Virus record (IMG/VR): IMGVR_UViG_3300025087_000044
Span: 1-64,000 of that record
Length of the DNA stretch: 64,000 bases
From: a virus
Strand: one strand, 5' to 3'
The position numbers and the translations under genes were made by a program. Numbering within the stretch: the first letter of the stretch is position 1; the number at the start of each line of letters is the position of its first letter. The notes under the pieces were generated by a model. The model saw only the letters and a list, made by a program, of their open reading frames with translations, had not been told where the DNA came from and searched no databases. Of this stretch, positions 1-64,000 are shown piece after piece.

Positions 1-127
1 AACTTGCAGAAAACATTGCCATAATCAGAGACAAGGGGACTGATTGGAGCGAATGTATGTTTGATGATATCGAAGAAGTTTGTCGTGAGTTTGACAAAAG
101 CGATAAATTCACAACCAAAGAGAATCG
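1..127 (+). repeat. Exact 127-bp direct repeat, copy 1 (copy 2 at 40859-40985); diverged homology continues to ~355
   Basis: Base-by-base identity of 1-127 with 40859-40985; first mismatch at 128 (C) vs 40986 (A). Confidence 0.95.
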
Positions 128-142
128 CGTTAATCAAGGCTT

Positions 143-379
143 ATGACAATATCAGATGAAGAATTGGGGAAAAAACTTCTCAAGTGGATTAGGCGGTATC
201 ATCAATATTGCCATAAAGTTATGGTTGAGTTACCAAATGGAAGCATTACAACACAATACAAAGAAGGCGATATTGTGATATGCAAAGCGTGTAAAGACGA
301 GATAGCTTTACTCGAGGCGGAAATAAACAGAAGGAATAAAAAGATAATTAAACAGAGAAAACTACATGGACTGCAATAA
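143..379 (+). CDS. Hypothetical protein, diverged homolog of 41001..41231
   Basis: Near-identical translation (LLKWIRRYHQYCHKVMVELP...CKACKDEIALLE). Confidence 0.75.
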   Translation: MTISDEELGKKLLKWIRRYHQYCHKVMVELPNGSITTQYKEGDIVICKACKDEIALLEAEINRRNKKIIKQRKLHGLQ

Positions 380-608
380 AGCGGTGGTTACGTTCTCCGC
401 CATTCGGTACATGGTCGGGTCAGGCTCGTATGGCGTGGGTTGCGTTTGCGACTGGGTGCGCGATAACGCCAAGGAGTTCAACGAGGGTCAACTGGAAACG
501 GCAATCAGGATAATCAGTGAAGAACTGGACAGGCATAGGAAGTTCGGCGAGGTTCGTTATGAGAAAGAGTGGCTGGAATTGATTGACTTTTTAAAAAACC
601 GCGCCTGA
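366..608 (+). CDS. Hypothetical phage protein
   Basis: ORF overlapping upstream stop, in co-oriented gene string. Confidence 0.6.
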   Translation: MDCNKAVVTFSAIRYMVGSGSYGVGCVCDWVRDNAKEFNEGQLETAIRIISEELDRHRKFGEVRYEKEWLELIDFLKNRA

Positions 609-719
609 AAATTGAGGCATTTGGCGTTACTCATCGCAACAGGCGTAAAACAAATATAACTTCAGTTTGGGTGCGAATCGCCGCGCCCGGCGTGTTCCTT
701 TATTTATGAAAATAAAAAT

Positions 720-1115
720 ATGTATACAACTAGCAACAAGTGGACTACAGCTAAAAAACAAGAGTTTAACGGCCACCTCTATGACAGCAAATTTGAATCA
801 GGTTATGCTCAAGAACTAGAACTTAGACTGAAAGCAAAAGATATAAAGGGATATGCCACTCAACAAAACTTAGACCTCATTGTTAATGGTTACGTAGTCT
901 GTCAGTACAGAATAGACTTCGTGATATTCCACAATGACGACACTATCGAATATGTTGAAACAAAAGGTTATCCCATAACTAAGGTTTGGGTATTAAAGTT
1001 CAAAATTTTCGAAGCATTGTATTCAGGAAAAGAAAATGTTAAGATAACAGTAGTGTATCAAGGGAAGCACCCTAAATTAAGGAAAATGAAAAAATATGTT
1101 ATTTGCAAAAGGTAA
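720..1115 (+). CDS. DUF1064-like PD-(D/E)XK endonuclease (putative resolvase)
   Basis: YDSKFES...YRIDFVI...YVETKG motifs. Confidence 0.8.
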   Translation: MYTTSNKWTTAKKQEFNGHLYDSKFESGYAQELELRLKAKDIKGYATQQNLDLIVNGYVVCQYRIDFVIFHNDDTIEYVETKGYPITKVWVLKFKIFEALYSGKENVKITVVYQGKHPKLRKMKKYVICKR

Positions 1116-1623
1116 TGTTCCGTGGAATAAAGGTATAAAAATGCCAATACACTGCGGTTTCCAAAAAGGACACAAAGCCTTAAGAACAAAAGAACAATAC
1201 AAATTAGCCGATAAGTCGTTTTTTAATAATCCAGAATATAAAGAAAAAATGAAACAGATAGCTATTAGCCATGGTTACGGTAAATGGATGAAAGATAAAA
1301 AGAGATCTAACGAAACAATAGAAAAAATTTCGAAAGCTAACACTGGAAGAAGAAAAATCAACCCATTGACACCTGAATACAAAAGAATAAGAACTAGTAA
1401 ATCTTGGATAAAGTGGCGCGAAGCAGTTTTTATTAGAGACAACTTTACCTGTAGGAAGTGTGGAATAAAGAACTCAAAAGGATATGGAAAAACAATTGAG
1501 CTTAATCCACATCATATAAAATCATTTAAAGAACATCCAGGATTGGCTTTTGATATAAGAAATGGCGTTACACTTTGCAGAGAATGTCACAAAAAAACAG
1601 ATAGTTGGGGTCATCATAGTTAA
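1096..1623 (+). CDS. HNH homing endonuclease with NUMOD3-like DNA-binding motifs
   Basis: FAKGNVPWNKG, RSNETIEKISKANTG, WREAVFIRDNFTCRKC, HHIK...NGVTLCRECH. Confidence 0.9.
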   Translation: MLFAKGNVPWNKGIKMPIHCGFQKGHKALRTKEQYKLADKSFFNNPEYKEKMKQIAISHGYGKWMKDKKRSNETIEKISKANTGRRKINPLTPEYKRIRTSKSWIKWREAVFIRDNFTCRKCGIKNSKGYGKTIELNPHHIKSFKEHPGLAFDIRNGVTLCRECHKKTDSWGHHS

Positions 1624-1687
1624 GTTGACTGTAGTATATCAAGGGAATAATCACCCCAAAATGAGGAAACTTAAAAAGAAAATATGA
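1622..1687 (+). pseudogene. Orphaned second copy of the DUF1064-like gene 3' end
   Basis: Translates KLTVVYQGNNHPKMRKLKKKI*, matching KITVVYQGKHPKLRKMKKY encoded from 1041. Confidence 0.85.
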
Positions 1688-1986
1688 TTGAACAAACCAA
1701 CTCACTTGACCCACGCTACTGGGCGGAAGAACGAATGAAGATAGCCGATTACTACGCCAAGGCTGGTGAGCAGGCGGTCGCTCTCATGCGCGTCCACGCC
1801 GCGTATTATAAAGCACACCGCCCGGAGCATAAAAGCGACGCGTCCGTGGAGCGTTCGTGGGAACTGACCGATGAGGGTTTGAAGTTAATGGAACTGAAAG
1901 CCAAAATGAAGAGCTACGAACACAAGTTATCAGCCATAAGAACTTTACTTGAAGTCGCGTCCAACGAAAGTCGTAATAATTATTAA
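1684..1986 (+). CDS. Hypothetical helical protein
   Basis: Clean 100-aa ORF with coiled-coil character. Confidence 0.7.
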   Translation: MIEQTNSLDPRYWAEERMKIADYYAKAGEQAVALMRVHAAYYKAHRPEHKSDASVERSWELTDEGLKLMELKAKMKSYEHKLSAIRTLLEVASNESRNNY

Positions 1987-2060
1987 CCAAATATCTCTAT
2001 GGCAATCCTATTCGCTATCGCGGTAACGTTCTTAATCGTGAGAGTTAGCTTGGAATACGT

Positions 2061-2243
2061 ATGAACTCCAAATCATTCATTCGGTTTCTGCTTTACAAGA
2101 AACTGCAGGAAATAAAAAAGTTCCGCAAAATGCTGGCGGTATTCACCAGCGAAGATGACTTGTGGAAAAGCCAAGGTTTGAATAAGCTCTACGTTGAGGC
2201 TGATAAGCTAACCGTCAGGCTGGAGCAAGCCGCTAAAATATGA
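2061..2243 (+). CDS. Hypothetical protein, distant homolog of 41747..41947
   Basis: Shared LW-x4-L-x-KLY-x-EA pattern. Confidence 0.55.
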   Translation: MNSKSFIRFLLYKKLQEIKKFRKMLAVFTSEDDLWKSQGLNKLYVEADKLTVRLEQAAKI

Positions 2244-2470
2244 GAACGCTGGTACTTGTCTGCAAGTGCGGAAAGAAGTTGTTGCTCAACCACCCCGACA
2301 GGGTAATTCCGCACTCCACCGGTTGGCGCGAGCCGTTCGAGGCGCAATTCGGAAAGGTCAACATCCAGCCCGCTAAGCAGTTCAGCGGATATAAGAGAAT
2401 GTTTAATAGCGAATGGGCGGAATATCAATGCGTTAAATGCAACCAAGCCGGTACACACGGCTTAAAGTAA
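2240..2470 (+). CDS. Small zinc-ribbon protein
   Basis: CKCG ... CVKC; ATGA overlap with upstream gene. Confidence 0.6.
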   Translation: MRTLVLVCKCGKKLLLNHPDRVIPHSTGWREPFEAQFGKVNIQPAKQFSGYKRMFNSEWAEYQCVKCNQAGTHGLK

Positions 2471-2650
2471 TATGGAATTTCTATCAGACTATCCTCCAAT
2501 TTGGGAAACAGCCGTCTGGCTGGCCTGCGTTATCCCAGCCACAGCGATACTGTTGGCGGTTGTGGCGATTGCGACTGTGCTGTTGTGGCACGCCATTCTT
2601 TACGTTTATGAGAATTTCGACGAGTTGAATAAAGTCTAACAACCAAACTT

Positions 2651-2914
2651 ATGTTCTGGACAATCGTTCTGGCTATCTTATTCGTTTGCGCTCTACCGTA
2701 TATTATCTGGCTTAGCGGTGCTTTTATTTATTGGGTTGGGTGCGGTCTATTTTGGCTCTACCGCTCAATCAAGGAAAACAAAAAAGCACAAGATAACATT
2801 TGTTCATCGTTAAAATCATTAAATAAGTTTATAAATTCACTGCCTGCTTTCGTGCTATGCTGTTTCGGAGTATCGATTTTCTTGCTCTTTACTTTTTTTA
2901 TTGGTCGGATGTAA
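2651..2914 (+). CDS. Small membrane protein, convergent with the ejection-protein gene
   Basis: Two long hydrophobic segments. Confidence 0.6.
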   Translation: MFWTIVLAILFVCALPYIIWLSGAFIYWVGCGLFWLYRSIKENKKAQDNICSSLKSLNKFINSLPAFVLCCFGVSIFLLFTFFIGRM

Positions 2915-2918
2915 ATAA

Positions 2919-2952
2919 TAAAAAGAGAACGGATTCGTTCCGCCTCTTTTTT
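2919..2952. terminator. Probable bidirectional intrinsic terminator
   Basis: AAAAAGAG..CGGATTCGTTCCG..CTCTTTTTT between convergent genes. Confidence 0.6.
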
Positions 2953-2958
2953 GTTTGT

Positions 2959-5508
2959 TTATTTTACTTTGTCCCACTCTGCTTTTAGTTGCGAGCGGGT
3001 TTTGATTACATTCTTATTCCATACTCCGTAATTAGCACCAAACTTGCTTTCTTGTGTAATCATTCCGTCATAGCCAAGTTTTTTTAGTGCTTTTTTTACT
3101 TCTGGCATTTCTGCAAAATATGCTTTACCATCTTTTATTCCTTGAATAATATCAGTAGAGCTATGAACAGGATTTGACAAACCGCCTGTCTTTTCCGATA
3201 TAGTCAATTTAGTACCGTCTGGTTTTGTAATAATAATTGTCTTACCTGTTTCTTTTGGAGAGATAATTTCATCTATTTGTTTAATTAAATCTCTACTTGG
3301 TTTCCGCAAATCAGCAATCTTTGCATTTTTTGAAAGAGAAATCTCGTTAAGTGTAGAACTTTTTCCTCCATAAGATTTTGCATAGGTTGGATTTTCTGTC
3401 ATATAGAAAGCGCCCCACTTGCTACGCATATTTCCAACCTCTTTTAAGTTTTCTCCTCCGTGATACAAAGTCTCGCCCTGCCCCTTCACCCACTCGTCAA
3501 AAGACAGTCCTGACGCTTTGGCCTCCACCGCGGTAAGATTGCCAGCCTTGGGCGCTATCGCCTCACCTGGGGCAGTTTTGAGGCTCTGAGGTGTTGTTTG
3601 TGGCACAACTGCCTCAGCTTTTGGGAACAACTCGTCCAGTAATTCACGCAAAGCTTTACGTTGATCTATTGCGTTTGGCACCCCTGCCTTAGATACATAC
3701 TCAATTAACTCGGGAATGCCAGCTCTTATTCCTCCAGAAAAACCTGTTTTAGGAATAGTGTCAGGGTACAACTTTCTTAATTCTTGAGCAAAAGCTGCTA
3801 CTTGCTTAGGTGTAGCATCTGCGTAACCTAACTGCCGTGCCAATTCGTCCATTTTATCAGCTACTGCCTCAAAAACAGGCGAACTCTGAGCTTCGCCAAA
3901 TATCCTGCGAAGATTTACTTTTGCAAATTCAGCTCCGTCTGCCGACTTGGTAACATTGAAATTGGGCGTTCTGAATATGCTGTCCTCGATGTCGTCCGTA
4001 ATTAAGACCAAATCACGATACTGTTTATTTAACGCTTTAACTTCAGGCGAAATGTCGTCTAGTTTTTTAGAAAAAATATCTCTAAATACACTAAAGATAC
4101 TCTTACTTCCTTCAGGTGTTTCTATTATGATTTCTCCTACATCTGCCATTCTGGCTTCTCTCTGCAGTTTACTGAATAATTGATCCTTCTTTTTGATATC
4201 TAAAGGACTTAAATTTTTACCTCCTTCCGATGCCATATCAAATAATTGTTGAATAGCGGATCTTTCTGATGGCTTTAAATTAGTAACTTTAAATTTAAGC
4301 TTTCCTTTCGCTCCCACCTCGATACCTTGATCAGATAAAACTTTTCTTACCTCTAAAAAGCTATCCATCATGTCTATCTTCTCTGTCTTGGATAGGCCTT
4401 TAATTAAATCTCCTATTGCAGACCCCACTCGCTTCTTCTCTTTGCTTATAAAGCTGAACTGCTTAACGGCTAAGTCACCGCTGATCTTTGACGGCTGAGT
4501 TATTGCACCAATCGTTTTGGGCGGATTATCAGCCAAATCCAATACTTGCCTATAAGCTCCGACTGTCGGCTCATCTGCTTCAATTACCGTATTTATTATC
4601 CTCTCGTCTAAGTTTGACTCCATGGCGCGTTTAGCTGCAGGCGAAGACTCTTTTATTTTCGCAGCCCTTACCGATGCGGTTTCTAGTCCCTCGCCAATTC
4701 TTTGAGCCACCCTCGGGATTCTACCCAGAAAATCTTTTCCGGTTTGTAGAAGCCCCGAAGCGGCGGACATATCAGGGACTGCCGAAGCAAGCTCAGACCC
4801 TCCTCTTGCAATCGCCAACAAAGCTTTATTACCAGCAGACCCTGTAGCTTCCGCAGCCTTTAATGCGGCACCCTCAACGCCTTTGGCGATTGGCCCAGCA
4901 CCAACTATAGTAGTCACAATATCAACAACACCTAACAACCCCCTAAGGTCAGCTGCAGTTTGCGGATTGGCTTCTTCCCATTCGTTGTATTTCTCAACCC
5001 CCTTAGACAGATACATTAACCCCTCTCTTATTTTAGGCTGTTCTATTGCTTGTTGCGCCTTTGCACCTAAATAATCTTGTACTACCTCAGGCGTGAGTTT
5101 CTTGGCGGCAAACTTAAGTCCTTCAAAAATTAGATCGCCAACACCGCCAGTCACTTCGCCAACCAGCTGCAGTCCGCTCCTAGCGGCTCCTTGCGTTTGA
5201 TTTTCATTACCTCCTCCTTGTATTGGAGCCGTCCTGTCATAAATACTCTTAATACGGTCAACTCTCTTACCCAACGAGTCAGCCAAAGTAGTAGCAGCTT
5301 CTTCTGTGTATTGTTTTTGCTTTGACGGATTCAAGAACGCTGGCAAGTAATCAAGCACCCCGTACTTTTTGTCATTTTTTTCTTTTAAGTAGTCATATTT
5401 ACCGGCCGCCACCTTGTTTTTATCAACAAGCAATGAATTTGAAAATCCGGGGGCAGGAGATAATCCAGCTCCGGCTCTGATTTCCGCTATTTGTTCTGGT
5501 GTAAGCAT
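2959..5508 (-). CDS. Putative DNA-ejection/internal virion protein with C-terminal ADP-ribosyltransferase-like (ART-PolyVal type) domain
   Basis: Last gene of late operon, Ala/Gly-rich helical body; C-terminal LYHGG...AFYMTENPTYAKSYG...LGYDGMI...YGVWN. Confidence 0.65.
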   Translation of the reverse strand: MLTPEQIAEIRAGAGLSPAPGFSNSLLVDKNKVAAGKYDYLKEKNDKKYGVLDYLPAFLNPSKQKQYTEEAATTLADSLGKRVDRIKSIYDRTAPIQGGGNENQTQGAARSGLQLVGEVTGGVGDLIFEGLKFAAKKLTPEVVQDYLGAKAQQAIEQPKIREGLMYLSKGVEKYNEWEEANPQTAADLRGLLGVVDIVTTIVGAGPIAKGVEGAALKAAEATGSAGNKALLAIARGGSELASAVPDMSAASGLLQTGKDFLGRIPRVAQRIGEGLETASVRAAKIKESSPAAKRAMESNLDERIINTVIEADEPTVGAYRQVLDLADNPPKTIGAITQPSKISGDLAVKQFSFISKEKKRVGSAIGDLIKGLSKTEKIDMMDSFLEVRKVLSDQGIEVGAKGKLKFKVTNLKPSERSAIQQLFDMASEGGKNLSPLDIKKKDQLFSKLQREARMADVGEIIIETPEGSKSIFSVFRDIFSKKLDDISPEVKALNKQYRDLVLITDDIEDSIFRTPNFNVTKSADGAEFAKVNLRRIFGEAQSSPVFEAVADKMDELARQLGYADATPKQVAAFAQELRKLYPDTIPKTGFSGGIRAGIPELIEYVSKAGVPNAIDQRKALRELLDELFPKAEAVVPQTTPQSLKTAPGEAIAPKAGNLTAVEAKASGLSFDEWVKGQGETLYHGGENLKEVGNMRSKWGAFYMTENPTYAKSYGGKSSTLNEISLSKNAKIADLRKPSRDLIKQIDEIISPKETGKTIIITKPDGTKLTISEKTGGLSNPVHSSTDIIQGIKDGKAYFAEMPEVKKALKKLGYDGMITQESKFGANYGVWNKNVIKTRSQLKAEWDKVK

Positions 5509-5513
5509 ATTGA

Positions 5514-7376
5514 TTATTTAATTCCTAATAATTGAATCATGTCTTCTTCAGAAATCCCCGGATTGAGTGCCGCCAAAGCATTGTACTCATTAATTAATTG
5601 CGGATTATCACTGAGCGTTTGTTCCAATACACTGATTATTCCATCATCGCCACCTGCGGCAATTAAGGCACTTTGTGCTATCTTTTTTATTCTATTAACT
5701 TCCTCCATAAATATCTCGCGTGAGACCTCCCATCGTCCAATGCCATTGCCTTTATCATCTTTAATCTCCCAATCCTTTAATTTTGTAGCCGAATTTTGTA
5801 ACATCAATCTTTCCGTATCAGATAAAGCCCCCAATGTCCCGCCTGCTTTTTTTAAATTAAGCAAAGCGTCTAATGTCTCCTTATCTGTCAATCTGTGTAC
5901 GGAAGCTTTAAAAGCCATTCTTTCGGATTTATCTATTGTTACCGGCGACCATCGTTTCAAAGCATACGTTCCGACAGACCCCAATAGTCCTTTTTTATTA
6001 TCTTCAATCTCATCAATTAATCCTAATTTATCTTGAAATGCCATTGTAGCCTCAAGATTGGATGCTGAAGTTCCTTTCAGTTTGGCTACCGCATTCATGA
6101 CATCAATCTTCATTTTAGAGTTCTTTCCTATTTCATCCATAACTTGCGCCATTGTCAGTTCTTTATCCACAACTTGTCTAGCCCAAACCATCGCCTCGCT
6201 ATTGTCCGCTATGTCAGTCGCGTTGTGTTGAAAAGTCTTAGGATCTATTAAGTTGCCGTTTTTATCTTTAACTTCTAAATGCAAATGCACTCCTCGCCCC
6301 GCAGCCAATTCTTCAGCCGATGGTGCTGTGCCATCACCTTTTAGCACATAACCAGTATTACCCATTAAACCTATCTTTTGACCTGAAGTTACAGATTCGC
6401 CCATTTTGACATTAACATCATTGAAATGCGCCATTCTCCACTTATTTCCATTTGCGTCTTCAATAACGACAGTAGTTCCCCAGCCTGGAGTACTTTGCGC
6501 TTCCACAACCTTGCCTGATATAGGAGATGTTACAGGTGAATTAAGAGTTCCAGTTATGTCATATCCACCATGTGTTTTCCTGCCGTCTTTAAAATACGAA
6601 ACAGGGGTATCATAGCTTTGTATTGGCTCAACACCCCAATCAGACAACCATTTATTGAAATCAGCAGAACTCCCAACATCTCCACTTTGAGGCTTAATCC
6701 AAGTCCTTGTACTGGTATCCCATTGCTCTAATTGACCATCTCCATCAATATCTTCCATTGTTGGGGCTTTGCCGTCATTCGGAGTGGTTTTGAGATACTC
6801 ACCCCATTTAACAAGAAGCTCATCAGACATTCCGCCATTAACAATGTCCTCAAAATCCTTGCCTGTTAATTGAGAAGCAAATGGCGTGGCTAACATATTC
6901 TGCAGTATTCCACTGCCTATGGCTCGCATCTCTTTCTCTTTGGCGGCGCGTTGAGTTTCTTGCTCCTTAATCATGCTCATTGTGGAATTGTAAATATCCA
7001 CCACCGTCCCGGAACGACGCTCTGTTTCACTGCTAATGGCATTTGAAATTAAAGTCGGATTCTGGATATTCAATCCGGCTTGCTGGTACTGCTGCATTGT
7101 GTCAGCACCCGTCCGATTGCCGTAAGCCGACCTCGCTATCTGCTTCATAGCTAAAGCAAAATCATTGCCCTCAGCAGGCACATCACCGGGAAGCGAACGA
7201 TTCATTGAAGGAAGAGTGCCTTCAAGAGAACCGCTTTCCACTGGAGCTTTTTGATTTGGGGCTGAAACTTCTTGCGCTTTGCCAGTCCAAGACTTTTGCC
7301 ACTCCGTAGGGCCGATGTGCCTGTTTGTGTTGGCTTCAAAAATGTCCTTTCCGACTCTGTAAAATTGTAATGCCAT
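5514..7376 (-). CDS. Putative ejection protein with internal M23 peptidase domain
   Basis: HGGYD (HxxxD), SPISGKV, GWGTTVVI, MAH, GLMGNTG, HLHLEV. Confidence 0.8.
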   Translation of the reverse strand: MALQFYRVGKDIFEANTNRHIGPTEWQKSWTGKAQEVSAPNQKAPVESGSLEGTLPSMNRSLPGDVPAEGNDFALAMKQIARSAYGNRTGADTMQQYQQAGLNIQNPTLISNAISSETERRSGTVVDIYNSTMSMIKEQETQRAAKEKEMRAIGSGILQNMLATPFASQLTGKDFEDIVNGGMSDELLVKWGEYLKTTPNDGKAPTMEDIDGDGQLEQWDTSTRTWIKPQSGDVGSSADFNKWLSDWGVEPIQSYDTPVSYFKDGRKTHGGYDITGTLNSPVTSPISGKVVEAQSTPGWGTTVVIEDANGNKWRMAHFNDVNVKMGESVTSGQKIGLMGNTGYVLKGDGTAPSAEELAAGRGVHLHLEVKDKNGNLIDPKTFQHNATDIADNSEAMVWARQVVDKELTMAQVMDEIGKNSKMKIDVMNAVAKLKGTSASNLEATMAFQDKLGLIDEIEDNKKGLLGSVGTYALKRWSPVTIDKSERMAFKASVHRLTDKETLDALLNLKKAGGTLGALSDTERLMLQNSATKLKDWEIKDDKGNGIGRWEVSREIFMEEVNRIKKIAQSALIAAGGDDGIISVLEQTLSDNPQLINEYNALAALNPGISEEDMIQLLGIK

Positions 7377-7377
7377 A

Positions 7378-10300
7378 TTATGTTGTGAATTTAAATGGGT
7401 CTTGCTGATTTATCAATGTATTCTGCAAGTCCAGTATCTTTTGTTGTCTCTGGTCTTCAAGCGAGCCGACTACAGGAGTGGCTTGCGTTCCAAGGCTTGG
7501 CGCACCCGTAGGAAGATTCGCCGTTCCCATAGCTCCCTCAGCCTTTCGCCAGATACTCGTTGCCGCCTCAGCACCCTGCCTAGTAGTGTCTTGAATGCCT
7601 TGTTCCGCCGTTTGAATGCCTCTAAGCCCGGTTGTTTCCAGCTCTCTTAGCGATTTGGCAGCCGCTGAACTTAACGCCTGAGCTTGAGATTGATTAGCTT
7701 CACTTAGTCTTTGTTCTGCTAATTTCCGAGGACTGGAAAACGCCAAGCCTTGCTCTGCGGCCTGTTGTGATAAATCAGTCAAATTCGCTTTATAAGTCCT
7801 TAACAAATCCGACATTTGAGCTTGCTGATCCAATGTTAAAGTCTCCCTTCCATAAGCAAGGTCTTGATTTATCTGGTTTATTTTCGTCTGGTATTGGCCT
7901 ATGCTTGACAATACATCTTGCTCATTTGAAGCTAATGCGTTGGTCACCTCGTCTCTAGCCATCAATAACTGGCTTCTCCACCACGGATCGGCTGTCTTTA
8001 CCGCCTCATCCAACGCTTTAGCCGCCTCCTGTCCTTTAAGCGTATTTGCTAAGGCGATAGCATTGTATTGGTCAATCAATACCTTCTGTTGGTCGGGGTC
8101 ATAACGCTTGATTATAGCCAGCGCGTCAGCAGATATTCCATCATAATTAAGGTCGCCCTCAGTTTCAGGCACGACAGGTGCAGTTGGAGCGGTAGGCATC
8201 GGTGCGCTATTAGTAGCCCAATTCCAGTTTAGTTTGTCAGTTTCCGACCAATCAGCAGCGGGTTTGTTGTATAAATCAACAATGCTTTGACGCTGAGAAT
8301 CATTTAATCCATCCCTAAATGGGATTAGAGTGTCACTTCCAGCAGCAGGAGCTGTTGGTGCAGATGGGGCAGTAGGTGCTACTGGCGCTGTTGGTGCTGG
8401 AGCATTATTAGTTGCCCACTTCCAATTAAGCGTATCTGTTCCTGACCATTGTTCGGGCGGTTTATTATATAAATCTATTATGCTTTGTTTTTGAGCATCA
8501 CTAAGCCCATCTCTAAATGGTATCATTGTATCACCGCCTACGGCTGGCGCAACAGGAGTAGTAGGAACAGTTGGACTTGCGACTGGTGTTGTTGTTGGAA
8601 GCGGAGCAGAGTTTGTAGCCCAATTCCAATTAGAGCGATCTGTGTCTGACCACGAAGAAGATGGCTTATTTGTAAGTGCAATTATAGACTGCTTTTGAGC
8701 GTCCGTTAATCCTGTCCTAAAAGGAATAAAGGTGTCAATGTTTGAATTTGGTGTAGGAGTGGTTTCAGTTGGAGTGGTGGTTGTTGGAGTTGTCACGGGC
8801 TGTGTAGTCGGTGCTGTCGGAGGAGAATTTATTGGTTGCGTTACAGGCTGTGCAGGTTGTGGAGCTAAGGTTTGATTGGGCGCAGTCACTCCTGCCGGCG
8901 GATTATCACCGTAATCTTTAGCGCCAGCACTTACTGCTGCAGAAACTTGCGCCATTGTTCCTAAATAGTTTCCGTCTTGGTCAACGTAATTCCCATTCGA
9001 CTTATATACGTATTTAGCAGGTAATGAGGATGTTGGCGGTTCAATTGTCGGGGTTGTGGGTTGTGGCACGACTGGAGGCGCTACAGGGGCTTCAGGCGTG
9101 GTTGGCGCTTTGTAACTGCCACTAGTTAATCCCCAGCCTTGTGATTGCAAATCAGATGCCTGAGTGCTTCCTGTTTTTACTACTTTCTTTGTGTTGTTTG
9201 GTCCATACAACGTGGCGGCAAGTGTTCCTGGGTCTGTTAATGTTGTAGAGTTAGGAACGGCTACTCTTTCTCCTGATTCAGTAAACGCCCACTTTGTGCC
9301 TGTCGGCGGTTGTACACCCGAATACATAATTCCCGGATTCCATGGTGGATTTTGAGTATAAATAGCGGTAGATTTTATATCAGGTGCTGTAGATTTTGAT
9401 TCAGGTGTTGCTGCAGGAGTGGTAGCAACCGGCGGCACTGTTGTAACTGGGGCGGTTGGTTGTGTTATCTCCTCTTGACTTGGCGCGTCAATTATCGTGC
9501 CCTCGCCTTTGGCGACCAGCGCGTCAGCTGCACTCTTAGTCATTTGCAACTTGTTTACTCCTTTTTGCACCCAAACCAAAGGGTCTTCTGCTGGAGCGGA
9601 AGGTTGCTGGACTGTAGGATTAGGCGTAACCGTTACCGGCCCGGCATTAAAATTAGGATTAGCTTGATTAATCATCGTGTTAGCTTCATCAACCGTTGTA
9701 GCCTTGCCGTCTGCGATTAACTGCAAATCATTTCGTTGAAACTCGGGAGCCGGAGCTTTTACCGTATCCATCTGTTTTTGCTCATCGGCTGTTAAGCTGT
9801 CTTTCCCTGGCGATACTTGAGGAAAGCCCAATGTCTTAAAACTCTTCAGCATATCCAAAGACGTAGCAACAGTTTTCTGGCCTGCGTTATTGATGAACGT
9901 ACCGTAGTCCTTTAACCCAGCGTCCTGGATTTTTCTCCAATCATCATAAGCTGTAGTTTTCCATTTACTTAAATCGGTAGTGGTAAATCCAGCATCTTTT
10001 GCCACTTTAGAAAAAGCACCACTTAAAGTATCCCAGCGTGAAATTCCGACTAGATACCCCTGCTCAGCTCCTGCTGCATACCTAGATAGATTCCTGAAGT
10101 CCCCCCTGTTTGTAGTGTCATAGATAGTAGCCCCTGAAGGATTAATTAATTGATAATGATTCCAACCTGTTCCATTATTAACAACTTCCACTACTTGCAT
10201 TTTGTAGCCATTACCCACGTCAACACTTTGTCCGCTCGTTAATCCTTTCCAATTAGAATTGATGGCGTTGTTTATTGCAGAAGCCATTGAATCGCCTATC

Positions 10301-10428
10301 TTACTGTTAAACTCATCTTGTTGCTTGGAATACCAATCGGAAACCACCGAATATGGGCTTTGGCCTGTCCCTGAATAAGTAGCTGGGTCTTTCAGTATCT
10401 CTAATAGTTTTTGTTCGCCAGTTGTCAT
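7378..10428 (-). CDS. Large putative ejection/virion protein, Pro/Thr-rich, with three ~45-aa repeats and coiled-coil C-terminus
   Basis: Position after tail genes; 3x DTxIPFRxGLxDxQxQSIxxLxNKP...WSxTDxxNWxWATNxAP. Confidence 0.7.
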   Translation of the reverse strand: MTTGEQKLLEILKDPATYSGTGQSPYSVVSDWYSKQQDEFNSKIGDSMASAINNAINSNWKGLTSGQSVDVGNGYKMQVVEVVNNGTGWNHYQLINPSGATIYDTTNRGDFRNLSRYAAGAEQGYLVGISRWDTLSGAFSKVAKDAGFTTTDLSKWKTTAYDDWRKIQDAGLKDYGTFINNAGQKTVATSLDMLKSFKTLGFPQVSPGKDSLTADEQKQMDTVKAPAPEFQRNDLQLIADGKATTVDEANTMINQANPNFNAGPVTVTPNPTVQQPSAPAEDPLVWVQKGVNKLQMTKSAADALVAKGEGTIIDAPSQEEITQPTAPVTTVPPVATTPAATPESKSTAPDIKSTAIYTQNPPWNPGIMYSGVQPPTGTKWAFTESGERVAVPNSTTLTDPGTLAATLYGPNNTKKVVKTGSTQASDLQSQGWGLTSGSYKAPTTPEAPVAPPVVPQPTTPTIEPPTSSLPAKYVYKSNGNYVDQDGNYLGTMAQVSAAVSAGAKDYGDNPPAGVTAPNQTLAPQPAQPVTQPINSPPTAPTTQPVTTPTTTTPTETTPTPNSNIDTFIPFRTGLTDAQKQSIIALTNKPSSSWSDTDRSNWNWATNSAPLPTTTPVASPTVPTTPVAPAVGGDTMIPFRDGLSDAQKQSIIDLYNKPPEQWSGTDTLNWKWATNNAPAPTAPVAPTAPSAPTAPAAGSDTLIPFRDGLNDSQRQSIVDLYNKPAADWSETDKLNWNWATNSAPMPTAPTAPVVPETEGDLNYDGISADALAIIKRYDPDQQKVLIDQYNAIALANTLKGQEAAKALDEAVKTADPWWRSQLLMARDEVTNALASNEQDVLSSIGQYQTKINQINQDLAYGRETLTLDQQAQMSDLLRTYKANLTDLSQQAAEQGLAFSSPRKLAEQRLSEANQSQAQALSSAAAKSLRELETTGLRGIQTAEQGIQDTTRQGAEAATSIWRKAEGAMGTANLPTGAPSLGTQATPVVGSLEDQRQQKILDLQNTLINQQDPFKFTT

Positions 10429-10429
10429 A

Positions 10430-10747
10430 TTATAATAAATTATTTCGCCAATCGATTAAGTTTCCTGTAAGCCAATCAATGTATTCTTCATTTACGCTGC
10501 GAGTTTTCCAGTGCAATAATTCATGAACCAATACGTGCTCAAAATAAGGAGAGTCCTTTTTAATTTCTATTCTATCAGTATCAAAGTAAATACAACCTTC
10601 AGCCTTTTTGTTGTTGCATGGAATATTCTCCAAGTATATTGTTTGATTGCCATTAAAGAAGGGTTGCCATTTCTTCAATATCAAAGATTGTTCTATGGTT
10701 CCTCCATTCAAGATAAACAGTAATAACAAAGGGATAAAAAGTTTCAT
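10430..10747 (-). CDS. Small HEXXH metallopeptidase-like protein with N-terminal hydrophobic segment
   Basis: VLVHELLHW; MKLFIPLLLLFIL. Confidence 0.6.
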   Translation of the reverse strand: MKLFIPLLLLFILNGGTIEQSLILKKWQPFFNGNQTIYLENIPCNNKKAEGCIYFDTDRIEIKKDSPYFEHVLVHELLHWKTRSVNEEYIDWLTGNLIDWRNNLL

Positions 10748-10748
10748 A

Positions 10749-12950
10749 TTAACCAGTTATCGCACTAAATACCGGAACATAGTAAGCAGTATTTTCAATA
10801 TAAATCTTAATGAATCCGGCACTATCTCTGTTTGTCGTCCCCTTAAACAAAATAGTTCCGACTCCTACGTCATTAGCCGTAATGTCATAGATTCCTGTTA
10901 CAGTAAGAACGTCTCCAGAAAGACTTGGCATCCCAGGATCTCCAATTACCACAACTCCATTTCCGAACAACGCTTTTCCATCGGCTCTAACATACCAACT
11001 ACTAGTGGTTCCCAGAATATCATAAACGGACGAAGATTGCGTTGCTATATTTATCGAAGCTCCTGTTCCGTAATTTGTAATGTTTAATGTAGGAGCGGCA
11101 TTACTGTAACTATTCTGTTGTAGTGTTAAAACAGAACTATAATTTGGATCTACTTTTCCAGTCGTGAATGTCCAATAATCCCCCATTACACCACCCGTAG
11201 TCCCTCCTGTAAAATAAACAGTAACTCTATAATTTAGTGTTATTGAACCGCTACTAACAGGAACACCCGTAGCATTCCATGTGCTGCCCCCATTATCAGA
11301 CCATTTAAAAGTATTAGGAGTTCCAGTTCCATCTATTTCTATCTTATAAGTGCGACTAGTCGTTGAACCATAATCAAATGTATTTATTTGCAATGACAAT
11401 GAACCAGTCTTAACTGGCGTAATGGCAGGAGAGAAATTAGTATTGTACAATAAAGTTAAAACGTTTCCAGTTGATTGATAACTACCCCCATTGCCAACCG
11501 AAATAGAATGATCAATTATCGAACAAGATGATATTGCTGAAGTATTCGCAACTGGATTTTGTATGTATAAAACATTGTTAGAGCAAACGTCATATGCGGA
11601 GTATGAAGTTAAATACGTACCAGACAGTGACGCTGGTATAATAGTACCAAATATACAATTTCTTGAAGACACTGTTTGATTGACACTTGCTATGGGATTT
11701 GTCACTCCAGTCCAATAAACATCCATACCGCTACTATCCAAGACTATCCGTGAGCCGCTCGTTGCTGTTCTGATTGAACCTGTTCCAATAGTATATAATC
11801 CAGAACTATCAACTATAACGCCATTCGTTGAACTGCCAAAATATCCCTGTGAGGACGCAACCACTCCGCTCAAATACACATTATTCGTCCAAAGCCCATA
11901 ACCTGAAAGAGCCGCCCCGTCATAAGGATTGGTTAATCCAGCCAAATTGCCAAGCCTCACCTTTTCCGTCGTTGTTGACCACGGACTGCCAGCATGAGTG
12001 AATATGCTTAAAAATGGATTGTTCGTATCGGAAGCCGTCAAATATAACAGACCCTGTCCTGATTGACCGTAGTTTGTAACACAAGCCCCTTTTTTCCACG
12101 CAGGATTAGCATTAGCTCCGTAAGCCGAAGCCTGATCACGAGTAACGATATAAGTAGGGGCTGAAGCGATATTTGTTACTAAAAACCATTCGTCGTCCGT
12201 ACCATCTTTTATTCTTAGTCTGTCATTGACTGCAAAAGTAACCGTACCCTTAATTGTTAGTGTAGAATTATCTGCCGCCGTCATATCTACAGACAAAACA
12301 TCACTTGATGGTGCAATTACGAAACTACCTGACATAGCTGAAACTACATCTTTCTGAAATACAGAAGTGCGAATCATTCCTCGTGCCGAGATATTTCCAA
12401 CTTCCAATAAATCAGGCTCCAAAGTAAATCCTGCTCCCGCTACACCTGAAACATAATTAGAACTTCTTATTCTTAAATTCGCACCGTCTATCGTAATGTA
12501 ATTTCCACTTGTAGAACCTACTCTTATCAATGAATTGGCAGAATCAATAAGCACACTTGAAGTTGCCTCAACAGAACCTGAGCTTAAGGTATTAGTATTG
12601 ATATACCAATTCGCTATCCTGCCTGAAGTGGCCGTAATGGAGCCCACAATCGTCAAAATACCGGCAGTCGTTACACCCCAGTCTATAGAGTAAGTTGAGT
12701 TTCCTATCAGCCATTTGTACTTGCCATCGCGGTCGTAGCCCTCAATCTTGCCCTCAGTCGTATCCTGAAAGTTCTTTTTGGCAACGCAAGTCAAAGTTGC
12801 GTTCTCACCCGGTATAATTGAGCCGGGAACAATCGGATTGGTTATCGGATTACCCAAGGACTGCGTAGGAGCAACAGAAAGAAGAGGCGGTTTAGTCAAC
12901 CACCGATTCATTCCTATTTGAGCGTCCCAAATGCTATATGGTTCAGGCAT
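10749..12950 (-). CDS. Tail fibre/spike protein
   Basis: Ser/Thr/Gly-rich beta protein; KVRLGNLAG...YGLWTNNVYLSG; position after nozzle. Confidence 0.7.
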   Translation of the reverse strand: MPEPYSIWDAQIGMNRWLTKPPLLSVAPTQSLGNPITNPIVPGSIIPGENATLTCVAKKNFQDTTEGKIEGYDRDGKYKWLIGNSTYSIDWGVTTAGILTIVGSITATSGRIANWYINTNTLSSGSVEATSSVLIDSANSLIRVGSTSGNYITIDGANLRIRSSNYVSGVAGAGFTLEPDLLEVGNISARGMIRTSVFQKDVVSAMSGSFVIAPSSDVLSVDMTAADNSTLTIKGTVTFAVNDRLRIKDGTDDEWFLVTNIASAPTYIVTRDQASAYGANANPAWKKGACVTNYGQSGQGLLYLTASDTNNPFLSIFTHAGSPWSTTTEKVRLGNLAGLTNPYDGAALSGYGLWTNNVYLSGVVASSQGYFGSSTNGVIVDSSGLYTIGTGSIRTATSGSRIVLDSSGMDVYWTGVTNPIASVNQTVSSRNCIFGTIIPASLSGTYLTSYSAYDVCSNNVLYIQNPVANTSAISSCSIIDHSISVGNGGSYQSTGNVLTLLYNTNFSPAITPVKTGSLSLQINTFDYGSTTSRTYKIEIDGTGTPNTFKWSDNGGSTWNATGVPVSSGSITLNYRVTVYFTGGTTGGVMGDYWTFTTGKVDPNYSSVLTLQQNSYSNAAPTLNITNYGTGASINIATQSSSVYDILGTTSSWYVRADGKALFGNGVVVIGDPGMPSLSGDVLTVTGIYDITANDVGVGTILFKGTTNRDSAGFIKIYIENTAYYVPVFSAITG

Positions 12951-14394
12951 AATCCAGTGGTGAAGTGTTAGGCAGTTCCAAGCCTTTAAAAATATATCGA
13001 GCCGTGGAACTTGTTCCCGTAATAATGAAATTAAAGTAATGGCCTTTTAAATTATTCGCTAACTTCAAATTGGCGAAGTCTTTATTTGCCGTTCCCATGT
13101 TATATATCTTGAGTCCGTCAATTTGCACGGACAAATTTACGGCAACCGTATTGAAACCGTACATCATTATTCGCTCATTGATTTCCTTGATTATACCCAA
13201 CGACCCTAAGTCTTGATCCTGCGATTCGATTTCAAATGCTATATTCGTTCCGCAATCAGTCAAAGCGGAACTCTCAATTTGAATAATATTGCCGTTCGTA
13301 TCACCTCCTACAGCCTTGACCTCGCCCGAATCTATGTATTGAGTAAAACGCCTGAACTGATTGGCGTAACTGAAGACGGTAAACTCCTTAGTGGCAATCG
13401 TATATCTTAAAACCACATTGCTGAATACCCGACCATCAACTGTGCAATCGCCTACCGAACAATAGTAATGCTCGTTATCACAATAACCGGAAACACTTGA
13501 GTAGAAAGTTGGGTCAATGGCATCAATGAACTTTTGAACCGCTCTTGAGATAAGTTGAGGCATTTCACCAGTTGTCATCCAAATCCCTTTATCATTAAAG
13601 AAGAACAACATTCCCGCGCCTGTGGCAATGCTGTCATGAGAGGAGCAACCTACAGGAGTTACAACATCAGCCTCGATGGAACTATTATTCCAGCGATACA
13701 TCGCTCCATTCTTAAACACTATTAATAAGTTGGCCACAACGCCCATTCCTGTAATATTAGAGTTGTCTGCAGGATTGACCACTATCTCACGGTTATCAAC
13801 TGTCCATGAGATTTGCGTTCCGCCTGAGTCTGGAACTGATGAGATGTAAAGACTGTCAGGACTGCCTGAAACGCCGGCAACTACAATTTGAGCTTTGTAC
13901 ACACAGCCAAACTTACCCTTTGGGAAATTAGTCACATCTAAAGCTCCGCCTGAGGTTGTCCACGAGCCTGTCCCATTCCAAGACTTAACGGCGTCCGTTC
14001 CGTTTAGTCTAGCCACGGAATCTAAAAAAGTAACAAACCTGGTCTTAAGACTGGCCGTATCGCCTGTCAAAGTACTAACCCAAGTTGTGCCGTTGAAGTA
14101 ATATGTCACAGCCGTAGCGTCACCGACAGCATTAAGCGTTGCCAAGAGATGGGAGTTAGCACCGGCTTCGGAGTCCACAAACTGATACAATCCATTGATG
14201 GTCTTGCCTGACGTGATTTGACTGCCAATGGCCGTACAGCCTTTGCGCACAACTGAAAACCCGAACTCCTCATCGAATACCATATTGACGGCATGCTTGA
14301 CGGAATTCAATGGTGCAATCTTGTGCGACACCTTTTGTATCACACCTGTCGATTGGTCTTGGAATACAAATTGTGGACTTAATCTTTGTCCCAT
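12943..14394 (-). CDS. Tail nozzle/stabilisation protein (beta-propeller, podovirus-type)
   Basis: LYISS...ITGM..LLIVFKNGAMY...VGCSSHDSI...FFFNDKGIW; follows adaptor. Confidence 0.7.
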   Translation of the reverse strand: MGQRLSPQFVFQDQSTGVIQKVSHKIAPLNSVKHAVNMVFDEEFGFSVVRKGCTAIGSQITSGKTINGLYQFVDSEAGANSHLLATLNAVGDATAVTYYFNGTTWVSTLTGDTASLKTRFVTFLDSVARLNGTDAVKSWNGTGSWTTSGGALDVTNFPKGKFGCVYKAQIVVAGVSGSPDSLYISSVPDSGGTQISWTVDNREIVVNPADNSNITGMGVVANLLIVFKNGAMYRWNNSSIEADVVTPVGCSSHDSIATGAGMLFFFNDKGIWMTTGEMPQLISRAVQKFIDAIDPTFYSSVSGYCDNEHYYCSVGDCTVDGRVFSNVVLRYTIATKEFTVFSYANQFRRFTQYIDSGEVKAVGGDTNGNIIQIESSALTDCGTNIAFEIESQDQDLGSLGIIKEINERIMMYGFNTVAVNLSVQIDGLKIYNMGTANKDFANLKLANNLKGHYFNFIITGTSSTARYIFKGLELPNTSPLDYA

Positions 14395-14397
14395 ATG

Positions 14398-15810
14398 TTA
14401 GTACGTAATTTTGTTTATTTTTGGTTGCCATTTGTACTTCTGGCCTGTCAATTCTTTCTTAATCATGTCAATAAGAATCGTATTGAACATCTTGTAGTCT
14501 CCGTCTTCAAAATCCAGTGACCCGGCTGAGTTATTGGTTGAGCGTATCTTCCAAATGAGCCAGTGCTTAACGGCATCATAACGAGGAAACTCAATCACGT
14601 CCGAATCAGTTGTCACAGCAGTCCTTTGTGAATAGTAATCCATTGATAAATTAAAATTGTCGTGAGCGGAATCAGGAAGCGGCCAAATCAATAAATTTGC
14701 CTCATAAACGGTAAAGTAAGTCGGGATTCCCTCTGATTCATTCTGCCAAACATTGGTATCTACAGCAATGGTAACCGTTATCGAGCCATCACCGGTTGCA
14801 GGCACGCCTGTCAATACACCTGCCGTCTGACTTCTGGTAACTCCCGTATAGGAAATTGTGTATTGCGTACCTGAAATGTAAACTTTAACTGTGCCTGAGT
14901 CGGCAAAATCATAAGAGTTATCAATCTCAAGTGTAGTATCGCCAGCTGTGGCTTGTGTTCTAACCTGTGTCTTAGCAACTTTATTCTGCTGATTAATCCA
15001 CTCTTTCTTATCTTGATAGATAAGCGTATTCAAATTGCCCAGTCTGACATCCAAAATAGACTTATTGGTGTTCTTGTCTTCAATATCTGTTGGCATTGAG
15101 AACTCATAAGAACCGCGTTGCGAGTAACCTAACGAGTAATTGAATGATTGGAGCGGCGACCAGTGCTTTAGTTTTCCTGAAATAAACCGCAAGCAGGCAT
15201 TTATCTCATCCTTAAGGAACTCTGTAGTGACTTGTTCATCAATCACAGCTTTAGACTGTTTCAAGGCGGTTCTTATAAGACTTGCGACCGTATCATAGCC
15301 GTAACCTGTGGAAGCAGTAATTCCATCAGAATACGCATCTCCATCTAAAGAATTAAAGCTGTCATACGGCAAAACGAAGTAATAAGCGTATTCTGTCCCC
15401 GTATTGACCCAAGTCGTAAGTTCAGCGTCGACTTGCATGGCTATTGTGGCCAGTAAAACTGCCCCTACGGACGTGTTGGTGGTGTTTCCGTACACTTTCC
15501 ACTGATTGAACAAAACCTTCCGTACAACGCAGTTGAGAGGGTGTGGAAAGGTGAGTGCTGAACATGCTATTGTTGTGCCATAAGTAACCACGCTGGTTAT
15601 CTGCTTGATTTCGGTTTTAGCAGAGCCTACTTGGCCAAATAAAACAAGGTTTGTGTCGGCAAATCCATTATTATCAGCAACACTTATCGAAGTATCACTG
15701 GCGGCTGATTCGGTGGTCAAATACGACTGTAGCTTCTCCAGTTGTTCCAAGTGAGCGATTTGAATTGTTCTGTTAATAGCCCTAACTATCCGAGGTTTTT
15801 CGTAAGCCAT
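14398..15810 (-). CDS. Head-tail adaptor (tail tubular protein A-like) with inserted domains
   Basis: LKDEINACLRFI...YEFSMPTD...GIPTYFTV...LLIWPLPD...MDYY. Confidence 0.65.
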   Translation of the reverse strand: MAYEKPRIVRAINRTIQIAHLEQLEKLQSYLTTESAASDTSISVADNNGFADTNLVLFGQVGSAKTEIKQITSVVTYGTTIACSALTFPHPLNCVVRKVLFNQWKVYGNTTNTSVGAVLLATIAMQVDAELTTWVNTGTEYAYYFVLPYDSFNSLDGDAYSDGITASTGYGYDTVASLIRTALKQSKAVIDEQVTTEFLKDEINACLRFISGKLKHWSPLQSFNYSLGYSQRGSYEFSMPTDIEDKNTNKSILDVRLGNLNTLIYQDKKEWINQQNKVAKTQVRTQATAGDTTLEIDNSYDFADSGTVKVYISGTQYTISYTGVTRSQTAGVLTGVPATGDGSITVTIAVDTNVWQNESEGIPTYFTVYEANLLIWPLPDSAHDNFNLSMDYYSQRTAVTTDSDVIEFPRYDAVKHWLIWKIRSTNNSAGSLDFEDGDYKMFNTILIDMIKKELTGQKYKWQPKINKITY

Positions 15811-15877
15811 AGTTTTTTATAATTATCTTCATAACGCCCCCAGCAACCGCATGGAAGCGATAGAAAACAATTATTTC

Positions 15878-16117
15878 TTAATTATTATCTTTGCGTATTC
15901 TCTTGCGCCAATGGCGACTAAGCCAGTCAAGAAAAGTATCATTCCATACAACTCCTTGCCCGGTGTGAGTATCAAAAGCTGTCCAAGCCCCATTGTAGTA
16001 ATAGCCGCCCCGAGTAAGCCCCCTTTTAATATTAACTCCTTGTCCATATAGTTTATTGGTTATGTCTTTAAAAACATATTTCAAGTCGCTCCAGAATAGC
16101 CGCAACTTAGGTAACAT
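15878..16117 (-). CDS. Hypothetical protein
   Basis: Tightly coupled downstream of endolysin. Confidence 0.5.
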   Translation of the reverse strand: MLPKLRLFWSDLKYVFKDITNKLYGQGVNIKRGLTRGGYYYNGAWTAFDTHTGQGVVWNDTFLDWLSRHWRKRIRKDNN

Positions 16118-16118
16118 A

Positions 16119-16787
16119 TTATTTATTCGGATTGGTGACTGACGTTACGCCATCGTACTTAAGATTATTCAAAGTTAAGAGGTCAACACTTCTTACTTTG
16201 GCTTTGTCTATCGTGTATCCGAATATTATTTGAAATGTGCGCTCGGAATCTATCCAATACCGCTTCTGATTGCGTATAAGGTACACAGCCGGGTCCCATG
16301 GATTCTTTATCAATTCGCCATCAGCCAAGGGTTCCGCCAGCCACGCGGCCGGGTCAATCGCGCCATCGTACCCGTTATTCGTGTTCTGCTTAACGCCATT
16401 CTTGTCTATCAAATACAGCCCAAAATGCAGATGCGGACCCGTGGTGTACCGACCCGTATTGCCCGAGAGAGCAATCACACCACCGGCCTTGACCGACTTG
16501 CCATCTGCCAATTTGTGCTGGCTTAAATGATAATACATCGTCTGGATTCCCAATTCCTTATTGATGACATAACAGTAAATCCCACCATCGCCGCCTACCC
16601 TGTTACTGATAACACCATCATGACAAGCGTGAATATCCGTTCCCACCTTACACGAGAAATCAATCCCATTGTGACCGGCAAGCCCAAGCTCAACGTAGAA
16701 CTTCGCCGTTACCGGAGAATTGGGCGGCCCGAACCACTGCGAGATAGGGAACTTCTGTGGATCGAGAGGCAAGGTTAGTTTTATCAT
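16119..16787 (-). CDS. M23-family endolysin with C-terminal putative cell-surface-binding module
   Basis: HNGID, YYHLS, GNTG..TTGPHLHFG; C-terminal DGELIKNPWDPAVYLIRNQKRYWI. Confidence 0.9.
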   Translation of the reverse strand: MIKLTLPLDPQKFPISQWFGPPNSPVTAKFYVELGLAGHNGIDFSCKVGTDIHACHDGVISNRVGGDGGIYCYVINKELGIQTMYYHLSQHKLADGKSVKAGGVIALSGNTGRYTTGPHLHFGLYLIDKNGVKQNTNNGYDGAIDPAAWLAEPLADGELIKNPWDPAVYLIRNQKRYWIDSERTFQIIFGYTIDKAKVRSVDLLTLNNLKYDGVTSVTNPNK

Positions 16788-16791
16788 ATAT

Positions 16792-17019
16792 TTATTTTTC
16801 TTCTTTTGCCCCCGCCTTTATGGGCGTTTCGCTCTCTTCTTTCGGCTCCCAATAATCGTCGCTGTCATCTTCCTTTTCGTATTCATGCGTTAACTCCAGC
16901 ACCACGTCATCGGCGTACATCCCCACCCGAATGATTATGTCTTCAATGTTCTCAAACCTGCCCACCACTTGAACGTGGCCATCACCGTCTTTATTTGTCG
17001 CGTATAAAACGTAAGCCAT
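16792..17019 (-). CDS. Small acidic hypothetical protein
   Basis: ORF 4 nt upstream of endolysin. Confidence 0.6.
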   Translation of the reverse strand: MAYVLYATNKDGDGHVQVVGRFENIEDIIIRVGMYADDVVLELTHEYEKEDDSDDYWEPKEESETPIKAGAKEEK

Positions 17020-17050
17020 AGTTTAGGGTTTAGTATTTACTATAAACAGT

Positions 17051-17274
17051 ATATGGTATATTTTTCTGAATTATATCCAGCAAGTGCAGGCCTGCCCAAC
17101 CATCGAGGCATACCCCTCTAGGCCACTCTGCGCCCCTTGCTGACGGCCAGTAGGGCTGTCGCCCCTAAATACGGATAAGAGCCGCATTCCCGTAAGTTCG
17201 CTAGTTAAGTGGGCGTTCCTAGCCAGTATCCTGCCCTCTCGTTAATCGAAAGAGCAAGCAACTAACTCCCACAT
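17051..17274 (-). ncRNA. Unnamed structured RNA downstream of tRNA-like array (homolog of 63072..63252)
   Basis: Multiple hairpins; ordered shared blocks GTGGG, GCAGGATAC, CTAG, TTAA..AGCGA, AGCCCTA, CTGGC..CAGCAA, ACTTRCTGG, ATACCA. Confidence 0.7.
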
Positions 17275-17286
17275 GAGATTTCACAA

Positions 17287-17356
17287 GGCGATAACAGGGA
17301 CTCGAACCCTGATAGTCATCATTTACTGACATTCTAACCATTGAATCATTATCGCC
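17287..17356 (-). tRNA. tRNA-like gene resembling tRNA-Gly, aberrant anticodon arm (no clear anticodon)
   Basis: GCGATAA/TTATCGC acceptor, ATTC/GAAT D-stem, CAGGG-TTCGAGT-CCCTG T-arm; anticodon arm only GTCA/TGAC with 8-nt loop. Confidence 0.7.
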
Positions 17357-17359
17357 ACA

Positions 17360-17435
17360 TAGCAGAGGTGGGACTTGAACCCACGACATCAACCTTTTAA
17401 GAAGGCAAATGCTCTACCAACTGAGCTACGTTGCA
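17360..17435 (-). tRNA. Degenerate tRNA-like gene (possibly Lys-CTT derived)
   Basis: TAGCTCAGTTGGTAGAGC D-arm, GTGGG-TTCAAGT-CCCAC T-arm; mismatched acceptor, non-7-nt anticodon loop. Confidence 0.6.
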
Positions 17436-17509
17436 AGTCAACTGAGGGAGTCGAACCCTCGCCGAGGGTTTTGAAACCCCCACCCGTCCGCAGATGTACC
17501 GTAGTTGAC
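17436..17509 (-). tRNA. Atypical tRNA-like gene with 8-nt anticodon loop TTTCAAAA
   Basis: Perfect GTCAACT/AGTTGAC acceptor, GAGGG-TTCGACT-CCCTC T-arm, GGGGG/CCCTC stem, 3-nt variable loop, non-canonical D region. Confidence 0.6.
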
Positions 17510-17685
17510 ATACCGTCCGCCCGAGCGGTATTCCACTCGAAACGGATAGTAGAAATAGTTATTGAAAGGACTTACTACTTGAGATAGGGGCTAGACTTGG
17601 CTAGCCCCTTACATGAGGAGATTGTGGCGGGTAGCACCCAGTTTGACGACTCGCTGTTTAGGGACATGAGGTGGGCGTTAAAGGG

Positions 17686-17901
17686 TTAAACATTTTGACG
17701 CTTCACTATCCTATCCCGGTACTCCTTTCTGGCCTCGTTTACGGCCACATCCATTGAAGCTTGTGATACGCCAGCTTGATTGCACGCTTGCTTTTCGTTG
17801 CGATAGCGCGGAGATGCAAGCGTGTTAAATATCCCAATATCTTTAAAGCTGGCCGACAGAAACTGCCGAAACCGCCTGAGCTGTTGGTCACGGTCGCACA
17901 T
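17686..17901 (-). CDS. Hypothetical protein (likely start MCDRDQQ, internal to the listed 17686..18075 ORF)
   Basis: Overlaps the end of the upstream zinc-ribbon gene. Confidence 0.45.
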   Translation of the reverse strand: MCDRDQQLRRFRQFLSASFKDIGIFNTLASPRYRNEKQACNQAGVSQASMDVAVNEARKEYRDRIVKRQNV

Positions 17902-18088
17902 CTCCTTTCCTCGCTTTCTTCCAAACCAGTGTTTCAAACTTGCAAGCAAGGCAATAGGAAGCACTATAAGTATCAGTTTCAGCCAGTTCATGAAGTACCT
18001 CGCGATTGCAATTAGCGCACCTCTTCTTGCGCATGCTCGTGTACCGAATGGTTTTAGTAATCGGCTGCAGAACATCGTCTAAACTCAT
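17888..18088 (-). CDS. Small zinc-ribbon protein
   Basis: CANC...CLAC; GGAGGAAGG upstream. Confidence 0.6.
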   Translation of the reverse strand: MSLDDVLQPITKTIRYTSMRKKRCANCNREVLHELAETDTYSASYCLACKFETLVWKKARKGDVRP

Positions 18089-18101
18089 TTACCTTCCTCC
18101 T

Positions 18102-18410
18102 TTATAAATATCGTGAAACGAACGAAATCGCTATATTGGCCAGAACACTGCCTAGAAATAACGCCAGCGCGGAATACGTTGAGAACTTGGCAACGAACCC
18201 TATCTGCCATTTCTCCAGCTTCAGTACTCTTGCGTCCAGCCCTATCACGGCCGCCTTAACATCACTCACCGCGCCGAGCAATTCAACGCGATAATCATCG
18301 CGCGTCTTCTCTATGACTTCATGCTCCTTGGAATTGACCGTGATAAGATTGGTCAACCGCTCCAAGATGATGTCTGTATTGACTTTGCTATGTGTGCTTT
18401 CTTGTTCCAT
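18102..18410 (-). CDS. Putative holin-like protein (coiled coil plus C-terminal TM)
   Basis: LDARVLKLEKWQ followed by hydrophobic helix. Confidence 0.55.
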   Translation of the reverse strand: MEQESTHSKVNTDIILERLTNLITVNSKEHEVIEKTRDDYRVELLGAVSDVKAAVIGLDARVLKLEKWQIGFVAKFSTYSALALFLGSVLANIAISFVSRYL

Positions 18411-18433
18411 ACTCCCCTATATGGTTATTTAAC

Positions 18434-18697
18434 CTAGACAACGCCTAGGTATTCAAATTCTCTTGCTTGTTCCAACTTATCTTTTAATTCTTTATCTGCC
18501 GGCTTCACAGCGTCTTGCTTAACTTTGACTATATCTACAGGCTTGTCATCAAATCCATTTACCTTTTCGCCATTGAATGGATCGGTTTCAACTTCCATAT
18601 CCGTATTAACAGAAAAAGGCAGTTTGAATTCTATCCCGGCATCCGATAGTTGCTGAATTATATCCTTCTTAGTTGTAAATCCTTTTATTGTAGGCAT
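18434..18697 (-). CDS. Hypothetical protein
   Basis: Tightly coupled in late operon. Confidence 0.6.
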   Translation of the reverse strand: MPTIKGFTTKKDIIQQLSDAGIEFKLPFSVNTDMEVETDPFNGEKVNGFDDKPVDIVKVKQDAVKPADKELKDKLEQAREFEYLGVV

Positions 18698-18698
18698 A

Positions 18699-19802
18699 TT
18701 ATATTACACTTCGAGCGACCTCCCTCCACGCCTGACCGCCTGCTGTAGTTTCGCATAGACAAAGAGTCAATGTGTCATTGGCCGTCATTGAGAAATCACC
18801 CGCGCCGTTAAGCAGAATGGTTATATTAGAACCACTGGTAGCTGTGCCGTGGTCAATTACAACGCTCTCATTAGCTACAAGCACAACCGTTGCGCCATTT
18901 TGACGACCGGTACTGGCAATCAAATCAACCTTGGTCGTGCCGGTCAACTCAAACACATCGCCGTCTGATGGAATCACGATGTTTGTGGCAGAAGCGATGT
19001 CAGTACCTTGTCTGGACTGAATTGAGCCGCCGAGGGTAATATAACCGCCATACAAATCAATGTATGCTTTTTCAGTCGTTCCATTGTCATTATAGAACGA
19101 AGCAATCTTCGCGCCTGCAGTTGATAAGGCAGAGGCGCATTGAAACTTAATTGCAATTGCACTTGCTCCGTCTGCTATTCTGCCTTCAAGAATAACCACA
19201 GCAACACTCGCAGCTGTAAATTTATTATTCGCTGATACCGTCCCTGTAAATGTTGCGCTACCAGCACCGGAAATTGTAAGCCTATCAACATACGCGCCTG
19301 CAGTAGATGCTTTTGCTTGAAAAATTAAAGATGGAGAATTACTTGCTCCCTGAACAGGCAATACATACATCTGCCAGCCGACTGTTTGTGAAGTACCTCC
19401 TGTAGTTTCCCAACCTCGCGCAGTCCACATTATTGCTGGCGAAACTTGCTGAGCGCCAACAGTTGCGGCTGTGTCTGTTACCAGTGAAAGCATTGCTGAA
19501 GTAGTTGTGCCTAATGAGCTTTTTGTTAAAGTCGCCAGACCGTCCAACCAAGACACTCCCTGCACTTCGAGTTTTCCGGCAATAGCTAAATCATTCGTTG
19601 CCGCAAGTGAGTGCGCCGTTGTAACATTGCCTACCGAAACAAAGGTTTTGCCTGACGCAGAACCTTGAATGTAGCCAGCGATGGTGAAGATATCAACTGA
19701 AGCGTTGCCGAAATTAAAGCTTCCATTAACGGTTAAATCACCCGTTACCGTTAAGTCAACTACAGACAAACTTGTCCCACGAAATGAATCTTTGAATTTC
19801 AT
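18699..19802 (-). CDS. Virion structural/fibre-like protein
   Basis: Thr/Ala/Gly-rich beta protein ending WREVARS. Confidence 0.6.
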   Translation of the reverse strand: MKFKDSFRGTSLSVVDLTVTGDLTVNGSFNFGNASVDIFTIAGYIQGSASGKTFVSVGNVTTAHSLAATNDLAIAGKLEVQGVSWLDGLATLTKSSLGTTTSAMLSLVTDTAATVGAQQVSPAIMWTARGWETTGGTSQTVGWQMYVLPVQGASNSPSLIFQAKASTAGAYVDRLTISGAGSATFTGTVSANNKFTAASVAVVILEGRIADGASAIAIKFQCASALSTAGAKIASFYNDNGTTEKAYIDLYGGYITLGGSIQSRQGTDIASATNIVIPSDGDVFELTGTTKVDLIASTGRQNGATVVLVANESVVIDHGTATSGSNITILLNGAGDFSMTANDTLTLCLCETTAGGQAWREVARSVI

Positions 19803-19807
19803 ATGGT

Positions 19808-20377
19808 TTATGCTTCAAATGCTATCTCCACTCCTTCACCGCTAACCGTCGCATCCATCCATATCTGATTGAGATTTTTGACTTGGACTTCAACTGATTG
19901 ATTAGCAAGCAGAGTAAAATAGGACTCATAGGCGGTATTAGTATTCAAAGCTCTCGCAGCTGTACCGGCCAATGTAATAGTCCCGGTATTGGCGTTCTTC
20001 GCCTTGATTACCACCGAAACACCATCGGCTACGGGTTTGCCGTTCTTAGGAACAAGCGTAAACGCGGTACCCGCGCTTTCATCCGTAAGCGCTCCTTGCC
20101 GAGTGATGGTAATCGTACCGGCAACAACTGCCTCAATGGTAACCTCAATGTTATTACTTACCGTTCCGGTGATAACCAGCTTGTCGCCAGCCTTAAATCC
20201 TTCAACCAAGAATTGCGCGGCTGAATCTGTAATCGTGTCATTAACTCCAATCACAGTGCTCCTTACAAAGGCTATCGTTGAAGCCGCATATTTAGGAGCA
20301 AGATTTTCCGGTGTACCGGACGTGGTAACTACCTTTCTGAATGCGTCAATTGATATTAGATTTATCATTCGTCCCAT
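19808..20377 (-). CDS. Virion structural protein
   Basis: Beta-rich; VVIKAKNANTGTI...NLNQIWMDATVSGEGV. Confidence 0.6.
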   Translation of the reverse strand: MGRMINLISIDAFRKVVTTSGTPENLAPKYAASTIAFVRSTVIGVNDTITDSAAQFLVEGFKAGDKLVITGTVSNNIEVTIEAVVAGTITITRQGALTDESAGTAFTLVPKNGKPVADGVSVVIKAKNANTGTITLAGTAARALNTNTAYESYFTLLANQSVEVQVKNLNQIWMDATVSGEGVEIAFEA

Positions 20378-20389
20378 ATTTTTATAAGC

Positions 20390-20441
20390 CTCTCAGTCCT
20401 CCCCTCCTGTGTAGCGTGAGCAACAGAGGAGGAGAGTGAGA
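20390..20441 (-). terminator. Long hairpin, probable terminator or stability element
   Basis: CTCTCAGTCCTCCCCTCCTGT...ACAGAGGAGGAGAGTGAGA inverted repeat. Confidence 0.45.
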
Positions 20442-20443
20442 AG

Positions 20444-20962
20444 TCAATTCCTAAATTGTCCTTCTTTATTTCTTATTCTTTCAGCCAAATGAAATTTGGC
20501 ATGTTCACTTCTATTCTTAAAAACAAGCAGATTTGTAGGATTGTTGTCTATTTTCCTCCTATTTCTATGATGAACAATCTCTCCTTTAATCAACAACCTT
20601 CCTAACATTCGTTCTGCCACAAGTATCTGTTCAGGAACATATCCTCGAACATTTGCCAATAAATGTTCAGGTGCAAGAACCATCACATACCCCTGGCTAG
20701 AAATATATCTTCCACCACGCCAGTTTATGTTTTTTTCTCTCGATGTCCGTTGAGTGGTAAATTCTGTCCCCGGCGATCTACGCTTACCGAGATTGACAGT
20801 CCTACAATGCTCCAACCACTTTTCGCTCTCGCTTCTTCTCACAGTAAAACATTTCACTGAACAATACTTCTGCTTTTTAGAATAACTCTTACTCTTAAAC
20901 CGGCAATTACAATTTTGACAAGTTAGCAACATAACTAAGTATTTATGAATTATTACATTCAT
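20444..20962 (-). CDS. HNH homing endonuclease (true start probably ATG at 20932)
   Basis: NWRGGRYISSQGY...GYVPEQILVAERMLGR...VHHRNRRKIDNNPTNL; N-terminal CQNC/YCSVKC. Confidence 0.85.
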   Translation of the reverse strand: MNVIIHKYLVMLLTCQNCNCRFKSKSYSKKQKYCSVKCFTVRRSESEKWLEHCRTVNLGKRRSPGTEFTTQRTSREKNINWRGGRYISSQGYVMVLAPEHLLANVRGYVPEQILVAERMLGRLLIKGEIVHHRNRRKIDNNPTNLLVFKNRSEHAKFHLAERIRNKEGQFRN

Positions 20963-20990
20963 TATACTTTATTGTGTTATTTTATGTCAA
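20961..20990 (-). promoter_or_regulatory. Sigma70-type promoter for the HNH gene
   Basis: TTGACA-N18-TATAAT on minus strand. Confidence 0.6.
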
Positions 20991-20994
20991 TAGT

Positions 20995-23253
20995 TTATGC
21001 CAGTGCCGACCAGTTCGTAGTTCCGGTACAATAAAAGGGGACACTTGATGGGCCATTCAAGCAGACATCACCAGCCGTGCCGGTAAGATTACCGTTAGGC
21101 GTGGTCGCGTCAATGGATAACCAGCAAGCAACCGTCTTAGATCCGTCAGAACCGCTCCACAACTTAACAAACTTCGACCCCGTACCTGTAACAGCGTCAT
21201 TCCTTATCGCCAACGGCACAGCACCTACAGCCGAGGCATGGTCATTGTGAACCAAGACCAAGTTTCTTGCCGTAGCATCAGCTGAGTTAGACACCAATGA
21301 AGCGATAGAACCTGTCGTCAATGCGTTAGCGTCATTGATAGTCAACGCCACGCCTGTCGTCATTGCAGCTACGCTAATCTTCGCCGCTACACCGCCAATC
21401 AACGTGCCTGAAGCCGTTACCTGCATAACAACCGTTTCGTCAGTCGCTGTTGACTTGAACTCATTCAATACCGTTGATGTGCCCGTAGCACCGGAATGCT
21501 CAGACAAGAAAATTCTACCAACAGAAGTCATTGCCGTAGCAGAGGTAGTCAAATACATCATTTGGCCGGTAGTCAATGAGTTGGCCGTCAACTTGAAAAT
21601 TCCAGCCGCAGTCGTACCTGAAGAAATGATGTTAATCGCCTTCCCGGTAATAGCCGAGTGCGTCAAGCTGATTCCGTCCCCCGAGCCATCAGCGTCCATG
21701 ACAATCTCAATTCCATTTGTCGTAGAAGTGATAGTTCCTGAAGTATTGGTAACCACTGTTTGAATATACAGACAAGAGCCAGCCGAAGTCATTGCGCCTG
21801 CACCATTGATGATAGCCGTTCTTACAATGCTTACTCCATCAAAGTCATCAGCCACTGTGCCTGTGGTTACTGTTCTTGACGAGGTAAGGTTGAGCAACGC
21901 GCCTGTCTTATTCACCGTTCCCGTAATAGCCGTAGCTGTGTGGTCGAATGTAACCAAAGAGCCACTGGTCAAAGCTGAGTTAGCGCCGGTATCTTGAACA
22001 TAAAGCAGATTGCCCGTTGTTACTGAAACACCCGCTGTAATATGCAACCCCTTGCCTTCAGTCAATGCCGCGAGCGGAAGATAGACAGCCGTACCGGTCG
22101 TCAAACCAGAAGGTGTAACGGTCATCCAAGATGAAGTGGTACTGCCTGTAAACGCGCCAGCACCAACCAACACAACAACAGAAGCCGAGGTGGCTGTGCT
22201 ATTGGTTACAGTCAACGAAGCGGCGTTGTCAGCATCCGTAATCGCCAAAGAACCATCAGACCAAACCACATCTCCAGCCGTAATGGTGAAGGTGTTGTTT
22301 CCAGCCGAGCCTGCGATGTTGGTAATGCCAAGCTCACCGATCCTGAACGCGTAAGCGCCAGCATCCTGACTCCAGCACCTAAAGAAGTATCCGCCATTCA
22401 TTCCTGTTTCATCAACTGAAAGATTCAATAGAATACCAGTCGTCAATGACTCAGATGAAATCTGCACAACGCCCAAATCAGCAGCCGCGCCAACCGTAGT
22501 GGCCGTATCATTAACCACCGACAAAGACGCTTCAGTGTTCCAATCAGAAATGATGTAGAAATTACCCAATGTCAATTCCATATCACCCGCTGAAACAGTC
22601 AAAGCTGTGTTATGAGTGGTAGTGCCCGAAATAACAGTGCTTCCAGTGCCGTTCATCGCCAACGTAATCGCGCCATTGGCTGCATCCGTAATGGTAATCT
22701 TAGACGAGTTTGTTCCGCTATTGGTCTCCAATACCAGGTCATAAGCGCCGTTAGACGTAATTGTTCCCGTGGCGGAGCCTGACCCGAACAATGTCGTACC
22801 TGCTAAAGTTGATCCCGTAGTGAATACAGCGACACCGGCCTTAGTGATGTACCAAGTACCGGAAGTACCGTACACATCATAACCAGTACCGGCATTCGAG
22901 ATAACCAGACAATGACCGGCCGACCCGGCAGATCCCGTAATGGTCAAGCCATTATTGGTTGCATGCTCAAGCGCGAAAGTTAAGGTCGTGGAATCCAAGG
23001 TCAAGGTCTTGTCAATGTTGTAGATGGTATCCCATGTAGGCGTAGAACCGCCGCCTTGCCCCAACGCGACCGCTGAAGAACCGTTGTCGTAGTAAAGAAC
23101 ACCGTTATCAACGTACAGATAGAAATATCCGGTAGCCGTTGTTGGCGCTTCCACCACATCATCAAATTGAAGGATAGCATCCCTTACGACATCACGCGCA
23201 ATGAGCTTGATGCCGGGAATGCCAGAGCTTTTCTTTCCATTTGCTATAGGCAT
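20995..23253 (-). CDS. Large beta-rich virion protein (head fibre/spike-like)
   Basis: Thr/Gly/Ala-rich with recurring LTTG motifs; downstream of capsid genes. Confidence 0.6.
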   Translation of the reverse strand: MPIANGKKSSGIPGIKLIARDVVRDAILQFDDVVEAPTTATGYFYLYVDNGVLYYDNGSSAVALGQGGGSTPTWDTIYNIDKTLTLDSTTLTFALEHATNNGLTITGSAGSAGHCLVISNAGTGYDVYGTSGTWYITKAGVAVFTTGSTLAGTTLFGSGSATGTITSNGAYDLVLETNSGTNSSKITITDAANGAITLAMNGTGSTVISGTTTHNTALTVSAGDMELTLGNFYIISDWNTEASLSVVNDTATTVGAAADLGVVQISSESLTTGILLNLSVDETGMNGGYFFRCWSQDAGAYAFRIGELGITNIAGSAGNNTFTITAGDVVWSDGSLAITDADNAASLTVTNSTATSASVVVLVGAGAFTGSTTSSWMTVTPSGLTTGTAVYLPLAALTEGKGLHITAGVSVTTGNLLYVQDTGANSALTSGSLVTFDHTATAITGTVNKTGALLNLTSSRTVTTGTVADDFDGVSIVRTAIINGAGAMTSAGSCLYIQTVVTNTSGTITSTTNGIEIVMDADGSGDGISLTHSAITGKAINIISSGTTAAGIFKLTANSLTTGQMMYLTTSATAMTSVGRIFLSEHSGATGTSTVLNEFKSTATDETVVMQVTASGTLIGGVAAKISVAAMTTGVALTINDANALTTGSIASLVSNSADATARNLVLVHNDHASAVGAVPLAIRNDAVTGTGSKFVKLWSGSDGSKTVACWLSIDATTPNGNLTGTAGDVCLNGPSSVPFYCTGTTNWSALA

Positions 23254-23265
23254 ACTATTAAAGCC

Positions 23266-23616
23266 TTAGCTCTCCAACGCAGGAGCCTGTTCCTGTTTGG
23301 CAATTAAGGCTTGTTTAATCAACTGAATTAAATCTAGTCGTGTCGCTTCATCAGTGAAGTTTAGTCCGAGTTCACGAGCTTCCGCCTGCAAATCCGCTTT
23401 CTTCATTACATCAATAGGCCTTTTTCCTGTCGCTTTCACGACTTCATCTGTCGCATTCAGCGCCTCTTGATACGAAACGACCGTTAAATGTCCAAGCCGA
23501 ACATACTCATAAGGGATTTTCAATGCGTAAATCGCATTCAGCTCCTCATCATTCCAAGGAACTCCAATGAACTTACATCTACCCCTCTCGTACAAAGCTG
23601 ACCAATTTGGCGGCAT
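23266..23616 (-). CDS. Hypothetical protein with HeH/Rho-N-like C-terminus
   Basis: MKKADLQAEARELGL...ATRLDLIQLI. Confidence 0.6.
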   Translation of the reverse strand: MPPNWSALYERGRCKFIGVPWNDEELNAIYALKIPYEYVRLGHLTVVSYQEALNATDEVVKATGKRPIDVMKKADLQAEARELGLNFTDEATRLDLIQLIKQALIAKQEQAPALES

Positions 23617-23656
23617 ATAGTTTGAAAGAGAGGGCGTGGACGTCCGCCCTCGTTAA

Positions 23657-24637
23657 TTAAGAACCTGTACCGTTCGACCCGAACACGAAAGCCGGGAAGC
23701 CTCGCAGAATAGCGTAGTAGAAATCAATACTGTAATCCCAGTTCTTGTTCTTGTACACTTGCTCAGGAGCGTCCAATGCCGGCCTCTCTCTAAACAATGC
23801 TTGCAAGGAGTTCTTAGCGCGCTTGGAATCGCACATGAACCAATACGCCGAGGTATCAGTACCACCCGTGCGCGTCTGCAATTTCTCCCAAGTCACCACC
23901 TTAACCTTGCCTTTCAATGGATTCGGGTCGTTATCAAATGAACCTGAAATCTTATCGGAATTGACAATCCTCAATACCTCATCTTCTTTTTCTGGAGCTA
24001 CGTAAATCGTATCCAGATTAATCGGGCGGTTATGGCCTGTAGGGTCTTTGTAAATCATTGCGTCAACTCTAGCCTTCACAATCGCCTCACGTGAAACAAC
24101 CGGATTATTGGCGCTGTTGTAACGAATGATGTTTCGGAACGTCTCAGAATTGATGTTGTTGGTATGCGAAGCTGAGAACAACGCAAGTCCATCCGGCCCG
24201 GTCGCGCCTACGCTTTCACCATACACATCTGTGTAATTAGAAGCGGAGAAGCCATTCAATAACACGTCAGCCAAAGACTGGTCAACCTTCTGGAACGCGT
24301 CTTCAGTAGCGGAACGCACCAATCCGTCAATCTGGTCGTAAAGGTCAAACAAACGCATATCCTTAGTGACGGAAACGATACCGCCGTATCTCGACTGTGT
24401 GGCAGTAATGGAGTCGCCCTGAACCACAGTAGCTTGCGGCAAGTCAGCGCCTTCAGCAACCTTCTTAATCACATCCATACCATGCAGAATCAGATAGTCA
24501 TAAGTTCTGCGGTCGGTATCCTTGATGTTAAACAACTTAAAACCTGTCATGTCTGAAACACTTGTCTTGGCCACCTCATTGAAAATCTCCTGAAGATCGT
24601 CTGTAAGGGCGGCAAAGTCTGTTGTTCGTATCGCCAT
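23657..24637 (-). CDS. Major capsid protein (Mu gpT-like)
   Basis: YGGIVSVTKDMRLFDLYD, GPDGLALFSASH, AYWF; follows scaffold and decoration genes. Confidence 0.85.
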   Translation of the reverse strand: MAIRTTDFAALTDDLQEIFNEVAKTSVSDMTGFKLFNIKDTDRRTYDYLILHGMDVIKKVAEGADLPQATVVQGDSITATQSRYGGIVSVTKDMRLFDLYDQIDGLVRSATEDAFQKVDQSLADVLLNGFSASNYTDVYGESVGATGPDGLALFSASHTNNINSETFRNIIRYNSANNPVVSREAIVKARVDAMIYKDPTGHNRPINLDTIYVAPEKEDEVLRIVNSDKISGSFDNDPNPLKGKVKVVTWEKLQTRTGGTDTSAYWFMCDSKRAKNSLQALFRERPALDAPEQVYKNKNWDYSIDFYYAILRGFPAFVFGSNGTGS

Positions 24638-24661
24638 ATTCTTATAGTGTTAATTCTTAAA

Positions 24662-25057
24662 CTACTCTCGTGGCATGAATCTGCCCTCAACAATCTTATT
24701 GGTCGCATCGACGATACGATCAACATGGAAAACCTTGTCTGTGGTATTACCCAAATCAACTGTCGCGTCGTCAGTCAAATCATACTCATTGCCGACATGC
24801 GTAGCTTGCACCGGAGTAATAGAGGTCAAAGCACGGAATACAATCGTCTGATCCAGCGGCAGAACCTTCACAAGTTCGCCTGTCGATGTTGTCAATTTAC
24901 TCTCAAGGCAAAGATACTCGGCTTTATCATCGGCAGCTGCGGCATTCACAAGATAGCCTGAAGAAAACTTCACCAGCTTGTTCTTGACGAATGTAGTAGC
25001 GTCCGTGCCTTTCAGCTCCATCTCTTTGCCGTCACACTTAGTCATTGGTTCGAACAT
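24662..25057 (-). CDS. Capsid decoration/cement protein
   Basis: Size, beta character and position between scaffold and capsid. Confidence 0.6.
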   Translation of the reverse strand: MFEPMTKCDGKEMELKGTDATTFVKNKLVKFSSGYLVNAAAADDKAEYLCLESKLTTSTGELVKVLPLDQTIVFRALTSITPVQATHVGNEYDLTDDATVDLGNTTDKVFHVDRIVDATNKIVEGRFMPRE

Positions 25058-25082
25058 ACATTTTAGATGTTAATTCTTAAAT

Positions 25083-25718
25083 TTACTTATACCAGCCGTC
25101 CGGACCGGTCTGTTTCGGGATAACTCGCTTCCTATCAGGACTGCTAACCTCATTGTTCGTCCTGCCTGAAGGGACAGAATGCGATGTCGCCAGCTCTGAC
25201 GCTTTATCCTTCGCCTTATCTTTGAAGCCTGTAGCCTGTTTCCAACCGCTGACAGCGATTCTAAGCGCCTTCACAACCCCCTCCTGGCTCGTTCTGTCAA
25301 TCTTGCGAGGCAGATACTGCAAGATGTCCTGATACTGCGATTCCTTCACCAATTCAGGCATGTAGTTAGAAGACTTCGGATTGATTACATCCTTTAAAAC
25401 CTGTTGCTCGTTCTTTTCTTGCAAGACTTCATCAACCTTAGTGCGGATTTCCTCCTCATAAGGCTGAGGCTCAGGCTTCTCTTCTAACTTGCGCTTCTTA
25501 ACCGCCAACAAACCCTCTTTGTAGTTGTCGCGGTCACGCCTTAATGTCTCATTCTCCTCACGCAACTTCGCAATATCATCGTCCAATTCATCTGATCCGC
25601 TAGACCCACCGCCTTCACCACCCTTAGATTCCTCATTTTCTTCATTGGTATCCTCTGAGCTTTCTTGGTCGTCAATCTCTTCTTGCGCTTGTTGCGATTC
25701 TTTTAAGTGCTCAAACAT
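25083..25718 (-). CDS. Scaffolding protein
   Basis: Acidic N-terminus and coiled coil, between portal and capsid. Confidence 0.7.
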   Translation of the reverse strand: MFEHLKESQQAQEEIDDQESSEDTNEENEESKGGEGGGSSGSDELDDDIAKLREENETLRRDRDNYKEGLLAVKKRKLEEKPEPQPYEEEIRTKVDEVLQEKNEQQVLKDVINPKSSNYMPELVKESQYQDILQYLPRKIDRTSQEGVVKALRIAVSGWKQATGFKDKAKDKASELATSHSVPSGRTNNEVSSPDRKRVIPKQTGPDGWYK

Positions 25719-25761
25719 AAAGTTTTAAACCGCTTGTTTCAACTGGCTCGGTCACCAGCTT

Positions 25762-26052
25762 TTATGTTTTATATGTCAATTCCACTTTCTTCTTTCTCTC
25801 CGCCAAATCCTTTGCCTCCTTCACCTTACCGGCCAATAGCAACAACTCATGTCGCTGCCCTACTAGCTTCCAATACTCCTCCTGCCGCAATCCCTGCCCC
25901 ATTTGCTTCAATATCGCCAAATCGCGGTATTTAAAGTAGCCTATAAATCCCATATCCAATGAATTGGCTAACAGCCACTCCTGCATTTTATCCTTGTCTA
26001 TTCCCGAATAATCCCTGTTGCCAAACAACTTTTCTAATAACCAATAAATCAT
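25762..26052 (-). CDS. Hypothetical protein downstream of portal
   Basis: Co-oriented ORF. Confidence 0.6.
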   Translation of the reverse strand: MIYWLLEKLFGNRDYSGIDKDKMQEWLLANSLDMGFIGYFKYRDLAILKQMGQGLRQEEYWKLVGQRHELLLLAGKVKEAKDLAERKKKVELTYKT

Positions 26053-26064
26053 ATTATACTCCGC

Positions 26065-28071
26065 TTATACTCCGCCAACTAAAGCCGGAAGACTCTTTGT
26101 TGGCGCTGTTATTTGTTGGCTCACCTGCCCTGGTGCTCCCTGCTGACTCTCTTGAGGTTGTTGCGTCATCGCTTGCATCTGGCTCATTTGCTGCTTAACT
26201 ATGTTCTCCAAATACTTATCCGCGCTCTTTCCATTAATTTTCATGTACTCCTTGAACAACTCTTGCTGATTAGCGGCAAATATCTCCGGAAACGCCGTTG
26301 CAATGAACTGAATGTTTTCTGACATCATTGCCTTGTCCAATGCTCTAGACTTCTGATAGAAGTTATCCGTCTCTACTGTTAAATCATACTCCCAGTCATC
26401 CAAGAAATCTGAGCTTATCATGATTGTTTCTATTGGCTTGCCTTGGATTCTTGCCATCTCTGCCCTTACATCCAATTCGTTAAATTGCTTACCGCTCGGC
26501 ATAACCCCAATCGGCCGATTCATTTGGTCAACTGTAGCTTGCTCAGCCACTCCTATCTGAAGCGTACCCGTTTCACCAGTGGACAATGTCCCTGGCACAT
26601 TAAACGACTTGTATTCATTGATAAAAACCTCATCGCCGTCAGCGCCCACTATTGCTTTGGTCTTAAGCGGATTCGCGTAGTTGGCAACGATATTGTAAAT
26701 CCTTAATCTTGTCTTCTGAACATACAAATCCTTCATTAGAATAAAGAACAGCCCCTTAAGCTCCTCAGCACGCTCATTAGCCAGAACTATCTCTCTAGCA
26801 GTGCTCCCCGAACCACCGTAACCACTTTGCAAGCTATCAGTTGAGTCTTCATCGATTCCTCTCGTCGTGAACTCCAACATCTTCATCTCACCCTGCTGAA
26901 TTGTCTGCATCGGCATCGGCTGAACTTGACTAACATCTTCCACATAAATCCTTGTATCACCGGTAACATACTCGTCCTCCAACTCCAATGAATCCTTATT
27001 TACCATTCCAACGAGCATTGGCGTGTTAAGTGTTCGATACACCTTATCCGCCATTGAATTGATAAACGCATTGGAAACATCCTGGCTAGCCATTAAGATA
27101 TTCGGCAGAGAATTACCGTAGAAGAACTCCACATTGGCAAATGGCTCATATACGCTCTTAGCAAATGGGTACACTTTGCGCTTCTTGCCCCATAACATTA
27201 TCGTATCAAGTAATAACACCCCATTAGCCACTATTCGATATTGATTATCATTCTTATTGTAATACCTAACAACCTCAATTTTCTTCTTCTCTACGCGGTC
27301 GTTCCATTGCTCACCAAAAAACAAGATGTTCTCGCCCGCCTCAAACTTGAATCCCGCCTGCTTTACTTTACTGGCGTTTTTATACTTGCCAAATTCTTTC
27401 TTGAACTCACCCTCGCCTTGATAACTCACCCAAATCATATCAGGCTGTTGCTGAATGTCCGCTATATATGGGTCGCGGATAAACAAGTTCTGCAATGGAA
27501 CATTAACCTCTATCACCCTGTCCTCTGTGATAACCTCCTCGCCATCCTCATACTCTATCTTTCCAGTAGCCAGATCGTAGCTAGTGATAATCTTAGGAGT
27601 TTCCTTAGTCTTTAAATAGCCTACATACTTAACAATTGTACCGTTAATGGCGCAGTTCCATGAATCAATGTAGATGAGCTTCTCAGGATTGCCGCCATAC
27701 TCCAGCTCTGAAGCCCTAACCAGTTTGGACATTATATCCGACCGCTCAATGGAAATAGTGTTGGCCTCATTAGTAGCTGTTATCTTAATCGGCGGCGGCT
27801 CCTTAGCGATTGTTGCTATATGAGCCTTAATCTTACGCCTTGTGTAGTTGGTGAAGATATTAGCCTGCCACTGCTCCTTGCCTTGGCTCTCCCGGCTTGG
27901 AGTGTACCCATTGGCGCGCTTCTGGCAGTCGTCAAGGTATTCCTTCAAGGTTCTGTCGCGCTCCTTAGATTCTGAATAATTAAACTCACGAAATCCGCCA
28001 TTCTGGATATCGCGCATCTCTTGGTATGCTTTATAAACTTCCGATACTATTGGGTCTACTTGATTTTCCAT
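26065..28071 (-). CDS. Portal protein (podovirus-type)
   Basis: 668 aa after TerL; YPFAK..YEP..FFYGNSL, STAREI, Gln-rich tail. Confidence 0.85.
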   Translation of the reverse strand: MENQVDPIVSEVYKAYQEMRDIQNGGFREFNYSESKERDRTLKEYLDDCQKRANGYTPSRESQGKEQWQANIFTNYTRRKIKAHIATIAKEPPPIKITATNEANTISIERSDIMSKLVRASELEYGGNPEKLIYIDSWNCAINGTIVKYVGYLKTKETPKIITSYDLATGKIEYEDGEEVITEDRVIEVNVPLQNLFIRDPYIADIQQQPDMIWVSYQGEGEFKKEFGKYKNASKVKQAGFKFEAGENILFFGEQWNDRVEKKKIEVVRYYNKNDNQYRIVANGVLLLDTIMLWGKKRKVYPFAKSVYEPFANVEFFYGNSLPNILMASQDVSNAFINSMADKVYRTLNTPMLVGMVNKDSLELEDEYVTGDTRIYVEDVSQVQPMPMQTIQQGEMKMLEFTTRGIDEDSTDSLQSGYGGSGSTAREIVLANERAEELKGLFFILMKDLYVQKTRLRIYNIVANYANPLKTKAIVGADGDEVFINEYKSFNVPGTLSTGETGTLQIGVAEQATVDQMNRPIGVMPSGKQFNELDVRAEMARIQGKPIETIMISSDFLDDWEYDLTVETDNFYQKSRALDKAMMSENIQFIATAFPEIFAANQQELFKEYMKINGKSADKYLENIVKQQMSQMQAMTQQPQESQQGAPGQVSQQITAPTKSLPALVGGV

Positions 28072-28112
28072 ATAAAAAAAAGCTCTATTGCTAGAGCTTC
28101 AAGAGCTTCATC
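28072..28112 (-). promoter_or_regulatory. Tandem GAAGCTCT repeats plus hairpin and U-tract just before the portal start
   Basis: Minus strand GAAGCTCTTGAAGCTCTAGCAATAGAGCTTTTTTTTATATG. Confidence 0.6.
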
Positions 28113-28126
28113 TATGCTTAAATTAT

Positions 28127-28252
28127 TTAAACCTTGTTCACTCGCTTACATCGCTTGCACTTTATCGACACTTGATACTTCACTTCGTCAGGATTACGCT
28201 CCACCTCACACAACTTGGCTTTGCATTGTTCGCACCGTATTTCGTAGCTCAT
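28127..28252 (-). CDS. Mu Com-like zinc-finger protein (41 aa, absent from ORF track)
   Basis: MSYEIRCEQCKAKLCEVERNPDEVKYQVSIKCKRCKRVNKV; ATGA overlap with terL stop. Confidence 0.8.
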   Translation of the reverse strand: MSYEIRCEQCKAKLCEVERNPDEVKYQVSIKCKRCKRVNKV

Positions 28253-29667
28253 ACCATTCGTGTAGCGTAAATGTTTTTATGTTTCTTTTTCTTTTGCAGC
28301 GGCCGCTCGAACATCCTCACATAAGTCGAATCGAATGACATCATCAATGCGTCCGCCACGTCAGGACTCTCTATTCCATTGCGCCGCATCTCATCTTTGC
28401 TCATAATCTGCAGTCGTCCCGAAGAATCTGTTTTGTACTTAATATCCAATAACTCGCTCCAATCACCATCTTTGTCGAGTTTGCCGCCATTGTTTATCCA
28501 CTTCTTCAGCTTCCAATAGTTCTCAGCACGCCGATTGATGAACTTCGTCTGCTCCTTAGCTTGCCCGCCCAGCTTAACAGCGTTGACTCTAAAACCCTGC
28601 TCCTTAAGCCTGTCAGTACAACCGCCACCCATTCCTGTATCGTCAAGACTGACATTCTGCCAATCCACCTTATTCTCCACCGCCAATCTTATCGTAGTGC
28701 CTACGGTGCTCATCAAATCGTTATCAGAGTTCTTAGCTAGGATTGTTGCGAAATTCTCACTGCGCTTAACCCAAACGTTGAAGTTCCCACCGCCTCTGGC
28801 TATATCATGCCCGATATTCCTTGTCCCGAACTCCGCGACATCCTTCTTATCCACCAAAGCACTATCGTATTCCCTGTCTGTTATCAAATTACTCCAGCCT
28901 TTGTCATCTATCGCTGATGCTTCAGGAAACTTATTCTCGTATAACACATCGAAGAATGGCTTCTTGCGGCACTCCTCAATGTATTCTTCATTAAGCCGGC
29001 CTTCGTCAAGTCCTATCTTGTAATCAATATTAAGTTTATAAAACTTCGGGTCTCTGTAGTCCTTCAAGAAATGATTCCTTTTAAATGGATTGCCAATCTT
29101 GAAGTAAAAGTTATCCATCTTATCCCCTAACATTCGGAATATCTTCGCCTCAATGTCATCATCAATCAGAGCCGCTTCGTCCAGTACAACATTGCTTGCC
29201 CCAAACCCCATCAACGCTTCGCCGGCAGTTTGCTTGTTTCTGGAATCCGCCGACAAGATGTAGACCTCACCCATCGAACCGTCAGTGTGCTTAAATGTCA
29301 ATCGGCTCTTGCTGCGCTCTCTTCTCAAGTGCTCAAGACTTTCACCCTTCGCTATGTCCAGTTTCTGCTTGGTGTAGTCATTGTCAAAGGCATGGTCAAT
29401 GATGTAGCTCATGATAATCTTAGCCTTCTTCTCACTAGGTGCCACAATCGCCCACTTCTCAGGAAAGGTCGCTACCCTAGTAAGAACAGCCAACGCTACG
29501 GTTAAAGATTTCCCATAGCGCGTATGCGCAGCCAGCCAATTCCTTGGGTGAACTCTTCCAAATATAAGCCTAAAAATATCTTGTTGTCCTGCGGATAATT
29601 GAATTGGCTTACGTTCTTCGTCTTTATACATTGCCGCAACCATTTTCTGGACTTTTATATCACTCAT
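28249..29667 (-). CDS. terL: Terminase large subunit
   Basis: TRYGKS Walker A, VVLDEAA Walker B, IGNP, GHDIARGG, DDTGMGGG, SPDVADAL. Confidence 0.95.
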   Translation of the reverse strand: MSDIKVQKMVAAMYKDEERKPIQLSAGQQDIFRLIFGRVHPRNWLAAHTRYGKSLTVALAVLTRVATFPEKWAIVAPSEKKAKIIMSYIIDHAFDNDYTKQKLDIAKGESLEHLRRERSKSRLTFKHTDGSMGEVYILSADSRNKQTAGEALMGFGASNVVLDEAALIDDDIEAKIFRMLGDKMDNFYFKIGNPFKRNHFLKDYRDPKFYKLNIDYKIGLDEGRLNEEYIEECRKKPFFDVLYENKFPEASAIDDKGWSNLITDREYDSALVDKKDVAEFGTRNIGHDIARGGGNFNVWVKRSENFATILAKNSDNDLMSTVGTTIRLAVENKVDWQNVSLDDTGMGGGCTDRLKEQGFRVNAVKLGGQAKEQTKFINRRAENYWKLKKWINNGGKLDKDGDWSELLDIKYKTDSSGRLQIMSKDEMRRNGIESPDVADALMMSFDSTYVRMFERPLQKKKKHKNIYATRMV

Positions 29668-29878
29668 AGAAAATATCGCTTATTATGCAAGTTGCAGTCC
29701 AGAATTGACGATTTCCGCTGGTAGTCTTTTGATGGCAACTTCTACACAATGATATTAAATTGTCCTCTCGGCAATTTTTCTTCTCGTAGTCTATATGGTG
29801 AACTTCCAACTTTCGACTTCCTTCGGTTTTTCCACAAAATCTACATTTTCTTTTGTGCTCTTCTGTAAAAGGCTTCAC
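29660..29878 (-). CDS. Short, probably internally deleted HNH endonuclease
   Basis: FTEEHKRK joined directly to CRFCG..LEVHHIDYEKKNCREDNLISLCRSCH. Confidence 0.8.
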   Translation of the reverse strand: MKPFTEEHKRKCRFCGKTEGSRKLEVHHIDYEKKNCREDNLISLCRSCHQKTTSGNRQFWTATCIISDIFYE

Positions 29879-30228
29879 AATGTTTTTAAAGCCTCTTGAA
29901 TATCAGCTCGAATATCAGTGCCTGATTGGGAGTCAACTTGATCGGCCTCCGCTCCTCGTCCTTGTAAAGACTCGCTACTAGTTTTTGCATCTTCTCGCTC
30001 ATTGGATAGTTTCCTTAAAGTTATCTCTAGGGTGGTTAGCTTATCGCCGCCGCTTGTTACGTCCATCTCTTGAGGAATCGTCCTGGAGCAAATCTTGAGT
30101 GCTATCATGGTCTTAGTCTTCTCACTGGTGCCGTCCATTATCTTATCAATATGAACCCAGCACTTGCCAATCACCTTAGCGCGAAGCAATTCCTCGACCA
30201 TTGTTTTCCTTCCCACAATGCTTCCCAT
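29875..30228 (-). CDS. Probable terminase small subunit
   Basis: Upstream of terL; QEMDVTSGGDKL motif. Confidence 0.55.
   Translation of the reverse strand: MGSIVGRKTMVEELLRAKVIGKCWVHIDKIMDGTSEKTKTMIALKICSRTIPQEMDVTSGGDKLTTLEITLRKLSNEREDAKTSSESLQGRGAEADQVDSQSGTDIRADIQEALKTL
29886..30002 (-). pseudogene. Orphaned second copy of the terL 5' end (38 aa), overlapping terS in another frame
   Basis: MSEKMQKLVASLYKDEERRPIKLTPNQALIFELIFKRL* vs TerL MSDIKVQKMVAAMYKDEERKPIQLSAGQQDIFRLIFGRV. Confidence 0.9.
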
Positions 30229-30272
30229 ATTAACTCCTTTATTTTATTGTAATTTTACACTAAATTTACATG

Positions 30273-30449
30273 TTATTTATACCAACTCTTAGTGGAAGTA
30301 GTCTTAGGAAGCACCTTGTTGGAATAAAGTGTAACATTCCCTTTTGCGGGCGGTTTGGATACTGGTGTTGGTAGAAGAGCACCTTTCTTGCTTTTAGGGA
30401 GCGGCATTGGTTTTTTTATTCTCGGGAGACCTATTGATACTTTTGCCAT
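30273..30449 (-). CDS. Small basic Pro/Lys-rich protein (58 aa, absent from ORF track)
   Basis: MAKVSIGLPRIKKPMPLPKSKKG...KSWYK* fills the gap in the operon. Confidence 0.5.
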   Translation of the reverse strand: MAKVSIGLPRIKKPMPLPKSKKGALLPTPVSKPPAKGNVTLYSNKVLPKTTSTKSWYK

Positions 30450-30453
30450 ACGT

Positions 30454-30945
30454 TTATTTTAGAGCGTCTTCGAGTTCCGAAACACTTGGGTCGTCGCCGG
30501 CGGCGAAGCCTACCTCGTTAGCGTATTCTTGGAAATACTTATTGACGACTTCTTTTGTTTTGGGCTCGAGTTGAAACTCTATTTTTTTAGCGTTAAGTTG
30601 TTTATTTAAATCCTCTAATAGTTTCAGACTGGCTTGAATCTCCTTATCTTCTGATAGCGCTTTATCAATATCTTTCTTTTTGCCGCTTTTTTCCAATTCT
30701 TCCTTTTTAGAATCTCTCAAGGTATTGTGAACTTTAACCGCTTGTTCGATTTCCTCTGAGGCTTCTTTGATTGGAGCCTCAACATTCTTGAAGAAGAATC
30801 TCCGCTGAACAGACTCCAGAACATTAAGCTTCCTGGCTGAGCTTACTTCTTGCTCCTTGCCTTGGTTGTCTTTAACAATTTCCTTCTTGCCGTCATAAGT
30901 GAGCACGTGCTTCAATACTGCAATGGCATTTAGACTGAGTTGCAT
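30454..30945 (-). CDS. Hypothetical coiled-coil protein
   Basis: Co-oriented ORF. Confidence 0.65.
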   Translation of the reverse strand: MQLSLNAIAVLKHVLTYDGKKEIVKDNQGKEQEVSSARKLNVLESVQRRFFFKNVEAPIKEASEEIEQAVKVHNTLRDSKKEELEKSGKKKDIDKALSEDKEIQASLKLLEDLNKQLNAKKIEFQLEPKTKEVVNKYFQEYANEVGFAAGDDPSVSELEDALK

Positions 30946-31370
30946 AGTTTTTTTGTTATTTTAGTTAAATTAGCGATATCGAGCTTAGAAAGCTTCTGGC
31001 GTAATTCTTTAGAGTTATCGTCCTCTAAAACCATTGTTATCATATTAACGAAACTACGCTCCGGCGAGTATTGAATATTTAAAGGTGGAAGCTCTTCTTT
31101 CTTTTCGATTTCTTTCTCGGGAGTTATAGGAATTGAAGGAGTCCACTTGGTTATATTTATTTTATGCTGTGCTATGACTAAATTCACCAACTCCATTGGA
31201 ATGGAAGCCACGTGTCCGATATCCACATTCATGTTGTTGTCCGCCGCAATCTTGCCTATAACACTTTGTTCATCTTGCCCGATGGCTACCGTTACTTGCT
31301 TTTGCTGATTCATGATGAACGTATTGGGTTCCTGCTTCTTTTCTACGGTGAATATCATTAGCTTTTCCAT
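30930..31370 (-). CDS. Hypothetical protein
   Basis: Co-oriented ORF. Confidence 0.65.
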   Translation of the reverse strand: MEKLMIFTVEKKQEPNTFIMNQQKQVTVAIGQDEQSVIGKIAADNNMNVDIGHVASIPMELVNLVIAQHKINITKWTPSIPITPEKEIEKKEELPPLNIQYSPERSFVNMITMVLEDDNSKELRQKLSKLDIANLTKITKKLCNSV

Positions 31371-31371
31371 A

Positions 31372-31656
31372 CTACTTGATTTTACTTAGTTGGTCTTTAA
31401 AGTATCCCGTGTAATTTGAATCCGACAAATACTGTTCGTGTTTTGCTTGAAGAGCTTGCTTAAGAATACCCCACTCTCCACCCTTTCCGGCTTTTATCGA
31501 GGATTTAATTTGTTTAGACACTTGATTGTAATTATCTTTAGTCATCGGAATAGCCGGATAATACCGCATCAAATTCTTATAATAATTTTTCTCATCTGCC
31601 GTATTCTGCTTCCACATTCTATACCGCTTCTTAAGATTTAATGGCATATTGTTCAA
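31372..31656 (-). CDS. Hypothetical protein
   Basis: Co-oriented ORF. Confidence 0.55.
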   Translation of the reverse strand: MNNMPLNLKKRYRMWKQNTADEKNYYKNLMRYYPAIPMTKDNYNQVSKQIKSSIKAGKGGEWGILKQALQAKHEQYLSDSNYTGYFKDQLSKIK

Positions 31657-31784
31657 TACCCGGGCACTTGATACCCGGCCTCTTTTAATTTTTTTATGTC
31701 TTCAGAACTTAATAAATCAGCAAGATTGACACTCCTCGGGAGCTTATCGTCAGCTTGGCGCTTGGCTTTGTCGTAGTCGTCCAT
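31653..31784 (-). CDS. 43-aa protein, homolog of 55981..56106 (absent from ORF track)
   Basis: MDDYDKAKRQADDKLPRSVNLADLLSSEDIKKLKEAGYQVPGY. Confidence 0.7.
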   Translation of the reverse strand: MDDYDKAKRQADDKLPRSVNLADLLSSEDIKKLKEAGYQVPGY

Positions 31785-31959
31785 ATACAAAAAAAACTCC
31801 GTAAAGAGTTAGTCGTTTTGATGAAAATATGTTGCAATCATATTTTACGAAGCGAGGCCGATAGTTGTAGATAGAGCGGAACACGGCACCCAACCTCGCT
31901 TTCCTGCTCTCGTTAAGAGTGCAAGTATGTTGTGCGTGGCCATTGCTCTTGTCTGATTA

Positions 31960-32043
31960 CATTATACAGCATCTATTATTATACAACAATACACAGGTGT
32001 GGATAACTTCCTAGTAGACAAGATTTGTGGCGGAGTGTATAAT
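31960..32043. promoter_or_regulatory. Divergent late/early promoters flanking a DnaA box (31998-32006)
   Basis: Minus TGTATAAT; TGTGGATAA; plus TAGACA-N17-TATAAT. Confidence 0.7.
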
Positions 32044-32075
32044 GAAATAGTAAATATCCAAAATATGACGATAAC

Positions 32076-32160
32076 AAAGTTCTCAAGAGCTTGCAATGAT
32101 ACCGTAAAATCGGTAGCACCTGTCATAGGTGTGGATACATTGTAAGCTCCTGAGAATTTT
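32076..32160 (+). ncRNA. Cloverleaf leader RNA (C4/CI antisense-like)
   Basis: ~22-bp outer stem enclosing TACCG/CGGTA and GCACCT/AGGTGT hairpins, then U-tract. Confidence 0.65.
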
Positions 32161-32165
32161 TTGTT

Positions 32166-32885
32166 ATGTCAACAGGCTGGGTACGTTTGTACCGAAAATC
32201 TATGAACAGTTCAGTTTTCGAAAACCCCAATATCTGGTATGTCTGGAGTTGGTGTCTTTTAAAAGCGAACCACGAACCACACAAATTTCCCTTTAACGGA
32301 GAGGACATCGAAATCCTCCCCGGGGAATTTATAACGGGTAGAACCGAAGCATTAAAAGAGTTACACCACATATCAGCTCAGAAGTACAGAAATTGTATTA
32401 CATACCTAAAATCAACCAGCAGAATAACCAGCAAAACAACTAACAAATTTAGCTTAATTAAGATAACAAACTGGGATAGCTACCAAGCAAACAACCAGCA
32501 AAACAACCAACAAACAACCAGCCAGCAACCAGCCAGCAACCACATACAAGAATGTAAAGAATGTAAAGAATGTAAGAATGAATACTCTTTGGGATTAGGA
32601 ATTGAATACTGGAATGCCAGACAAGCATGGAACCCCGCAAATGGAAATCCAATAAACAATACCGCCATAAAAAAACTCTTGCCACAATGCAGGAAAGAAA
32701 CAACAAGTCTGGCAAAAATGTGGGATAAACAAGTTCCTTCTCAAGAAGAATGGGAGCGTGCGGTACGTGCGTATATTTTAGAAATTGCCAATAGAAATCC
32801 TCTTAACGATTATTGCCATCACCGGTTTTCAATGTTTGACTTTATAACTCAAAAGAACGGATATTTAAAATTTGTAAACAAGTAA
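32166..32885 (+). CDS. Phage replication initiator (lambda O/DnaD-like)
   Basis: GWVRLYRK..WSWCLLKANH...GEFITG...ITNWDSYQ followed by low-complexity linker. Confidence 0.85.
   Translation: MSTGWVRLYRKSMNSSVFENPNIWYVWSWCLLKANHEPHKFPFNGEDIEILPGEFITGRTEALKELHHISAQKYRNCITYLKSTSRITSKTTNKFSLIKITNWDSYQANNQQNNQQTTSQQPASNHIQECKECKECKNEYSLGLGIEYWNARQAWNPANGNPINNTAIKKLLPQCRKETTSLAKMWDKQVPSQEEWERAVRAYILEIANRNPLNDYCHHRFSMFDFITQKNGYLKFVNK
32413..32580 (+). repeat. Iteron-like repeats inside the initiator gene (probable origin)
   Basis: Multiple AACCAGC / AACAACCA units and AAGAATGTA x3. Confidence 0.6.
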
Positions 32886-32891
32886 AAATCT

Positions 32892-34814
32892 ATGGGAACC
32901 ATCTACTGCTTGCTAGATGACACCAAGAAAGTTCCGGGCGCAAAAACTTATCTAAACAAAAACGAACAAGAATTTAAAACGCTTAATGCTCAAGGTTGGG
33001 GTGTGTACTTTTCCGTCAACGAATTTGCGGGCGATCGCAAGACTGAGAATTGCACTAGGTTACGCTATGTTTACGGCGACCTTGATATTGGTAAAGCCGG
33101 AGACGGCCAAACTCGAGAAGAACGCCAAGCTAAAAAGCAGGCACTACTCAAGGAAATTATAGCCAAGTGCGAGCCGACAATGGTAATTGATACGTCTAAC
33201 GGATTACAGCCATTATGGGAACTAGTAGCCGGAGAACCTACTACAGAAAACAAAGAAAGATATGTGCGAGTATTAAAAGGGCTTGTGGCGTGGAGTAAAC
33301 AGCACGGTTGTAAGGCGGACAACGTCTATGACATTTCTAGGATTTTAAGAGTACCAGGTTATGACCACATGAAAGAGGAGCCGTACGCTTGCGAAGTGAT
33401 TTATCAATCCGTTAAAAAATATAATTTAGCCGGCCTCGAGATAATTTTTCCGTTCAAGGAATTGAAAGTTTTACCGGGAATCCCGGAGCATACAGGAGAC
33501 AATCCTGTATTTAGGGAGATTGAACGATTGGATTTCAAGGAAATGGTTATGCGTGCTTTTTCTTCAATTGGTCGTCCTGTAACATTTGACGTTAGTGGAC
33601 ATCTCATTGACCCAATAGGAAAAACAACAGGAACATTTCTTGGCAGACAAGGTAATCGCGATTATTTGGCTTCGTCTTCGCATGAACCATTCAAAGGCAA
33701 CAGAATTACGGCAATAGCGGAAATACTGAATATTACTTATAGCGATGCGTATAAATGGATTTGTCGAGAATATGGTTTGAATTATCAGAAACTGGTACAG
33801 CAAGAAACGAAAACTATTTCAGCAATAAAAAAAGACGGAGTGGAGTTCGTAACAATGAGTGATATTGTAGAAATGGGTTATAAAGAGCTTGTTGCAACGA
33901 ACGCGAATCAAGTTATCTCGTTCGGATACAGTTGGCTTGATGATAAACTGGTTGGAATTTTCCCGTCAGAACTGGTAGTGCTAGGTGGAGAATCGGGGAC
34001 GGGTAAAACAGCATTGGCCACTAACATCATTTACAAAGCCAGCAAAAAGGTTAAATGCGGGATTTATGCTCTGGAAGATAGATTGCCCGATTACGGCATT
34101 AAGGCTTTATTTTACGAAGTGAATAAAATAAAAAAGAATTACGAAGCAGGCTCTAAGGGATACTGGTGGAACGATTTTAGATTGAACGAGATACGAGATA
34201 TTCAATATCCCAGGTATTTGGAGGAAGCTAGAGCCAGCTTGAAAAACGACAATATATTTTTCGCCAAAGTAAACGAGATGATGAGTATAGACTTACTGGA
34301 AACTTTGGTTTACGACCAGATAAGCAAAGGGATAAAATTATTTCTGGTTGACCATTTGCATTACTTTGATATGTCGTCCAAAGAAGACAGCAAAGCGGAT
34401 TATGTGGAAAAAATAATGGTTAGGTTAAAAACATTGCTTAATAAAACCGGGGCTTCGATGATATTGATTGTACATTACAAAAAGTTGGAGGGGAAAAAGC
34501 CGGGTATTGATAGCTTCAAAGACTCCGTGGCAATTCCGCAAAATGCAAACTATGTTATCAACTTATGGCGTGAACGTTCCTCGGACAAAGCAAACGCAAC
34601 GGAGCAGTTGGGCGACAGAATAATTGAAAAGAAATTTATTACTCACTTTATGATTCCCAAAGTTCGCAATCCAAACGGAGAAGGGACATATAAAGCGATA
34701 TGGAACGCCGACAAAGGAGATTATGAAGACGAAAAGTATGCTTGGAAATTTGGAACTTCTACAAAATCAGAGGATATAATAATCGGAGAACTTCTAAATA
34801 ATATAAAATTTTAA
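32892..34814 (+). CDS. Primase-helicase fusion (RepB/AEP-like N-terminus, SF4 DnaB-like C-terminus)
   Basis: YFSVN, YGDLD, DTSNGLQPLW, DISRILRVPG; GGESGTGKT, FLVDHLH. Confidence 0.9.
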   Translation: MGTIYCLLDDTKKVPGAKTYLNKNEQEFKTLNAQGWGVYFSVNEFAGDRKTENCTRLRYVYGDLDIGKAGDGQTREERQAKKQALLKEIIAKCEPTMVIDTSNGLQPLWELVAGEPTTENKERYVRVLKGLVAWSKQHGCKADNVYDISRILRVPGYDHMKEEPYACEVIYQSVKKYNLAGLEIIFPFKELKVLPGIPEHTGDNPVFREIERLDFKEMVMRAFSSIGRPVTFDVSGHLIDPIGKTTGTFLGRQGNRDYLASSSHEPFKGNRITAIAEILNITYSDAYKWICREYGLNYQKLVQQETKTISAIKKDGVEFVTMSDIVEMGYKELVATNANQVISFGYSWLDDKLVGIFPSELVVLGGESGTGKTALATNIIYKASKKVKCGIYALEDRLPDYGIKALFYEVNKIKKNYEAGSKGYWWNDFRLNEIRDIQYPRYLEEARASLKNDNIFFAKVNEMMSIDLLETLVYDQISKGIKLFLVDHLHYFDMSSKEDSKADYVEKIMVRLKTLLNKTGASMILIVHYKKLEGKKPGIDSFKDSVAIPQNANYVINLWRERSSDKANATEQLGDRIIEKKFITHFMIPKVRNPNGEGTYKAIWNADKGDYEDEKYAWKFGTSTKSEDIIIGELLNNIKF

Positions 34815-34817
34815 TCT

Positions 34818-35048
34818 ATGAAAATCACAATCGAAGCGATAGAAAAAATAAAAACTCTCGACACGGTCGAGTTCCGCAAGCGGTTCGAAGAGCAAGGATT
34901 GCAGGCCGGTAAAATATCCGAGCAACTGTTCATGGAACTTTCCGCGATGTGGGTGGAACTGCGACAAGGCTGTACAGCCCGAACTGTGTTCGATAAGTGG
35001 GCGGACGGCGCGTGGATTCCTGCCATTAACGGCTACGAAAAAATATGA
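34818..35048 (+). CDS. Hypothetical protein
   Basis: 3 nt after helicase stop. Confidence 0.6.
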   Translation: MKITIEAIEKIKTLDTVEFRKRFEEQGLQAGKISEQLFMELSAMWVELRQGCTARTVFDKWADGAWIPAINGYEKI

Positions 35049-35207
35049 GACCAATAACACCCGAAGAGAAGTCATTGAGCAATGCTCTGGATAAGATAAT
35101 CAATCAGATAGACGAAACAAAAACGCCCGAACGCCTGAACTTTTTGAAAGCGTTGAAAGCTAAGTGCGAGGAACTATTAAACTTGTAACTTTAGTCTTAA
35201 AACAGAC

Positions 35208-35252
35208 TTATCCACAAAAACCTCTTGCAATATCCGTTGAACGTGCTATACT
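35208..35252 (+). promoter_or_regulatory. DnaA box plus sigma70 promoter
   Basis: TTATCCACA 35208-35216; TTGCAA...TGCTATACT. Confidence 0.7.
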
Positions 35253-35513
35253 GGTTGTAGGAGATAACCAATTTATATGATGACGCAAAAAGACATGATA
35301 CGGCTTGCCCAGAAGTCAGTAACGGCAAGACGGCGCAAGAACCGAATATACGCAATCAGCTTGAAGACCGGGCGGAGCGTACAGGAGCTGGTGAAGCTGG
35401 AGAATAAGGACGTGGACATGATGTGGTGCAACCTTTAAAAAAATCACTGCTCTACTCCTATCGCAACCGCCACACCGCAATGATAGCAGGCGGAAGACAG
35501 GAAAGAGCGGTAA

Positions 35514-35596
35514 GCTTAATCTCTGAATGAGCCAGATATGTGGAATAACTCCTAGCAGGGTGCGCTCCACATGTCTGGCGGATTAAGAGATTAAGC
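35514..35596 (+). other. Long intergenic hairpin
   Basis: GCTTAATCTCT/AGAGATTAAGC and GCCAGATATGTGGA/TCCACATGTCTGGC. Confidence 0.6.
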
Positions 35597-36374
35597 AATA
35601 TCAATAATCAATCCTTTGGGTGGCAGGGGAGTCGGCGGTTAGTTGATTAGCCTCCTCTCCCGTTGCCCTAAGGACAGTAACAATATGACAAAGAAAGAGT
35701 ACATCGCCTTAGTTGGCGACAGTCCAAGCTCGTTGTTTGGCGGCGATTGGAAGAACGAGCTGGCGGAGCTTGAAGACCTGGCAATACGAGATGGCGTAGC
35801 GAGACGGTGCGGATTAGTTCCTTGCGGGAAGAATTCCGAGGGTGAGCAGGAGTACATCGGCACGAAGCAAGAGTGGGACAGGTACGATGACGATAACGCT
35901 TCCGATGTGCTTTACGAGGAAGGAGCGGATAAATAATATGTCCACCCATAGCGATTGGCAACGGTCGCAGTCCAATAGCAATTACGCCGAGTGCGAGGTG
36001 TGCGGCCGCCACCTGCCAGCAGGAACTGTCTGTTACGGGAACGACGAAGGAGAATTTGTTTGTGAGAATTGCATGCCTGATAACGAATAACCATATGGAT
36101 GACCAAAAAATACTATGCCAACATTGCGGAACGGAAAAGGTATTCCACAACGGAGGAGTGCTTAACGGCAAAGGCTATCGGGCGTTCTTCTACTGCCCTG
36201 CATGCGAGATAGTTCAAAAGTACATGCCGATAGCACTAGGTGACAAGTGTCCTGTGTGTGGCGAGCCTGCTATATTGGGCAAGTATGGAGCGTACTGCAA
36301 GAATTGTTACATCAAGAATAAAACCAATAATTAAGCCAATAGTCGCCAATTAGGCGCACGGCACAAAAAATAAT

Positions 36375-36965
36375 ATGGAAAACACATTCCTCCCAAGTAC
36401 TTATGAGCCACCCGCGACCGAGAGCAAGTATTTGAAGATTGAGCAGGGCAAGACTAAGTTCCGAATCCTGTCGAACTCTATTCAAGGCTGGGTGGACTGG
36501 CAGGAAAAAGACGGCAAGCGAAAGCCTATCCGTACTCGAGAATGGCAACCTGCAATTGACCCCGAGCGTCCGTCAAAACATTTCTGGGCGTTCGCAGTGT
36601 GGGATTATGCCGCGCAATCCGTCAAAGTCATGGAGATAACGCAGAAGACCATTCAGCAGGCCATTCTAGAACTCTACAAGAGCGAGGATTGGGGCGACCC
36701 GAAAGGTTATGACATCGAGATAACACGTGAGGGCGAGAAAATGGAAACAAAGTACCACGTCATTCCGAAACCCCCGAAACCGCTTGACACTGTAGTGGCG
36801 GAAGCGAGAGACAGCATGAACGTTGACTTGGAACAGCTGTTTGTGGGAGGCGACCCGTTTGGTGAAGCCAGCCACAATGCCCCTGTGAGCCCCTACAATG
36901 CCCCAGGACGAACGGAAGAGCCGTTACCTGAGGAATCGGTCACGGTGGCAGGAATTCCCTTCTAA
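36375..36965 (+). CDS. Putative single-stranded DNA-binding protein (gp32-like)
   Basis: KFRILS..GWVDW...HFWAFAVWDY..VKVMEITQKTI...WGDPKGYDIEITREG; acidic tail ending IPF. Confidence 0.65.
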   Translation: MENTFLPSTYEPPATESKYLKIEQGKTKFRILSNSIQGWVDWQEKDGKRKPIRTREWQPAIDPERPSKHFWAFAVWDYAAQSVKVMEITQKTIQQAILELYKSEDWGDPKGYDIEITREGEKMETKYHVIPKPPKPLDTVVAEARDSMNVDLEQLFVGGDPFGEASHNAPVSPYNAPGRTEEPLPEESVTVAGIPF

Positions 36966-37227
36966 ACGAAGTTTTAACTGCCCCTTTCCCGTTTTCGCAA
37001 CTTTTATGCGACTGCACAATCAGTCCACCGGTGCGGAGACGGGGTGGGGCGGTATAATAATATGACCAACGATTTAATTTCAGAAACAATCAAAATAACA
37101 AAAGAAGAAACCGCGCTTAGTCCGCAAGAAGAATACGTTCTGGAACACGCTTTAAGATTTTTCGCCCAGAGAATAAGATACGACTTACTGGTCATTGCAG
37201 GCAAGGGCGAATACGAAGACATGAGGC

Positions 37228-37716
37228 GTGAGGTGGAGAATTATTTTCAATAATATGCCAAAACTAAATGAATTTAAAGTAGGCGACAAAGTGAGACTTA
37301 ATATTCCCGGAGATAGTGATAATGGCAAAGAGGGTGTGGCTGGGTGCATTCATGATGATTGTTTGTACCTTGAATCAAATGAGTGGAATTTCAATGGCCT
37401 TCAATGCAAAGAACACGGGTCTAAAAAATGTTGGATATGTGAAATTAATTCTAGTGGTGAAGTTAGTGCAAGTAGCAAGAATGGTGTTTTAGAACTAATT
37501 AACTCTAATATCAACTTTATGAATCTCAAAGAAAAGTTCGTGCAAGTGTTTTTAAAAGAGCCTGAAAAATCTTTCCGCAAAGCGGAGATAACCAATGGAG
37601 ATGGGATACTAACAACTGACGGTCAAAGCGTCTTTCTTGGCTGGTTACTGAAAAAGCACGGTGATGAGTTTAAGACGGAAGTGGTTGATGAACTCTTGAA
37701 AGAAAAGGAGGCGTAA
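37228..37716 (+). CDS. Hypothetical protein with SH3-like N-terminus (likely start at 37255)
   Basis: FKVGDKVRL. Confidence 0.55.
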   Translation: MRWRIIFNNMPKLNEFKVGDKVRLNIPGDSDNGKEGVAGCIHDDCLYLESNEWNFNGLQCKEHGSKKCWICEINSSGEVSASSKNGVLELINSNINFMNLKEKFVQVFLKEPEKSFRKAEITNGDGILTTDGQSVFLGWLLKKHGDEFKTEVVDELLKEKEA

Positions 37717-38027
37717 CATGGCTATCAAGTTATCGTGGCAGGCGTGGCTGTTGCTCACAATGCAAGCCCGACTGGACTTGCTCTATGGCGAGTGCGCCGG
37801 GTACTGGACGCTTGACGTTATTTAATCCTCACACGCCCCTGTCATATCAGGGGCTAAAAAAACTTTAACTGTACTAAACATATGAAAATCACAATCAAAG
37901 CGGAGCCAACCTGTGCAGAGCCGACCTGTGCAGAGCCAAAATTAAAATTGCGCAAAAAGCGGAGTTGTTAAAAACCTTAGGTATTATTATTGAGGAGTAA
38001 GAACTTAACTAACTAACATAAAACAGT

Positions 38028-38486
38028 ATGCAAACAAAACAAGCAATTCAAGCAAGTGCGAATGTAGTGCGAATAACATCTATCTCTGCTGGCGATCTGT
38101 ATAAAAGATTTGACGAATCTTATGATGATAGGGTTTATTACGGAATTGTCAAAAAAGTCCATAATGACGGAGAAAAAACGGTAATTGAGGCAGTAGAATA
38201 CAGATATTCATGGAACTCCTTGGAAGTGGATTATAAAATTATTAGAGGAGAAAAAGACTTTACTATTTTCCCCGCCACACAAGAAGAATTTAATCTTGAA
38301 TTGGGTAAGGCAAAAAAGAAAAAAATTCAAGAAATAAAAGAATCAGAAGAAAAGATAGAAGAAAACAAAAAAGTCTTAGAAGAAATCAGCAAAATGGAAT
38401 CGGGAGAACTAATGGCAGGCCTAAAAAGCGTTAGCTATGCAGAATTAACGCAAGAACAATATAACGAAAGAATGCTTTTGAAATAA
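38028..38486 (+). CDS. Hypothetical protein
   Basis: Clean ORF, coiled-coil C-terminus. Confidence 0.7.
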   Translation: MQTKQAIQASANVVRITSISAGDLYKRFDESYDDRVYYGIVKKVHNDGEKTVIEAVEYRYSWNSLEVDYKIIRGEKDFTIFPATQEEFNLELGKAKKKKIQEIKESEEKIEENKKVLEEISKMESGELMAGLKSVSYAELTQEQYNERMLLK

Positions 38487-38505
38487 CTAAATAATATAAA
38501 AAAGT

Positions 38506-38859
38506 ATGAATGAAGAACTAACAGTCAATGGAATTGAGTATGTTCCCAAGAGTTCAGTTGCGGAGAAGTTTGAAGGTTTGAAATATGTAATAGCAAGAAC
38601 TTATTCGGCAGGCGTTTTTGCTGGATATTTAAAGAGTAGGAACGGCCTAGAAGGAGTTTTACTGAAGGCTCGCAGATTGTGGTATTGGGCTGGAGCGGCC
38701 AGTCTGTCTCAATTGGCAATGGAAGGAACTTCGAAACCGACAGAATGTAAATTTCCGTGCGAAGTGGACGCAATCGAATTGACGCAGATTATTGAAATTT
38801 TGGATGTAACAAAAAAAGCTCAAGACTCAATTAACGCCGTAAAAATATGGAAAGAATAA
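38506..38859 (+). CDS. DUF6948-like conserved phage protein
   Basis: YVIARTYSAGVFAG...ARRLWYWAGAASLSQLAMEG. Confidence 0.75.
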   Translation: MNEELTVNGIEYVPKSSVAEKFEGLKYVIARTYSAGVFAGYLKSRNGLEGVLLKARRLWYWAGAASLSQLAMEGTSKPTECKFPCEVDAIELTQIIEILDVTKKAQDSINAVKIWKE

Positions 38860-39134
38860 ATGACGGTTCCGGTTCCGGTTCCGGTGACGGTTACGGTTAC
38901 GGTGACGGTGACGGTGACGGTTCCGGTTACGGTTACGGTGCCGGAACCGGTTCCGGTTCCGGTTACGGTGACGGTTACGGTGACGGTTCCGGTGACGGTT
39001 ACGGTTACGGGGACGATGACGGTTACGGTGACGGTTACGGTGACGGTTCCGGTTACGGTTACGGTGACGGTGACGGTGACGGTTCCGGTGACGGTGACGG
39101 TTCCGGTGACGGTTACGATTCCGGTAACGGTTAA
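38847..39134 (+). CDS. Gly-rich (G-[DYS])n repeat protein encoded by a hexamer array
   Basis: GGTTAC/GGTGAC/GGTTCC units; overlaps DUF6948 stop. Confidence 0.65.
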   Translation: MERINDGSGSGSGDGYGYGDGDGDGSGYGYGAGTGSGSGYGDGYGDGSGDGYGYGDDDGYGDGYGDGSGYGYGDGDGDGSGDGDGSGDGYDSGNG

Positions 39135-40032
39135 AATCCAGACCTGTTGGCGGAGCAGGCCAAAACCGCCTGATTAAATTTATGAAACTTAAAACACATA
39201 TCCCCTCACTGGTTTGTGCCGCGTTCTCGGCAGTAACCACTGGCAGCATGCTTGCGTATAACGTACCGCTTTGGTTAATAATCCCGATCGCTCTAGTGGG
39301 TTCTTTGTCTGTTGGTGTCGTAATGCTCATTATACTTGACTAGCCCACCTTCATGCCGCAAACTTGGAGGCCGGGGGAGAGGAAATTAACTCGATTCCTC
39401 AACAGCCTGCAAAATAACTTTACTCTACAGAACTGGCTCCTACCAACAAACAACAATGTCCAAACAATTCCTTGCACCACCACATTGAATAAAAAAATAT
39501 GATTAAATTGAAAATTGAATTTTTTGATAGAGTTTCACAAAGTGGAGAAACTGGATTTAGAAGCGCGGAAATTCAAATTCCAGATGAGGCAATGTTACTT
39601 TCTAACAAGCCAACCTTTAATGGAGAAATTTCAAACGAACGCCATCAATTTGTTATGGATGAACTCGAAAGAATAGTTAATGAAACAGAGGGTGTCAATT
39701 ATGGAGAAATTAGTGAGATTGAAAGCGATATCCCAATTAGACAAAGATTTGTAATTATAACATGTCGAAAAATTCAATAATAAAAAATCCTATGACACTT
39801 TCAGAATTAAAAAAACACTTGGAGGTGATACGTCTAAGAAATGGCGTTGATTCAGACAGAGACCATCAGGAAGTTGATGATATGCTTATCGGTTATATAA
39901 ACGATGGCGAGGTAACTGAGTTGTTTGATTCAATTGAAAAGTGGTATTCCTGACCTAATAATAATTGGAAAATAAATTAAAATAAAATCTTATGAGTAAA
40001 TTCAAAGCGGGAATGATTATCGAGAACGCTGA

Positions 40033-40062
40033 CGAGGGTTCGACTCCCTCAGTTGACTTGCA
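40033..40062 (+). repeat. Exact 30-bp inverted copy of the 3' half of the tRNA-like gene (17432..17461)
   Basis: CGAGGGTTCGACTCCCTCAGTTGACTTGCA. Confidence 0.9.
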
Positions 40063-40084
40063 CTAAATTTAATAGGAGAATAGT

Positions 40085-40243
40085 ATGACCGAAGAGCAAG
40101 AGTTTTTAGACAAAGAAATCCAAGTCTGCAATGACGAGATGGATAAGGCCATCAAGACCAGTTCCGCGGCGCAAGACGTATTGAAGTTCTACGCCCGGCG
40201 CAAAGAGTTTTTAACTAAGATACTAAATTTAATAGGAGAATAA
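40085..40243 (+). CDS. 52-aa protein flanked by duplicated ACTAAATTTAATAGGAGAATA
   Basis: MTEEQEFLDKEIQVCNDE...; AGGAG upstream. Confidence 0.55.
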   Translation: MTEEQEFLDKEIQVCNDEMDKAIKTSSAAQDVLKFYARRKEFLTKILNLIGE

Positions 40244-40244
40244 T

Positions 40245-40619
40245 ATGTCAAAATTCAAAGCGGGAATGATAATCAAGAACGCTGCAGGTAAGCGCAAGAT
40301 ACTCGGCCAGTGCGGTGAAGTGTTCTTTATTAGCGAGGAAGATGATTTTGAAACAGCAGTATCCGAGATATACACAGAAGAAGAATTGCTGAAAGTTAAT
40401 TTTAAACCCGTCGAAGAGCCGTGGAAACCTGAGAAGAACAGAGAATATATTTTTCTTGACCTCGCTGGAGAACACGCTTCTACGATTTGGATAAATGGCA
40501 AAAGCGACAATTATCTCCTCTCCATCGGCAACGTCTTTCCACCCGAGAACAACGAAGAACTCATTGCCGAGTACAAGCGCAAGTTGCAGGAGATGTTTAA
40601 GCCAGAGTCTTACAAGTAA
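40245..40619 (+). CDS. Hypothetical protein
   Basis: Its first 13 codons are duplicated at 39992-40031. Confidence 0.7.
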   Translation: MSKFKAGMIIKNAAGKRKILGQCGEVFFISEEDDFETAVSEIYTEEELLKVNFKPVEEPWKPEKNREYIFLDLAGEHASTIWINGKSDNYLLSIGNVFPPENNEELIAEYKRKLQEMFKPESYK

Positions 40620-40627
40620 AAAATAAT

Positions 40628-40816
40628 ATGGAAAAAACATTTTGCGATATTTGCGGGGTGGAGATGAAGAAGCTAAACTATTACATTTACCGGCTAATGC
40701 ACGAAAAACCGGGACTTGATATGTGCGATTTTGCCGTGTCAAGCCATCTGGATGTCTGCCAAGATTGCTGTGAAAAATTCATTACAAAAGAAAACCGCGT
40801 TAATCAAGGGAAATAA
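40628..40816 (+). CDS. Small zinc-binding protein
   Basis: FCDICG...LDVCQDC; ends KFITKENRVNQGK. Confidence 0.65.
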   Translation: MEKTFCDICGVEMKKLNYYIYRLMHEKPGLDMCDFAVSSHLDVCQDCCEKFITKENRVNQGK

Positions 40817-40821
40817 AAAAT

Positions 40822-41004
40822 ATGAAAAAAGGCCAACAATTGGCGTGTATATTGCGAGAACTTGCAGAAAACATTGCCATAATCAGAGACAAGGGGACTG
40901 ATTGGAGCGAATGTATGTTTGATGATATCGAAGAAGTTTGTCGTGAGTTTGACAAAAGCGATAAATTCACAACCAAAGAGAATCGAGTTAATCAAGGGAA
41001 ATGA
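40822..41004 (+). CDS. Hypothetical protein
   Basis: Ends KFTTKENRVNQGK, shared with upstream gene. Confidence 0.6.
   Translation: MKKGQQLACILRELAENIAIIRDKGTDWSECMFDDIEEVCREFDKSDKFTTKENRVNQGK
40859..40985 (+). repeat. Exact 127-bp direct repeat, copy 2; probable junction of segments A and B
   Basis: Identical to 1-127. Confidence 0.95.
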
Positions 41005-41231
41005 TTATGACAATATCAGATAAAGAATTGGGGGAAAAGCTTCTCAAGTGGATTAGGCGGTATCATCAATATTGCCATAAAGTTATGGTTGAGTTGCCCG
41101 ATGGAAACATTACAACGCAATACAAAGAAGGCGACCTTATGATATGCAAAGCTTGTAAAGATGAGATAGCTTTACTAGAAGAAGAAATAAACAAAAGAAA
41201 TAAAAAGATAATTAAAAATAGACTTGTATGA
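41001..41231 (+). CDS. Hypothetical protein, homolog of 143..379
   Basis: Near-identical translation. Confidence 0.75.
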   Translation: MIMTISDKELGEKLLKWIRRYHQYCHKVMVELPDGNITTQYKEGDLMICKACKDEIALLEEEINKRNKKIIKNRLV

Positions 41232-41396
41232 AAACTGTCAAGTGTAAAAACTGTTATGATAAAAGTTTCGCCAGCGTTTATTAAGCTGACAGTTATGCCA
41301 TGCCTGATTTTTACGGCGATAAAAAATACCGAGTCCAAAAAGTGGGAATAAGAATTAAATACTGCACTTGCCTAAAAGGCAAACGCATGAAAGCTT

Positions 41397-41750
41397 ATGA
41401 CAAACAAATTAAAAAAAGATAAATTCCTAAAAGCATGGCGATATCTTGAAAGTCTTAAATACTTTAATCCGCCCGAGATAGCTGGACTTTTCGGATTCGG
41501 CAATTTCGATATAATGGTCAGCAGTGAGACGACCCCAAAAGGAACCAATGTTTACGTTGAATTGAACACGGGCAGTTGGAACGAGAAGTATAGTTGCTTT
41601 TCTCACGATTACAGACTAGACGTTTCATGTCCTACATTCGAGGATGCCATAATCGAGCTTGCCAAGAAATGCAAAAAGTTAGGCCGCAAGCTTAATCATT
41701 CAGTAAGCGAGACGATAAAGTTCAAGAAAATAAAACATCTCCTAAAATGA
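41397..41750 (+). CDS. Hypothetical phage protein
   Basis: HDYRLDVSCPTFEDAIIELA. Confidence 0.65.
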   Translation: MTNKLKKDKFLKAWRYLESLKYFNPPEIAGLFGFGNFDIMVSSETTPKGTNVYVELNTGSWNEKYSCFSHDYRLDVSCPTFEDAIIELAKKCKKLGRKLNHSVSETIKFKKIKHLLK

Positions 41751-41922
41751 GTTACGAATATCAAATGGTTCTCCTCGACGTTAAAGTTGAGGCGATAAAC
41801 CAGAGGCGCGATAAGTTACTGAGAGGTGGAATCAGTTACGATAAATTGTGGTTGGATTTTAATCTTGAAAAGCTATATATCGAGGCAGAGCAAATCATAC
41901 TAAAATTAAAGCAAATTACCAC

Positions 41923-41988
41923 TTATCCACACAATTTCCAAAAATGACTTAAACAACCCCTTTACAAATCTATTCAATCTGCTACAAT
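41923..41988 (+). promoter_or_regulatory. DnaA box plus promoter
   Basis: TTATCCACA 41923-41931; TTTACA-N16-TACAAT with TGn extension. Confidence 0.65.
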
Positions 41989-42076
41989 TTAATTAGGCAA
42001 AAAATAAGCTAACCTTACAGAAAATAACTTTCTAGTGCCTAAACAATATAAGCGATGTCAAATCGTTTCGTGTGTT

Positions 42077-42160
42077 AATCTCATTTAAGATGTGTCTTGC
42101 CTTTAAAACGGCAGTACCAACACGGGTACATTTGACACACATCTTAGCTGAGATTTTTTG
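42077..42160 (+). ncRNA. Cloverleaf leader RNA, same architecture as 32076..32160
   Basis: AATCTCA..TAAGATGTGT/ACACATCTTA..TGAGATT enclosing TGCC/GGCA and GTACC/GGTAC hairpins, then U-tract. Confidence 0.65.
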
Positions 42161-42881
42161 TTATTTATATCCTGTTCGGAATAAAAGAGATATAACGGTC
42201 ACACGCTAACGCTACGACCCAAACTGTCCCTCCCGATTCCGAGCAGGATATAGGTAACTATAGTCTTCCCCCAGAGTTGCTAGCTACTCTATAAGCGGAC
42301 TTAAAAAGGCTTATGTCAAGCTAATCCTTGGGCGTGCAGGAACCGCTCTAAATAGCCTGCCTTTATACGAGTTTCACCACAAAAGTCCTTTTAAATCAAA
42401 TCGCTAATTTCTCTTATATAAATTGATATAAATATCTATTTAAAAAGAGTAATTATAAATAAAATTTTAACTCGGTAATGGTTGTATGGGGAGTGGGGGT
42501 AATATAGCTATATATAGCCATTCCATAAACAAACAATATATTGTCTAATATGTATGCAGTTACATTCCAAAGAAGAACGATTGATTTTAAAGAAAAAGGT
42601 GTATGTAACTGATGAGGTTTTTGAAACATTGTTAGTCGAAAAGAAAAGGCAAAAAATATCAATGGCAAAAATAGTTTGTAATTTGATAATAGAAAAATAT
42701 GTTAATAGAGAAAACAAAACTTGAAAGTAATGCAACAAGTATATTTAAAAAAAGAGTAAGAGTTAGTTTGAAAGATTATGCTTTTCTAGTAAAGACCAAA
42801 GGAAAGAAAAGTATAGCAGGGCGATTGGAAGAGATAGTTAAATTCCATATTGAGAAAATATATAAAGAAAAAAAATAAATT

Positions 42882-43271
42882 ATGCACTTATATGTTGACG
42901 GATATACTATAGGAGCTAATCCTAGCAAAGTAGGCGGAGGATATGTCGTAATGGACGAAAGAAAGAACGTCTTATGGGAAGGAAAGTGCTTAAAGCCTAA
43001 TTTTACGAACAATGAAGCAGAGTTGATAGCCATTATGAGAGCCACCGAGCTTGCTCATCAAAACGATACCATTTTTACGGACAGCCATTGCGCTTGGTGC
43101 TGGGTAATCGGAGGCCATTGCAAGGCCAGGAGAGATTTAAATAAATACGCAGCCCAGTCCCAATGCAATATGTATGACAAGAACCTTACAATAAAGCAGA
43201 TACCCAGAGAGATAAATTTAGCGGGTATTTACTTGGAAGATAAAAAATATGGAACGATTATTCCAAGATGA
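42882..43271 (+). CDS. RNase H-like protein
   Basis: LYVDG..NP..GGG, TNNEAELIAI, IFTDS, IPREIN. Confidence 0.85.
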   Translation: MHLYVDGYTIGANPSKVGGGYVVMDERKNVLWEGKCLKPNFTNNEAELIAIMRATELAHQNDTIFTDSHCAWCWVIGGHCKARRDLNKYAAQSQCNMYDKNLTIKQIPREINLAGIYLEDKKYGTIIPR

Positions 43272-43803
43272 CAAATTCAAAACCGCGGATATTGCAAAAA
43301 TGAACTTGAAGACATTGCAAATGTTCGAAGGATTCTGGACTGCCGTTTACGAGAGTGCAGGCAGGAACAATAATGAGAAAAAGTTTATTGAGGCTGAGTC
43401 TAATCTTATAAAAATAAGAGAAGCGATGATGGCTCTAAAATTAAAAGAAACAAAACCCTATGGACAGAGAGAAGTACATAACTCGATTTGATATCGTAAC
43501 CAAGCCTATGATGCTGGAGTTCATGTTCAAGCATAAGATATTCAATGCTCAGGACGTGATAGCTCTAGGCGTTGAGAATAGAACCGATAAGCGTAAGACC
43601 CCCGAAGGTCGAGCGAGAAAGATTGTTAAGTTCTTGGCCTATCTAATCGGGATGGGCTTTTTGAGAGCCAAGCCAGACAGCAATGTTTTAGAAGTTGATG
43701 AGTCATTCATTCCCAGAGACCAGCGAGAACCTGTTAAGATTGTAGAGCCTAAAAAGACAAAAAAAGTTAAAAAAAGACGAACGTAATAAATAGAGAAAAT
43801 CTT

Positions 43804-44154
43804 ATGAATAAAGAAAAACTGTATGTGCCAATCGCAATCTTGATTGTTGGTGTTGTTCTCGGTACGTCTATTGTGTCGGTTCAAGTATTAAAACAGAAGT
43901 CCATTGAAAGACAGCAGCAAAGAGAATTGTTGTCCAAGGAAGAGCTGGATAGTAGAAGAATAAAAGAGGACAGGCGGAATGCAGAGCTTTTGGATGATTG
44001 CCTTGCAGGTGCTGACAGTGCATATTGGAATTATGTTGAGAATAACATGGAAGAGAAAAAAGACGGAACGTATTTTGGTGAGAATTGGAGATGGGATGAG
44101 GCGCAAAGCCGCAAAGACGCAAAAGAGAAAAGTTGTTTTACGCAATATAAATAA
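43804..44154 (+). CDS. Membrane-anchored hypothetical protein
   Basis: N-terminal TM, coiled coil, two Cys. Confidence 0.65.
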   Translation: MNKEKLYVPIAILIVGVVLGTSIVSVQVLKQKSIERQQQRELLSKEELDSRRIKEDRRNAELLDDCLAGADSAYWNYVENNMEEKKDGTYFGENWRWDEAQSRKDAKEKSCFTQYK

Positions 44155-44155
44155 T

Positions 44156-44305
44156 ATGAATGTAATAAATAAAGAAAATTATAAAATTCCAGTCTTTAGT
44201 TGGTGTCCTGAGATTGAAGACAGTGCAATGGAGCAGATTGACCATTTGGCACAGCTTCCTTTTGCAGTTAAACACATCTCAATCATGCCGGATTGTCACG
44301 CATGA
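44156..44305 (+). pseudogene. Orphaned rtcB 5' fragment (49 aa)
   Basis: IPVFSW...AMEQIDHLAQLPFAVKHISIMPDCHA*. Confidence 0.9.
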
Positions 44306-44327
44306 GCATTGTGTGCGAATATAATGT

Positions 44328-44840
44328 ATGAAAAATTCCCTACAAGCATTAAAAAACAGAAAAGAGAAAAGAAAGTTTTTAAAGAAGACAATAGACCAAA
44401 GTTCGTTTTCTCACCACGTAGAAAGAGTTTGTAAGGATTGTGGAGAAATAAAAAAGTGCGATTGGATGAGTGAGTTTAATGCAAATGGAACACCTCAATA
44501 TAGAGCAAGATGTAAGGAATGCCATAATAAGTTGATTAGAAAAAGAAGGGTGAAGCGTTGGCCGTATATATTAAAAAAGAAAAGAGACAATCAAAGGATT
44601 GTGAAACAGAGATGCGTTGATTATCTTGGCGGAAAATGTTGTATGTGTGGATATGATAAAAGCATAAGAGCTTTAACCTTCCACCACAAAAACAGGAAAG
44701 ATAAAGAAAAGGCGATTTCAGTTATGATAGTTAATAATTCTTTTCGGAAAATAAAAAAAGAATTAAAGAAATGTGTTTTGGTGTGTTTTAACCGTCACAT
44801 GGAAATAGAAGAAGAGTATGTAAAGAATAACAGTAAATAG
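44328..44840 (+). CDS. HNH homing endonuclease
   Basis: CKDC..CKEC; YLGGKCCMCGY...ALTFHH...ELKKCVLVCFNRH. Confidence 0.85.
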   Translation: MKNSLQALKNRKEKRKFLKKTIDQSSFSHHVERVCKDCGEIKKCDWMSEFNANGTPQYRARCKECHNKLIRKRRVKRWPYILKKKRDNQRIVKQRCVDYLGGKCCMCGYDKSIRALTFHHKNRKDKEKAISVMIVNNSFRKIKKELKKCVLVCFNRHMEIEEEYVKNNSK

Positions 44841-44843
44841 CTT

Positions 44844-46973
44844 ATGTTTACCTATAAAAAAGATGGATTCAATGTTCCAGTCAAAAGTTGGATACCAGAA
44901 AAAGATTATTATTCTGACGTTGCTATGGTTGAACAGTGCGAGAATTTGGCAAGGTTGCCTTTTTCTTTCGGACACGTTGTCTTGTGTCCTGACGGACATG
45001 TTGGTTTCGGTTGCCCAATCGGTTCAGTCGTTGCAACTAAAGCTGTAATAATTCCCAATGTTTGTGGGGTAGATATTGGAGCTGTAGATAGGGATACTGA
45101 GATTTTAACTAAAAGTGGATGGATTACTATAGATAAATATAACAACATTGATGATGTCTTAATTTATGATAATTACAAGCAAACTTCCTTTTTTAGCAAG
45201 CCATTGTTGTATATTGTAAAACCTTGTGAAGATTTTACGGAATACAAAAGCAAATATGGATTAGACCAGGTTTTGAGTGACGAGCATAGAATGTTGGTTT
45301 ATGAAGGGTATGGAAAAGATAGAACAAACAATACTTATTTTTGTAAGGACTTTAGGGAAAAATTATCAAAATTAAAAAAACAAGATTATTATTCAGTAAG
45401 AACGACGTTCGCAACAAATGAAAAGGGAATAAAATTAACAGATGAGCAGATAGCTATTATGGTAATGGTTTCTGCTGATGGTCATATTAGAAAACAGTCT
45501 AGTGTATATACAAATGTAGAGATGCATTTTAAAAAGAGTAGAAAAATAAATCGTTGTAAGGTTTTGTTGAATAAAGCAAAAGTTAGTTTTAAAGAATATG
45601 ACCACAGTGATAAGACAAAGTCAATAATCTTTAAGTTAGATTGGGAGTGTAAGAAAGAATTAACTGCTTTATATCTATGTAATCAGCATCAGGCAAAAGT
45701 TGTTTTTGACGAGTATTTGTATTGGGATGGAACCATTGATAAAAAAAGAAATCATAAAATGTATTCCACAACAAAGAAAGTAAACGCCGATGTTGTTCAG
45801 TATATATGTGCCGTGAATGGAGTTAGGGCTGGCATACATCTTCAAAGTTATAAAAATGAAAATTGGAATGATTCATATAGCGTGTATCAAACGAGAAACG
45901 AATATGTTGGATTCAGTCGTCCCCAAAAAATAAAGATACCAAACGGTAACAAGTATTGTTTTGTTGTTGAAACTGGATATTTTGTTGCTAGAAGGAATAA
46001 CAAGATATTTGTTACTGGAAACTGTGGAATGATTGCGGTTAAAACATCTCTTACTGAATTGGACAGAGAAACATTAAAAAAGATTCTTGGTAATATAAGA
46101 CAAACGATTCCTGTAGGATTCGAACACCACAAAACAGACCAAGACATTACCCTCATGCCGAATTATGGGTTAGGAGCAGGTGGCGAAATAACAGGAAGAG
46201 AGTACATGTCAGCCCTAAGGCAGATTGGAACACTTGGTGGAGGTAATCATTTTATCGAAATCCAAAAAGGAGATGATGGGCATATCTGGATAATGATTCA
46301 TTCGGGTTCGAGAAACTTAGGAAAGCAAGTTGCTGATTATTATAACAAAGTCGCTATTGAGTTAAACGAAAAATATCACTCCTCAGTACCTAATGAATGG
46401 CAGTTAGCGTTTTTGCCTGTTGACAGTCAAGAAGGACAGAATTATATTTCCGAGATGAATTATTGCGTTGAGTTTGCGTTGGCTAATAGACAGTTAATGA
46501 TGAGCAGGATAATTGATATTTTCTGCAAGCATACAGAATTGGCTGCTAAGGGTTGGGAACCGCCAATCAATATAGCTCACAATTATGCCAAGCAAGAAAA
46601 TCATTACGGACAAAATTTATGGGTTCACAGAAAAGGAGCAACGTTAGCGCAAGACGGAACAATAGGAATAATCCCTGGCTCACAAGGTTCAAGTTCGTTC
46701 ATCGTTAAGGGCAAGGGAAGTAAAGAATCATTTAATTCATGTTCACATGGTGCAGGAAGGCTTATGAGCAGAACCAAAGCCATGGCCACTCTTAACCTTG
46801 AAGATGAGATAAAGAAACTTGACGACCAAGGTATTTTGCATGCAATCAGAGGCAAGAAAGACCTTGATGAGGCAAGCGGTTCTTATAAGAACGTAGAAGA
46901 AGTAATGAACAATCAATCTGATTTAGTGGATATTTTAGTAAAATTAAGCCCAATGGGTGTCGTGAAAGGATAG
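44844..46973 (+). CDS. rtcB: RtcB RNA ligase precursor containing an intein
   Basis: PDGH.G.G.PIG, GVDIG/CG, GTLGGGNHFIE, HSGSR, HNY, HRKGAT, IPGSQG, SCSHGAGR, DEA. Confidence 0.95.
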   Translation: MFTYKKDGFNVPVKSWIPEKDYYSDVAMVEQCENLARLPFSFGHVVLCPDGHVGFGCPIGSVVATKAVIIPNVCGVDIGAVDRDTEILTKSGWITIDKYNNIDDVLIYDNYKQTSFFSKPLLYIVKPCEDFTEYKSKYGLDQVLSDEHRMLVYEGYGKDRTNNTYFCKDFREKLSKLKKQDYYSVRTTFATNEKGIKLTDEQIAIMVMVSADGHIRKQSSVYTNVEMHFKKSRKINRCKVLLNKAKVSFKEYDHSDKTKSIIFKLDWECKKELTALYLCNQHQAKVVFDEYLYWDGTIDKKRNHKMYSTTKKVNADVVQYICAVNGVRAGIHLQSYKNENWNDSYSVYQTRNEYVGFSRPQKIKIPNGNKYCFVVETGYFVARRNNKIFVTGNCGMIAVKTSLTELDRETLKKILGNIRQTIPVGFEHHKTDQDITLMPNYGLGAGGEITGREYMSALRQIGTLGGGNHFIEIQKGDDGHIWIMIHSGSRNLGKQVADYYNKVAIELNEKYHSSVPNEWQLAFLPVDSQEGQNYISEMNYCVEFALANRQLMMSRIIDIFCKHTELAAKGWEPPINIAHNYAKQENHYGQNLWVHRKGATLAQDGTIGIIPGSQGSSSFIVKGKGSKESFNSCSHGAGRLMSRTKAMATLNLEDEIKKLDDQGILHAIRGKKDLDEASGSYKNVEEVMNNQSDLVDILVKLSPMGVVKG
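45081..46022 (+). mobile_element. 314-aa intein starting with Ala, with LAGLIDADG-type endonuclease region
   Basis: AVDRDTEILTKSGW...SDEHRM...VSADGH...YWDG...YCFVVETGYFVARRNNKIFVTGN/C. Confidence 0.9.
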
Positions 46974-47311
46974 ATTTATGAGTTTAGAAACATTACTGTA
47001 CGATAGTCTTAAAAAATCCAAACAGTTAAGCATGGATGAGCTTTATAGTCTTGGGAGGCCCCACAAGCAAAGTGCCGTTGAAAGAAAATTGCGAGCATTG
47101 GCTCAAAAAGGACTTCTAAAGGCTCTGATTGGTTCCCACAACTCAAATATCGCGTATAGGGTCACGGAACGCACACAGGCCAATTTTGAGGCTTCTAGGC
47201 CCATTCTAAAACAAGAACCATTCCCCCTAGGACAGGGCGGTAATACAACCAAAGTCGTAAATCCACCAGAGATTTATGACTGATTTATATATTTATAACT
47301 AATTTAAAATT

Positions 47312-47554
47312 ATGAACAATGAAACGTCTAAAGAGGTCAAGCCATGTACTGCTGGCTTAGTGTTGGGTATCTTATCGGTAGTGTTTTTCTGGATGTCATT
47401 TTTTTGTCTCCCAATGACAATCCTTGCAATCGTATTCGGTGCTATCGGAATTAAGAAAGAGCAACCGTATTCACTTGCCGCTCTTACTCTTGGTATTCTG
47501 TCTGGTTTCTTAATGGCGATTATGTTACTTGTCCTTTTTTCAGTGGCAGCTTAA
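47312..47554 (+). CDS. Small membrane protein (DUF4190-like)
   Basis: AGLVLGILS...ILAIVFGAIG...ALTLGI. Confidence 0.7.
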   Translation: MNNETSKEVKPCTAGLVLGILSVVFFWMSFFCLPMTILAIVFGAIGIKKEQPYSLAALTLGILSGFLMAIMLLVLFSVAA

Positions 47555-47585
47555 CCCACGTATCTGCTCCACGAGGAGCAGGTAT

Positions 47586-47656
47586 CACTTGGTAGCCAAA
47601 TGGTAAGGCTATGGGTTGCAAACCCATGATTGCAGGTTCGATTCCTGCCCAGGTGT
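47586..47656 (+). tRNA. tRNA-Cys(GCA)
   Basis: Canonical cloverleaf; ATGGG-TTGCAAA-CCCAT; U73. Confidence 0.92.
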
Positions 47657-47662
47657 TTGAAC

Positions 47663-47719
47663 TTATCCACATCAAAACCCCCAAAACCCCTTTACAATAT
47701 TAAAAAACCATGCTATAAT
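47663..47719 (+). promoter_or_regulatory. DnaA box plus repeated phage promoter
   Basis: TTATCCACA; AAAACCCC; TTTACA-N14-TGCTATAAT. Confidence 0.8.
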
Positions 47720-48051
47720 ACAAACATTAAAACATTTAAAATAAAAAAGAGTATGGACTTCATCAAACATCTCAAAGATGAATTAAAAGAAGAGCGTTAC
47801 AAGTGCCTGTTAGACGGTATTAACGTTGGTTCAAAAGACGGATATTCCGCAAATGAAGAAGAATATGATATTCCAAAACACGGATGAAGCTTTAGCAGCT
47901 TTAGGAAATACGTTTAGGCGATTAGTATTGCATAGCGATGGCTCTTGGACTGCTAATTGCAGAAAGAAAGGTATTGTCTACGGACGTTTGTTTAAGGGAA
48001 ATACGTCCCTTGAGGTTCTTCAAAAAATGTACGATAAAATAAAACAATAAT

Positions 48052-48747
48052 ATGCCAAGTTATTATTACATTGATGACGGAACAAGTACTGCAGGTTTTA
48101 GCAGAGTTGGAGTTTCCGAGTATAATAGTAAATCTGTTGGGTTCAAGTCCACGGTTGAAAATGGAATTGAGCCTACTCTTGCTTTCAATTTTATAAAGAA
48201 GAAATTTGGCATTCTTGAAGGCACTGTTCTAAAAAGAAGACTTGATAAATTAGAGAAAGCCTTTAGCGTTGCGGTTAGTAACGGACAGGACACACTGGCT
48301 AAAAAGTTTCTTAATGAAGTGGTATTGCAGACAAAAGAAAGCGTTATTTATGCCAAGGGTATAAAGCTTTATGTTGAACGTGATGACGTTATGAAAGTAA
48401 AGAATAAGTTGAAAGACGGAAAGATTGCCGATACCAAGCTTGAGGATTATACCAAGATAGTTCCCGATGATGTTATAAAGATTAAAAACAAACTCGTTGA
48501 CGTGTTTGATGGTTTCGTTGTTTATCATTATTACAATGATGCTCTTGAAGATAAGGTTTCTAAGGCTCAGAAGATTACTCCAGAGGAGAAGGCTAAAATG
48601 AAAGACCCGATATTATTCGGCTATATCAATGAGAGTGATAGATTGTATTTTATCGCTGACTGGGAAAGTGATGAGTGTGATTTTACGTTTGATGAGATTG
48701 TTGAATTGGTCGGAGAGACAAGATTAAATAAATATCCAACATTATGA
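48052..48747 (+). CDS. Conserved hypothetical phage protein
   Basis: KDPILFG...RLYFIADW. Confidence 0.75.
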   Translation: MPSYYYIDDGTSTAGFSRVGVSEYNSKSVGFKSTVENGIEPTLAFNFIKKKFGILEGTVLKRRLDKLEKAFSVAVSNGQDTLAKKFLNEVVLQTKESVIYAKGIKLYVERDDVMKVKNKLKDGKIADTKLEDYTKIVPDDVIKIKNKLVDVFDGFVVYHYYNDALEDKVSKAQKITPEEKAKMKDPILFGYINESDRLYFIADWESDECDFTFDEIVELVGETRLNKYPTL

Positions 48748-48924
48748 GTGATGAAAACAAAACCTACTCTGGAAGCTGTGGTGGATGTTGTGTAAGTGCG
48801 GTTGTCTTTATCTTTATTGTCTGGGCGTGGTTGCTTGGCGTGCCTACTTTTTGGGGATATTTCAATCTTGATTTGTTTCCTCCTGGAATAAGTCTTAATA
48901 ATATAAAGTACATAGGAAACTGAT

Positions 48925-49572
48925 ATGCACTATTACCATAAAATAAATTCAATGTTCAAAAGAGAGTCTGTTAATGGCGGAAAGATATTGATTGGAGAAT
49001 GGGCTACTCCAGAGTTCGGATGGTTACAGGATAATAAATGGGTATGGACAGAAAAAATTGACGGCACTAGCATTTTAATCCATTTTGACGGAGAAAAGAT
49101 TACGTTTGGCGGACACACCGTAAACTCTCAAATTCCATTTGCTTTAGTTGAGAAGTTGCATGAATTGTTTGATTCAAAACTGCAATTATTCAAGGATACA
49201 TTTTTGCCCAATGAAGAAGGGCTTACCGATGTTACTTTTTACGGCGAGGGATACGGCGCGGGGATTCAAGGTGGAGGTGGAAAGTACCGTAAAGATAAAA
49301 GTTTTATAGGTTTCGATATTAGGATAGGTAATATATGGTTATTGAGAAAAGACGTTGAGGAGATATTCACTAAATTCCTAATTGATGTGGTTCCCATTGT
49401 GGGGTATGGAAATTTAAATTCAGCCATTGAATTTGTTAGAAACGGATTCAAGTCCACGTTTGGAGATTTCATTGCCGAGGGGTTGGTGGTTAGGCCAGAA
49501 GTTGAGTTAAGGACTAGGCGTGGAGACAGAATAATCACTAAGATAAAATACAAAGATTTTAAAGACCTTTAA
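48925..49572 (+). CDS. ATP-dependent RNA ligase (Rnl2-like)
   Basis: TEKIDGT, YGEGYG, FIGFDI, AEGLVVRP, ITKIK. Confidence 0.9.
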   Translation: MHYYHKINSMFKRESVNGGKILIGEWATPEFGWLQDNKWVWTEKIDGTSILIHFDGEKITFGGHTVNSQIPFALVEKLHELFDSKLQLFKDTFLPNEEGLTDVTFYGEGYGAGIQGGGGKYRKDKSFIGFDIRIGNIWLLRKDVEEIFTKFLIDVVPIVGYGNLNSAIEFVRNGFKSTFGDFIAEGLVVRPEVELRTRRGDRIITKIKYKDFKDL

Positions 49573-49585
49573 AAGAACAAAATTT

Positions 49586-50461
49586 ATGTTCATGCTAATC
49601 GACAAGATTCAAGAGCATTTAAACCGTAAGGCGGAAGAAGAACGCAAGAGAGATGACGGAAGTGCCAGAGTAAAAGACAGTTTCTGGTGCAGCGAGTGTG
49701 AAGCACCATTATTTGACCTTTATCATAAATGGATTGGAACTCCGCCAACTAATCCTTCAAGTGCTGAAGGCATGATGATAATGTCAACTGGCAAGATGGT
49801 AGAGATGTCATTAGTTGATACGCTGAATGACTTGGACCTGATAGAATTCAATCCGAAAGAACCGCAGGTAAGGGTTGATATGAAACGATTAGGAGTAAAG
49901 ATTACGGGATACATGGATGCAGTATTAAAAGACGGAAGAACCCCAGTTGAGGTAAAAAGTTTTTATGGAGACTATCAGGCAAAAGAATTGAAAGAAGGAA
50001 AAGCCAGAACGTCATATCTCAAACAGCTTGGTTGTTACATGGATTTTATAGGGTCGGATATTGGACGATTGGTTTATATCAATCGAGGTACTGGTGAGTT
50101 GCTAGAATTCATTCTTGAAAGAAACGGATTAAAATTCAAATGTTTGGACATAGAGTTTGATTTGGAAGATACTTATAAGAGATGGGCAGAGTTGTATTAC
50201 AATAATATCTTGCCAAGGAAAGAGCCTATCAGCGAATTCCGCTATAAGATAAAAGTTGAAGATATTGACTGGAGTCTTATAAGTAATGCTGATATCTCAA
50301 AGGCTAGGACTAATAAAAAAGTAATAGGAGATTCTTGGCAAGTTGCTTATTCTCCATATAAATCTCTTATCATTGAGCGAGAGGGAAGTACTTTGGGCTA
50401 TACAGAGGAAGAGTTAGAATTCATTTTAAACGCCACGAAAGGCTATAGTAAAAGAAAATAA
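49586..50461 (+). CDS. Cas4-like PD-(D/E)XK nuclease
   Basis: ITGYMDAV...PVEVKS...YLKQLGCYM. Confidence 0.75.
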   Translation: MFMLIDKIQEHLNRKAEEERKRDDGSARVKDSFWCSECEAPLFDLYHKWIGTPPTNPSSAEGMMIMSTGKMVEMSLVDTLNDLDLIEFNPKEPQVRVDMKRLGVKITGYMDAVLKDGRTPVEVKSFYGDYQAKELKEGKARTSYLKQLGCYMDFIGSDIGRLVYINRGTGELLEFILERNGLKFKCLDIEFDLEDTYKRWAELYYNNILPRKEPISEFRYKIKVEDIDWSLISNADISKARTNKKVIGDSWQVAYSPYKSLIIEREGSTLGYTEEELEFILNATKGYSKRK

Positions 50462-50659
50462 ATATGAGAAATTATCTAGTTTATTCAGTTATCGTTCTGT
50501 CATTCTGCGTCTTGCTGTTGGGAATTCTTGAGGCAATAAACTTTAGCGACAACAGACAGCAGGATGAGCTTATTTTTGGAACGGTTAATAATGTTGACGG
50601 TCTAATTACGAATGTAAATTTTCTGACTGATTTCATGTCTAAAGAATGTATAAAGTAAT

Positions 50660-51166
50660 ATGCCTTACGGAATCCCTGTGATAACCGAATATTCCATATT
50701 ATGCGAAGAGTGTGGAGTTAAGTTCAAGAAGTTAGTCCACGCTCACTTGAAACTGCACGGATTGACGATAACTGAATATAAAGAAAAATGGGGTTTCTGC
50801 ATTACGCAGCCACTAGAGGCTCTATACATCAAAAAATTAAGAAGGCATTATAATAAGATTTATAATGCGTCTAAATATCTAGTATCTGATTTTGCTTTTA
50901 AGAAAGGAGATGATGGAAGAAAGACAAGGATAGTTTCAGAGCAAGAGAGGATAAGACTTGCAAGTATAGCTGTAAATGTCCAGAGTACTGAGAAATTCAG
51001 AAAGACAATATCCAAAGCGGCCAAGAAAGTCTGGGACAGGCCAGGTTACAAGAAGAAGTATTCCAAGAAAATGAAGAAGAAGTATTCTAAAGACAAAGGA
51101 TTTAGTAAAAGGATGGGCGAACAATCAAGTAAGTTCTGGGACAGTCATAAAAAGGCAACTCATTAA
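50660..51166 (+). CDS. Ros/MucR-like zinc-finger protein with NUMOD3-like basic repeats
   Basis: ILCEECGVKFKKLVHAHLKLHGLTITEYKEKWG. Confidence 0.7.
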   Translation: MPYGIPVITEYSILCEECGVKFKKLVHAHLKLHGLTITEYKEKWGFCITQPLEALYIKKLRRHYNKIYNASKYLVSDFAFKKGDDGRKTRIVSEQERIRLASIAVNVQSTEKFRKTISKAAKKVWDRPGYKKKYSKKMKKKYSKDKGFSKRMGEQSSKFWDSHKKATH

Positions 51167-51205
51167 CCATGGTTGTCTTTTTTTAACCATAACCCCCAAA
51201 CGAAC

Positions 51206-51305
51206 TTATCCACACCCCTTTGTTAAATTACTAAATTTACACAAAAACAGACAATAGTCAAAACCCCTAAAACCCCTTTACAACCTTTAAAAACCATGCT
51301 ATAAT
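51206..51305 (+). promoter_or_regulatory. DnaA box plus repeated phage promoter
   Basis: TTATCCACA 51206-51214; TTTACA 51277; TGCTATAAT ending 51305. Confidence 0.8.
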
Positions 51306-52712
51306 ACTAATATACATATAAACAACATTTACAAACTAACTAACCAACAAATCTATGAAAGCAATCAAAAAGCTTGGAGACATCAAAGAGAGCTTAGGGG
51401 TTGATTCAATTAGTAGGAAAGATGGAGTAATCACTATCAGAGAGGGTTTCTTCTACACTCATGGAAAAACAGTTGAAGGTTTAATAAAAAAGGTTAAGGC
51501 ACTTTTCCCAGAGGCAGTAATAGTCTCAAGTGGAGAAAAGTGGTCTCCCTTTCATGGTGGTCAATCAATCGCTAGCGGTTCTCATTGGTGGGTGTCTTTT
51601 ACAAACTAATCAACTAACCTAAAAAACTATGAAATCAACAATCATGAAAGTAATCATCTTGTTAATGGTCGGAGCATTTTTTCTCTACATCTTCTCTGTA
51701 GGGATAAGACTCACAGAGATTAAGGAATGTGAGAGATGGCAAAAACAAATCAAGGAGTATTCATTATTCACTCCCAACAACTGGCAAATCAACCAGTGTT
51801 TGAACTACGAAATCAAATTAGAAAAATAACACTCCACCAAACACTATGAAAAACTATCTAATCAGCCACGACAAAACGCATTACAAAAGCAGAAAAGAGA
51901 AGGGAGTAAGATACTGCACAATCAGGGAAGTTTCAGGGAGTGAAGTTATAGCTACCTGTGATTGTTTGGGATTCTTTTTCCACGGCCACTGCTGGCACTC
52001 TGACAGGCTTTTACAAACTAACTAACTAATATAAAAAAAGTATGCCAAAAATCGACAACATCGAGTTATCAGAGGATGAGGTGTTAATGGCTGAGGACAT
52101 TGGACTGGGAGATTATGTGGATTACGATGACATTCCTTCAGTAGAGGAATACGAGAAAGGAGAAAAATCTATATGAGAGCCATAACCAACAAACAGGAGA
52201 AGTACATTATCAATCTCATCAAGAAAGACCGTTCCATAAAAACCGTGGACGATTTAAAAGAAGAAGACTGGGTAGCGATAGGAGAAATGAATTATTCAGA
52301 GGTGTTGTGGGCTAATGTTAACGGGTTTATTTCGGACATGAGATTTAAATTACTAAACAATTAAGTTTAACAAGAACTGGGAAAAAAAATAATTCCAGAT
52401 TCTAAATCATATCGGACGCAATTACTCTGGCGACATAAATGGAAAATTTTGGTTCGCAGTGCAGTCCAGCGATGATGCTTCATTTTTCGGGGGAACGGAA
52501 TGCGAGCCAAACCATTATCGGCTCTTGGGCTGGAGACCACATTTTGATAGACAGCAAAAAACCACAGGGCTATGAAGAGGTCATTTTCGACCTTCAAGAA
52601 GACCGCTAATACCCAACTATCAAAAACCACCCAAACACCCCTTAAAACGCAATTTTAGGCCTCACAATCACCCTTAAATAACCTTTTATAACGTAAAAAT
52701 AAACATCAATCT

Positions 52713-53009
52713 ATGAAAACAGCCACAGTTGAGTTGTATTACACTCCACCGTCAATCGAGCAATTCAATGAAGTTAGAGATGCGGCCATAATTCTATGGT
52801 CTAGCATAGGTGACTATAATTACAAAAAAGAGAAGATTGGAAGTATTAAAGAGTTGGAAAACATTGAAGATAATTTTATGTTTATAGTGGCCATGTTCGA
52901 CCAATCCAATCAGGTGTTATTGGCTGACTTATTGAGTGAAGACACAAAGAAGTCTATTCGTGAAAGGTTAATTGACGGAGGCATGCCCAAAGAACATATA
53001 GTATTTTAA
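52713..53009 (+). CDS. Hypothetical protein
   Basis: Clean ORF. Confidence 0.65.
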   Translation: MKTATVELYYTPPSIEQFNEVRDAAIILWSSIGDYNYKKEKIGSIKELENIEDNFMFIVAMFDQSNQVLLADLLSEDTKKSIRERLIDGGMPKEHIVF

Positions 53010-53027
53010 TAATTAAAACAAAAACGT

Positions 53028-53198
53028 ATGAGCATGAGAATGTCGTTAGCTAAAGCTGGAGGAAAGGGGATTTGTTAGCTTTGTAAAGGCAAATTAAAAG
53101 AAGGAGAAACTCAATTGGTGGTAGTTACTCCAAGTTCAAGAGCCAGATGGCATATCGGTTGCGTTGAGAAACTAATAAGAGATAATATGCACGAATAA
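53028..53198 (+). pseudogene. Small zinc-finger gene interrupted by in-frame TAG at 53076
   Basis: AKAGGKGIC*LCKGKLKEGETQ...RWHIGC. Confidence 0.55.
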
Positions 53199-53202
53199 AA
53201 AT

Positions 53203-53583
53203 ATGAAACATCTTATTTTAGACCAATTTGATGAGGATATAGGTTACGAAAAGTCAATGAATGTTGATGAGTGCAATTGGAACTCGGGAATCCACGATAC
53301 TGATGCTCTTTGTCAGAAAGCATATATCAAGGGGCTTGAAAGGGGTAGGGAAATATCAATTGATTTGTTCGATAGCATGGACCCAACGATAGCCGAGATA
53401 GAATATATGTGTAATGAAGTTGAAAAGTTAGTTTGTTCTCTTATGGATATCATTGAGAGATTGTCGCCGGAGGAATACCACAAATCTGATGTTATCTTAA
53501 AGTGCGATAAGTGGTTGAAGTGGGCTAACGAAGAGTCTGATGCGGTAGAATTAAAAGAATTTTTCGGATATGAAGAAAAATAA
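53203..53583 (+). CDS. Hypothetical acidic protein
   Basis: Clean ORF. Confidence 0.6.
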   Translation: MKHLILDQFDEDIGYEKSMNVDECNWNSGIHDTDALCQKAYIKGLERGREISIDLFDSMDPTIAEIEYMCNEVEKLVCSLMDIIERLSPEEYHKSDVILKCDKWLKWANEESDAVELKEFFGYEEK

Positions 53584-53866
53584 AAAATGTTGTGTCTGTT
53601 TAGTGAAGCCTGCCAAGCAAGGTGTATATTGCTATGGATGTTACAGTTCAATGCGATGGATTCTTGGAGATGACGAATACAAGAGAAAAAGAACTGAGTC
53701 CACTAAAAAGTGGGCGCTTAAAAACCCAGAGAAAAATAGAGCCATAATTGACCGTGCCAGAAGGAAGTATCTTAAACGGCCAGATGTCATAGTTAAGACA
53801 AAGGCCAAGAGGCATGAAACGTACATTAAGAATAGGGATATAATCAGGGAATATAAGGCCAAAAAC

Positions 53867-53923
53867 TTATCCCCAAATTGAGGGTTCTGCTCTATTTACA
53901 ATAACTAACAAATGAGCTATAAT
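53867..53923 (+). promoter_or_regulatory. Near-DnaA box plus promoter
   Basis: TTATCCCCA; TTTACA...GCTATAAT. Confidence 0.55.
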
Positions 53924-54232
53924 ACCTTTATAAACTATGAAAAATAAAGATGTGGCAGTCTTGGTTTCAGCAGGTTCTCTAGTGTTTGGATTGATGGGAC
54001 TTATAGGAGTTGTAGTAAGTCCAGACTTTACCAGATTCAGCATGGCGTGTTGGATGATGGTTTCAGGACATGTAGGACTTAATTTCTCGGTAAAGACCCT
54101 TGAAGTTTCCAATGAAGATGTTGCTGAGATAAGTAAAGTTATAAAATCAGCTAACGAAACTATTGAAAAGATAGAGAATAAAATCAAAAAGGTCGAATAA
54201 CATTTCAGTCTAACAATTAACTAAAAAAACTT

Positions 54233-54976
54233 ATGACAGATGAATCAAAAAGCGTAGCGTTAACGGTAGAACAAGAGAAGCAACTCATTGCCGAGGCCAG
54301 AAGCAACTCTGGAGAAGGGATGAGACTAAGTCTAAAGTATGTTTCATTCAACGGAAAAGAGGGGACATATTACTTGAGTACAGGAATGAAGAATGAATCC
54401 GGAAAGACAATCAAGGAGGATTTGGGGCCGAATTACAGTGGGATAGTATTAAAGAACAGAAACAGAGTAAACGTATTCAATCCCAAAAACGCACTGGCCT
54501 CATTCAAGAGTGATGAGTTCGATAACACCCAGACGGAGCAGATTAGTGTTTTTAACGGAAACAATCAACTTGTTGGCAGAGGGACTTACAAGGAGTTAAA
54601 AGAAAAAATCCCAGGTTTAACCATGGAAAAAGTGCTTTACATCAAGGAAGTCGGAGGTGACGAAGGACTTGTAAAGATGTCAGTTGGAGGTTCTTCAATG
54701 AAGCCATGGTTCGATTATCTGAAAGTATTCCCTGCTGATGACACTTCGATAAGATACGTTACTATTTTCGGAGAAGAGTCTAAGAGCAATGATTTCGGTG
54801 ATTTCCATTGTATGAAGTTTTCAAAGGGAGAGTCTATTGATATTATTAAAGCATTGGATTGGCAGAGGTCTCTTAATATCGCTCTAAATGCTTTTAGCAG
54901 AAATGTTAATATCCCCTCAATGGTTGATGACAAGGAGGATTTAGAGGTTATTTCAGTAGAGGAGTGTCCATTCTAA
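54233..54976 (+). CDS. Putative ssDNA-binding/recombination protein
   Basis: Beta-rich body with acidic C-terminus ending CPF. Confidence 0.5.
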   Translation: MTDESKSVALTVEQEKQLIAEARSNSGEGMRLSLKYVSFNGKEGTYYLSTGMKNESGKTIKEDLGPNYSGIVLKNRNRVNVFNPKNALASFKSDEFDNTQTEQISVFNGNNQLVGRGTYKELKEKIPGLTMEKVLYIKEVGGDEGLVKMSVGGSSMKPWFDYLKVFPADDTSIRYVTIFGEESKSNDFGDFHCMKFSKGESIDIIKALDWQRSLNIALNAFSRNVNIPSMVDDKEDLEVISVEECPF

Positions 54977-55462
54977 CCATTTCAATGGTAATGATAGGTC
55001 TGGGGTAGTGTTAGCATGGCATTATCCCAGACTAATCATTTATATAAAATATGACAAAAAAAGAAACAAGTGATTTCGGTGACGGATTTATTTATAATCT
55101 CATACTGTTTGCAGAGCATTTTGGAAGGATTGAAGATGAGATAAGTCAGGCAAGAGCTCTTGGAGGCAGAGATGATATGGCTGTGATGTTGTGGTGCAAT
55201 GTAGCAAGCGACCATTTAAGGGATATTAAATTTCCAAGCAAGTTTTTAGGGACTGACATGGAAAAGAAATTTTGGGAATTAAGAGATTATGTTCTTGACA
55301 GACGTGGATTAGAAAAAATTAGATTGTGTAAAATTAAAGACTTTGAAGTTATAAAGCGGATGACTAAAAATCTGGGCTTGCTTATAGATAAAGAGTTTGG
55401 TATAAAAGTAGAGAAGGCAGAGTACGAGTAAGGTTCAGTTTGAATACAGACTAAGCAATTAC

Positions 55463-55939
55463 ATGAAAAAGAATATCAACAAAAAGGTTTCTATAAATAG
55501 ATGGAAACGCTTTAGTCCGTTGCAACAAGCAATGATTGAACGCAATAATCCATGTTTTACAATCACAATTAAACCCAAAAAGCAGAAGACAAAGCATTTA
55601 AAGCAAGACCCTAACCAGAATCAGTTTTCGCTTTTTACTGGAACTTATGATGAATATTTAAAGTCTGATATTTGGCTGAAAATTAGAAATGAGGCTGTTA
55701 GACTGCAGAAGTGTTGTTATGTTTGTAGGTCTTTTGACTTCTTAACGGTACATCACAAGTGTTACGCACAAAAAGGAAGAGAAAAACAGAAGCATTTAGT
55801 TGTACTTTGCTGGAAGTGTCATAAAGCTGTACACAATTTAATGATAGACAACAAGACTATAAGTTTAAAAAATGCTCATGAAGAATATGCTAAACTGTGG
55901 AGACTAGGAATAAGAAAATATGAAGCTTTAGATGGATAA
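55463..55939 (+). CDS. HNH endonuclease-like protein
   Basis: YLKSDIW...CYVC...VHHKCY...LVVLCWKCH. Confidence 0.8.
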   Translation: MKKNINKKVSINRWKRFSPLQQAMIERNNPCFTITIKPKKQKTKHLKQDPNQNQFSLFTGTYDEYLKSDIWLKIRNEAVRLQKCCYVCRSFDFLTVHHKCYAQKGREKQKHLVVLCWKCHKAVHNLMIDNKTISLKNAHEEYAKLWRLGIRKYEALDG

Positions 55940-55980
55940 GTTTTTGTTATATAGCGTTGTGAGCGTTGACTTAAGAACGT

Positions 55981-56106
55981 ATGGACGATTACGAAAAAGC
56001 AAAAAGACAGCAAAAAAAAGAAGAGAGCAGTCCTACTGTTATGTTTAAGGATTTATTAACCCAAGAAGAATTGGATATGTTGAGTAAGTTCTTTTCAGAA
56101 GAGTAG
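55981..56106 (+). CDS. 41-aa protein, homolog of 31653..31784; 3' end overlaps tRNA-Ile
   Basis: MDDYEKAKRQQKKEESSPTVMFKDLLTQEELDMLSKFFSEE. Confidence 0.7.
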   Translation: MDDYEKAKRQQKKEESSPTVMFKDLLTQEELDMLSKFFSEE

Positions 56107-56169
56107 CTCAGTTGGTAGAGTGTCCGCCTGATACGCGGAGTGTCGCTGGTTCGAGTCCCAGCTCTTCTA
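56097..56169 (+). tRNA. tRNA-Ile(GAT), T-stem slightly out of register
   Basis: AGAAGAG/CTCTTCT acceptor; TCCGC-CTGATAC-GCGGA. Confidence 0.88.
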
Positions 56170-56182
56170 TAAACAAAAAACT

Positions 56183-56626
56183 ATGACAAAAACAAAGGCA
56201 GTAGACGTTTCACATAATAACTCTCAACTTCAAGAGTCAACCCCTCTTAAAACGCAAAATCAGGCCTCACAGGATGATTTCTACTATAGTCCATTACAGG
56301 GTAGGGAGATTTCAAAGATTATTGCCCTATTCCACAAGACAATCAATCCAGTAATAGAGTTCGGCAATAAGACCCAGAGAAATGCTTGTCAGTTCCTTAT
56401 TGAAAAGTTCGGATACGAAAAGACGGAAAAAATGAGTAAATACGCTATCTCCATACAAGGAGAGAAATATGCTCCAACAGTTACCTCGCCTTGGGATTTA
56501 AAGCAGAAGCTTGCCAAGGTTTTTGTGTTTTATAAGAAGAGTTTGAGTATTGAGAAACCGTCTAAACAAGGAAAAAACTATGATGTCATTGACAAAAAAG
56601 CAGATGGTAATCTGCTTGAGGAATAG
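56183..56626 (+). CDS. Replication-protein C-terminal-like domain protein
   Basis: FLIEKFGYEK...YAPTVTSPWDLKQK. Confidence 0.5.
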   Translation: MTKTKAVDVSHNNSQLQESTPLKTQNQASQDDFYYSPLQGREISKIIALFHKTINPVIEFGNKTQRNACQFLIEKFGYEKTEKMSKYAISIQGEKYAPTVTSPWDLKQKLAKVFVFYKKSLSIEKPSKQGKNYDVIDKKADGNLLEE

Positions 56627-56982
56627 TTTAGAGATATATATTGACGCTGAGATTGCAGAAACTTTAATGGACGATTTGCACAGTGGAAGGATAAAGGGAT
56701 TTATCAAAATTGCAGGAAGAATGCTTAATGTTGTTGATATTTCTGCCGTAGTTCCACCAGAGGATATGATTGACTTGTCTAAGAGAAGGAATGGGCAATG
56801 GAGATGCGATAAAGGAGTCTGGCATGACAGGGGGACGAAATGCGATTGCATAGATAATGATTTGCTTGAAAGGAACAAACGGATAGCCCAAGCTATAAAA
56901 GATTGTGGTAAGTGTCATGATGGGTATGTTCAAGACAGTGAGTGTTTCGTAACTAAGTGCGATTGCATAAAAAATTTATAAT

Positions 56983-57285
56983 ATGTCTTGTGAGTTTTCT
57001 TCTAAGACTAGAGAGTTATGGTTTTGGCAAAGAGAGTGTCTTGTTTGCGGAAACAACAGGGTATTAGAACTTCATCACATTCTGGGACGGGTGTCCTCGA
57101 GGCCATTAAACAGTATTCTTATTTGTCATAACTGTCATTCTGATGGAAAGATAACAAACAGAGAGGTGAGGATTAAATATCTCATGATTACAAAAAGATT
57201 TTTGCTAACCACGGGTTATAATGTAAAGGCTATTGATAAAAAGTTTATAGAGTATGCTGAGAAAATGTTAAATTTTAGCTATTAA
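56983..57285 (+). CDS. Small HNH-fold nuclease
   Basis: CLVCG..LELHHI...ILICHNCH. Confidence 0.75.
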   Translation: MSCEFSSKTRELWFWQRECLVCGNNRVLELHHILGRVSSRPLNSILICHNCHSDGKITNREVRIKYLMITKRFLLTTGYNVKAIDKKFIEYAEKMLNFSY

Positions 57286-57978
57286 AATCAAAAACTATGA
57301 AGACAACAGAAACGTTTCACACGCAATTGATTTCTGTCAATGTGAAAAAGAAAGGCGAGGCTAGGATTACGTTCGCCTGCGATAAAGAGGCTTTCATGAA
57401 ACTTGAGGAGTTGAGGTCTGCTGAGTTACCACTTGATTTTTGGGTGGAAGGAGCTGAGCTTGAGAAGTTAAGTGGAGCTATTGTTTCCATAACCAGCACT
57501 TCAAGCGGCAGTTTTCCAAGAAAGTTTGTCATTGAAACTCCTGAAAGCGAGAAGATGAGGGTTGCCGAATTGACTTCATTGATGGGTGCTGAACTTAATA
57601 TCATTATGGAGATTATGCAAGAAGATAAACTAGCTTTATAAAAATATGAATCAAATCAATGAAGTTGAACAAAAAGAGAAAGAGGTCGCTGAGTTTGTTA
57701 GGGGCAGGATAGAGAAGATGGGAGTAGAGATAAAGCAGTGCAGATTTTGCGGCGAGGATATATTTTTCATGAAGACCAACAGAGGTAAGATTGTTCCTGT
57801 TTCATTCAATCTTGTAATTCATTTTTACGATTGTCCTAAAGGTCAAGATTATTACAGCGAGGCTCCCCAGCCTCTTGAGCAACCCTCCTATTCCAGCATA
57901 AACAAGCGAAAGTCCGTTTACTCTTCTAGAGAGCAAGAACGATATGGTGGAAGAGGCTTTAGGGCTGGGTATTAAATT

Positions 57979-58377
57979 ATGATTATTATAAGCAATGAAA
58001 ACAAGTACGGCCATTGCAAGAGAGGAAAGTATGATGTCAACGGAACAGAGATATTCTTTAGGAGCGAATGGGAGTATAAGTATGCAATGTATCTTGATTT
58101 CCTAAAAAGAAAGAAGCAGATAGTTTGTTGGGAATACGAACCCTGCACGTTTTTTTTTGAGGCTATCAAGCAAGGAACACGGAGTTATCTTCCAGATTTC
58201 AGGATAACCAATAACGATAAGTCACAAGAGTATCACGAGATTAAGGGATATATGGATTCCAAGAGTAAGACTAAACTCAATAGGATGAAGAAGTATTATC
58301 CTTGCGAGAAGGTCATCTTGATTGATGGTCCAGCATATAAATCTATCATGAGGTACGAAAATGTCTACGGAATATAG
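57979..58377 (+). CDS. PD-(D/E)XK endonuclease (DUF1064/TnsA-like)
   Basis: FRSEWE...WEYEP...YLPDF...EIKG. Confidence 0.8.
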   Translation: MIIISNENKYGHCKRGKYDVNGTEIFFRSEWEYKYAMYLDFLKRKKQIVCWEYEPCTFFFEAIKQGTRSYLPDFRITNNDKSQEYHEIKGYMDSKSKTKLNRMKKYYPCEKVILIDGPAYKSIMRYENVYGI

Positions 58378-58388
58378 AGATTGTGGAC

Positions 58389-58510
58389 TTATCCACAGTA
58401 TTTTAGTTTGACTAATTAAGGTTAAGTTGTACAATATAAATGACGTTTGGTTTATGCACACTCAAAACCCCCAAAAAGACCTTTACAACCTATAAAAACA
58501 ATGCTATAAT
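58389..58510 (+). promoter_or_regulatory. DnaA box(es) plus repeated phage promoter
   Basis: TTATCCACA 58389; TTATGCACA 58452; TTTACA-N14-TGCTATAAT. Confidence 0.8.
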
Positions 58511-58547
58511 TACAATATAAAACAATAAAACAACGAACAAAAACAGT

Positions 58548-59720
58548 ATGTCTTATGTAGAAAAAAATAGTCTTTTCGGTGATGTTGAAAGAAGGTCAGT
58601 CGATGATTTAACTGGAAAGATAAGTAAGATAATCCATAAGCCAGAGATTGTTAAAGTAGAGTCGTTTTCGCAAAGTGGGTTGTTTTATGAGGTTGATATA
58701 AAAAACTCAACCTGTTCCTGTCCAGCATTTCAAACAAACAAGAGAATCCCATGTAAACATCTTAATAAGGCATTCGGATTTAATTTTGAAAAGCAAGAAA
58801 TTCCTTTGTCTCTCATAAAATCCTTGGTTCAAAAGGCTGTCAGAAGAAGAGAAGTTGAGGTCGCTATCAGGTCTTCTAAGTTAATGATGTCCATGGATTT
58901 AAATCAGTTTTTAAGAAGATGGTTAATAATTATAATAGAAGATGCTATTTTACACCCAGATATTGGTTTTATAGCTAAAATTCTCAATAGTGGAAAAGGT
59001 TTTCGTGATTTGTCTACTCAAGAAAAAGATGTAATAATAAATTGTGTTTTTCAGGTTGCAGAATCAGAAGAGAGAGACGTGTGGGTAACTAGAGATAGAC
59101 CATATCTTGACAATGATGGAAATGATATAGTTTTGCGAGGAAAAAATTCAGAGTATAAAGTTGTTTCGTTGCCAGATAATATAAAAGACATGCTGTTTGG
59201 TATAAAATACAGATGTGGAATTGGTGGCATGAGAGGAGATATTGTATTCATGAATAATTATTATTATTTATGGGTTGATAGGTTTGTTAATCTTGGCTGG
59301 ACATTCGACGATGTGTGTAAGTTTTTTAAAAAATCTAGTTTGAAGTTCGATGATGTTTGTATGTTGGAGAAAAAAGACATTATTCCAGAAGCTGCTGATT
59401 TTCATTGCACTCCTCTTTTAAGAATAATGCTTAAAAAAGAATACTTTGTGGATTTACTTCAAAAGTATTATCCAAACCAAATACTAGAAGATTTGAAAGG
59501 GATAGAAGGAGTTGCTGGTTCTTTTTTGTGGAGACAGATGAGTTGTATAAATTTAAAAAGAATTTATGATGGTTCACAAAACATGCAAGCTGTATGGTAT
59601 TCTTGTGATGGAGGCGAAAAGTTTGATAGAAAAATAGATGAGTATATTTTTAGTGTTATTAAAAATGAGGTATATAGAATAATGAATTGGTACATAAATA
59701 AAGCAGTTACTCTAAAATAA
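58548..59720 (+). CDS. SWIM zinc finger plus RarA/MgsA C-terminal-like helical domain
   Basis: CSCPAF...PCKHL; KSLVQKAVRR...RRWLIIIIED; ADFHC. Confidence 0.65.
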   Translation: MSYVEKNSLFGDVERRSVDDLTGKISKIIHKPEIVKVESFSQSGLFYEVDIKNSTCSCPAFQTNKRIPCKHLNKAFGFNFEKQEIPLSLIKSLVQKAVRRREVEVAIRSSKLMMSMDLNQFLRRWLIIIIEDAILHPDIGFIAKILNSGKGFRDLSTQEKDVIINCVFQVAESEERDVWVTRDRPYLDNDGNDIVLRGKNSEYKVVSLPDNIKDMLFGIKYRCGIGGMRGDIVFMNNYYYLWVDRFVNLGWTFDDVCKFFKKSSLKFDDVCMLEKKDIIPEAADFHCTPLLRIMLKKEYFVDLLQKYYPNQILEDLKGIEGVAGSFLWRQMSCINLKRIYDGSQNMQAVWYSCDGGEKFDRKIDEYIFSVIKNEVYRIMNWYINKAVTLK

Positions 59721-59721
59721 C

Positions 59722-60692
59722 ATGGGAAGATATTGCATTCATTACGAGAACATTCACGGGAGTGCTATTTCTAATATAGGAGATAGACTTGTTGAGTATC
59801 TAAAACTTAAAGGACACGATGTTGTTGTTGATTTTAAATTTAACAATCTTAATGATGTTAATATAATAAATCTTCTTCCTCATCATCATAATAAAATTAA
59901 AGACCTTGGAAGATTCATTAAGATTAAAGACATGGTAACTGTTTTTACTCCAAATTTCGAAGAATATAGTCCTAATGAACGATGTTCTTTTTTAGTTAAT
60001 GGTGTTTATAATAAGATAGTGTTTACTTCGTTGTTTTCTTATGAAGAGGCGATTAAGTTTTGTAAAAGTTATTTCTCTCCGTCTGTGTGTCTTGACATGT
60101 TTAAAAACTTCGTGTTGCTTTACAATGGAATAGATACTGAGCATATAAAAAGTTCAATGTCTAACAATAGAAATTCTTTCATAGTTCCCTTCAACAGAAA
60201 GAATAATCAACAAAAAAATTATAAGTTGCATTGTGAACTAAGTAGTTCTATTAAAACCTATCTGTCTGTGAAAGGATTTGACACAAAGCATACTTTTTTG
60301 TGAATAATTTTTTTGTAAAATCTCTTGATTGCGTAGACGATGTTTATAATTGTATGTTCCAGTATTCATCAAGGGAAGATTATGTCAATTACATAAAGAA
60401 TGTTGGGTTTTTTGTGTCAACTTCTAATTACGAAAGTTTTGGACTTTATTATTTAGAGTTATTGGCTAGTGGTGTTGTTGGTGTGTTTGTAGATAAGCCT
60501 TGGATTAGGAAATTGCTTCCAGATTATAAATATATAGTAAACAAAAATCACGTTGTGTCTGTAGTAGGACAGCTTCATTCTGATTACGTAGCGGCTAATA
60601 AGTACATTCACGATGATGTTATCCCTTTCATAAAATTAAAATATAACGACACTGTTTTTTATGAGTCACTGATAAGTCTTTTTAAATTATGA
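59722..60692 (+). CDS. GT-B glycosyltransferase split in two ORFs by a -1 frameshift at a T6 run (60294-60299)
   Basis: IVFTS...LYNGID...PFNR..QQKN then STSNYESFGLYYLELLASG. Confidence 0.7.
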
Positions 60693-62130
60693 GAGTATTA
60701 TACATTCCGTTCTTCTCCAACAGTAGCAATCATAATGGTTGTAGTATCTATAAACCATGAAGATTTTTTTTAGGGCATGGGTTGATTCGGATGAAAGTGT
60801 ATTTGTTTATTTCCTTGTCCCAGACAATGTTAAGTATTCTTATGACGATGACGCTCTTAATCACCCAAGAATAAAGAAGATTCCAGTGCCAATGATTGGA
60901 AGAGACCAGTATGACGAGAAAGTTATTGTGCCAGAAAGTCTTTATGCTCTATTCAACACAGACGTTGGCAAGTATTACTATGATTTGGTGTTCTGTGATA
61001 AGGCTCAGATAGCAAATCTTGTTAAGATAATGTTAAGTAGAAAGTTTAAGGTAAATAGCTTTGACACTCTGCCCTATGTTACATTGACTCAGTTTTTAAT
61101 AAAAAAAGAGGGTAGATTTCAAAACATACTAGATGAAATTGAGTTTAGTCATTGTCTTGGGTGGATGTCTGGATACAATCTTTTTGAGAATGAAAGAAAT
61201 GCTAGTCAATGCCTTAGTGTTGCTAAGAAATACTTACTGCCAACTCATGTAATGAAGATTAAGGAAAAGTCTAAAATTCAAAACATTTATGGATTAAACA
61301 CGAAGGTTTTGGATAAGTATTATACTGGAAACACTTATAAGGCTGGAGAAGAGATTAGAATAAATTTTGCCAATAGAGCAGCAATTCATTACAAGTTAGA
61401 GGAAATTCTTGATGTTGTTGATTACATTTTTAAAAGTGGAATAAACATAAGATTCATAATAACCACTCCAACCATTGCTCTTGGAATGTATGCTCACAAA
61501 AGAATAAGTGAAATGAAGAGAAATGGAATGAAGATTGATGTTCATTGTGGCTTGAGTCAGCCTCAGTTTTATGAGATAGCAGCTACTTGTCATTTCTTTA
61601 TTTCAGCAATAGATGAGTTGCAGTCCCCTAATGCTTATATGGAACAGCTTTATCTTGGACAGGTTGGCTTGTTCCCTAAACATAATTGGGTTGATGGATT
61701 TTTCAAAGACTATCCATATAGATGGAACAATTTAAAAGATGCGTTTGTCACCTTGAAAGAGTTTTCTCAAAATCCAGTGCCAATGATTGAAAGAAATTTG
61801 ATTGAGAGAAACAAGTTAAAGGAAGAGTATGATATATCACAAAACTCAGTAAAAGTTCTTGACTGGCTAAAGAAAGATGTTTTGCCTCTTTACACTTCAA
61901 CTAGCGACTCACAAACAGACTTAGTAAGAGAGTGTGTAGAAAAGGCTGGTTTTCCAAATAACATTACCATAACCGAGTTTGCTGAAATGCTAAAGAAATA
62001 CTCAGCAACTAAAATAGACTTGTATGAGCCAACCTTTAGGCGAGTAAACAAGTTTGACTATATAAAGTCACTTATGTCGCTTGGCTATAAAGATACCTGT
62101 GAAGAGGAATTAACATTTATTAAAACTTAA
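60689..62130 (+). CDS. GT-B glycosyltransferase-like protein; natural N-terminus MRVLYIPFF is -1 out of frame with the 60757 ORF
   Basis: MRVLYI start overlapping upstream stop; INFANR, EIAATCHFFIS..ELQSPNAYMEQLYLG. Confidence 0.65.
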
Positions 62131-62139
62131 CTTTAAACT

Positions 62140-62844
62140 ATGTCCACTGAAATTAAACAGAATCAGCTTATAGACATTAACTTGTTAGAGCCAGCAGAGT
62201 TCAATCCTAACAAGATGCCTGACAAGAAATTTAATAAGTTGGTCGAGAGAATAGCAGAACAGGGATTCAAGGACCCAATTAGTGTTGTTCCTCTTGAGGA
62301 TGGTAGATATAGGATTATTGAAGGAGAACATAGATGGCGTGCTGGAAAGTATTTGGATATGTCTCAAGTGCCAGTTTTTATACACACAGACTGGGATGAT
62401 GATAAGCAAAAGTTTGAGATAGTTAAGAGTAACATTCTCAAAGGAGAGATTGATGTAGAGAAATTCACTAAACTTGTCAATGGTCTAAACGACAAATATG
62501 AAAACGATATTTTGTCAGACATGATGGGGTTCACTGATGAGGCTGAGTTTGGGAAGTTCTACGAGAAAGTTCGTTCTGGCTTGCCAGATGAATTGAAAGA
62601 CAAACTCGATGCTGTTAAAGATGAGATTAAAACAATAGACGACCTTAGCAATATCCTGAACCGCTTGTTTAGAGAGTATGGCTCAACTTTAGAGCAAGGT
62701 TTCATGATGTTTGACTATGGCGGCAAGGACAATATCTGGATTAAGTGTAATGACCATTTATGGAAAAAAGTTGTTGAAATAAAAAACAAGTGTACTGCTG
62801 AAAGCAAGGACATCAACGATACATTCATTGAGTACTTGAAATAA
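62140..62844 (+). CDS. ParB/Srx N-terminal domain protein
   Basis: FNPNKM...IAEQGFKDPISV...IIEGEHRWRA. Confidence 0.9.
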   Translation: MSTEIKQNQLIDINLLEPAEFNPNKMPDKKFNKLVERIAEQGFKDPISVVPLEDGRYRIIEGEHRWRAGKYLDMSQVPVFIHTDWDDDKQKFEIVKSNILKGEIDVEKFTKLVNGLNDKYENDILSDMMGFTDEAEFGKFYEKVRSGLPDELKDKLDAVKDEIKTIDDLSNILNRLFREYGSTLEQGFMMFDYGGKDNIWIKCNDHLWKKVVEIKNKCTAESKDINDTFIEYLK

Positions 62845-62997
62845 TATGAAAACAACAACAGAAGAACAATCTAAAGTAGTTGAAGATAAAATAACGGGAC
62901 GCTCAACTGCAACTGGTGAATTGTTTTTAGAAAGAAGTAAATTGGCTAAAATAATTGTTGAATTGTTTGACAGGATAGAAGAACTTGAGAATAAGTT

Positions 62998-63069
62998 GCG
63001 TCAATAATTCATGGGTTAGAATCTGAGATTTCCAATCTCGGTAAAAGGGTTCAAGTCCCTTTTGACGCT
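62998..63069 (+). tRNA. tRNA-Gly(TCC)
   Basis: GCGTCAA/TTGACGC; TGAGA-TTTCCAA-TCTCG; U73. Confidence 0.92.
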
Positions 63070-63071
63070 TC

Positions 63072-63252
63072 GTGGGTATCCATGAGGTTGTACGCAGGAT
63101 ACATCTAGCACTCCAATTAAAAGCGACTGATGAGAGAGTAACCCTCTCGAAACTCATGAGAGTCTCGCGGAGTAGCCCTAGGAGTGGAATAACTGGCTAC
63201 CAGCAACCTCTTTAGCAAATAGTACCTTACACAACTTACTGGCTAATACCAC
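63072..63252 (+). ncRNA. Unnamed structured RNA downstream of tRNA-Gly (homolog of 17051..17274)
   Basis: Shared ordered blocks and covarying helices. Confidence 0.7.
63123..63168 (+). ncRNA. Type I hammerhead ribozyme, predicted cleavage after C63164
   Basis: GCGA-CTGATGA-GAGAG(TAACC)CTCTC-GAA-ACTC(ATGA)GAGT-C-TCGC. Confidence 0.92.
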
Positions 63253-63267
63253 AAGGTCAAAACAAAT

Positions 63268-63660
63268 ATGCCCTTGCGTTATAATCGTATGGATAAGAAT
63301 ATAAGTGAAATGTTGAATTGCTTCATGGACAGCAATCTTAGAATAAAGGAAAGCTCAGAAATTGATGTTCCTAAAAGAACTGGAGATACGGGGTTTGACG
63401 GGGACGTGTGTTCTTATGCAGTAGGAGGCTTTCCGGTTCCTAGTGGTACAGTCCCTATGACTGGTTGGAATTGGTGGCAAGATTATTATTACCCCAATGT
63501 AATAAGAGAAGTCTATCCTGTATACGTCCAAGAAAGAACAATTGATTCCGGCAAGAAAGCCTATGAGATAATTAAAGCTCTCAATGACAAGAAGATTATC
63601 AAACTGGACAAGGTGTCAGACTTTGTTGAAGCTATGGACTTATTGATTAAAATGTTGTAG
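63268..63660 (+). CDS. Hypothetical protein
   Basis: ORF downstream of the ncRNA. Confidence 0.6.
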   Translation: MPLRYNRMDKNISEMLNCFMDSNLRIKESSEIDVPKRTGDTGFDGDVCSYAVGGFPVPSGTVPMTGWNWWQDYYYPNVIREVYPVYVQERTIDSGKKAYEIIKALNDKKIIKLDKVSDFVEAMDLLIKML

Positions 63661-64000
63661 ACTAAACAGCTAACTCCAGTAAGTTGTGTAAGTTTAGATA
63701 AAATACGTTTAAGTGGTTTAAATATAATATATGGAAGAAGTTGTCAATCCCAAAATAAGTACCGAGGCAAGGATAGGGTATACCGTTAAGGCAAATCAAT
63801 GGAGTGCTAAAGGTGGATTGATAAGTCATCTCATGAAGACTGAGCCTGGATTTAGAGAGTTCTTTCATGAAGAGATAATGAAGAAGAGTATTCCTGTTGG
63901 AGTGTTTATTGCTAGAATGAGAGAAAAGTTTCCCAAGCTTGATGAAGAGATGTATCCGTGTGAAGCTACGGTATATAACTATAAGAGGAAGTTAAAGAAA

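Follow-up and report, generated by a model that had tools for sequence, protein, structure and literature searches.

Three abutting tRNA-like genes with irregular anticodon arms in a non-coding phage cassette: possible RNA-processing sites

On the minus strand of the IMG/VR virus contig IMGVR_UViG_3300025087_000044 (99,113 bases, linear class, with a CheckV completeness estimate of 81%), three tRNA-shaped genes, here called TL1, TL2 and TL3, abut one another between positions 17509 and 17287, and in none of them is there a canonical anticodon arm, i.e. a 5-bp stem closing a 7-nt loop with U33 and a purine at position 37. The elements are derived from tRNA genes and almost certainly take no part in decoding; most likely they are relics that, if they are kept at all, are kept as sites for cutting RNA. 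More specifically, it is proposed, tentatively and at somewhat below an even chance, that they are non-decoding tRNA derivatives of which at least TL1 and TL3 still serve as recognition sites for RNase P and RNase Z; a reading of all three as plain relics is nearly as likely. No new principle is involved, and the value of the locus lies rather in its belonging to a natural pair, made up of a canonical cassette and a nearly identical aberrant one. The window analysed comprises 64,000 nt (positions 1 to 64,000 of the record), and all positions given below, including those that lie beyond it, are numbered on the record.

The three genes, separated by spacers of 1–3 nt, lie within a 0.67-kb non-coding cassette, this being the 665-nt gap on the minus strand between a gene for a 129-aa protein (18075-17686) and a gene for a 75-aa protein (17019-16792). 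Reading along the minus strand, there is first a hairpin just after the 129-aa gene (17587..17608; 8-bp stem, no U tract), then a leader hairpin, predicted in a fold of the whole region, that ends 4 nt before TL1 (17513..17545), then TL1 itself (17437..17509), TL2 (17359..17436) and TL3 (17286..17356), and then a structured ncRNA of about 190 nt, here called ncRNA A (17099..17285), which begins 11 nt after TL3 with a 16-nt motif also found in the sister cassette described below. The cassette closes with a sigma-70-like promoter for the downstream 75-aa and M23 peptidase genes (17070..17098; TGGGCA, 17 nt, TATAAT), found in a promoter scan that yielded no promoter upstream of TL1 that could be its own. 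That three abutting tRNA-like genes are present had been noted in a first-pass annotation of this DNA, and ARAGORN and Rfam bear this out. The same annotation had named assembly errors in the loops as one circumstance that would undo its interpretation, but Logan contigs from four runs with four study codes (groundwater and soil) reproduce positions 17031-17461 or 17031-17571 with 0 differences and 0 gaps, so that the odd loop lengths and indels are not assembly errors. The idea that sequencing or assembly mistakes in otherwise ordinary tRNA genes might have produced these loops was a possibility a priori, and the 99-kb record as a whole does look composite (see below), but in the face of such exact agreement it is scarcely credible.

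What the three elements have in common is the T-arm, which in each case has a 5-bp stem, the G53-C61 pair and a loop of the form UUCRANY (GGTTCGACTCCC in TL1, GGTTCAAGTCCC in TL2 and GGTTCGAGTCCC in TL3), just as the first-pass annotation had described. Its statements that two of the three keep perfect acceptor stems and that none combines a clean 5-bp anticodon stem with a 7-nt loop are equally sound: acceptor pairing is 7/7 in TL1, 7/7 in TL3 and 4/7 in TL2, while the loops have 8 nt in TL1, an ambiguous 5, 7 or 9 nt in TL2, and 6 or 8 nt in TL3. Scoring with ARAGORN, which it had suggested as a check, retrieves TL2 and TL3 at default settings, but TL1 at the relaxed threshold alone. Beyond this the elements diverge, the defect being different in each: in TL1 it affects the D-arm and core together with the anticodon loop, in TL2 the acceptor stem together with the loop, and in TL3 the loop only. 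For the Rfam comparisons that follow, the gathering scores are 29 bits for tRNA (RF00005), 47 bits for tmRNA and 69 bits for the bacterial Y RNA family YrlA.

TL1 (17509-17437) is reported by ARAGORN in its relaxed mode as tRNA-?(SeC|Leu) with a 4-nt anticodon, UCAA, in an 8-nt loop, UUUCAAAA, closed by a 5-bp stem. All 7 acceptor pairs are present, the variable loop has 3 nt, and the minimum-free-energy fold is cloverleaf-like. The D-arm and core are aberrant: position 8 is A rather than U, the D stem contains a G.G mismatch, and the connectors are odd as well, there being one nucleotide too few before the D-arm and one too many after it. TL1 falls below the Rfam threshold for tRNA, for which no match is reported, and what survives clan competition is a partial tmRNA match of 19.6 bits covering the anticodon stem and T-arm. 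An identity as tmRNA was nevertheless rejected, since ARAGORN finds none and the score compares with a gathering score of 47. TL1 occupies the position held by tRNA-Phe in the sister cassette, and the first 5 and last 5 acceptor bases are common to both; otherwise no recognisable relative was found, either in a scan of IMG/VR with a TL1-specific pattern or in a comparison of the 21-nt 3' end with 185,579 species genomes. A role of this 21-nt 3' end as the core of a phage attP site was considered and dropped: it has no exact match in those genomes or in IMG/VR, and without a bacterial match in the species collection it is not an obvious attachment core.

For TL2 (17436-17359) the default ARAGORN call is 'tRNA-Stop' with the anticodon UUA, and the Rfam tRNA score of 39.7 bits is above the gathering score. 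U8 and the D-arm are canonical, as is the T-arm already described, and the damage lies in the acceptor stem, where 4 of 7 positions pair and two of the 3 non-pairs are adjacent. In the register chosen by ARAGORN the anticodon arm has a 7-nt loop, UCUUAAA, with C33 and an imperfect stem containing a U.U pair, whereas in the minimum-free-energy fold there is a 5-bp anticodon stem with a 5-nt loop and no acceptor stem, so that TL2 on its own does not fold as a cloverleaf. Its best annotated matches are phage tRNA-Lys(CUU) genes (81% identity, E = 9e-6), in which the anticodon arm is 3 nt shorter, and it is 74% identical to the record's own tRNA-Ile. The 5' acceptor strand, for its part, aligns with the 3' trailer of the tRNA-Phe of the sister cassette. 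As to ancestry, TL2 descends from a Lys/Ile-type tRNA, the 5' acceptor strand having been lost or replaced. The tRNA-Ile(GAU) in question (56096-56170) has irregularities of its own: its T loop has 8 nt, the acceptor stem has a C.A mismatch at its top, and the gene and the end of an ORF overlap. Contigs of abundant bacteria (depth 90-350) from the same samples also align to the body of TL2 (17369-17429), the alignments having some 6 mismatches and 5 gaps; the sequences concerned are normal bacterial tRNAs with the same type of D-arm and T-arm, and give no usable clue to the host.

TL3 (17356-17286) is the most tRNA-like of the three by Rfam score (RF00005, 46.3 bits) and is called by ARAGORN at default settings, as 'tRNA-???' with a 2-nt anticodon and a 6-nt loop. 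It folds as a cloverleaf at minimum free energy; its acceptor, D and T arms are canonical, U8 is present, and the 7/7 acceptor pairs become 8 if G-1:C73 is counted. The anticodon arm can be drawn either as a 4-bp stem with an 8-nt loop, GUAAAUGA, or as 5 pairs, including a G.A, with a 6-nt loop. The first-pass annotation had pointed to its likeness to the canonical tRNA-Gly(UCC) on the plus strand at 62998..63069 and to the same placing of both relative to an ncRNA, and the alignment confirms this. Outside the anticodon and variable regions the two genes agree at 39 of 49 positions, and each of the three differences in stems, two of them in acceptor pairs and one in a T-stem pair, is compensated; within those regions there are 8 matches in 22, so that 14/22 positions differ there as against 10/49 elsewhere (Fisher p = 0.0008). 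Each of the two genes also has a related ncRNA 11–13 nt downstream. Taken together, these comparisons indicate that TL3 is descended from tRNA-Gly, and since its differences fall mostly in the anticodon and variable regions while its stems are compensated, they fit selection on the body of a tRNA rather than on decoding, although the compensated changes may predate the loss of its status as a working tRNA.

The first-pass annotation had gone further, suggesting for all three elements that selection keeps the elbow and acceptor but not decoding, and that they may therefore be processing punctuation for the ncRNA or decoys for host anticodon nucleases. For TL3 the suggested selection is supported, given the distribution of differences and the compensated stems, but as a general rule it does not: the acceptor stem of TL2 is broken, and TL1 has A8, a G.G mismatch in its D stem and odd connectors, which means that damage is not confined to the anticodon arms.

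Searches for the whole arrangement elsewhere, using flank patterns in IMG/VR and JGI metagenomes and TL1- and TL3-specific patterns in IMG/VR, gave no relative with all three genes, and BLAST gave no related locus in GenBank phages. What the flank and TL pattern scans of IMG/VR and JGI metagenomes did return was solely a pair of contigs (L004/G002 and L005/G001) carrying a sister cassette, copy B, next to a 129-aa gene with 98–100% protein identity to the one here. Both leader hairpins recur in copy B (92% identical), as does the promoter (95–96%), and its flanks are 92–96% identical overall to those of the present cassette, copy A; its interior comprises a single canonical tRNA-Phe(GAA) with a score of 59.9 bits and, after it, another version of the ncRNA. 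The segment that has been swapped extends from 17505, inside the 5' acceptor strand of TL1, to 17097, just before the promoter, which forms its right edge with the joint between the two forms at 17097, and it measures 407 nt here as against 314 nt in copy B. In the hairpin at 17587..17608 two double changes distinguish copy A from copy B, G-C to U-A and G-C to A-U, while in the leader hairpin at 17513..17545 (92–95% conserved in copy B) there is one C-to-U change, with the pairing kept as G.U. Because changes between the copies are compensatory in the flanking hairpins, this non-coding flank is under selection at the RNA level. The two forms have similar depths in three runs (13.4 and 14.9, 7.5 and 7.0, and 9.2 and 7.3). 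They amount to a natural experiment in which cassettes that are nearly identical, but hold a canonical tRNA in one case and three non-decoders in the other, occur together in the same samples. In the tRNA-Phe(GAA) of copy B (L005:357-430, beyond 99113) the near-universal U33 is replaced by C33, the loop being CCGAAGA; this could be a change that allows escape from an anticodon nuclease.

Initially the tRNA-Phe contigs were regarded as alleles in related phages, but this idea was dropped because one of them, G002, joins the right end of the record to them. G002 matches that right end (97900-99113) with 100% identity and the first 8.6 kb of G001 with 99.86%, implying that the record continues directly into the tRNA-Phe cassette; the right end (98570-99113) also repeats positions 17884-18427 in inverted orientation at 96% identity. 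Together with the tRNA-Gly unit at 62998-63252 there are therefore three copies of the unit (A, B and the latter), and in all three a tRNA or tRNA-like gene stands 11–31 nt upstream of a related ncRNA, ncRNA A having blocks in common with its counterpart in copy B and, in part, with 63070-63252. No Rfam family matches ncRNA A, whether theta/HDV-like or another of the known ribozymes. Within the tRNA-Gly unit, hammerhead core motifs (CUGAUGA, GAAA and GUC, with three stems) can be made out by eye at 63109-63173, with no match to an Rfam hammerhead family at E values up to 10.

Among syntenic relatives of the cassette-bearing part of the record, the closest is a 38.6-kb genome (G003), in which the portal is 46%, a capsid-region protein 71% and the tail proteins 47–55% identical. 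At the cassette site G003 has a 10-nt junction leading from a 121-aa gene to a 70-aa gene. There is no tRNA at the corresponding site in any of 13 related loci, and none anywhere in three complete relatives. To judge by these comparisons the cassette is an insertion, placed between a pair of genes for small membrane proteins and the M23-peptidase and tail genes of the late operon of a phage of about 40 kb. The 102-aa and 129-aa proteins encoded upstream each have one hydrophobic helix (read by eye), and this, with an M23 peptidase downstream, places the cassette in a lysis-type region; the 129-aa protein has a single distant homologue. Pieces of the locus have evidently also moved by illegitimate recombination, since an exact 30-nt copy of the TL1/TL2 junction (the T-arm and 3' acceptor strand of TL1 plus the first 5 nt of TL2) is found on the plus strand at 40033..40062. 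This copy lies within a recombination scar (39993-40290) in which the first 13 codons of a gene are duplicated, the first copy of the gene start being fused to the 30-nt fragment; a 52-aa ORF follows, bracketed by a repeated ribosome-binding region.

Some care is needed with any claim that features of the 99-kb record belong to the same genome. There are two different head modules, the first with TerL at 28249-29667 (minus strand) and a capsid-region gene at 23657-24637, the second with TerL at 64461-66098, a portal near 82.5–84.7 kb and a protease/capsid gene at 84.7–87.4 kb; the G+C content drops from about 0.44 to about 0.36 near 38–42 kb; and the sequence at 1-358 recurs at 40859-41222 with 92% identity. 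The relatives of the first module have complete genomes of 37–40 kb that carry terminal repeats. The two modules, the step in G+C and the end repeats imply that the record is probably composite, consisting of a phage of about 41 kb (roughly 1–40.9 kb, with TL1 to TL3) and part of a larger phage (40.9–99.1 kb), to which the tRNA-Cys, tRNA-Ile, tRNA-Gly, tRNA-Phe and RtcB genes would then probably belong. Alternatively, the record may stem from a co-integrate of about 122 kb, in agreement with the CheckV figure taken as 81% of 122 kb. The RtcB RNA ligase is encoded at 44844-46973 as part of a 709-aa protein in which it is fused to a PhoH-like ATPase region.

Whether anything in the record calls for unusual decoding can be asked of the genes themselves. 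Under the standard code 11 the coding density is 0.85–1.0, with the same long ORFs, and stop-codon recoding was rejected in that reading any of the stops as sense repairs no genes. TAA is the stop codon of 34 of the 46 genes in 1–40.9 kb (and of 43 of the 77 in the other part of the record), so that an efficient UAA-reading tRNA would be harmful. No read-through gene was found, as same-frame neighbours each have their own start codon; one candidate, TAA read-through between a 116-aa and a 752-aa gene, was discarded because an ATG belonging to the second gene lies 4 codons past the stop. Nor were any +1 targets or split genes found in a search covering open stretches of at least 40–60 codons and 81% of the genome: every coding-strand +1 junction has a start codon, and there is no start-less continuation after a four-base read. 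An argument against decoding based on the anticodon arms being predicted to zip up into tetraloops was abandoned, the canonical tRNA-Gly being predicted to zip up in the same way.

These results bear directly on the possibility that the elements are working tRNAs with enlarged loops, TL1 (UU-UCAA-AA) reading UUGA, UGAA or a similar four-base codon and TL3 a different one, for the purpose of +1 frameshifting or stop bypass. The loop of TL1 has the layout of a classical +1 suppressor, with U32, U33, four bases, A37 and A38 on a 5-bp stem, and the acceptor and T arms are perfect; an 8-nt loop with an extra anticodon base is found in TL3 as well, though only if its G.A pair is open. Set against this, U8 is missing from TL1 and its D stem is mismatched, TL2 is unable to form an acceptor stem, and TL3 lacks C35 and C36, which GlyRS requires according to established identity rules. 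The search just described, moreover, revealed no pair of genes in the 99-kb record that would need a +1 shift, and there is no read-through candidate. Known +1 frameshift-suppressor tRNAs with 8-nt anticodon loops (sufD, SufA6, SufB2 and SufJ; PMC4238358, 10.1101/2020.12.31.424971) resemble TL1 in having U33, four bases and a purine at 37, but they are point-insertion mutants of normal tRNAs with known targets, whereas TL1 has an abnormal core and no target was found for it. Working decoders of this kind are accordingly considered decidedly unlikely. Less probable again is that the elements are decoys or inhibitors of host nucleases that target tRNAs (of the PrrC, PARIS or retron-effector types), bound by them but not productively cut. 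It is true that TL2 has a tRNA-Lys-type body, tRNA-Lys being a frequent target, that the sister tRNA-Phe carries C33, and that RtcB is encoded in the record, but the RtcB gene is in the portion of the record that is probably from a different phage, and nothing here ties the elements to a defence system. There are precedents in phage tRNAs whose altered anticodon loops counter tRNA-cleaving defences (PMC10264068, PMC11555353, PMC11464382), and these share with the present elements the property of being phage-encoded with anticodon loops unlike those of the host; however, the published cases are functional replacement tRNAs, not decoys, and they retain both a 7-nt loop and the ability to decode. 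A broader conjecture would have TL1, and perhaps TL3, as either natural enlarged-loop tRNAs (for four-base codons or UGA bypass) or tRNA mimics that jam host tRNA-targeting nucleases, in a small groundwater phage possibly infecting Patescibacteria; this is itself quite unlikely, and under it the C33 tRNA-Phe of the sister cassette would be a second solution to the same pressure.

A stronger competitor, though still somewhat unlikely taken alone, is that TL1 to TL3 are plain pseudogenes, functionless debris of recombination in a hyper-recombinogenic tRNA cassette, surviving only because the insertion is recent. Much of what has been described would be expected on such a view: the defects differ from element to element, the 5' acceptor strand of TL2 aligns with the trailer of the sister tRNA-Phe, as though a tRNA truncated at its 5' end had been pasted in, a scrap of the TL1/TL2 junction has ended up within a duplicated gene start at a distance of 22 kb, HNH homing nucleases abound in the record, and all three loops are A/T runs and hence prone to slippage, while the closest syntenic relative is without the cassette and three complete relatives are without any tRNA. 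Harder to accommodate are that in TL1 and TL3 no pair has been lost from the acceptor, T or anticodon stems, that the differences in TL3 are non-randomly concentrated in one arm, and that useless DNA is quickly shed by small phage genomes. If the elements do turn out to be relics, they would serve as a caution with regard to claims of four-base-decoding phage tRNAs.

The preferred reading, that the elements act as cutting sites, is supported by the tRNA scores of TL2 and TL3 and by the cloverleafs of TL1 and TL3 with their perfect acceptor and T stems. It also draws on the clustering of the differences of TL3 in its anticodon and variable regions, on the selection for RNA structure seen in the flanking hairpins, on the results on recoding, read-through and +1 targets, and on the exact agreement of contigs from four runs. 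We infer that the cassette, with its two leader hairpins, tRNA-like genes, structured ncRNA and promoter, would be transcribed together with the late genes, and that the intact stacks of acceptor and T-arm in TL1 and TL3 would be recognised by host RNase P and RNase Z; CCA is not encoded in any tRNA gene of the record, which points to the RNase Z route. Cleavage at TL1 and TL3 would then sever the upstream message and free the downstream ncRNA with a defined 5' end, and as the genes abut with spacers of 1–3 nt, one cut would finish one element and start the next. The layout is what one would expect of such a handle, TL3 ending 11 nt before the start motif of ncRNA A and the same arrangement recurring at 62998-63252 and in copy B. 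As decoding is dispensable for cutting, the anticodon loops may, it is proposed, have drifted by indels in their A/T runs. Against cutting sites it must be said that the broken acceptor of TL2 and the odd core of TL1 look like ordinary decay, that the locus may exist chiefly to supply tRNA, given the fully canonical tRNA-Phe of the sister cassette, and that the promoter scan gave TL1 no promoter of its own. An ordinary tRNA-Phe in the same position is compatible with the notion that processing asks for no more than something shaped like a tRNA, and no less so with simple replacement and decay.

For several aspects of such cutting there are known parallels. In the tRNA region of phage T4, abutting tRNA genes and the small RNAs C and D are released by host tRNA-processing enzymes. 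The likeness lies in tightly packed genes without encoded CCA beside small structured RNAs of unknown function, all on one transcript in T4; the difference is that the T4 tRNAs are canonical decoders, whereas all three elements of the present locus have an abnormal anticodon loop and one is without an acceptor stem. Closer in principle are mascRNA, from the 3' end of MALAT1, and the tRNA-like genes of murine gammaherpesvirus 68 (MHV68) that are fused to pre-miRNAs, which are tRNA look-alikes that are not aminoacylated and are cut by RNase P and RNase Z. In these an intact acceptor/T-arm is combined with a degenerate anticodon arm, and the cut sets the end of a neighbouring ncRNA; the present locus would, by analogy, work in the same way, although those examples are from eukaryotes and an animal virus while the cleavage of the phage locus is a proposal. 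We know of no example of a tRNA-like processing handle in a bacterial phage. If TL1 to TL3 are kept as cutting sites they would thus be the counterpart in a bacterial virus of the tRNA-like handles that release ncRNAs in animal cells and in a herpesvirus, and it would follow that aberrant phage 'tRNA genes' flagged in annotation can be signals for RNA processing rather than translation factors. A further comparison can be made with the theta (HDV-like) ribozymes found next to phage tRNAs and thought to act in tRNA 3' processing (PMC10879173): these too are structured RNAs directly downstream of a phage tRNA, but they lie within 5 nt of it and have some 50–60 nt, unlike ncRNA A with its roughly 190 nt and no match to an HDV-like family. 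Lastly, YrlA, a bacterial Y RNA, is a tRNA mimic bound by the Ro protein Rsr (PMC4201824), and a weak Rfam match to it spans the T-arm of TL1 and the D-arm of TL2; at 29.1 bits this is far below the gathering score of 69, no Ro gene (TROVE, PF05731) is present in the record while positive controls were detected, and the Ro/Y-RNA idea was rejected.

Two observations on the surrounding phage group may be added. In G003 there is a tRNA-Met(CAT) with an ORF-free stretch of about 270 nt behind it (L029:1501-1842), and the two together may be another unit of tRNA plus ncRNA within the group. In the present record the C-terminal part (about 105 residues) of a 367-aa protein encoded at 18699-19802 is 60–75% identical across many phage contigs of 36–47 kb, some of which have been binned with Patescibacteria MAGs, and this hints at the host group.

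Follow-up and report, generated by a model that had tools for sequence, protein, structure and literature searches.

WHO elements, described by Coughlan et al. in 2020, home at the yeast FBA1 gene (PMC7282813). Their nuclease gene lies between a full-length chimeric host gene, which is resistant, and a stranded end fragment of that gene. In fungal mitochondria, mobile ORFs produce "gene hybrids" of Allomyces atp6 and of Glomus atp6, atp9, cox2 and nad3 (PMC3630166), and partial duplications of cob and atp6 are also recorded (PMC6279837). There, an endonuclease ORF is inserted together with a foreign gene end, and the native end stays behind as a second copy, which is more similar to close relatives than the inserted end is (PMC3630166). 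Among phages, intronless homing is carried out by the free-standing T4 endonucleases SegF, SegG, MobE and others (PMC2988022, PMC2790892). The T4 flanks are syntenic, and therefore no gene fragment is left behind; the word "duplication" is absent from the T4 review (PMC2988022). In the known intragenic insertions of phages (mobE in Aeh1 nrdA, mobA in gene 60, seg in gene 43), the gene is split into two polypeptides and there is no spare end. Finally, HNH genes reside in group I introns of essential phage genes, such as those for the large terminase (terL) and tape measure of ICP1 (PMC10448857). Our literature search, which had incomplete coverage and is thus weak evidence of absence, found no paper on gene-end duplication by a phage homing endonuclease.

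The locus considered here lies in a 64,000-nt stretch of the viral record IMGVR_UViG_3300025087_000044 (the window), and all of its features are on the plus strand. It begins with an orphan 5' fragment of rtcB (44156..44305), in which an ATG at 44156 opens 49 codons that run to 44302 and are closed by a TGA at 44303-44305. The orphan matches PHROG 1075 "tRNA splicing ligase" (E 2.8e-7) and ends one codon past the His (codon 44297-44299) of the metal-binding motif MPDxH. It retains ATG CCG GAT TGT CAC (44285-44299), the presumed left half of the target, and homology to uninterrupted rtcB alleles is gone within a few bases past the His codon. The left junction of the cassette and a short leader (44300..44327) come next, followed by a free-standing HNH endonuclease gene (44328..44840, 170 aa) and a complete rtcB reading frame (44844..46973, 709 aa with an insertion included). 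The first 53 codons of that frame (44844..45002) form a replacement 5' module, which has CPDGH (44985-44999) in place of MPDxH and runs in frame and uninterrupted into the rtcB body. The downstream RtcB matches Pfam RtcB (PF01139) over its full length (E 1.2e-104), and the motifs for metal and GMP binding can be read in its translation: xPDxH, DIG..CGM (spanning the insertion) and GGGNHF. The orphan is 42% identical to its residues 1-52 (E 9e-12). An earlier note on this DNA had described a 49-aa RtcB start, an HNH gene and a full rtcB with a diverged second start; that description is confirmed, and its coordinates and quoted motifs for the three genes are correct. The rtcB gene is unbroken by the HNH gene because the cassette brings a spare copy of the first ~53 codons.

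We read this arrangement, with a probability of roughly 85%, as a homing-endonuclease cassette residing within rtcB with no need of splicing, its imported start replacing the resident start. The unit would consist of the short leader (a promoter in relatives), the HNH gene and foreign rtcB codons 1 to ~53-100, inserted a few bases past the His codon of MPDxH. The first 49 resident codons would thereby be stranded upstream as the orphan, and the resident body would be read from the imported start. In the proposed cycle, the HNH enzyme would cut or nick HNH-free rtcB at or near ATGCCNGAY-NNN-CAY, and the break would be repaired off an HNH-bearing genome, with the right end pairing within rtcB downstream of the cut. 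The left end might pair with the donor's orphan, giving the two-sided homing that has been suggested for yeast WHO elements, or it might be joined illegitimately in one-sided homing, as shown for T4 introns. Different M-P-D-x codons would make the imported start immune, and absence of the right half of the site would do the same for the orphan.

By analogy, this mechanism appears to match that of the yeast WHO elements and the fungal mitochondrial mobile ORFs. The rtcB locus shares with WHO elements the placement of the nuclease gene between a full-length chimeric host gene, here presumably resistant, and a stranded end fragment. In both, the functional unit is a nuclease plus a gene end that confers resistance (probably so in the case of rtcB), splicing is unnecessary, the host gene's two ends differ in their history, and the fragment is proposed as a homology arm. 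The differences are that WHO nucleases are intein/LAGLIDADG-like whereas the rtcB nuclease is a zinc-ribbon HNH protein, and that WHO elements replace the 3' end of a nuclear gene in meiosis whereas the rtcB cassette replaces a 5' end in a phage, where exchange would happen in co-infection. Because it is the 5' end that is replaced, the rtcB relatives also carry a promoter-like leader. Cleavage and allele specificity have been shown experimentally for WHO elements, whereas we infer them for the rtcB cassette. The fungal mobile ORFs differ in using C-terminal ends and LAGLIDADG or GIY-YIG ORFs that are often in frame with the host gene. The earlier note had pointed to fungal mitochondria as the precedent for gene-end duplication, and that precedent is real, with the WHO elements closer still. 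The likeness to T4 intronless homing is in having a free-standing homing endonuclease gene beside its target, presumed cleavage away from the insertion point and co-conversion of flanks; the rtcB orphan has no counterpart there.

The HNH genes in ICP1 introns resemble the window's gene in sitting at a conserved site of a phage gene whose function is kept, but they need RNA splicing, whereas at rtcB there is no detectable intron core and the gene is restored in DNA. It is extremely unlikely that the HNH gene belongs to a spliced element, such as a group I intron, and that the orphan is an exon 1 joined to the downstream gene in RNA. Such an account could draw on the documented HNH-bearing introns that split essential genes of ICP1 (PMC10448857) and on the use of group I introns by this very genome, which has 8 RF00028 matches in its capsid region (L157; best E 2.4e-19). 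Those matches serve as the positive control, however, and across 43900-45300 there are zero RF00028 matches at E<=10. The downstream gene also starts at an ATG of its own and is homologous over the whole N-terminus, beginning at residue 1, as is the case in all surveyed relatives, and therefore splicing would duplicate the domain. The claim that the target is restored without splicing is thus supported by the absence of RF00028 at the locus.

The window HNH protein matches PHROG 2255 "HNH endonuclease" (E 2e-22) and has an N-terminal zinc ribbon and a C-terminal HNH domain. An alignment of 21 sequences of the family shows a CxxC..HH..N..H signature in which H119, H120, N155 and H157 are invariant. 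Searches with the window protein gave no Pfam match at E<=0.01, nothing useful in NCBIfam and no match to PDB sequences at E<=1. An AF2 model (pLDDT 94.5) gave weak fold matches, nearly all of them to His-Me nucleases. The best was T4 endonuclease VII, itself weak (Z 5.0, rmsd 3.5, 67 aligned), followed by Cap5 (Z 4.8) and Gme HNH (Z 4.5); all Foldseek E-values for the model were >0.3, and the VIA Z was at most 5. A protein identical to the window HNH occurs on 7 contigs, and the family is under purifying selection (dN/dS ~0.07-0.16). Of the zinc-ligand positions, C104, C107 and C153 are present in the window protein, and residue 156 (44793-44795), a zinc-binding Cys in at least 90% of the relatives, is Arg. 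The window leader has TATAAT at 44320-44325 and lacks the TTGACA-like -35 of relatives. A sigma-70 scan upstream of the window HNH found no promoter-like site, and the promoter-like leader was found only in relatives. Given the Arg at a conserved ligand position and the leader without a -35, the window copy may already be decaying.

The layout is not confined to the window. We surveyed 65 loci, in 47 clusters, of this HNH family from IMG/VR and JGI metagenomes. The gene directly downstream of the HNH gene is rtcB in 35 of the 44 testable clusters, and the two are often 1-26 nt apart or overlapping. Upstream of the HNH gene there is an orphan in 15 of 41 clusters, while 26/41 have the HNH gene and rtcB without one. 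MPDxH is intact in each of the 14 readable orphans, which end 0-8 nt past its His codon, and in most readable cases a TTGACA/TATAAT-like leader follows. The cassette thus recurs at one and the same codon across many independent lineages of phages, and the layout is a recurrent mobile unit found in dozens of uncultured phages. A nuclease gene between a full-length gene and a duplicate fragment, as in WHO elements and fungal mobile ORFs, is seen in the window, in those 15 clusters and on a 103-kb IMG/VR contig (L040), where the orphan ends MPDSHV, the HNH protein is 47% identical to that of the window, and the first 53 residues of RtcB are 73-77% identical to the replacement start with a body at ~62%. 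The HNH gene is also polymorphic for presence at the homologous rtcB site, since 28 of 30 IMG/VR rtcB loci (26 distinct alleles) have no detectable member of this family upstream.

Several loci depart from the full layout. L076 has only a C-terminal HNH remnant (E 3.7e-11) beside a cassette-type start, and L011 has a cassette-type start with no HNH detected; these two are a decay series of the cassette. In L080, the HNH-linked gene bears the same site as its own orphan, and the locus is either a recombinant or an assembly chimera. The earlier note had staked its reading on the duplication not occurring in HNH-free relatives. It does occur in one, L029, where an orphan stops close to the MPDxH motif, immediately ahead of the PD codons, and the 370-nt spacer holds no HNH remnant at E<0.4. 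That part of the expectation did not stand, but the single case is outweighed by the 15 clusters with HNH, and we read L029 as a decayed or different element.

The close and consistent position of the HNH gene just upstream of rtcB, often with only 1-26 nt between them or an overlap, could also suggest that it is a functional partner of RtcB in a nuclease-ligase operon rather than a selfish gene, with the duplicated start an unrelated local duplication, and purifying selection on the HNH gene would agree with that. We regard this as very unlikely. It leaves unexplained why orphans in 15 clusters are cut short at one codon, why HNH remnants lie next to cassette-type starts, and why linked alleles have a 5' module of foreign origin and have lost the MPD codons; moreover, most related rtcB genes lack an HNH gene.

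Ordinary full-length RtcB proteins include a well-populated clade whose N-termini share 73-79% identity with the orphan, with the best full-length matches at 79%. The replacement start is close only to starts of its own type, namely those of L040 and L076, with an HNH gene or remnant, and of L011, with none detected (65-77% identity); to other relatives it is 33-48% identical. As the earlier note had predicted, the orphan matches HNH-free rtcB starts better than the replacement does, in 23 of 29 IMG/VR relatives. The replaced end thus appears to be of other origin than the body, with a fragment like ordinary alleles, as in WHO elements and fungal mobile ORFs. A regression of N-terminal on body identity that included P0001-P0015 was left out of these results because that set was chosen for similarity to the orphan. 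The same discordance is seen between relatives. The 5' module is 85-94% identical among L081, L094, L076 and L011, while their rtcB bodies are 65-73% identical and no closer to each other than to alleles with unrelated starts. In DNA identity profiles, the edges are sharp, with the left one at the leader and the right one at about codons 65-100.

The timing of the transfer can be judged from L127 and L133. Between these two, dS is 0.40 for the HNH gene and 0.34 for the linked 5' end, while the orphans are saturated at synonymous sites (pS 0.755, pN 0.115); therefore, the two resident genes are old and have evolved apart, whereas the cassette that both contain is young. Together, the mosaic pattern and the dating support the claim that the mobile unit is the HNH gene plus a gene end. 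The HNH gene and the 5' module have spread horizontally across diverged rtcB bodies, and the HNH gene co-converts flanking host sequence.

For the window itself, the nearest relatives are more distant. The clade nearest to the orphan has bodies 61-68% identical to the window rtcB body, and relatives this distant cannot show that the window's orphan and body were once one gene. An empty site in a near-isogenic genome was not found, and the best rtcB-body relatives are ~70% identical. Blastn of the window against INPHARED gave only a 116-nt match, to a Clostridioides phage rtcB, and none of six flanking proteins is present in any of 33 rtcB loci.

The codons at the presumed target differ according to linkage. 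MPD survives in 15 of the 42 alleles linked to an HNH gene versus 24 of 26 HNH-free ones (Fisher p = 3e-6, in a test that ignores shared ancestry) and in 14/14 orphans versus the same 15/42 linked alleles (p = 1.7e-5, shared ancestry again ignored). This strong bias of linked alleles suggests that the replacement start is cleavage-resistant, as had been proposed, and together with the constant end point of the orphans it points to site-specific cleavage of the HNH-free allele.

The role of the orphan is the more delicate question. Tentatively, and at a little under even odds, we take it to be the left homology arm of the cassette and not debris, so that orphan, leader, HNH gene and spare 5' end would make up a self-contained, context-independent mobile element. 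Alternatively, and we think this a somewhat doubtful but serious possibility, the HNH gene is an ordinary free-standing homing endonuclease gene upstream of rtcB that spreads by clean two-sided conversion through flanking genes, and the orphan is the accidental scar of a one-sided illegitimate repair where upstream homology was lacking, with no role in later mobility. One-sided illegitimate repair is documented in T4 (PMC2988022), 26 of the 41 clusters have no orphan, and one cassette subfamily mixes loci with and without it. An accident would also suit the visible decay of the orphans in L082, L093, L105 and L135 and the variation by subfamily of the bases between His codon and leader. Yet all the readable orphans stop 0-8 nt from a single codon, whereas long resection accompanies one-sided repair in T4. 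L127 and L133 share a junction despite orphans saturated at synonymous sites, and their identity climbs over the orphan's last ~50 nt, as a left conversion tract would. The accidental scar departs from the homing cassette only in the role given to the orphan.

If the orphan is a homology arm, the cassette could enter any rtcB allele regardless of genomic neighbourhood and would join introns and inteins as a third means by which a nuclease gene can reside at a conserved phage-gene site; repeated homing would then drive unusual diversity at the codons beside the RtcB metal ligands. Across the family, and not at a single locus, phage homing endonucleases can occupy a conserved gene without intron or intein by means of a spare gene end. 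This is a concrete route for nuclease genes to move between non-syntenic genomes while overwriting codons near an active site. For annotation, a short "hypothetical" ORF beside an HNH gene may be the stranded end of a gene, and the gene adjoining the HNH gene is a chimera of two parts with different histories that misleads gene trees and pangenome clustering. The family also offers a predicted natural target, ATGCCNGAY-NNN-CAY, and a panel of natural alleles predicted to resist this compact HNH enzyme with its zinc ribbon.

The window contains other elements. The rtcB gene holds a second selfish element, an intein-like in-frame insertion of 314 aa (45081..46022) between DIG and CGM, whose first residue is Ala and whose last is Asn, followed by Cys; a homologous insertion at the same site in L128 begins with Cys. 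It has no intein match in Pfam or NCBIfam, and its sole PDB intein match has E 0.49. The arrival of this insertion may have redrawn the right boundary of the cassette tract. The two further cases of duplication that the earlier note had reported in the window, in terL on the minus strand and in a DUF1064 gene at 720-1115, are also present. The terL case has no replicate among 5 IMG/VR relatives. The DUF1064 case and a LAGLIDADG case in L005 are direct phage counterparts of the fungal mobile ORFs, of which the rtcB cassette is the mirror image. In a small test with control positions, peptide duplications flanked homing endonuclease genes in 11/46 cases versus 11/167 controls.

The window spans the initial 64 kb of an IMG/VR phage record 99 kb long, and its rtcB locus consists of three adjoining pieces, all on the + strand. 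The first is an orphan rtcB start of 49 codons (44156–44302, with a TGA at 44303–44305). It retains its own ATG and stops one codon past the His of the MPDxH metal-binding motif. It is recognized as an RtcB N-terminus by PHROG 1075 (E 2.8e-7), and is 42% identical to residues 1–52 of the RtcB encoded downstream (E 9e-12). The second is an HNH endonuclease gene of 170 codons (44328–44840; PHROG 2255, E 2e-22). The third, beginning 3 nt past the end of the HNH gene, is a complete rtcB of 709 codons (44844–46973; Pfam E 1.2e-104), lengthened by an insertion of 314 aa that sits in frame between DIG and CGM. Coordinates and homology by PHROG, Pfam and alignment agree with the earlier note, which had described an rtcB N-terminus, an HNH gene and a full rtcB starting with a second, diverged copy. 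Its claim that the target is restored without splicing is also supported. Splicing of the orphan to the downstream rtcB would give a duplicated domain; the downstream N-terminus is full and homologous to other RtcBs from residue 1. An Rfam scan of 43900–45300 at E ≤ 10 found no group I intron. As a positive control, the same tool applied to this phage's own capsid-gene region (L157, genome 86500–93500, beyond the window) gave eight RF00028 matches, with E from 2.4e-19 to 9e-3. Hence, this phage uses introns, but not at rtcB.

The same three parts occur in a 103-kb IMG/VR contig, L040. Its orphan terminates at MPDSHV and belongs to a different rtcB clade from that of the window orphan; its HNH protein is 47% identical to that of the window; and its rtcB begins 1 nt past the HNH gene, with the first 53 residues 73–77% identical to the window's replacement start. 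IMG/VR and JGI metagenomes were scanned with an alignment of HNH homologues, and the flanks of the loci were searched with RtcB profile HMMs. A full-length member of this HNH family is present at 65 loci, which form 47 clusters when grouped at 90% identity. Of the 44 with enough DNA, 35 have rtcB immediately downstream, and two further clusters show only the first rtcB codons at a contig end. Fifteen of 41 clusters have an upstream orphan. Where the motif can be read (13 distinct orphans plus that of the window), the orphan always retains ATGCCNGAY-NNN-CAY, and the homology always ends 0–8 nt past the His codon. Most orphans are followed by a leader with TTGACA, 17 nt and a TATAAT-like element, and then by the HNH gene. 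The cassette contigs come from many samples and some are 44–121 kb, which rules out assembly error as the source of the layout. In L029 (3105–3588), an orphan rtcB start breaks off immediately ahead of the motif's PD, and a normal-type rtcB lies 370 nt further downstream; no HNH was detectable in the spacer, so this is either a decayed cassette or a different element.

In the family alignment, the CxxC, HH, N and H positions are invariant, and dN/dS of about 0.07–0.16 indicates purifying selection. The AF2 model of the HNH protein is confident (pLDDT 94.5); its structural neighbours are weak (Z ≤ 5) and nearly all His-Me nucleases, and a Pfam search of the window HNH gave no match. The window protein has Arg at a conserved zinc-ligand Cys position and its cassette leader lacks the −35 element, so this copy may be past its prime.

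No close relative of the phage or near-isogenic empty site was found among the phage relatives compared. The check proposed earlier, that the orphan should be closer than the replacement to the rtcB starts of HNH-free relatives, came out that way in 23 of 29 IMG/VR RtcBs. The orphan groups with the starts of ordinary full-length RtcBs, in a clade with many members (73–79% identity). The replacement start is unusual: L040, L076 and L011 have starts 65–77% identical to it, all other relatives only 33–48%, and its special affinity to those three is gone beyond residue ~54–80.

Three observations support the view that the leader, HNH gene and foreign rtcB 5′ end move as a unit. First, the 5′ modules of L081, L094, L076 and L011 are 85–94% identical while the bodies are 65–73% identical, no closer to each other than to alleles with unrelated starts. 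Second, in DNA identity profiles the left edge is sharp and coincides exactly with the leader, and the right edge lies at about codons 65–100. Third, the cassette shared by L127 and L133 is young (dS 0.40 for the HNH gene and 0.34 for the linked 5′ end), whereas the synonymous sites of their orphans are saturated (pS 0.755) at a low pN of 0.115; the orphans had therefore diverged as working genes by the time that this one cassette entered each of them. There is also a decay series: beside its cassette-type start, L076 retains no more of the HNH gene than the final ~22 codons (E 3.7e-11), and in L011 a start of this type stands with no HNH.

Given that every orphan ends at the same place, the most likely position of the break is a few bases 3′ of the His codon. 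Met-Pro-Asp is kept in 14 of 14 orphans and in 24 of 26 HNH-free alleles, versus only 15 of 42 distinct HNH-linked alleles (p = 1.7e-5 and 3e-6, respectively, in tests that ignore shared ancestry of the alleles; even so, the changes comprise at least seven different substitutions). The remaining linked alleles read MSD, SPD, MAD, LPD, MGD, CPD or IPD, and that of the window is CPDGH. The simplest reading is that ATGCC would be part of the HNH recognition sequence; the imported start would be immune because this half of the site is changed, and the orphan because the other half is gone. Counter-examples are the 15 linked alleles that are still MPD and the linked gene of L080, which has the same site as its orphan. 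L080 and L079, from different samples, carry the same orphan and HNH; past its first ~10 codons, the linked start of L080 is identical in protein to the orphan, presumed target site included, either because the two copies underwent gene conversion or because the assembly is chimeric.

The left junction could form by two-sided repair using the donor's orphan, or by one-sided repair in which this end is joined illegitimately, a route that has been shown for T4 introns (PMC2988022). The two-sided route is favoured by the constancy of the junction and by an increase in L127/L133 identity across the final ~50 nt of their orphans; the one-sided route is favoured by the large number of loci that lack an orphan and by slight variation in the filler bases. 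That the orphan acts as a homology arm we would put at slightly less than an even chance. Such a role was proposed for the stranded fragment of the yeast WHO elements, in which the FBA1 3′ end is replaced at each homing event and splicing is unneeded (PMC7282813). The anatomy of the rtcB cassette mirrors that of WHO elements, except that the 5′ end is replaced. The mobile-ORF gene hybrids known from fungal mitochondria (PMC3630166; PMC6279837), the precedent to which the earlier note had alluded, have a comparable anatomy too. The mechanism is already known in fungi. No phage description was found in the literature searched, and a review of T4 mobile DNA lists only split genes and does not use the word "duplication" (PMC2988022). 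What appears to be new here is the family-level evidence for a family of zinc-ribbon HNH proteins dedicated to the MPDxH site of rtcB, the replacement of a 5′ rather than a 3′ end, the promoter-like leader and a putative immunity signature adjoining catalytic residues.

The window holds two more such cassettes, making up the three cases counted previously, each with duplicated gene ends flanking an HNH gene. On the − strand, an orphan terL start of 38 codons (~29889–30002) overlaps the 3′ end of the upstream ORF in a different frame; next come a 72-aa HNH (29660–29878; Pfam HNH E 9.5e-9) and terL (28249–29667). The two starts are 56% identical over 41 aa, and no replicate was found among five IMG/VR terL relatives. 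The mirror case, at a 3′ end on the + strand, is a DUF1064 gene with a new C-terminus (720–1115), then an HNH gene that encodes a NUMOD3 motif (1096–1623) and the stranded old C-terminus (~1619–1687; 78% DNA identity to 1038–1093), whose stop overlaps the ATG of the next gene. Around other HNH families (L042–L075, L136–L156), a rough survey found flanking peptide or DNA duplications in 11 of 46 loci (E < 1e-4) and at 11 of 167 control positions on the same contigs, some of the duplications being plain DNA repeats, not gene ends. The same strategy occurs in a 3′-end version with a different nuclease family: in L005 (3971–5775), and identically in L007, a complete rtcB is immediately followed by a LAGLIDADG ORF (5257–5775) to which another, diverged copy of the final ~28 rtcB codons (5689–5772) is fused in frame; this is the classic mitochondrial layout. 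Seven tRNA genes follow this ORF.

The rtcB gene is a hotspot of selfish elements, with intein-like insertions at DIG|CGM in the window (45081–46022, + strand, the 314 aa), in L128 (3023–4579) and in L098 (3075–5135), and at MPD|, two codons from the cassette junction, in L009 (3578–5797). That of L098 has an HNH-like domain and ends His-Asn. The window insertion begins with Ala instead of Cys and ends Gly-Asn, followed by Cys; the homologous insertion of L128 begins with Cys, so that of the window may be a natural Cys1-to-Ala variant. Elsewhere in the window, a direct repeat of 364 nt (1–358 and 40859–41222, 92% identity, ~40.9 kb apart) covers a small ORF (143–379) and its copy.

Follow-up and report, generated by a model that had tools for sequence, protein, structure and literature searches.

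What is encoded directly behind the tRNA-Gly gene that lies near the end of the analysed window, that is, the whole 64,000-nt stretch of viral DNA taken from IMG/VR record IMGVR_UViG_3300025087_000044? An earlier note had proposed that this locus (copy A) and a second one on the opposite strand (copy B), each beginning a few nucleotides after a tRNA-Gly-type gene, belong to an unnamed structured RNA family with a swappable arm. The sequence blocks listed in its support are present in both loci as literal strings and in the same order, and copy A does start where it was said to, its tRNA ending at 63069 and the strand CGUGG beginning at 63071. The comparative analysis presented here bears out the unnamed family, for which 43 distinct members and no Rfam match were found, and copy A is, with high confidence, a full member of this uncatalogued group of phage RNAs.

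By blastn, copy A matches an unannotated intergenic stretch of Enterobacter phage SDFMU_EhYP, located between the capsid and tail tubular A genes, and this stretch in turn matches Pectobacterium phages Pappous and Taid and Dickeya phage Setonix, phages in which the element ends about 10 nt short of a tRNA-Met. Scanning of IMG/VR, a metagenome collection and a genome collection for the strand pattern GGAATAACTGG.T.CCAG, with or without GGAGTA, returned about 70 loci, of which 43 are distinct parsed members. Their sources are many metagenome projects (marine TARA, human gut and others), phages, enterobacterial prophages and a Thermomicrobiales MAG, and a near-full copy is found in 15 of 5426 complete E. 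coli genomes. The pattern GCGGAGTA.CC..GGAATAAC yielded one further true member (L060). Two other patterns were discarded: AGCCCTA..CTGGC...CAGCAA gave 19 loci in IMG/VR, all of them chance matches in coding DNA, and GTGGG..GCAGGATAC..CTAG gave 27 loci, again all chance matches, in which the covariance model R1 (see below) detected nothing. No further copy of A or B was found in the remaining 35 kb of the 99-kb record.

The conserved element is a core of some 100 nt, with four helices (H1 to H4), two interlocked pseudoknots and about 35 invariant nucleotides. The strands that connect the helices (CGUGG, UGCA, AUCU, GGAGUA, GAAUAACU and CCAG) are invariant. H2 joins the loop of H1 to the 3' tail, and H3 joins the strand that follows H1 to the loop of H4. 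The core can be divided into two modules. M1 runs through CGUGG, the 5' strand of H1, an A, the 5' strand of H2, UGCA, the 3' strand of H1, AUCU, two bases and the 5' strand of H3; M2 runs through GGA, the 5' strand of H4 (GUAnCC), a few bases, the 3' strand of H3, GAAUAACU, the 3' strand of H4 (GGnUAC), CAG and the 3' strand of H2. M1 lies 5' of M2 in type 2, as in copy A, and 3' of M2 in type 1, as in the enterobacterial copies, where the two modules are joined via a capping hairpin. The same four helices hold in the 43 distinct sequences of both permutations, and it is this retention of all four in types 1 and 2 that identifies the rearrangement as a true circular permutation.

Covariation was assessed on an alignment of 21 type-2 sequences from which copies A and B had been left out. 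Standard pairs occupy 99.8% of its 525 cells, and changes on both sides are seen in 17 of the 25 pairs (139 cells in the 21 sequences), including 4/6 pairs of H1, which is 100% paired, 7/7 of H2 and 5/6 of H3. On four of five measures none of 500 shuffles equalled the alignment, the exception being further pair types (89/500), and in a control in which partners were slid by 1-3 columns pairing fell to 33-45%. Two additional pairings were observed in individual members. In L080, L081, L100, L065 and L070 (type 2), the bases just past H2 (often CACG...) can be paired by eye with CGUG and the upstream flank, in what would be a fifth, closing helix replacing the capping hairpin of type 1, and the type-1 member L090 carries an extra hairpin inserted in the H1 loop (GCGGGAAACCGC).

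Model R1, built from 21 other sequences with both window copies left out, matches copy A from end to end (cmsearch, 120.6 bits, E 8.7e-40, model positions 1-146 of 146). The invariant strands CGUGG, UGCA, AUCU, GGAGUA, GAAUAACU and CCAG are all found in order between 63071 and 63203, and all four helices are satisfied in full (Table 1). Folding by minimum free energy is uninformative for copy A (z = -0.41) because the fold is pseudoknotted. This parse corrects the pairing scheme put forward earlier in several respects. One of its four helices, GTAGCC/GGCTAC, is the family helix H4, but two are wrong. In the proposed ACTCC/GGAGT pairing, GGAGUA is in fact an invariant strand and CACUCC pairs with GGAGUG, covarying in the 43 sequences; in the proposed CCAGCAA/TTACTGG helix, CCAG is invariant and CAACCUC pairs with GAGGUUG, the supposed downstream partner being at chance level (40% of shuffles). 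A distal closure of the 5' GTGG with a 3' CCAC has no support in the family in that form, and the conserved part stops at about 63210-63213, some 40 nt before the end at 63252 that had been assumed. The pseudoknots that had been suspected are nonetheless present, as H2 and H3.

Table 1. Features of copies A and B and of their surroundings, in window coordinates unless another record is named.
Feature	Position	Strand	Basis or remark
tRNA-Gly, anticodon UCC	62998..63069	+	ARAGORN; Rfam tRNA 55.3 bits; without encoded CCA; directly 5' of copy A
Copy A	63070..63213	+	complete type-2 (5'-module-first) member of the hammerhead/double-pseudoknot family
Strand CGUGG	63071..63075	+	invariant in alignment A2 except for one G missing in L086
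H1 5' strand GUAUCC	63076..63081	+	partner 63097-63102; 6/6 pairs in copy A
H2 5' strand GAGGUUG, in H1 loop	63084..63090	+	pseudoknot with 63204-63210; 7/7 pairs in copy A
GCA closing H1 loop	63094..63096	+	invariant columns, alignment A2
H1 3' strand GGAUAC	63097..63102	+	helix parse and family covariation
Strand AUCU	63103..63106	+	invariant in alignment
H3 5' strand CACUCC	63109..63114	+	pseudoknot with 63181-63186 in H4 loop; 6/6 pairs in copy A
Type I hammerhead in copy A arm	63123..63168	+	sequence and parse
Hammerhead stem I, 4 bp	GCGA 63123-63126 with UCGC 63165-63168	+	parse; stem I open
Hammerhead core CUGAUGA	63127-63133	+	C3-A9 match CUGANGA
Hammerhead stem II, 5 bp	63134-63148	+	parse
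Hammerhead GAAA	63149-63152	+	G12-A14 GAA and A15.1
Hammerhead stem III, 4 bp	63152-63163	+	U63163 is U16.1
Hammerhead C17	63164	+	H17 is C, not G; predicted cut between 63164 and 63165
Strand GGAGUA	63169..63174	+	invariant; last three bases begin H4
H4 5' strand GUAGCC	63172..63177	+	partner 63195-63200; 6/6 pairs in copy A
H3 3' strand GGAGUG	63181..63186	+	helix parse and family covariation
Strand GAAUAACU in H4 loop	63187..63194	+	invariant in alignment
H4 3' strand GGCUAC, then invariant CAG	63195..63203	+	helix parse, alignment, covariation
H2 3' strand CAACCUC	63204..63210	+	3' end of conserved element
First ORF downstream of copy A, 130 aa	63268..63660	+	no family match; then 299-aa ORF, gpA-type terminase large subunit
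gpA-type terminase large subunit	G000 64461-66098, just past the window	+	lower-GC plus-strand half
Aberrant tRNA-like gene 5' of copy B	17286/7..17356	-	irregular anticodon arm; ARAGORN 'tRNA-???'; Rfam tRNA 46.3 bits; aligned with tRNA-Gly
Copy B	17136..17272	-	possible diverged relative, no hammerhead
Copy B GUGG	17272-17269	-	14 nt past the tRNA-like gene
Copy B H1, 7 bp	AGUUAGU 17267-17261 with ACUGGCU 17227-17221	-	
Copy B H2	CUUGCU 17258-17253 with AGCAAG 17141-17136	-	overlapping CAG
Copy B GCA	17234-17232	-	
Copy B nested helix	CGCCC 17215-17211 with GGGCG 17164-17160	-	
Copy B hairpin arm	17210-17166	-	
Copy B H4, 5/6 pairs	ACAGCC 17159-17154 with GGCCGU 17148-17143	-	loop only CUACU
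3' tail of copy B as first delimited	17046..17135	-	extra hairpin and sigma-70-like promoter
T4-type Terminase_6N beside portal gene	28249-29667	-	higher-GC minus-strand half

Between H3 and GGAGUA lies a single variable arm, which holds a type I hammerhead in most members. It is a plain hairpin in L080 and L101, it contains no recognisable hammerhead in the type-1 member L068, and there is no arm whatever in L086 (918-1014, +). The idea of a swappable arm was hence right at the level of the family, in which hammerhead, plain hairpin or no arm may occupy this position. Of the two copies in the window, the arm of copy A is a canonical type I hammerhead and copy B has a plain, irregular hairpin there. 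In copy A three stems surround the catalytic core and stem I is open, as befits type I. The 26 distinct hammerheads of the family have the core CUGANGA...GAAA and covariation in stems II and III, with C or A, and never G, at H17. The Rfam hammerhead model RF00163 has no match to copy A itself at E<=10, and the homologous arm of L001 scores 28.7 bits, under the gathering score of 34. Because the members that lack a hammerhead keep the core, the conserved unit is the core and not the hammerhead. One of the hammerheads, that of L100 (566-716, -), carries a U4C change in its core (CCGAUGA) and, judging from this change, is probably inactive. The prophage copy of E. coli is represented in RNA-seq contigs of four studies, two of them spanning the hammerhead site; contigs do not reveal RNA ends, and so these give no sign of cutting.

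Neither the core nor the element as a whole corresponds to a catalogued RNA. With Rfam 15 at gathering score, the whole window yields five tRNA-type genes only; at E<=10 nothing overlaps copy B, and copy A is touched by two chance-level matches, one to GNAS-AS1_3 on the other strand (E 7.7) and one to a tRNA-like element that extends in from the tRNA. The families singled out earlier for comparison (raiA, ROOL, GOLLD, tmRNA and RNase P) are excluded, with no Rfam match at either locus, and ARAGORN finds no tmRNA. An HDV-like or theta ribozyme was rejected on its helix order, P1-P2-P3-P3'-P1'-P4-P4'-P2' with a cut at its own 5' end, as against H1a-H2a-H1b-H3a-arm-H4a-H3b-H4b-H2b in the core, and there is no HDV-type Rfam match. 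Twister, pistol and hatchet have no Rfam match over the core, and the helix orders that we take these folds to have also led to their rejection. A keyword search of the literature, in which hammerhead was combined with phage, tRNA, lambdoid, RAGATH or pseudoknot, did not bring up the core. The hammerhead is already known, while the core, its permutations and its optional arm are absent from Rfam 15 and from the keyword-searched literature, and an existing description is possible.

The proposal that the family is present in both segments of the window holds for copy A and fails for copy B as far as the model is concerned: R1 gives no match to copy B at E<=10 with filters off, copy A being its sole find in the whole 99-kb record. 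The similarity between the two loci does not rise above that of dinucleotide shuffles, of which 222 (local) and 55 (glocal) in 1000 align as well. AUCU, GGAGUA, GAAUAACU and the H3 pseudoknot are all absent from copy B, in which CGCCC pairs with a nested GGGCG instead, and no B-like sequence was found elsewhere, whether by blastn against phage records, by IMG/VR patterns or among relatives of the neighbouring peptidase. These observations would agree with an unrelated copy B, a structured intergenic region beside a tRNA that shares its blocks with copy A by chance, which we consider unlikely but far from negligible. Against it, a relaxed descriptor (GUGG, H1, GCA, CUGG-4nt-CAG, H4 and H2) matches only A and B in the window, with 0.025 false matches per simulated 128 kb (both strands of the 64-kb window) and one false match in 1.87 Mb of real phage DNA, although this descriptor was tuned after seeing copy B. 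In addition, copy B lies just past a tRNA-like gene that resembles the tRNA-Gly of copy A, its CUGG-CCGU-CAG has the exact spacing of the family and closes H4, and the H1-loop insert of L090 sets a precedent within the family for the hairpin in the H1 loop of copy B. On balance, copy B is probably, if by no means surely, a diverged or decaying relative that has kept H1, H2, H4 and the anchors and has lost the hammerhead, H3 and GAAUAACU.

The surroundings of copy B have some peculiarities of their own. Directly 5' of it are two ARAGORN calls of tRNA-like genes (17286-17436, -), which abut each other and whose anticodon arms are irregular; one is labelled 'tRNA-???' and the other 'tRNA-Stop', with anticodon UUA and a poor acceptor stem. 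The 3' tail that had been included in copy B is probably outside the family element, and contains a sigma-70-like promoter at 17098-17070 (-), with TGGGCA, a 17-nt spacer and TATAAT (10/12 matches). The 99-kb record has two different terminase large subunits (Table 1); it may be two phages joined or a chimeric assembly, so that A and B may come from different genomes.

The link to tRNAs stands for copy A, which directly follows its tRNA-Gly, but does not define the family. A same-strand tRNA is found near 10 of the 43 members, eight of which abut one, and every called tRNA near a member is on the strand of the element. L071 is flanked by tRNAs on both sides. L071, L031, L044 and L079 come from large phages with tRNA arrays, where the element has tRNA-Thr on one side and tRNA-Gly on the other, all on one strand. 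The other 33 members have no tRNA nearby, and those away from tRNAs mostly lie tens to a few hundred nt 5' of functionally unrelated ORFs, among them genes for holin, terminase small subunit, RecT, methyltransferase, HNH and tail tubular protein A. Where an ORF is called downstream of a type-2 member, the distance to it is mostly 6-66 nt, and copy A itself is followed by orf130, orf299 and TerL (gpA). Several members come after a terminator, as the element does in lambdoid prophages and a T7-like phage, where it stands at the head of the late genes. In E. coli the type-1 element is unannotated and lies between the Q antiterminator and the lambda-family holin gene (L053, 3501-3741, in a prophage of E. 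coli CFSAN061763). A downstream helix competing with the core would be a sign of a switch, but neither in copy A nor over the type-2 members does such a helix exceed chance. The window also encodes an RtcB RNA ligase (44934-46970, +), matched in three pieces within one 710-aa open frame, an arrangement that suggests an insertion. RtcB joins exactly the end types made by hammerhead cleavage; as a trait of the family it was rejected, being present in this record and yet missing from an element-bearing phage that is 96% complete.

A generic location at transcript boundaries, together with the lack of a conserved expression platform, is best fitted by a cis-acting leader that would process the transcript and cap its 5' end, a reading of the family, based on sequence, that we advance tentatively and with clearly less than even confidence. 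The complete account for this locus, which comprises the identity of copy A along with the processing and capping mechanism, comes close to an even chance without reaching it. Copy A would share a transcript with the preceding tRNA-Gly and the terminase operon that follows, and tRNA 3' processing would free its 5' end. This last step, already proposed in the earlier note, is plausible because the tRNA has no encoded CCA and the element begins 1-2 nt past the discriminator, and the eight members that abut tRNAs likewise suggest that host tRNA-processing cuts define one end. The hammerhead would cut after C63164 and separate the message from the upstream RNA, leaving a 95-nt 5' piece that would end in a 2',3'-cyclic phosphate and stay paired, via H2, H3 and stem I (17 bp in total), to the new 5'-OH end of the message. 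In type 2 the nicked knot would consist of two base-paired pieces, and it would provide the message with a defined, compact 5' end and a poor substrate for 5'-end-dependent decay; in the E. coli type-1 element the new 5'-OH end would fall at GCGCGGAGUA. A stabilising effect is known both for a 5'-OH end and for the synthetic insulator RiboJ, of which the nicked knot would be the natural counterpart.

Several considerations count against the capping leader. Junction strands as conserved as these would more often be met in a catalytic or ligand-binding pocket than in a passive cap, and we know of no 5'-3' exonuclease in E. coli for a knot to block. Furthermore, members without a hammerhead keep the core and cannot make a new 5' end, so that the core must have a role of its own. 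It seems possible, if some way short of an even chance, that the core is a new functional RNA class endowed with its own activity, whether as a catalyst or by specifically binding a protein or small molecule, which phages would have placed at transcript boundaries and in tRNA arrays and which the built-in hammerhead would nick into an active two-piece form.

Other functions can be envisaged for the same arrangement. Release of the core as a stable small RNA that acts in trans, one end being made by the hammerhead and the other by RNase P or RNase Z at a flanking tRNA, is an unlikely reading; release by tRNA processing had been put forward in the earlier note. The knot would then work elsewhere, for instance by decoying or soaking up a host RNA-binding enzyme or a defence nuclease directed at tRNAs. 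Members that abut same-strand tRNAs, some of them inside arrays and L071 between two tRNAs, would suit such a release, as would the end of the Pappous core shortly before tRNA-Met, the position of copy B behind three aberrant tRNA-like genes, and the discrete RNA of about 150 nt that type-1 hammerhead cleavage and RNase P would yield. The 33 members without a nearby tRNA, however, continue straight into an ORF, and neither a terminator nor a second processing site intervenes; moreover, the 3' half of type-2 members such as copy A would remain joined to the mRNA.

A sensor, in which the core would be a ligand- or protein-binding aptamer controlling either hammerhead cutting or downstream transcription or translation, is in our opinion quite improbable. 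The contrast between invariant junction strands and freely varying helices, the placement in 5' leaders and a hammerhead stem I wired straight into the core junction all agree with it, but an expression platform is not conserved, the distance to the start codon ranging from 6 to >200 nt, members share neither a terminator nor a sequestered ribosome-binding site, the downstream competitor helix does not exceed chance, and the downstream genes have no common pathway.

Even fewer expectations can be placed on the core as a new catalytic RNA that would cleave itself or ligate beside the hammerhead. Its complex pseudoknots, small size and many invariant nucleotides would be in keeping with catalysis, and hammerhead and twister ribozymes likewise show natural circular permutation. 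On the other hand, no known ribozyme model matches the core, and its helix order differs from that of HDV-like ribozymes and, presumably, of twister. Self-cleaving ribozymes have also been found clustered near one another in phage DNA (PMC10085705), which favours this possibility. Lastly, there is next to no chance that the locus is a small protein gene or a DNA-level site, for even though a 47-aa ORF with a GTG start (63072-63215) overlaps the element, variation in the 43 sequences preserves base pairing, G-U pairs included, and not the reading frame, and a conserved protein would not accommodate arms of differing length or a circular permutation.

In the 15 years since hammerheads became known in bacteria and phages, no job has, to our knowledge, been assigned to them. 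A hammerhead whose place in a larger, still more conserved knot is fixed provides a concrete and testable setting for such a role, the more so as the knot recurs at the heads of late operons and within the tRNA arrays of phages unrelated to one another, among them E. coli prophages tractable at the bench. For structural work the core itself offers a compact RNA fold with strong covariation, and it might also serve as a natural insulator part for 5' UTRs.

The family can be set beside several known systems, beginning with the stable RNAs C and D of phage T4, non-tRNA molecules that are co-transcribed and processed with a tRNA cluster. The likeness, drawn by description only, is that of tRNA-linked stable RNAs that are not tRNAs, and we know of no hammerhead reported for RNAs C and D. 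Type I hammerheads (RF00163), with bacterial and prophage cases among them, were described by Perreault et al. 2011 (PMC3088659). They have in common with the arm of copy A the complete catalytic core, the three stems and the open end of stem I, and many of the bacterial examples are located, like copy A, in a phage intergenic region; in the present family, by contrast, the hammerhead is an optional insert, and the conserved double pseudoknot falls outside any hammerhead model. Theta (minimal HDV-like) ribozymes adjoin phage tRNAs (Kienbeck et al. 2024, PMC10879173), and copy A is similarly a small, structured, ribozyme-bearing RNA directly 3' of a phage tRNA, a shared placement that suggests a role in tRNA or transcript processing. 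The ribozyme class is nevertheless a different one, the predicted cut of copy A lies about 95 nt past the tRNA rather than at its 3' end, the helix order is not that of the HDV fold, and most members of the family are away from tRNAs. With two-piece (circularly permuted) tmRNA and other permuted RNAs the family has in common that it is naturally permuted and would work as two base-paired pieces after the cut, but it is devoid of a tRNA-like domain, a tag reading frame and any tmRNA match in Rfam. A parallel to the capping leader would be RiboJ, reportedly described by Lou and colleagues in 2012 as a synthetic insulator made of a hammerhead and a hairpin in the 5' UTR: in both cases a leader hammerhead would remove the upstream RNA and leave a structured 5'-OH end before the coding region. 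RiboJ is an engineered part with a simple hairpin, whereas the phage family keeps a conserved double pseudoknot, which is present also in members without the ribozyme.

Follow-up and report, generated by a model that had tools for sequence, protein, structure and literature searches.

A predicted hammerhead ribozyme built into a conserved double-pseudoknot RNA between a tRNA gene and the packaging operon of a phage

The role that hammerhead ribozymes play in bacteria and phages has been a question since thousands of them were catalogued in 2011. Their cleavage leaves a 2',3'-cyclic phosphate together with a 5'-hydroxyl, ends that by established chemistry are substrates of RtcB; ribozymes of the HDV-like class cut at their own 5' end, and one lying beside a tRNA would free the 3' end of that tRNA. 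Phage T4 encodes two stable RNAs, C and D, that are small, structured, located among its tRNA genes and derived from the same precursor, and no ribozyme is known in either. Theta ribozymes, which are HDV-like, sit directly beside viral tRNAs (Kienbeck et al. 2024, PMC10879173), in a report that does not mention hammerheads. A role in transcript processing has been proposed for prophage hammerheads (PMC3088659; PMC6765202), the products of viroid and retrozyme hammerheads are joined by tRNA ligase or RtcB (PMC7229834, PMC6765202), and RtcB has been used to capture ribozyme products (PMC8782182).

The window analyzed here is a stretch of 64,000 nucleotides, positions 1 to 64,000 of the IMG/VR virus record IMGVR_UViG_3300025087_000044, which is 99,113 bp long and 81% complete. 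On the plus strand, positions 63123–63168 read as a type I hammerhead with all core positions and three stems intact, an assignment based on the motif, on core conservation and on stem covariation in 61 relatives. Stem I (GCGA, 63123–63126, with UCGC, 63165–63168; 4 bp) has an open end, and stems II (GAGAG/CUCUC around the loop UAACC, 63134–63148; 5 bp) and III (ACUC/GAGU around the loop AUGA, 63152–63163; 4 bp) are closed by loops, which is the type I topology. The core segments CUGAUGA (63127–63133; C3 U4 G5 A6 N7 G8 A9) and GAAA (63149–63152) are canonical, as are positions 63163 and 63164, the latter being C17, and self-cleavage is predicted between C63164 and U63165, 95 nt past tRNA-Gly, with the next start codon 103 nt further downstream. 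The initial annotation had described this perfect core with its three stems, the same cleavage site and a 54-nt spacing from the tRNA; the sequence confirms the motif and the site, and stem I does start 54 nt past the end of tRNA-Gly(UCC) at 63069.

A descriptor scan for hammerheads of types I, II and III over the whole 99,113-bp record returned this single one. Shuffled genomes gave 0.045 matches each when stems of at least 3/3/3 bp were allowed, and none of 300 had a match with stems of at least 4/5/4 bp. At Rfam gathering thresholds only tRNAs were found, with no match to any hammerhead model (RF00163, RF00008, RF02275-7, RF03152), and 12 relatives likewise matched no Rfam hammerhead model at threshold. 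An E-value scan of 501 nt found no hammerhead either; weak alignments, correctly registered, appeared only in a scan of 96 nt, the best being RAGATH-1-hammerhead at 14.2 bits (threshold 56.3) and HH9 at 12.5 bits (threshold 52). No model of the HDV clan matched at E-values up to 10; this copy has the catalytic core of a hammerhead. Folded in isolation the hammerhead reaches −15.9 kcal/mol, 2 kcal/mol short of a competing structure that pairs AUGA (core) with UCAU (stem III). We also considered an RNA circle released by two cuts and rejected it, as no second hammerhead of any type was found, nor any other ribozyme at 63–72 kb.

Judged by pairing and covariation, the hammerhead is not free-standing; it is built into a double-pseudoknot RNA of about 140 nt (63070–63210, plus strand), referred to below as the knot RNA, whose first base is the next base after tRNA-Gly (anticodon UCC; 62998–63069, plus strand; ARAGORN, and 55.3 bits with the Rfam tRNA model). 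Covariance model R1, described below, matches this copy at 146.7 bits (E 1e-32) over the full model length, reaching 63224. The element opens with a 5' leader of the form NCGUGGG (here UCGUGGG, 63070–63076), within which CGUGGG shows no variation in alignment A2 and is kept at 90% or more in A3. Hairpin H1 pairs GUAUCC (63076–63081) with GGAUAC (63097–63102), and its loop provides the 5' strand of PK1 (GAGGUUG, 63084–63090), which pairs with the tail CAACCUC (63204–63210). There follow the CAUCU junction (63102–63106), invariant in the alignment, the 5' strand of helix Pa (CACUCC, 63109–63114), and an A-rich linker, AAUUAAAA (63115–63122; A/U-rich and 4–8 nt long in the ten A2 members), which runs from Pa to stem I of the hammerhead. 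Directly after stem I comes GGAG (63169–63172), an invariant single-stranded block, and then hairpin P2 (GUAGCC, 63172–63177, with GGCUAC, 63195–63200), whose loop contains CCCUA, the 3' strand of Pa (GGAGUG, 63181–63186) and the invariant GAAUAACUG. There are thus two pseudoknots, one formed by Pa with P2 and the other by PK1 with H1. Every scaffold helix pairs in the window copy, which has the full set of elements from the CGUGGG leader to the PK1 tail.

Relatives were found by several routes. Searching the phage collection with blastn gave no match, and a pattern that included loop II of the window copy (UAACC) gave none. Synteny yielded no further copy either, and the TerL of the record has no close relative in IMG/VR. 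Scanning metagenomes for a tRNA T-loop followed, after a gap of 55–85 nt, by a hammerhead core yielded 43 loci, five of which match the window element in their flanks as well as in the hammerhead. Patterns drawn from the invariant flanks recovered 54 IMG/VR contigs and 13 bacterial genome contigs, and the bacterial hosts of the cassette include Burkholderia, Asticcacaulis, Mycobacterium, Bacteroidetes, Firmicutes, Patescibacteria and others. R1, built from ten members, finds 71 full-length hammerhead-bearing sites (61 distinct) in phage contigs and bacterial genomes of many phyla, and it has one match in the whole virus record. A second copy close to the unusual tRNA-like genes at 17.3 kb was considered and rejected: with filters off, R1 scores no more than 6.4 bits there, and what similarity the two regions show in pairwise comparison comes from their tRNAs.

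The pairings of the scaffold are well supported by covariation. Pairing in the ten sequences extends to 97.1% of pair cells, with compensatory changes at 23 of 35 pairs. Among the 61 distinct sequences, 99.0% of scaffold pair cells are paired, against 36–41% when the partners are slid by 1–3 columns, and 491 cells have changed on both sides, a level that no shuffle reached. All four helices contribute: H1 is 99.2% paired (compensatory changes at 4/6 pairs), PK1 99.8% (7/7 covarying), Pa 99.5% (6/6) and P2 99.7% (4/6). Since H1 and P2 were left out of the structure of the R1 model, their 99% pairing is no artefact of alignment fitting. The homologues and the covariation of the surrounding scaffold bear out the earlier proposal that the hammerhead is nested in a noncoding RNA. 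A proposed extension of stem I, in which ACUCC would pair with the adjacent GGAGU, fared differently: the two are complementary in this copy, but only 40% of cells are paired and they do not covary, and the partner of ACUCC (63110–63114) is instead the second GGAGU (63181–63185), where 100% are paired with compensatory changes.

Other hammerheads came to light in these searches. A pattern defined by geometry only showed that clean type I hammerheads of similar size are common in other phage contigs. One divergent hammerhead in a tRNA array (L055:423-568) aligns to the full scaffold model at 29 bits, and two more (L048, L075) have, by eye, a pseudoknot of the Pa/P2 type around stem I with little sequence similarity; the knot architecture may therefore extend well beyond the family modelled here. 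Five soil metagenome contigs in which ARAGORN finds no tRNA (L056, L068, L079, L081, L085) carry a separate and tightly conserved type I hammerhead family located 55–85 nt after a T-loop-like motif. A further phage contig (L016:5820-12503, minus strand) has hammerhead-like matches at four sites of a single strand, all inside 7 kb, a cluster that resembles the multi-hammerhead prophage arrangements of Perreault et al.

We examined the catalytic core across the 61 distinct hammerhead-bearing sequences. The expected base is kept at C3 in 55, U4 in 57, G5 in 58, A6 in 59, G8 in 56, A9 in 58, G12 in 59, A13 in 58, A14 in 57, A15.1 in 59 and U16.1 in 60. N7 varies freely (U in 35, C in 16, A in 8), and H17 is C in 35, A in 23 and U in two, with G in none. 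The C15.2-G16.2 pair covaries, and two members have UUGAUAA, a U3/A8 covariation of the kind described for natural hammerheads (PMC3088659). Across the relatives stems I and III covary, differing in both sequence and length while they keep their pairing, and in about one third of members an A/A at positions 10.1/11.1 adjoins the core, with a normal stem II after it. Judged by alignment columns, a fully canonical core is present in 52 of the 61, and four more are abnormal only through alignment artefacts; a few cores are degenerate (L118, L105, and U4C in L090). On this pattern of substitution the hammerhead is genuine and its core is under purifying selection for catalysis.

A 26-member subgroup with loop II of the form AGUAACGN has a further feature, in that the last base of the loop covaries with the first base of the leader (G-C 17, C-G five, U-A one, G-U one, mismatch two). 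In the register of this subgroup, leader NCGU lies opposite loop II ACGN', and 24 of the 26 pair. This indicates that leader and loop II pair in the subgroup and tie stem II to the scaffold, which would allow the scaffold to supply the tertiary contact that natural hammerheads need. The window copy, with leader UCGU and loop UAACC, falls outside this register, and at most a shifted pairing of GGGU (63074–63077) with ACCC (63141–63144) is possible in it.

The genomic setting of the window copy is a gap between genes. Upstream on the same strand are genes for a SWIM protein, glycosyltransferases and a ParB-like nuclease and a 53-aa ORF, followed by tRNA-Gly; downstream are a 130-aa ORF of no known family (63268–63660, plus strand), a 299-aa ORF, TerL, an HU protein and glycan genes. 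The TerL gene encodes a GpA-type terminase large subunit and lies beyond the window (64461–66098, plus strand). As 61500–64000 has no terminator-like site, read-through into the downstream genes is expected. The window copy therefore both adjoins a tRNA and precedes a terminase operon, and the second of these is the usual setting of hammerhead-bearing copies, most of which are found within terminase/portal operons or immediately ahead of them; the genes within 4 kb downstream on the same strand are mainly TerL, of many PHROG families, and portals. In 12 other loci where TerL was checked one by one it is downstream in ten and immediately upstream in two, and in one contig (L126) the knot RNA lies between TerL and the portal. 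By BLASTP clustering no single protein family is conserved beside the cassette, and the terminase/portal bias is seen only through profile annotation.

Several other features of this record deserve mention. The last codons and stop of the 53-aa ORF (62846–63007) overlap the first 10 nt of tRNA-Gly. The 130-aa ORF is bracketed by a perfect 17-nt inverted repeat (63226–63242 / 63676–63692), and at loci of its relatives equally tight flanking repeats of quite different sequence are present (15 nt in L030, 17 nt in L035 and L036, 22 nt in L041), with long imperfect flanking duplexes in L024 and L027; this suggests a conserved long-range stem around the gene. Two relatives (L028:2758-3195 and L034:2773-3273) lie directly before large phage tRNA arrays, and the protein family may be linked to tRNA clusters. 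On the minus strand at 17286–17436 are two abutting tRNA-like genes with abnormal anticodon arms; ARAGORN gives one of them the anticodon UUA, which would read the stop codon UAA, and makes no assignment for the other. The record also has two unrelated TerL genes, the GpA-type gene given above and one of Terminase_6N type (28249–29667, minus strand), and its G+C content drops from about 0.44 (1–38 kb) to about 0.37 (40–92 kb). The record may combine two phages or have arisen as a chimera during assembly.

We think it fairly probable that the hammerhead is a self-cleaving module within a conserved knotted phage RNA, by which a transcript is cut at an operon junction, its new ends are clamped and the late message is shielded. 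The knot would fold as the polycistronic RNA is made, in the gap after tRNA-Gly and ahead of the operon that runs from the 130-aa ORF to terminase, and the hammerhead would cut after C63164. This would part the upstream RNA, with the ParB operon and tRNA-Gly, from the message of the packaging operon. The upstream piece would end in a 2',3'-cyclic phosphate, and the downstream message would begin with a 5'-hydroxyl. Three helices lie across the cut (stem I, 4 bp; Pa, 6 bp; PK1, 7 bp), and because they span it a reasonable inference is that the nicked, two-piece RNA would stay together. With these 17 bp bridging the cut, both new ends would be held by stem I, Pa and PK1 and are probably buried in the knot. 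The probable outcome in vivo would be that the late message has a 5' end that is defined and shielded from nucleases and that the tRNA-bearing piece, its cyclic-phosphate end shielded likewise, is processed independently; burial of the 5'-hydroxyl might stabilize the message and so affect its expression. The processing role proposed for prophage hammerheads (PMC3088659) fits this location at an operon junction.

The same scaffold is found without the ribozyme. A search of IMG/VR for scaffolds with just 12–42 nt between CAUCU and GGAG recovered 53 loci (44 distinct), and CUGANGA is present in none of them. In 40 of the 44 this interval holds only the Pa strand and a linker of about 6 nt, and the remainder have small hairpins. 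Each is recognized by the full length of R1, at 41–86 bits and with the hammerhead portion as a deletion, and they keep all scaffold helices and invariant blocks, GGAG included. Because 44 distinct relatives have the scaffold without it, the hammerhead is, on this comparison, an optional insert between Pa and GGAG of a wider RNA family. In many stand-alone copies a long stem formed by the flanks closes the element, and in one contig (L157:236-455) two hammerhead-less knot RNAs stand in direct tandem.

These relatives also raise the main rival to the reading we prefer, which is that the knot RNA has a function of its own, especially in tRNA arrays. The RNA itself would be the product, a stable small RNA of late leaders and tRNA clusters that might, for instance, act as a decoy resembling a tRNA, block a nuclease or bind a protein. 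The hammerhead would serve only to mature or release it at sites out of reach of the host enzymes that process tRNAs. Occurrence of the scaffold without the hammerhead in 44 distinct relatives, with every helix and invariant block retained, means that the scaffold's own function may be primary, and the invariant CGUGGG, CAUCU, GGAG and GAAUAACUG exceed what a ribozyme clamp would need. The long stems that close many stand-alone copies point the same way. So does genomic location: hammerhead-less copies are mostly in tRNA arrays, with mixed functions downstream, and half of them (22/44) have a same-strand tRNA within 300 nt, compared to 9 of 56 hammerhead-bearing members (Fisher p = 0.0004), the 56 being those found without a tRNA-based search pattern. 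In one array (L072) the knot RNA is the entire 145-nt spacer between two tRNAs. The window copy is one of five hammerhead-bearing copies that begin 0–1 nt past a tRNA, but across the hammerhead-bearing members the link to a tRNA is weaker than the initial annotation suggests. Against the knot RNA as product, the predicted cut lies within the scaffold, not at either edge, and would split the RNA instead of releasing it, the window has no terminator after the element, and no partner protein is conserved in the neighborhood. We regard this explanation as unlikely, although it is the one that competes most seriously with a self-cleaving module at the operon junction.

A second alternative starts from the chemistry of the ends, as the initial annotation did in proposing that RtcB might reseal the cut. 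Under it, the nicked knot would be resealed by RtcB or by the reverse reaction of the hammerhead, and the balance between cut and sealed RNA would serve as a readout of RNA-repair capacity or as a gate on late expression. Cleavage ends are RtcB substrates, the 17 bp of scaffold and stem I would keep them together, and an RtcB gene is encoded in the same record (44844–46973, plus strand). That gene is a single open frame of about 710 aa that matches PF01139 at profile positions 1–116 and 139–426 around an in-frame insert, and it lies 16 kb upstream of the hammerhead in a different block. The roughly 290 residues between the two profile matches look like an intein-sized insert.

The cassette and RtcB do not co-occur regularly, as RtcB-coupled repair would have them do. 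Among whole records with the cassette RtcB is present in one of five, and in none of the three that are at least 95% complete; in the flanks examined, just 2 of about 59 further loci with a hammerhead have it, and 0 of 44 hammerhead-less loci do, a difference that is not significant (p = 0.26). One of the two loci, L118, has rtcB 5.8 kb downstream of the cassette, but its hammerhead core is degenerate. The other is the exception that keeps resealing alive as a minority reading: in L089 the start of rtcB is 15 nt after the cassette, and the protein is 51% identical to that of the window phage. The hammerhead-bearing knot RNA of this contig is closed by a flanking stem (L089:449-1775). If resealing does occur, L089 would be an autoregulatory loop in which an RNA ligase reseals the leader of its own message. 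As a rule, however, the proposed RtcB switch finds little support, and we consider it improbable; we give equally little credence to the broader form in which the knot clamps aligned products, the nick is reversible by ribozyme ligation or RtcB, and the state of the leader switches the downstream operon.

The distribution of the cassette could also be that of a mobile or selfish element, spreading at the RNA level among unrelated phages, with the hammerhead serving its own propagation. It is present in phages with several unrelated terminase families and in bacteria of many phyla, and relatives of the neighboring genes lack it: neither a hammerhead nor any other ribozyme is present at the 23 loci with relatives of the 130-aa ORF (0/23), and the only relative found by synteny through ParB, L004, has neither hammerhead nor tRNA (0/1). 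The tandem copies in L157 would fit as well. The virus record has a single copy, however, neither a transposase nor a reverse transcriptase nor a second ribozyme was found with it, and target-site repeats were not seen, which makes such an element quite improbable. Finally, that the hammerhead of the window copy is an inactive relic, as its more stable competing fold, its departure from the subgroup consensus in loop II and the degenerate cores of some relatives would allow, is very improbable given its intact core positions and stems and the purifying selection on the core across the family.

The knot RNA family offers a test bed for what hammerheads do in phages, with a natural hammerhead set in a conserved scaffold that comes in versions with and without the ribozyme. 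The two versions occupy different settings, packaging-operon leaders and tRNA arrays, and the contribution of the ribozyme could therefore be tested by swapping natural variants. The scaffold alone, about 100 nt of strongly covarying RNA with a wide distribution, is absent from Rfam 15, and we found no description of it in the literature searched.

Comparison with the systems described at the outset places the locus among them. By description alone, the knot RNA is like T4 RNAs C and D in being a small structured RNA among phage tRNA genes. It shares with viroid and retrozyme hammerheads ends that are substrates of an RNA-repair ligase; in those systems two cuts release a unit for circularization, whereas the window record has a single hammerhead and no second ribozyme. 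As with theta ribozymes, a small ribozyme predicted to be self-cleaving follows a phage tRNA gene, but it is of another class and fold and would cut 95 nt past the tRNA. RAGATH-1 (RF03152), which gives the best Rfam alignment of the window hammerhead, is likewise of type I, places an A-rich linker on the 5' side of a short stem I and has extra structure upstream; its 5' hairpin does not fit, however, the model has no equivalents of PK1, Pa and P2, and the score is 14.2 bits against a threshold of 56.3. The closest likeness is to the type I hammerheads of phages and prophages (Perreault et al. 2011, PMC3088659; RF00163 and its clan), which have the same core, the same three-helix junction with an open stem I, the same cleavage chemistry (predicted here) and the same setting between phage genes. 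Unlike these, the hammerhead described here has a 4-bp stem I that runs into a conserved double-pseudoknot scaffold with invariant junctions, this copy and 12 relatives fall below all Rfam hammerhead thresholds, and the scaffold can dispense with the hammerhead. The hammerhead class and its phage setting were known already; neither Rfam 15 nor the literature searched contains the scaffold, the way in which the hammerhead is built into it, or the naturally occurring versions that have or lack the ribozyme.
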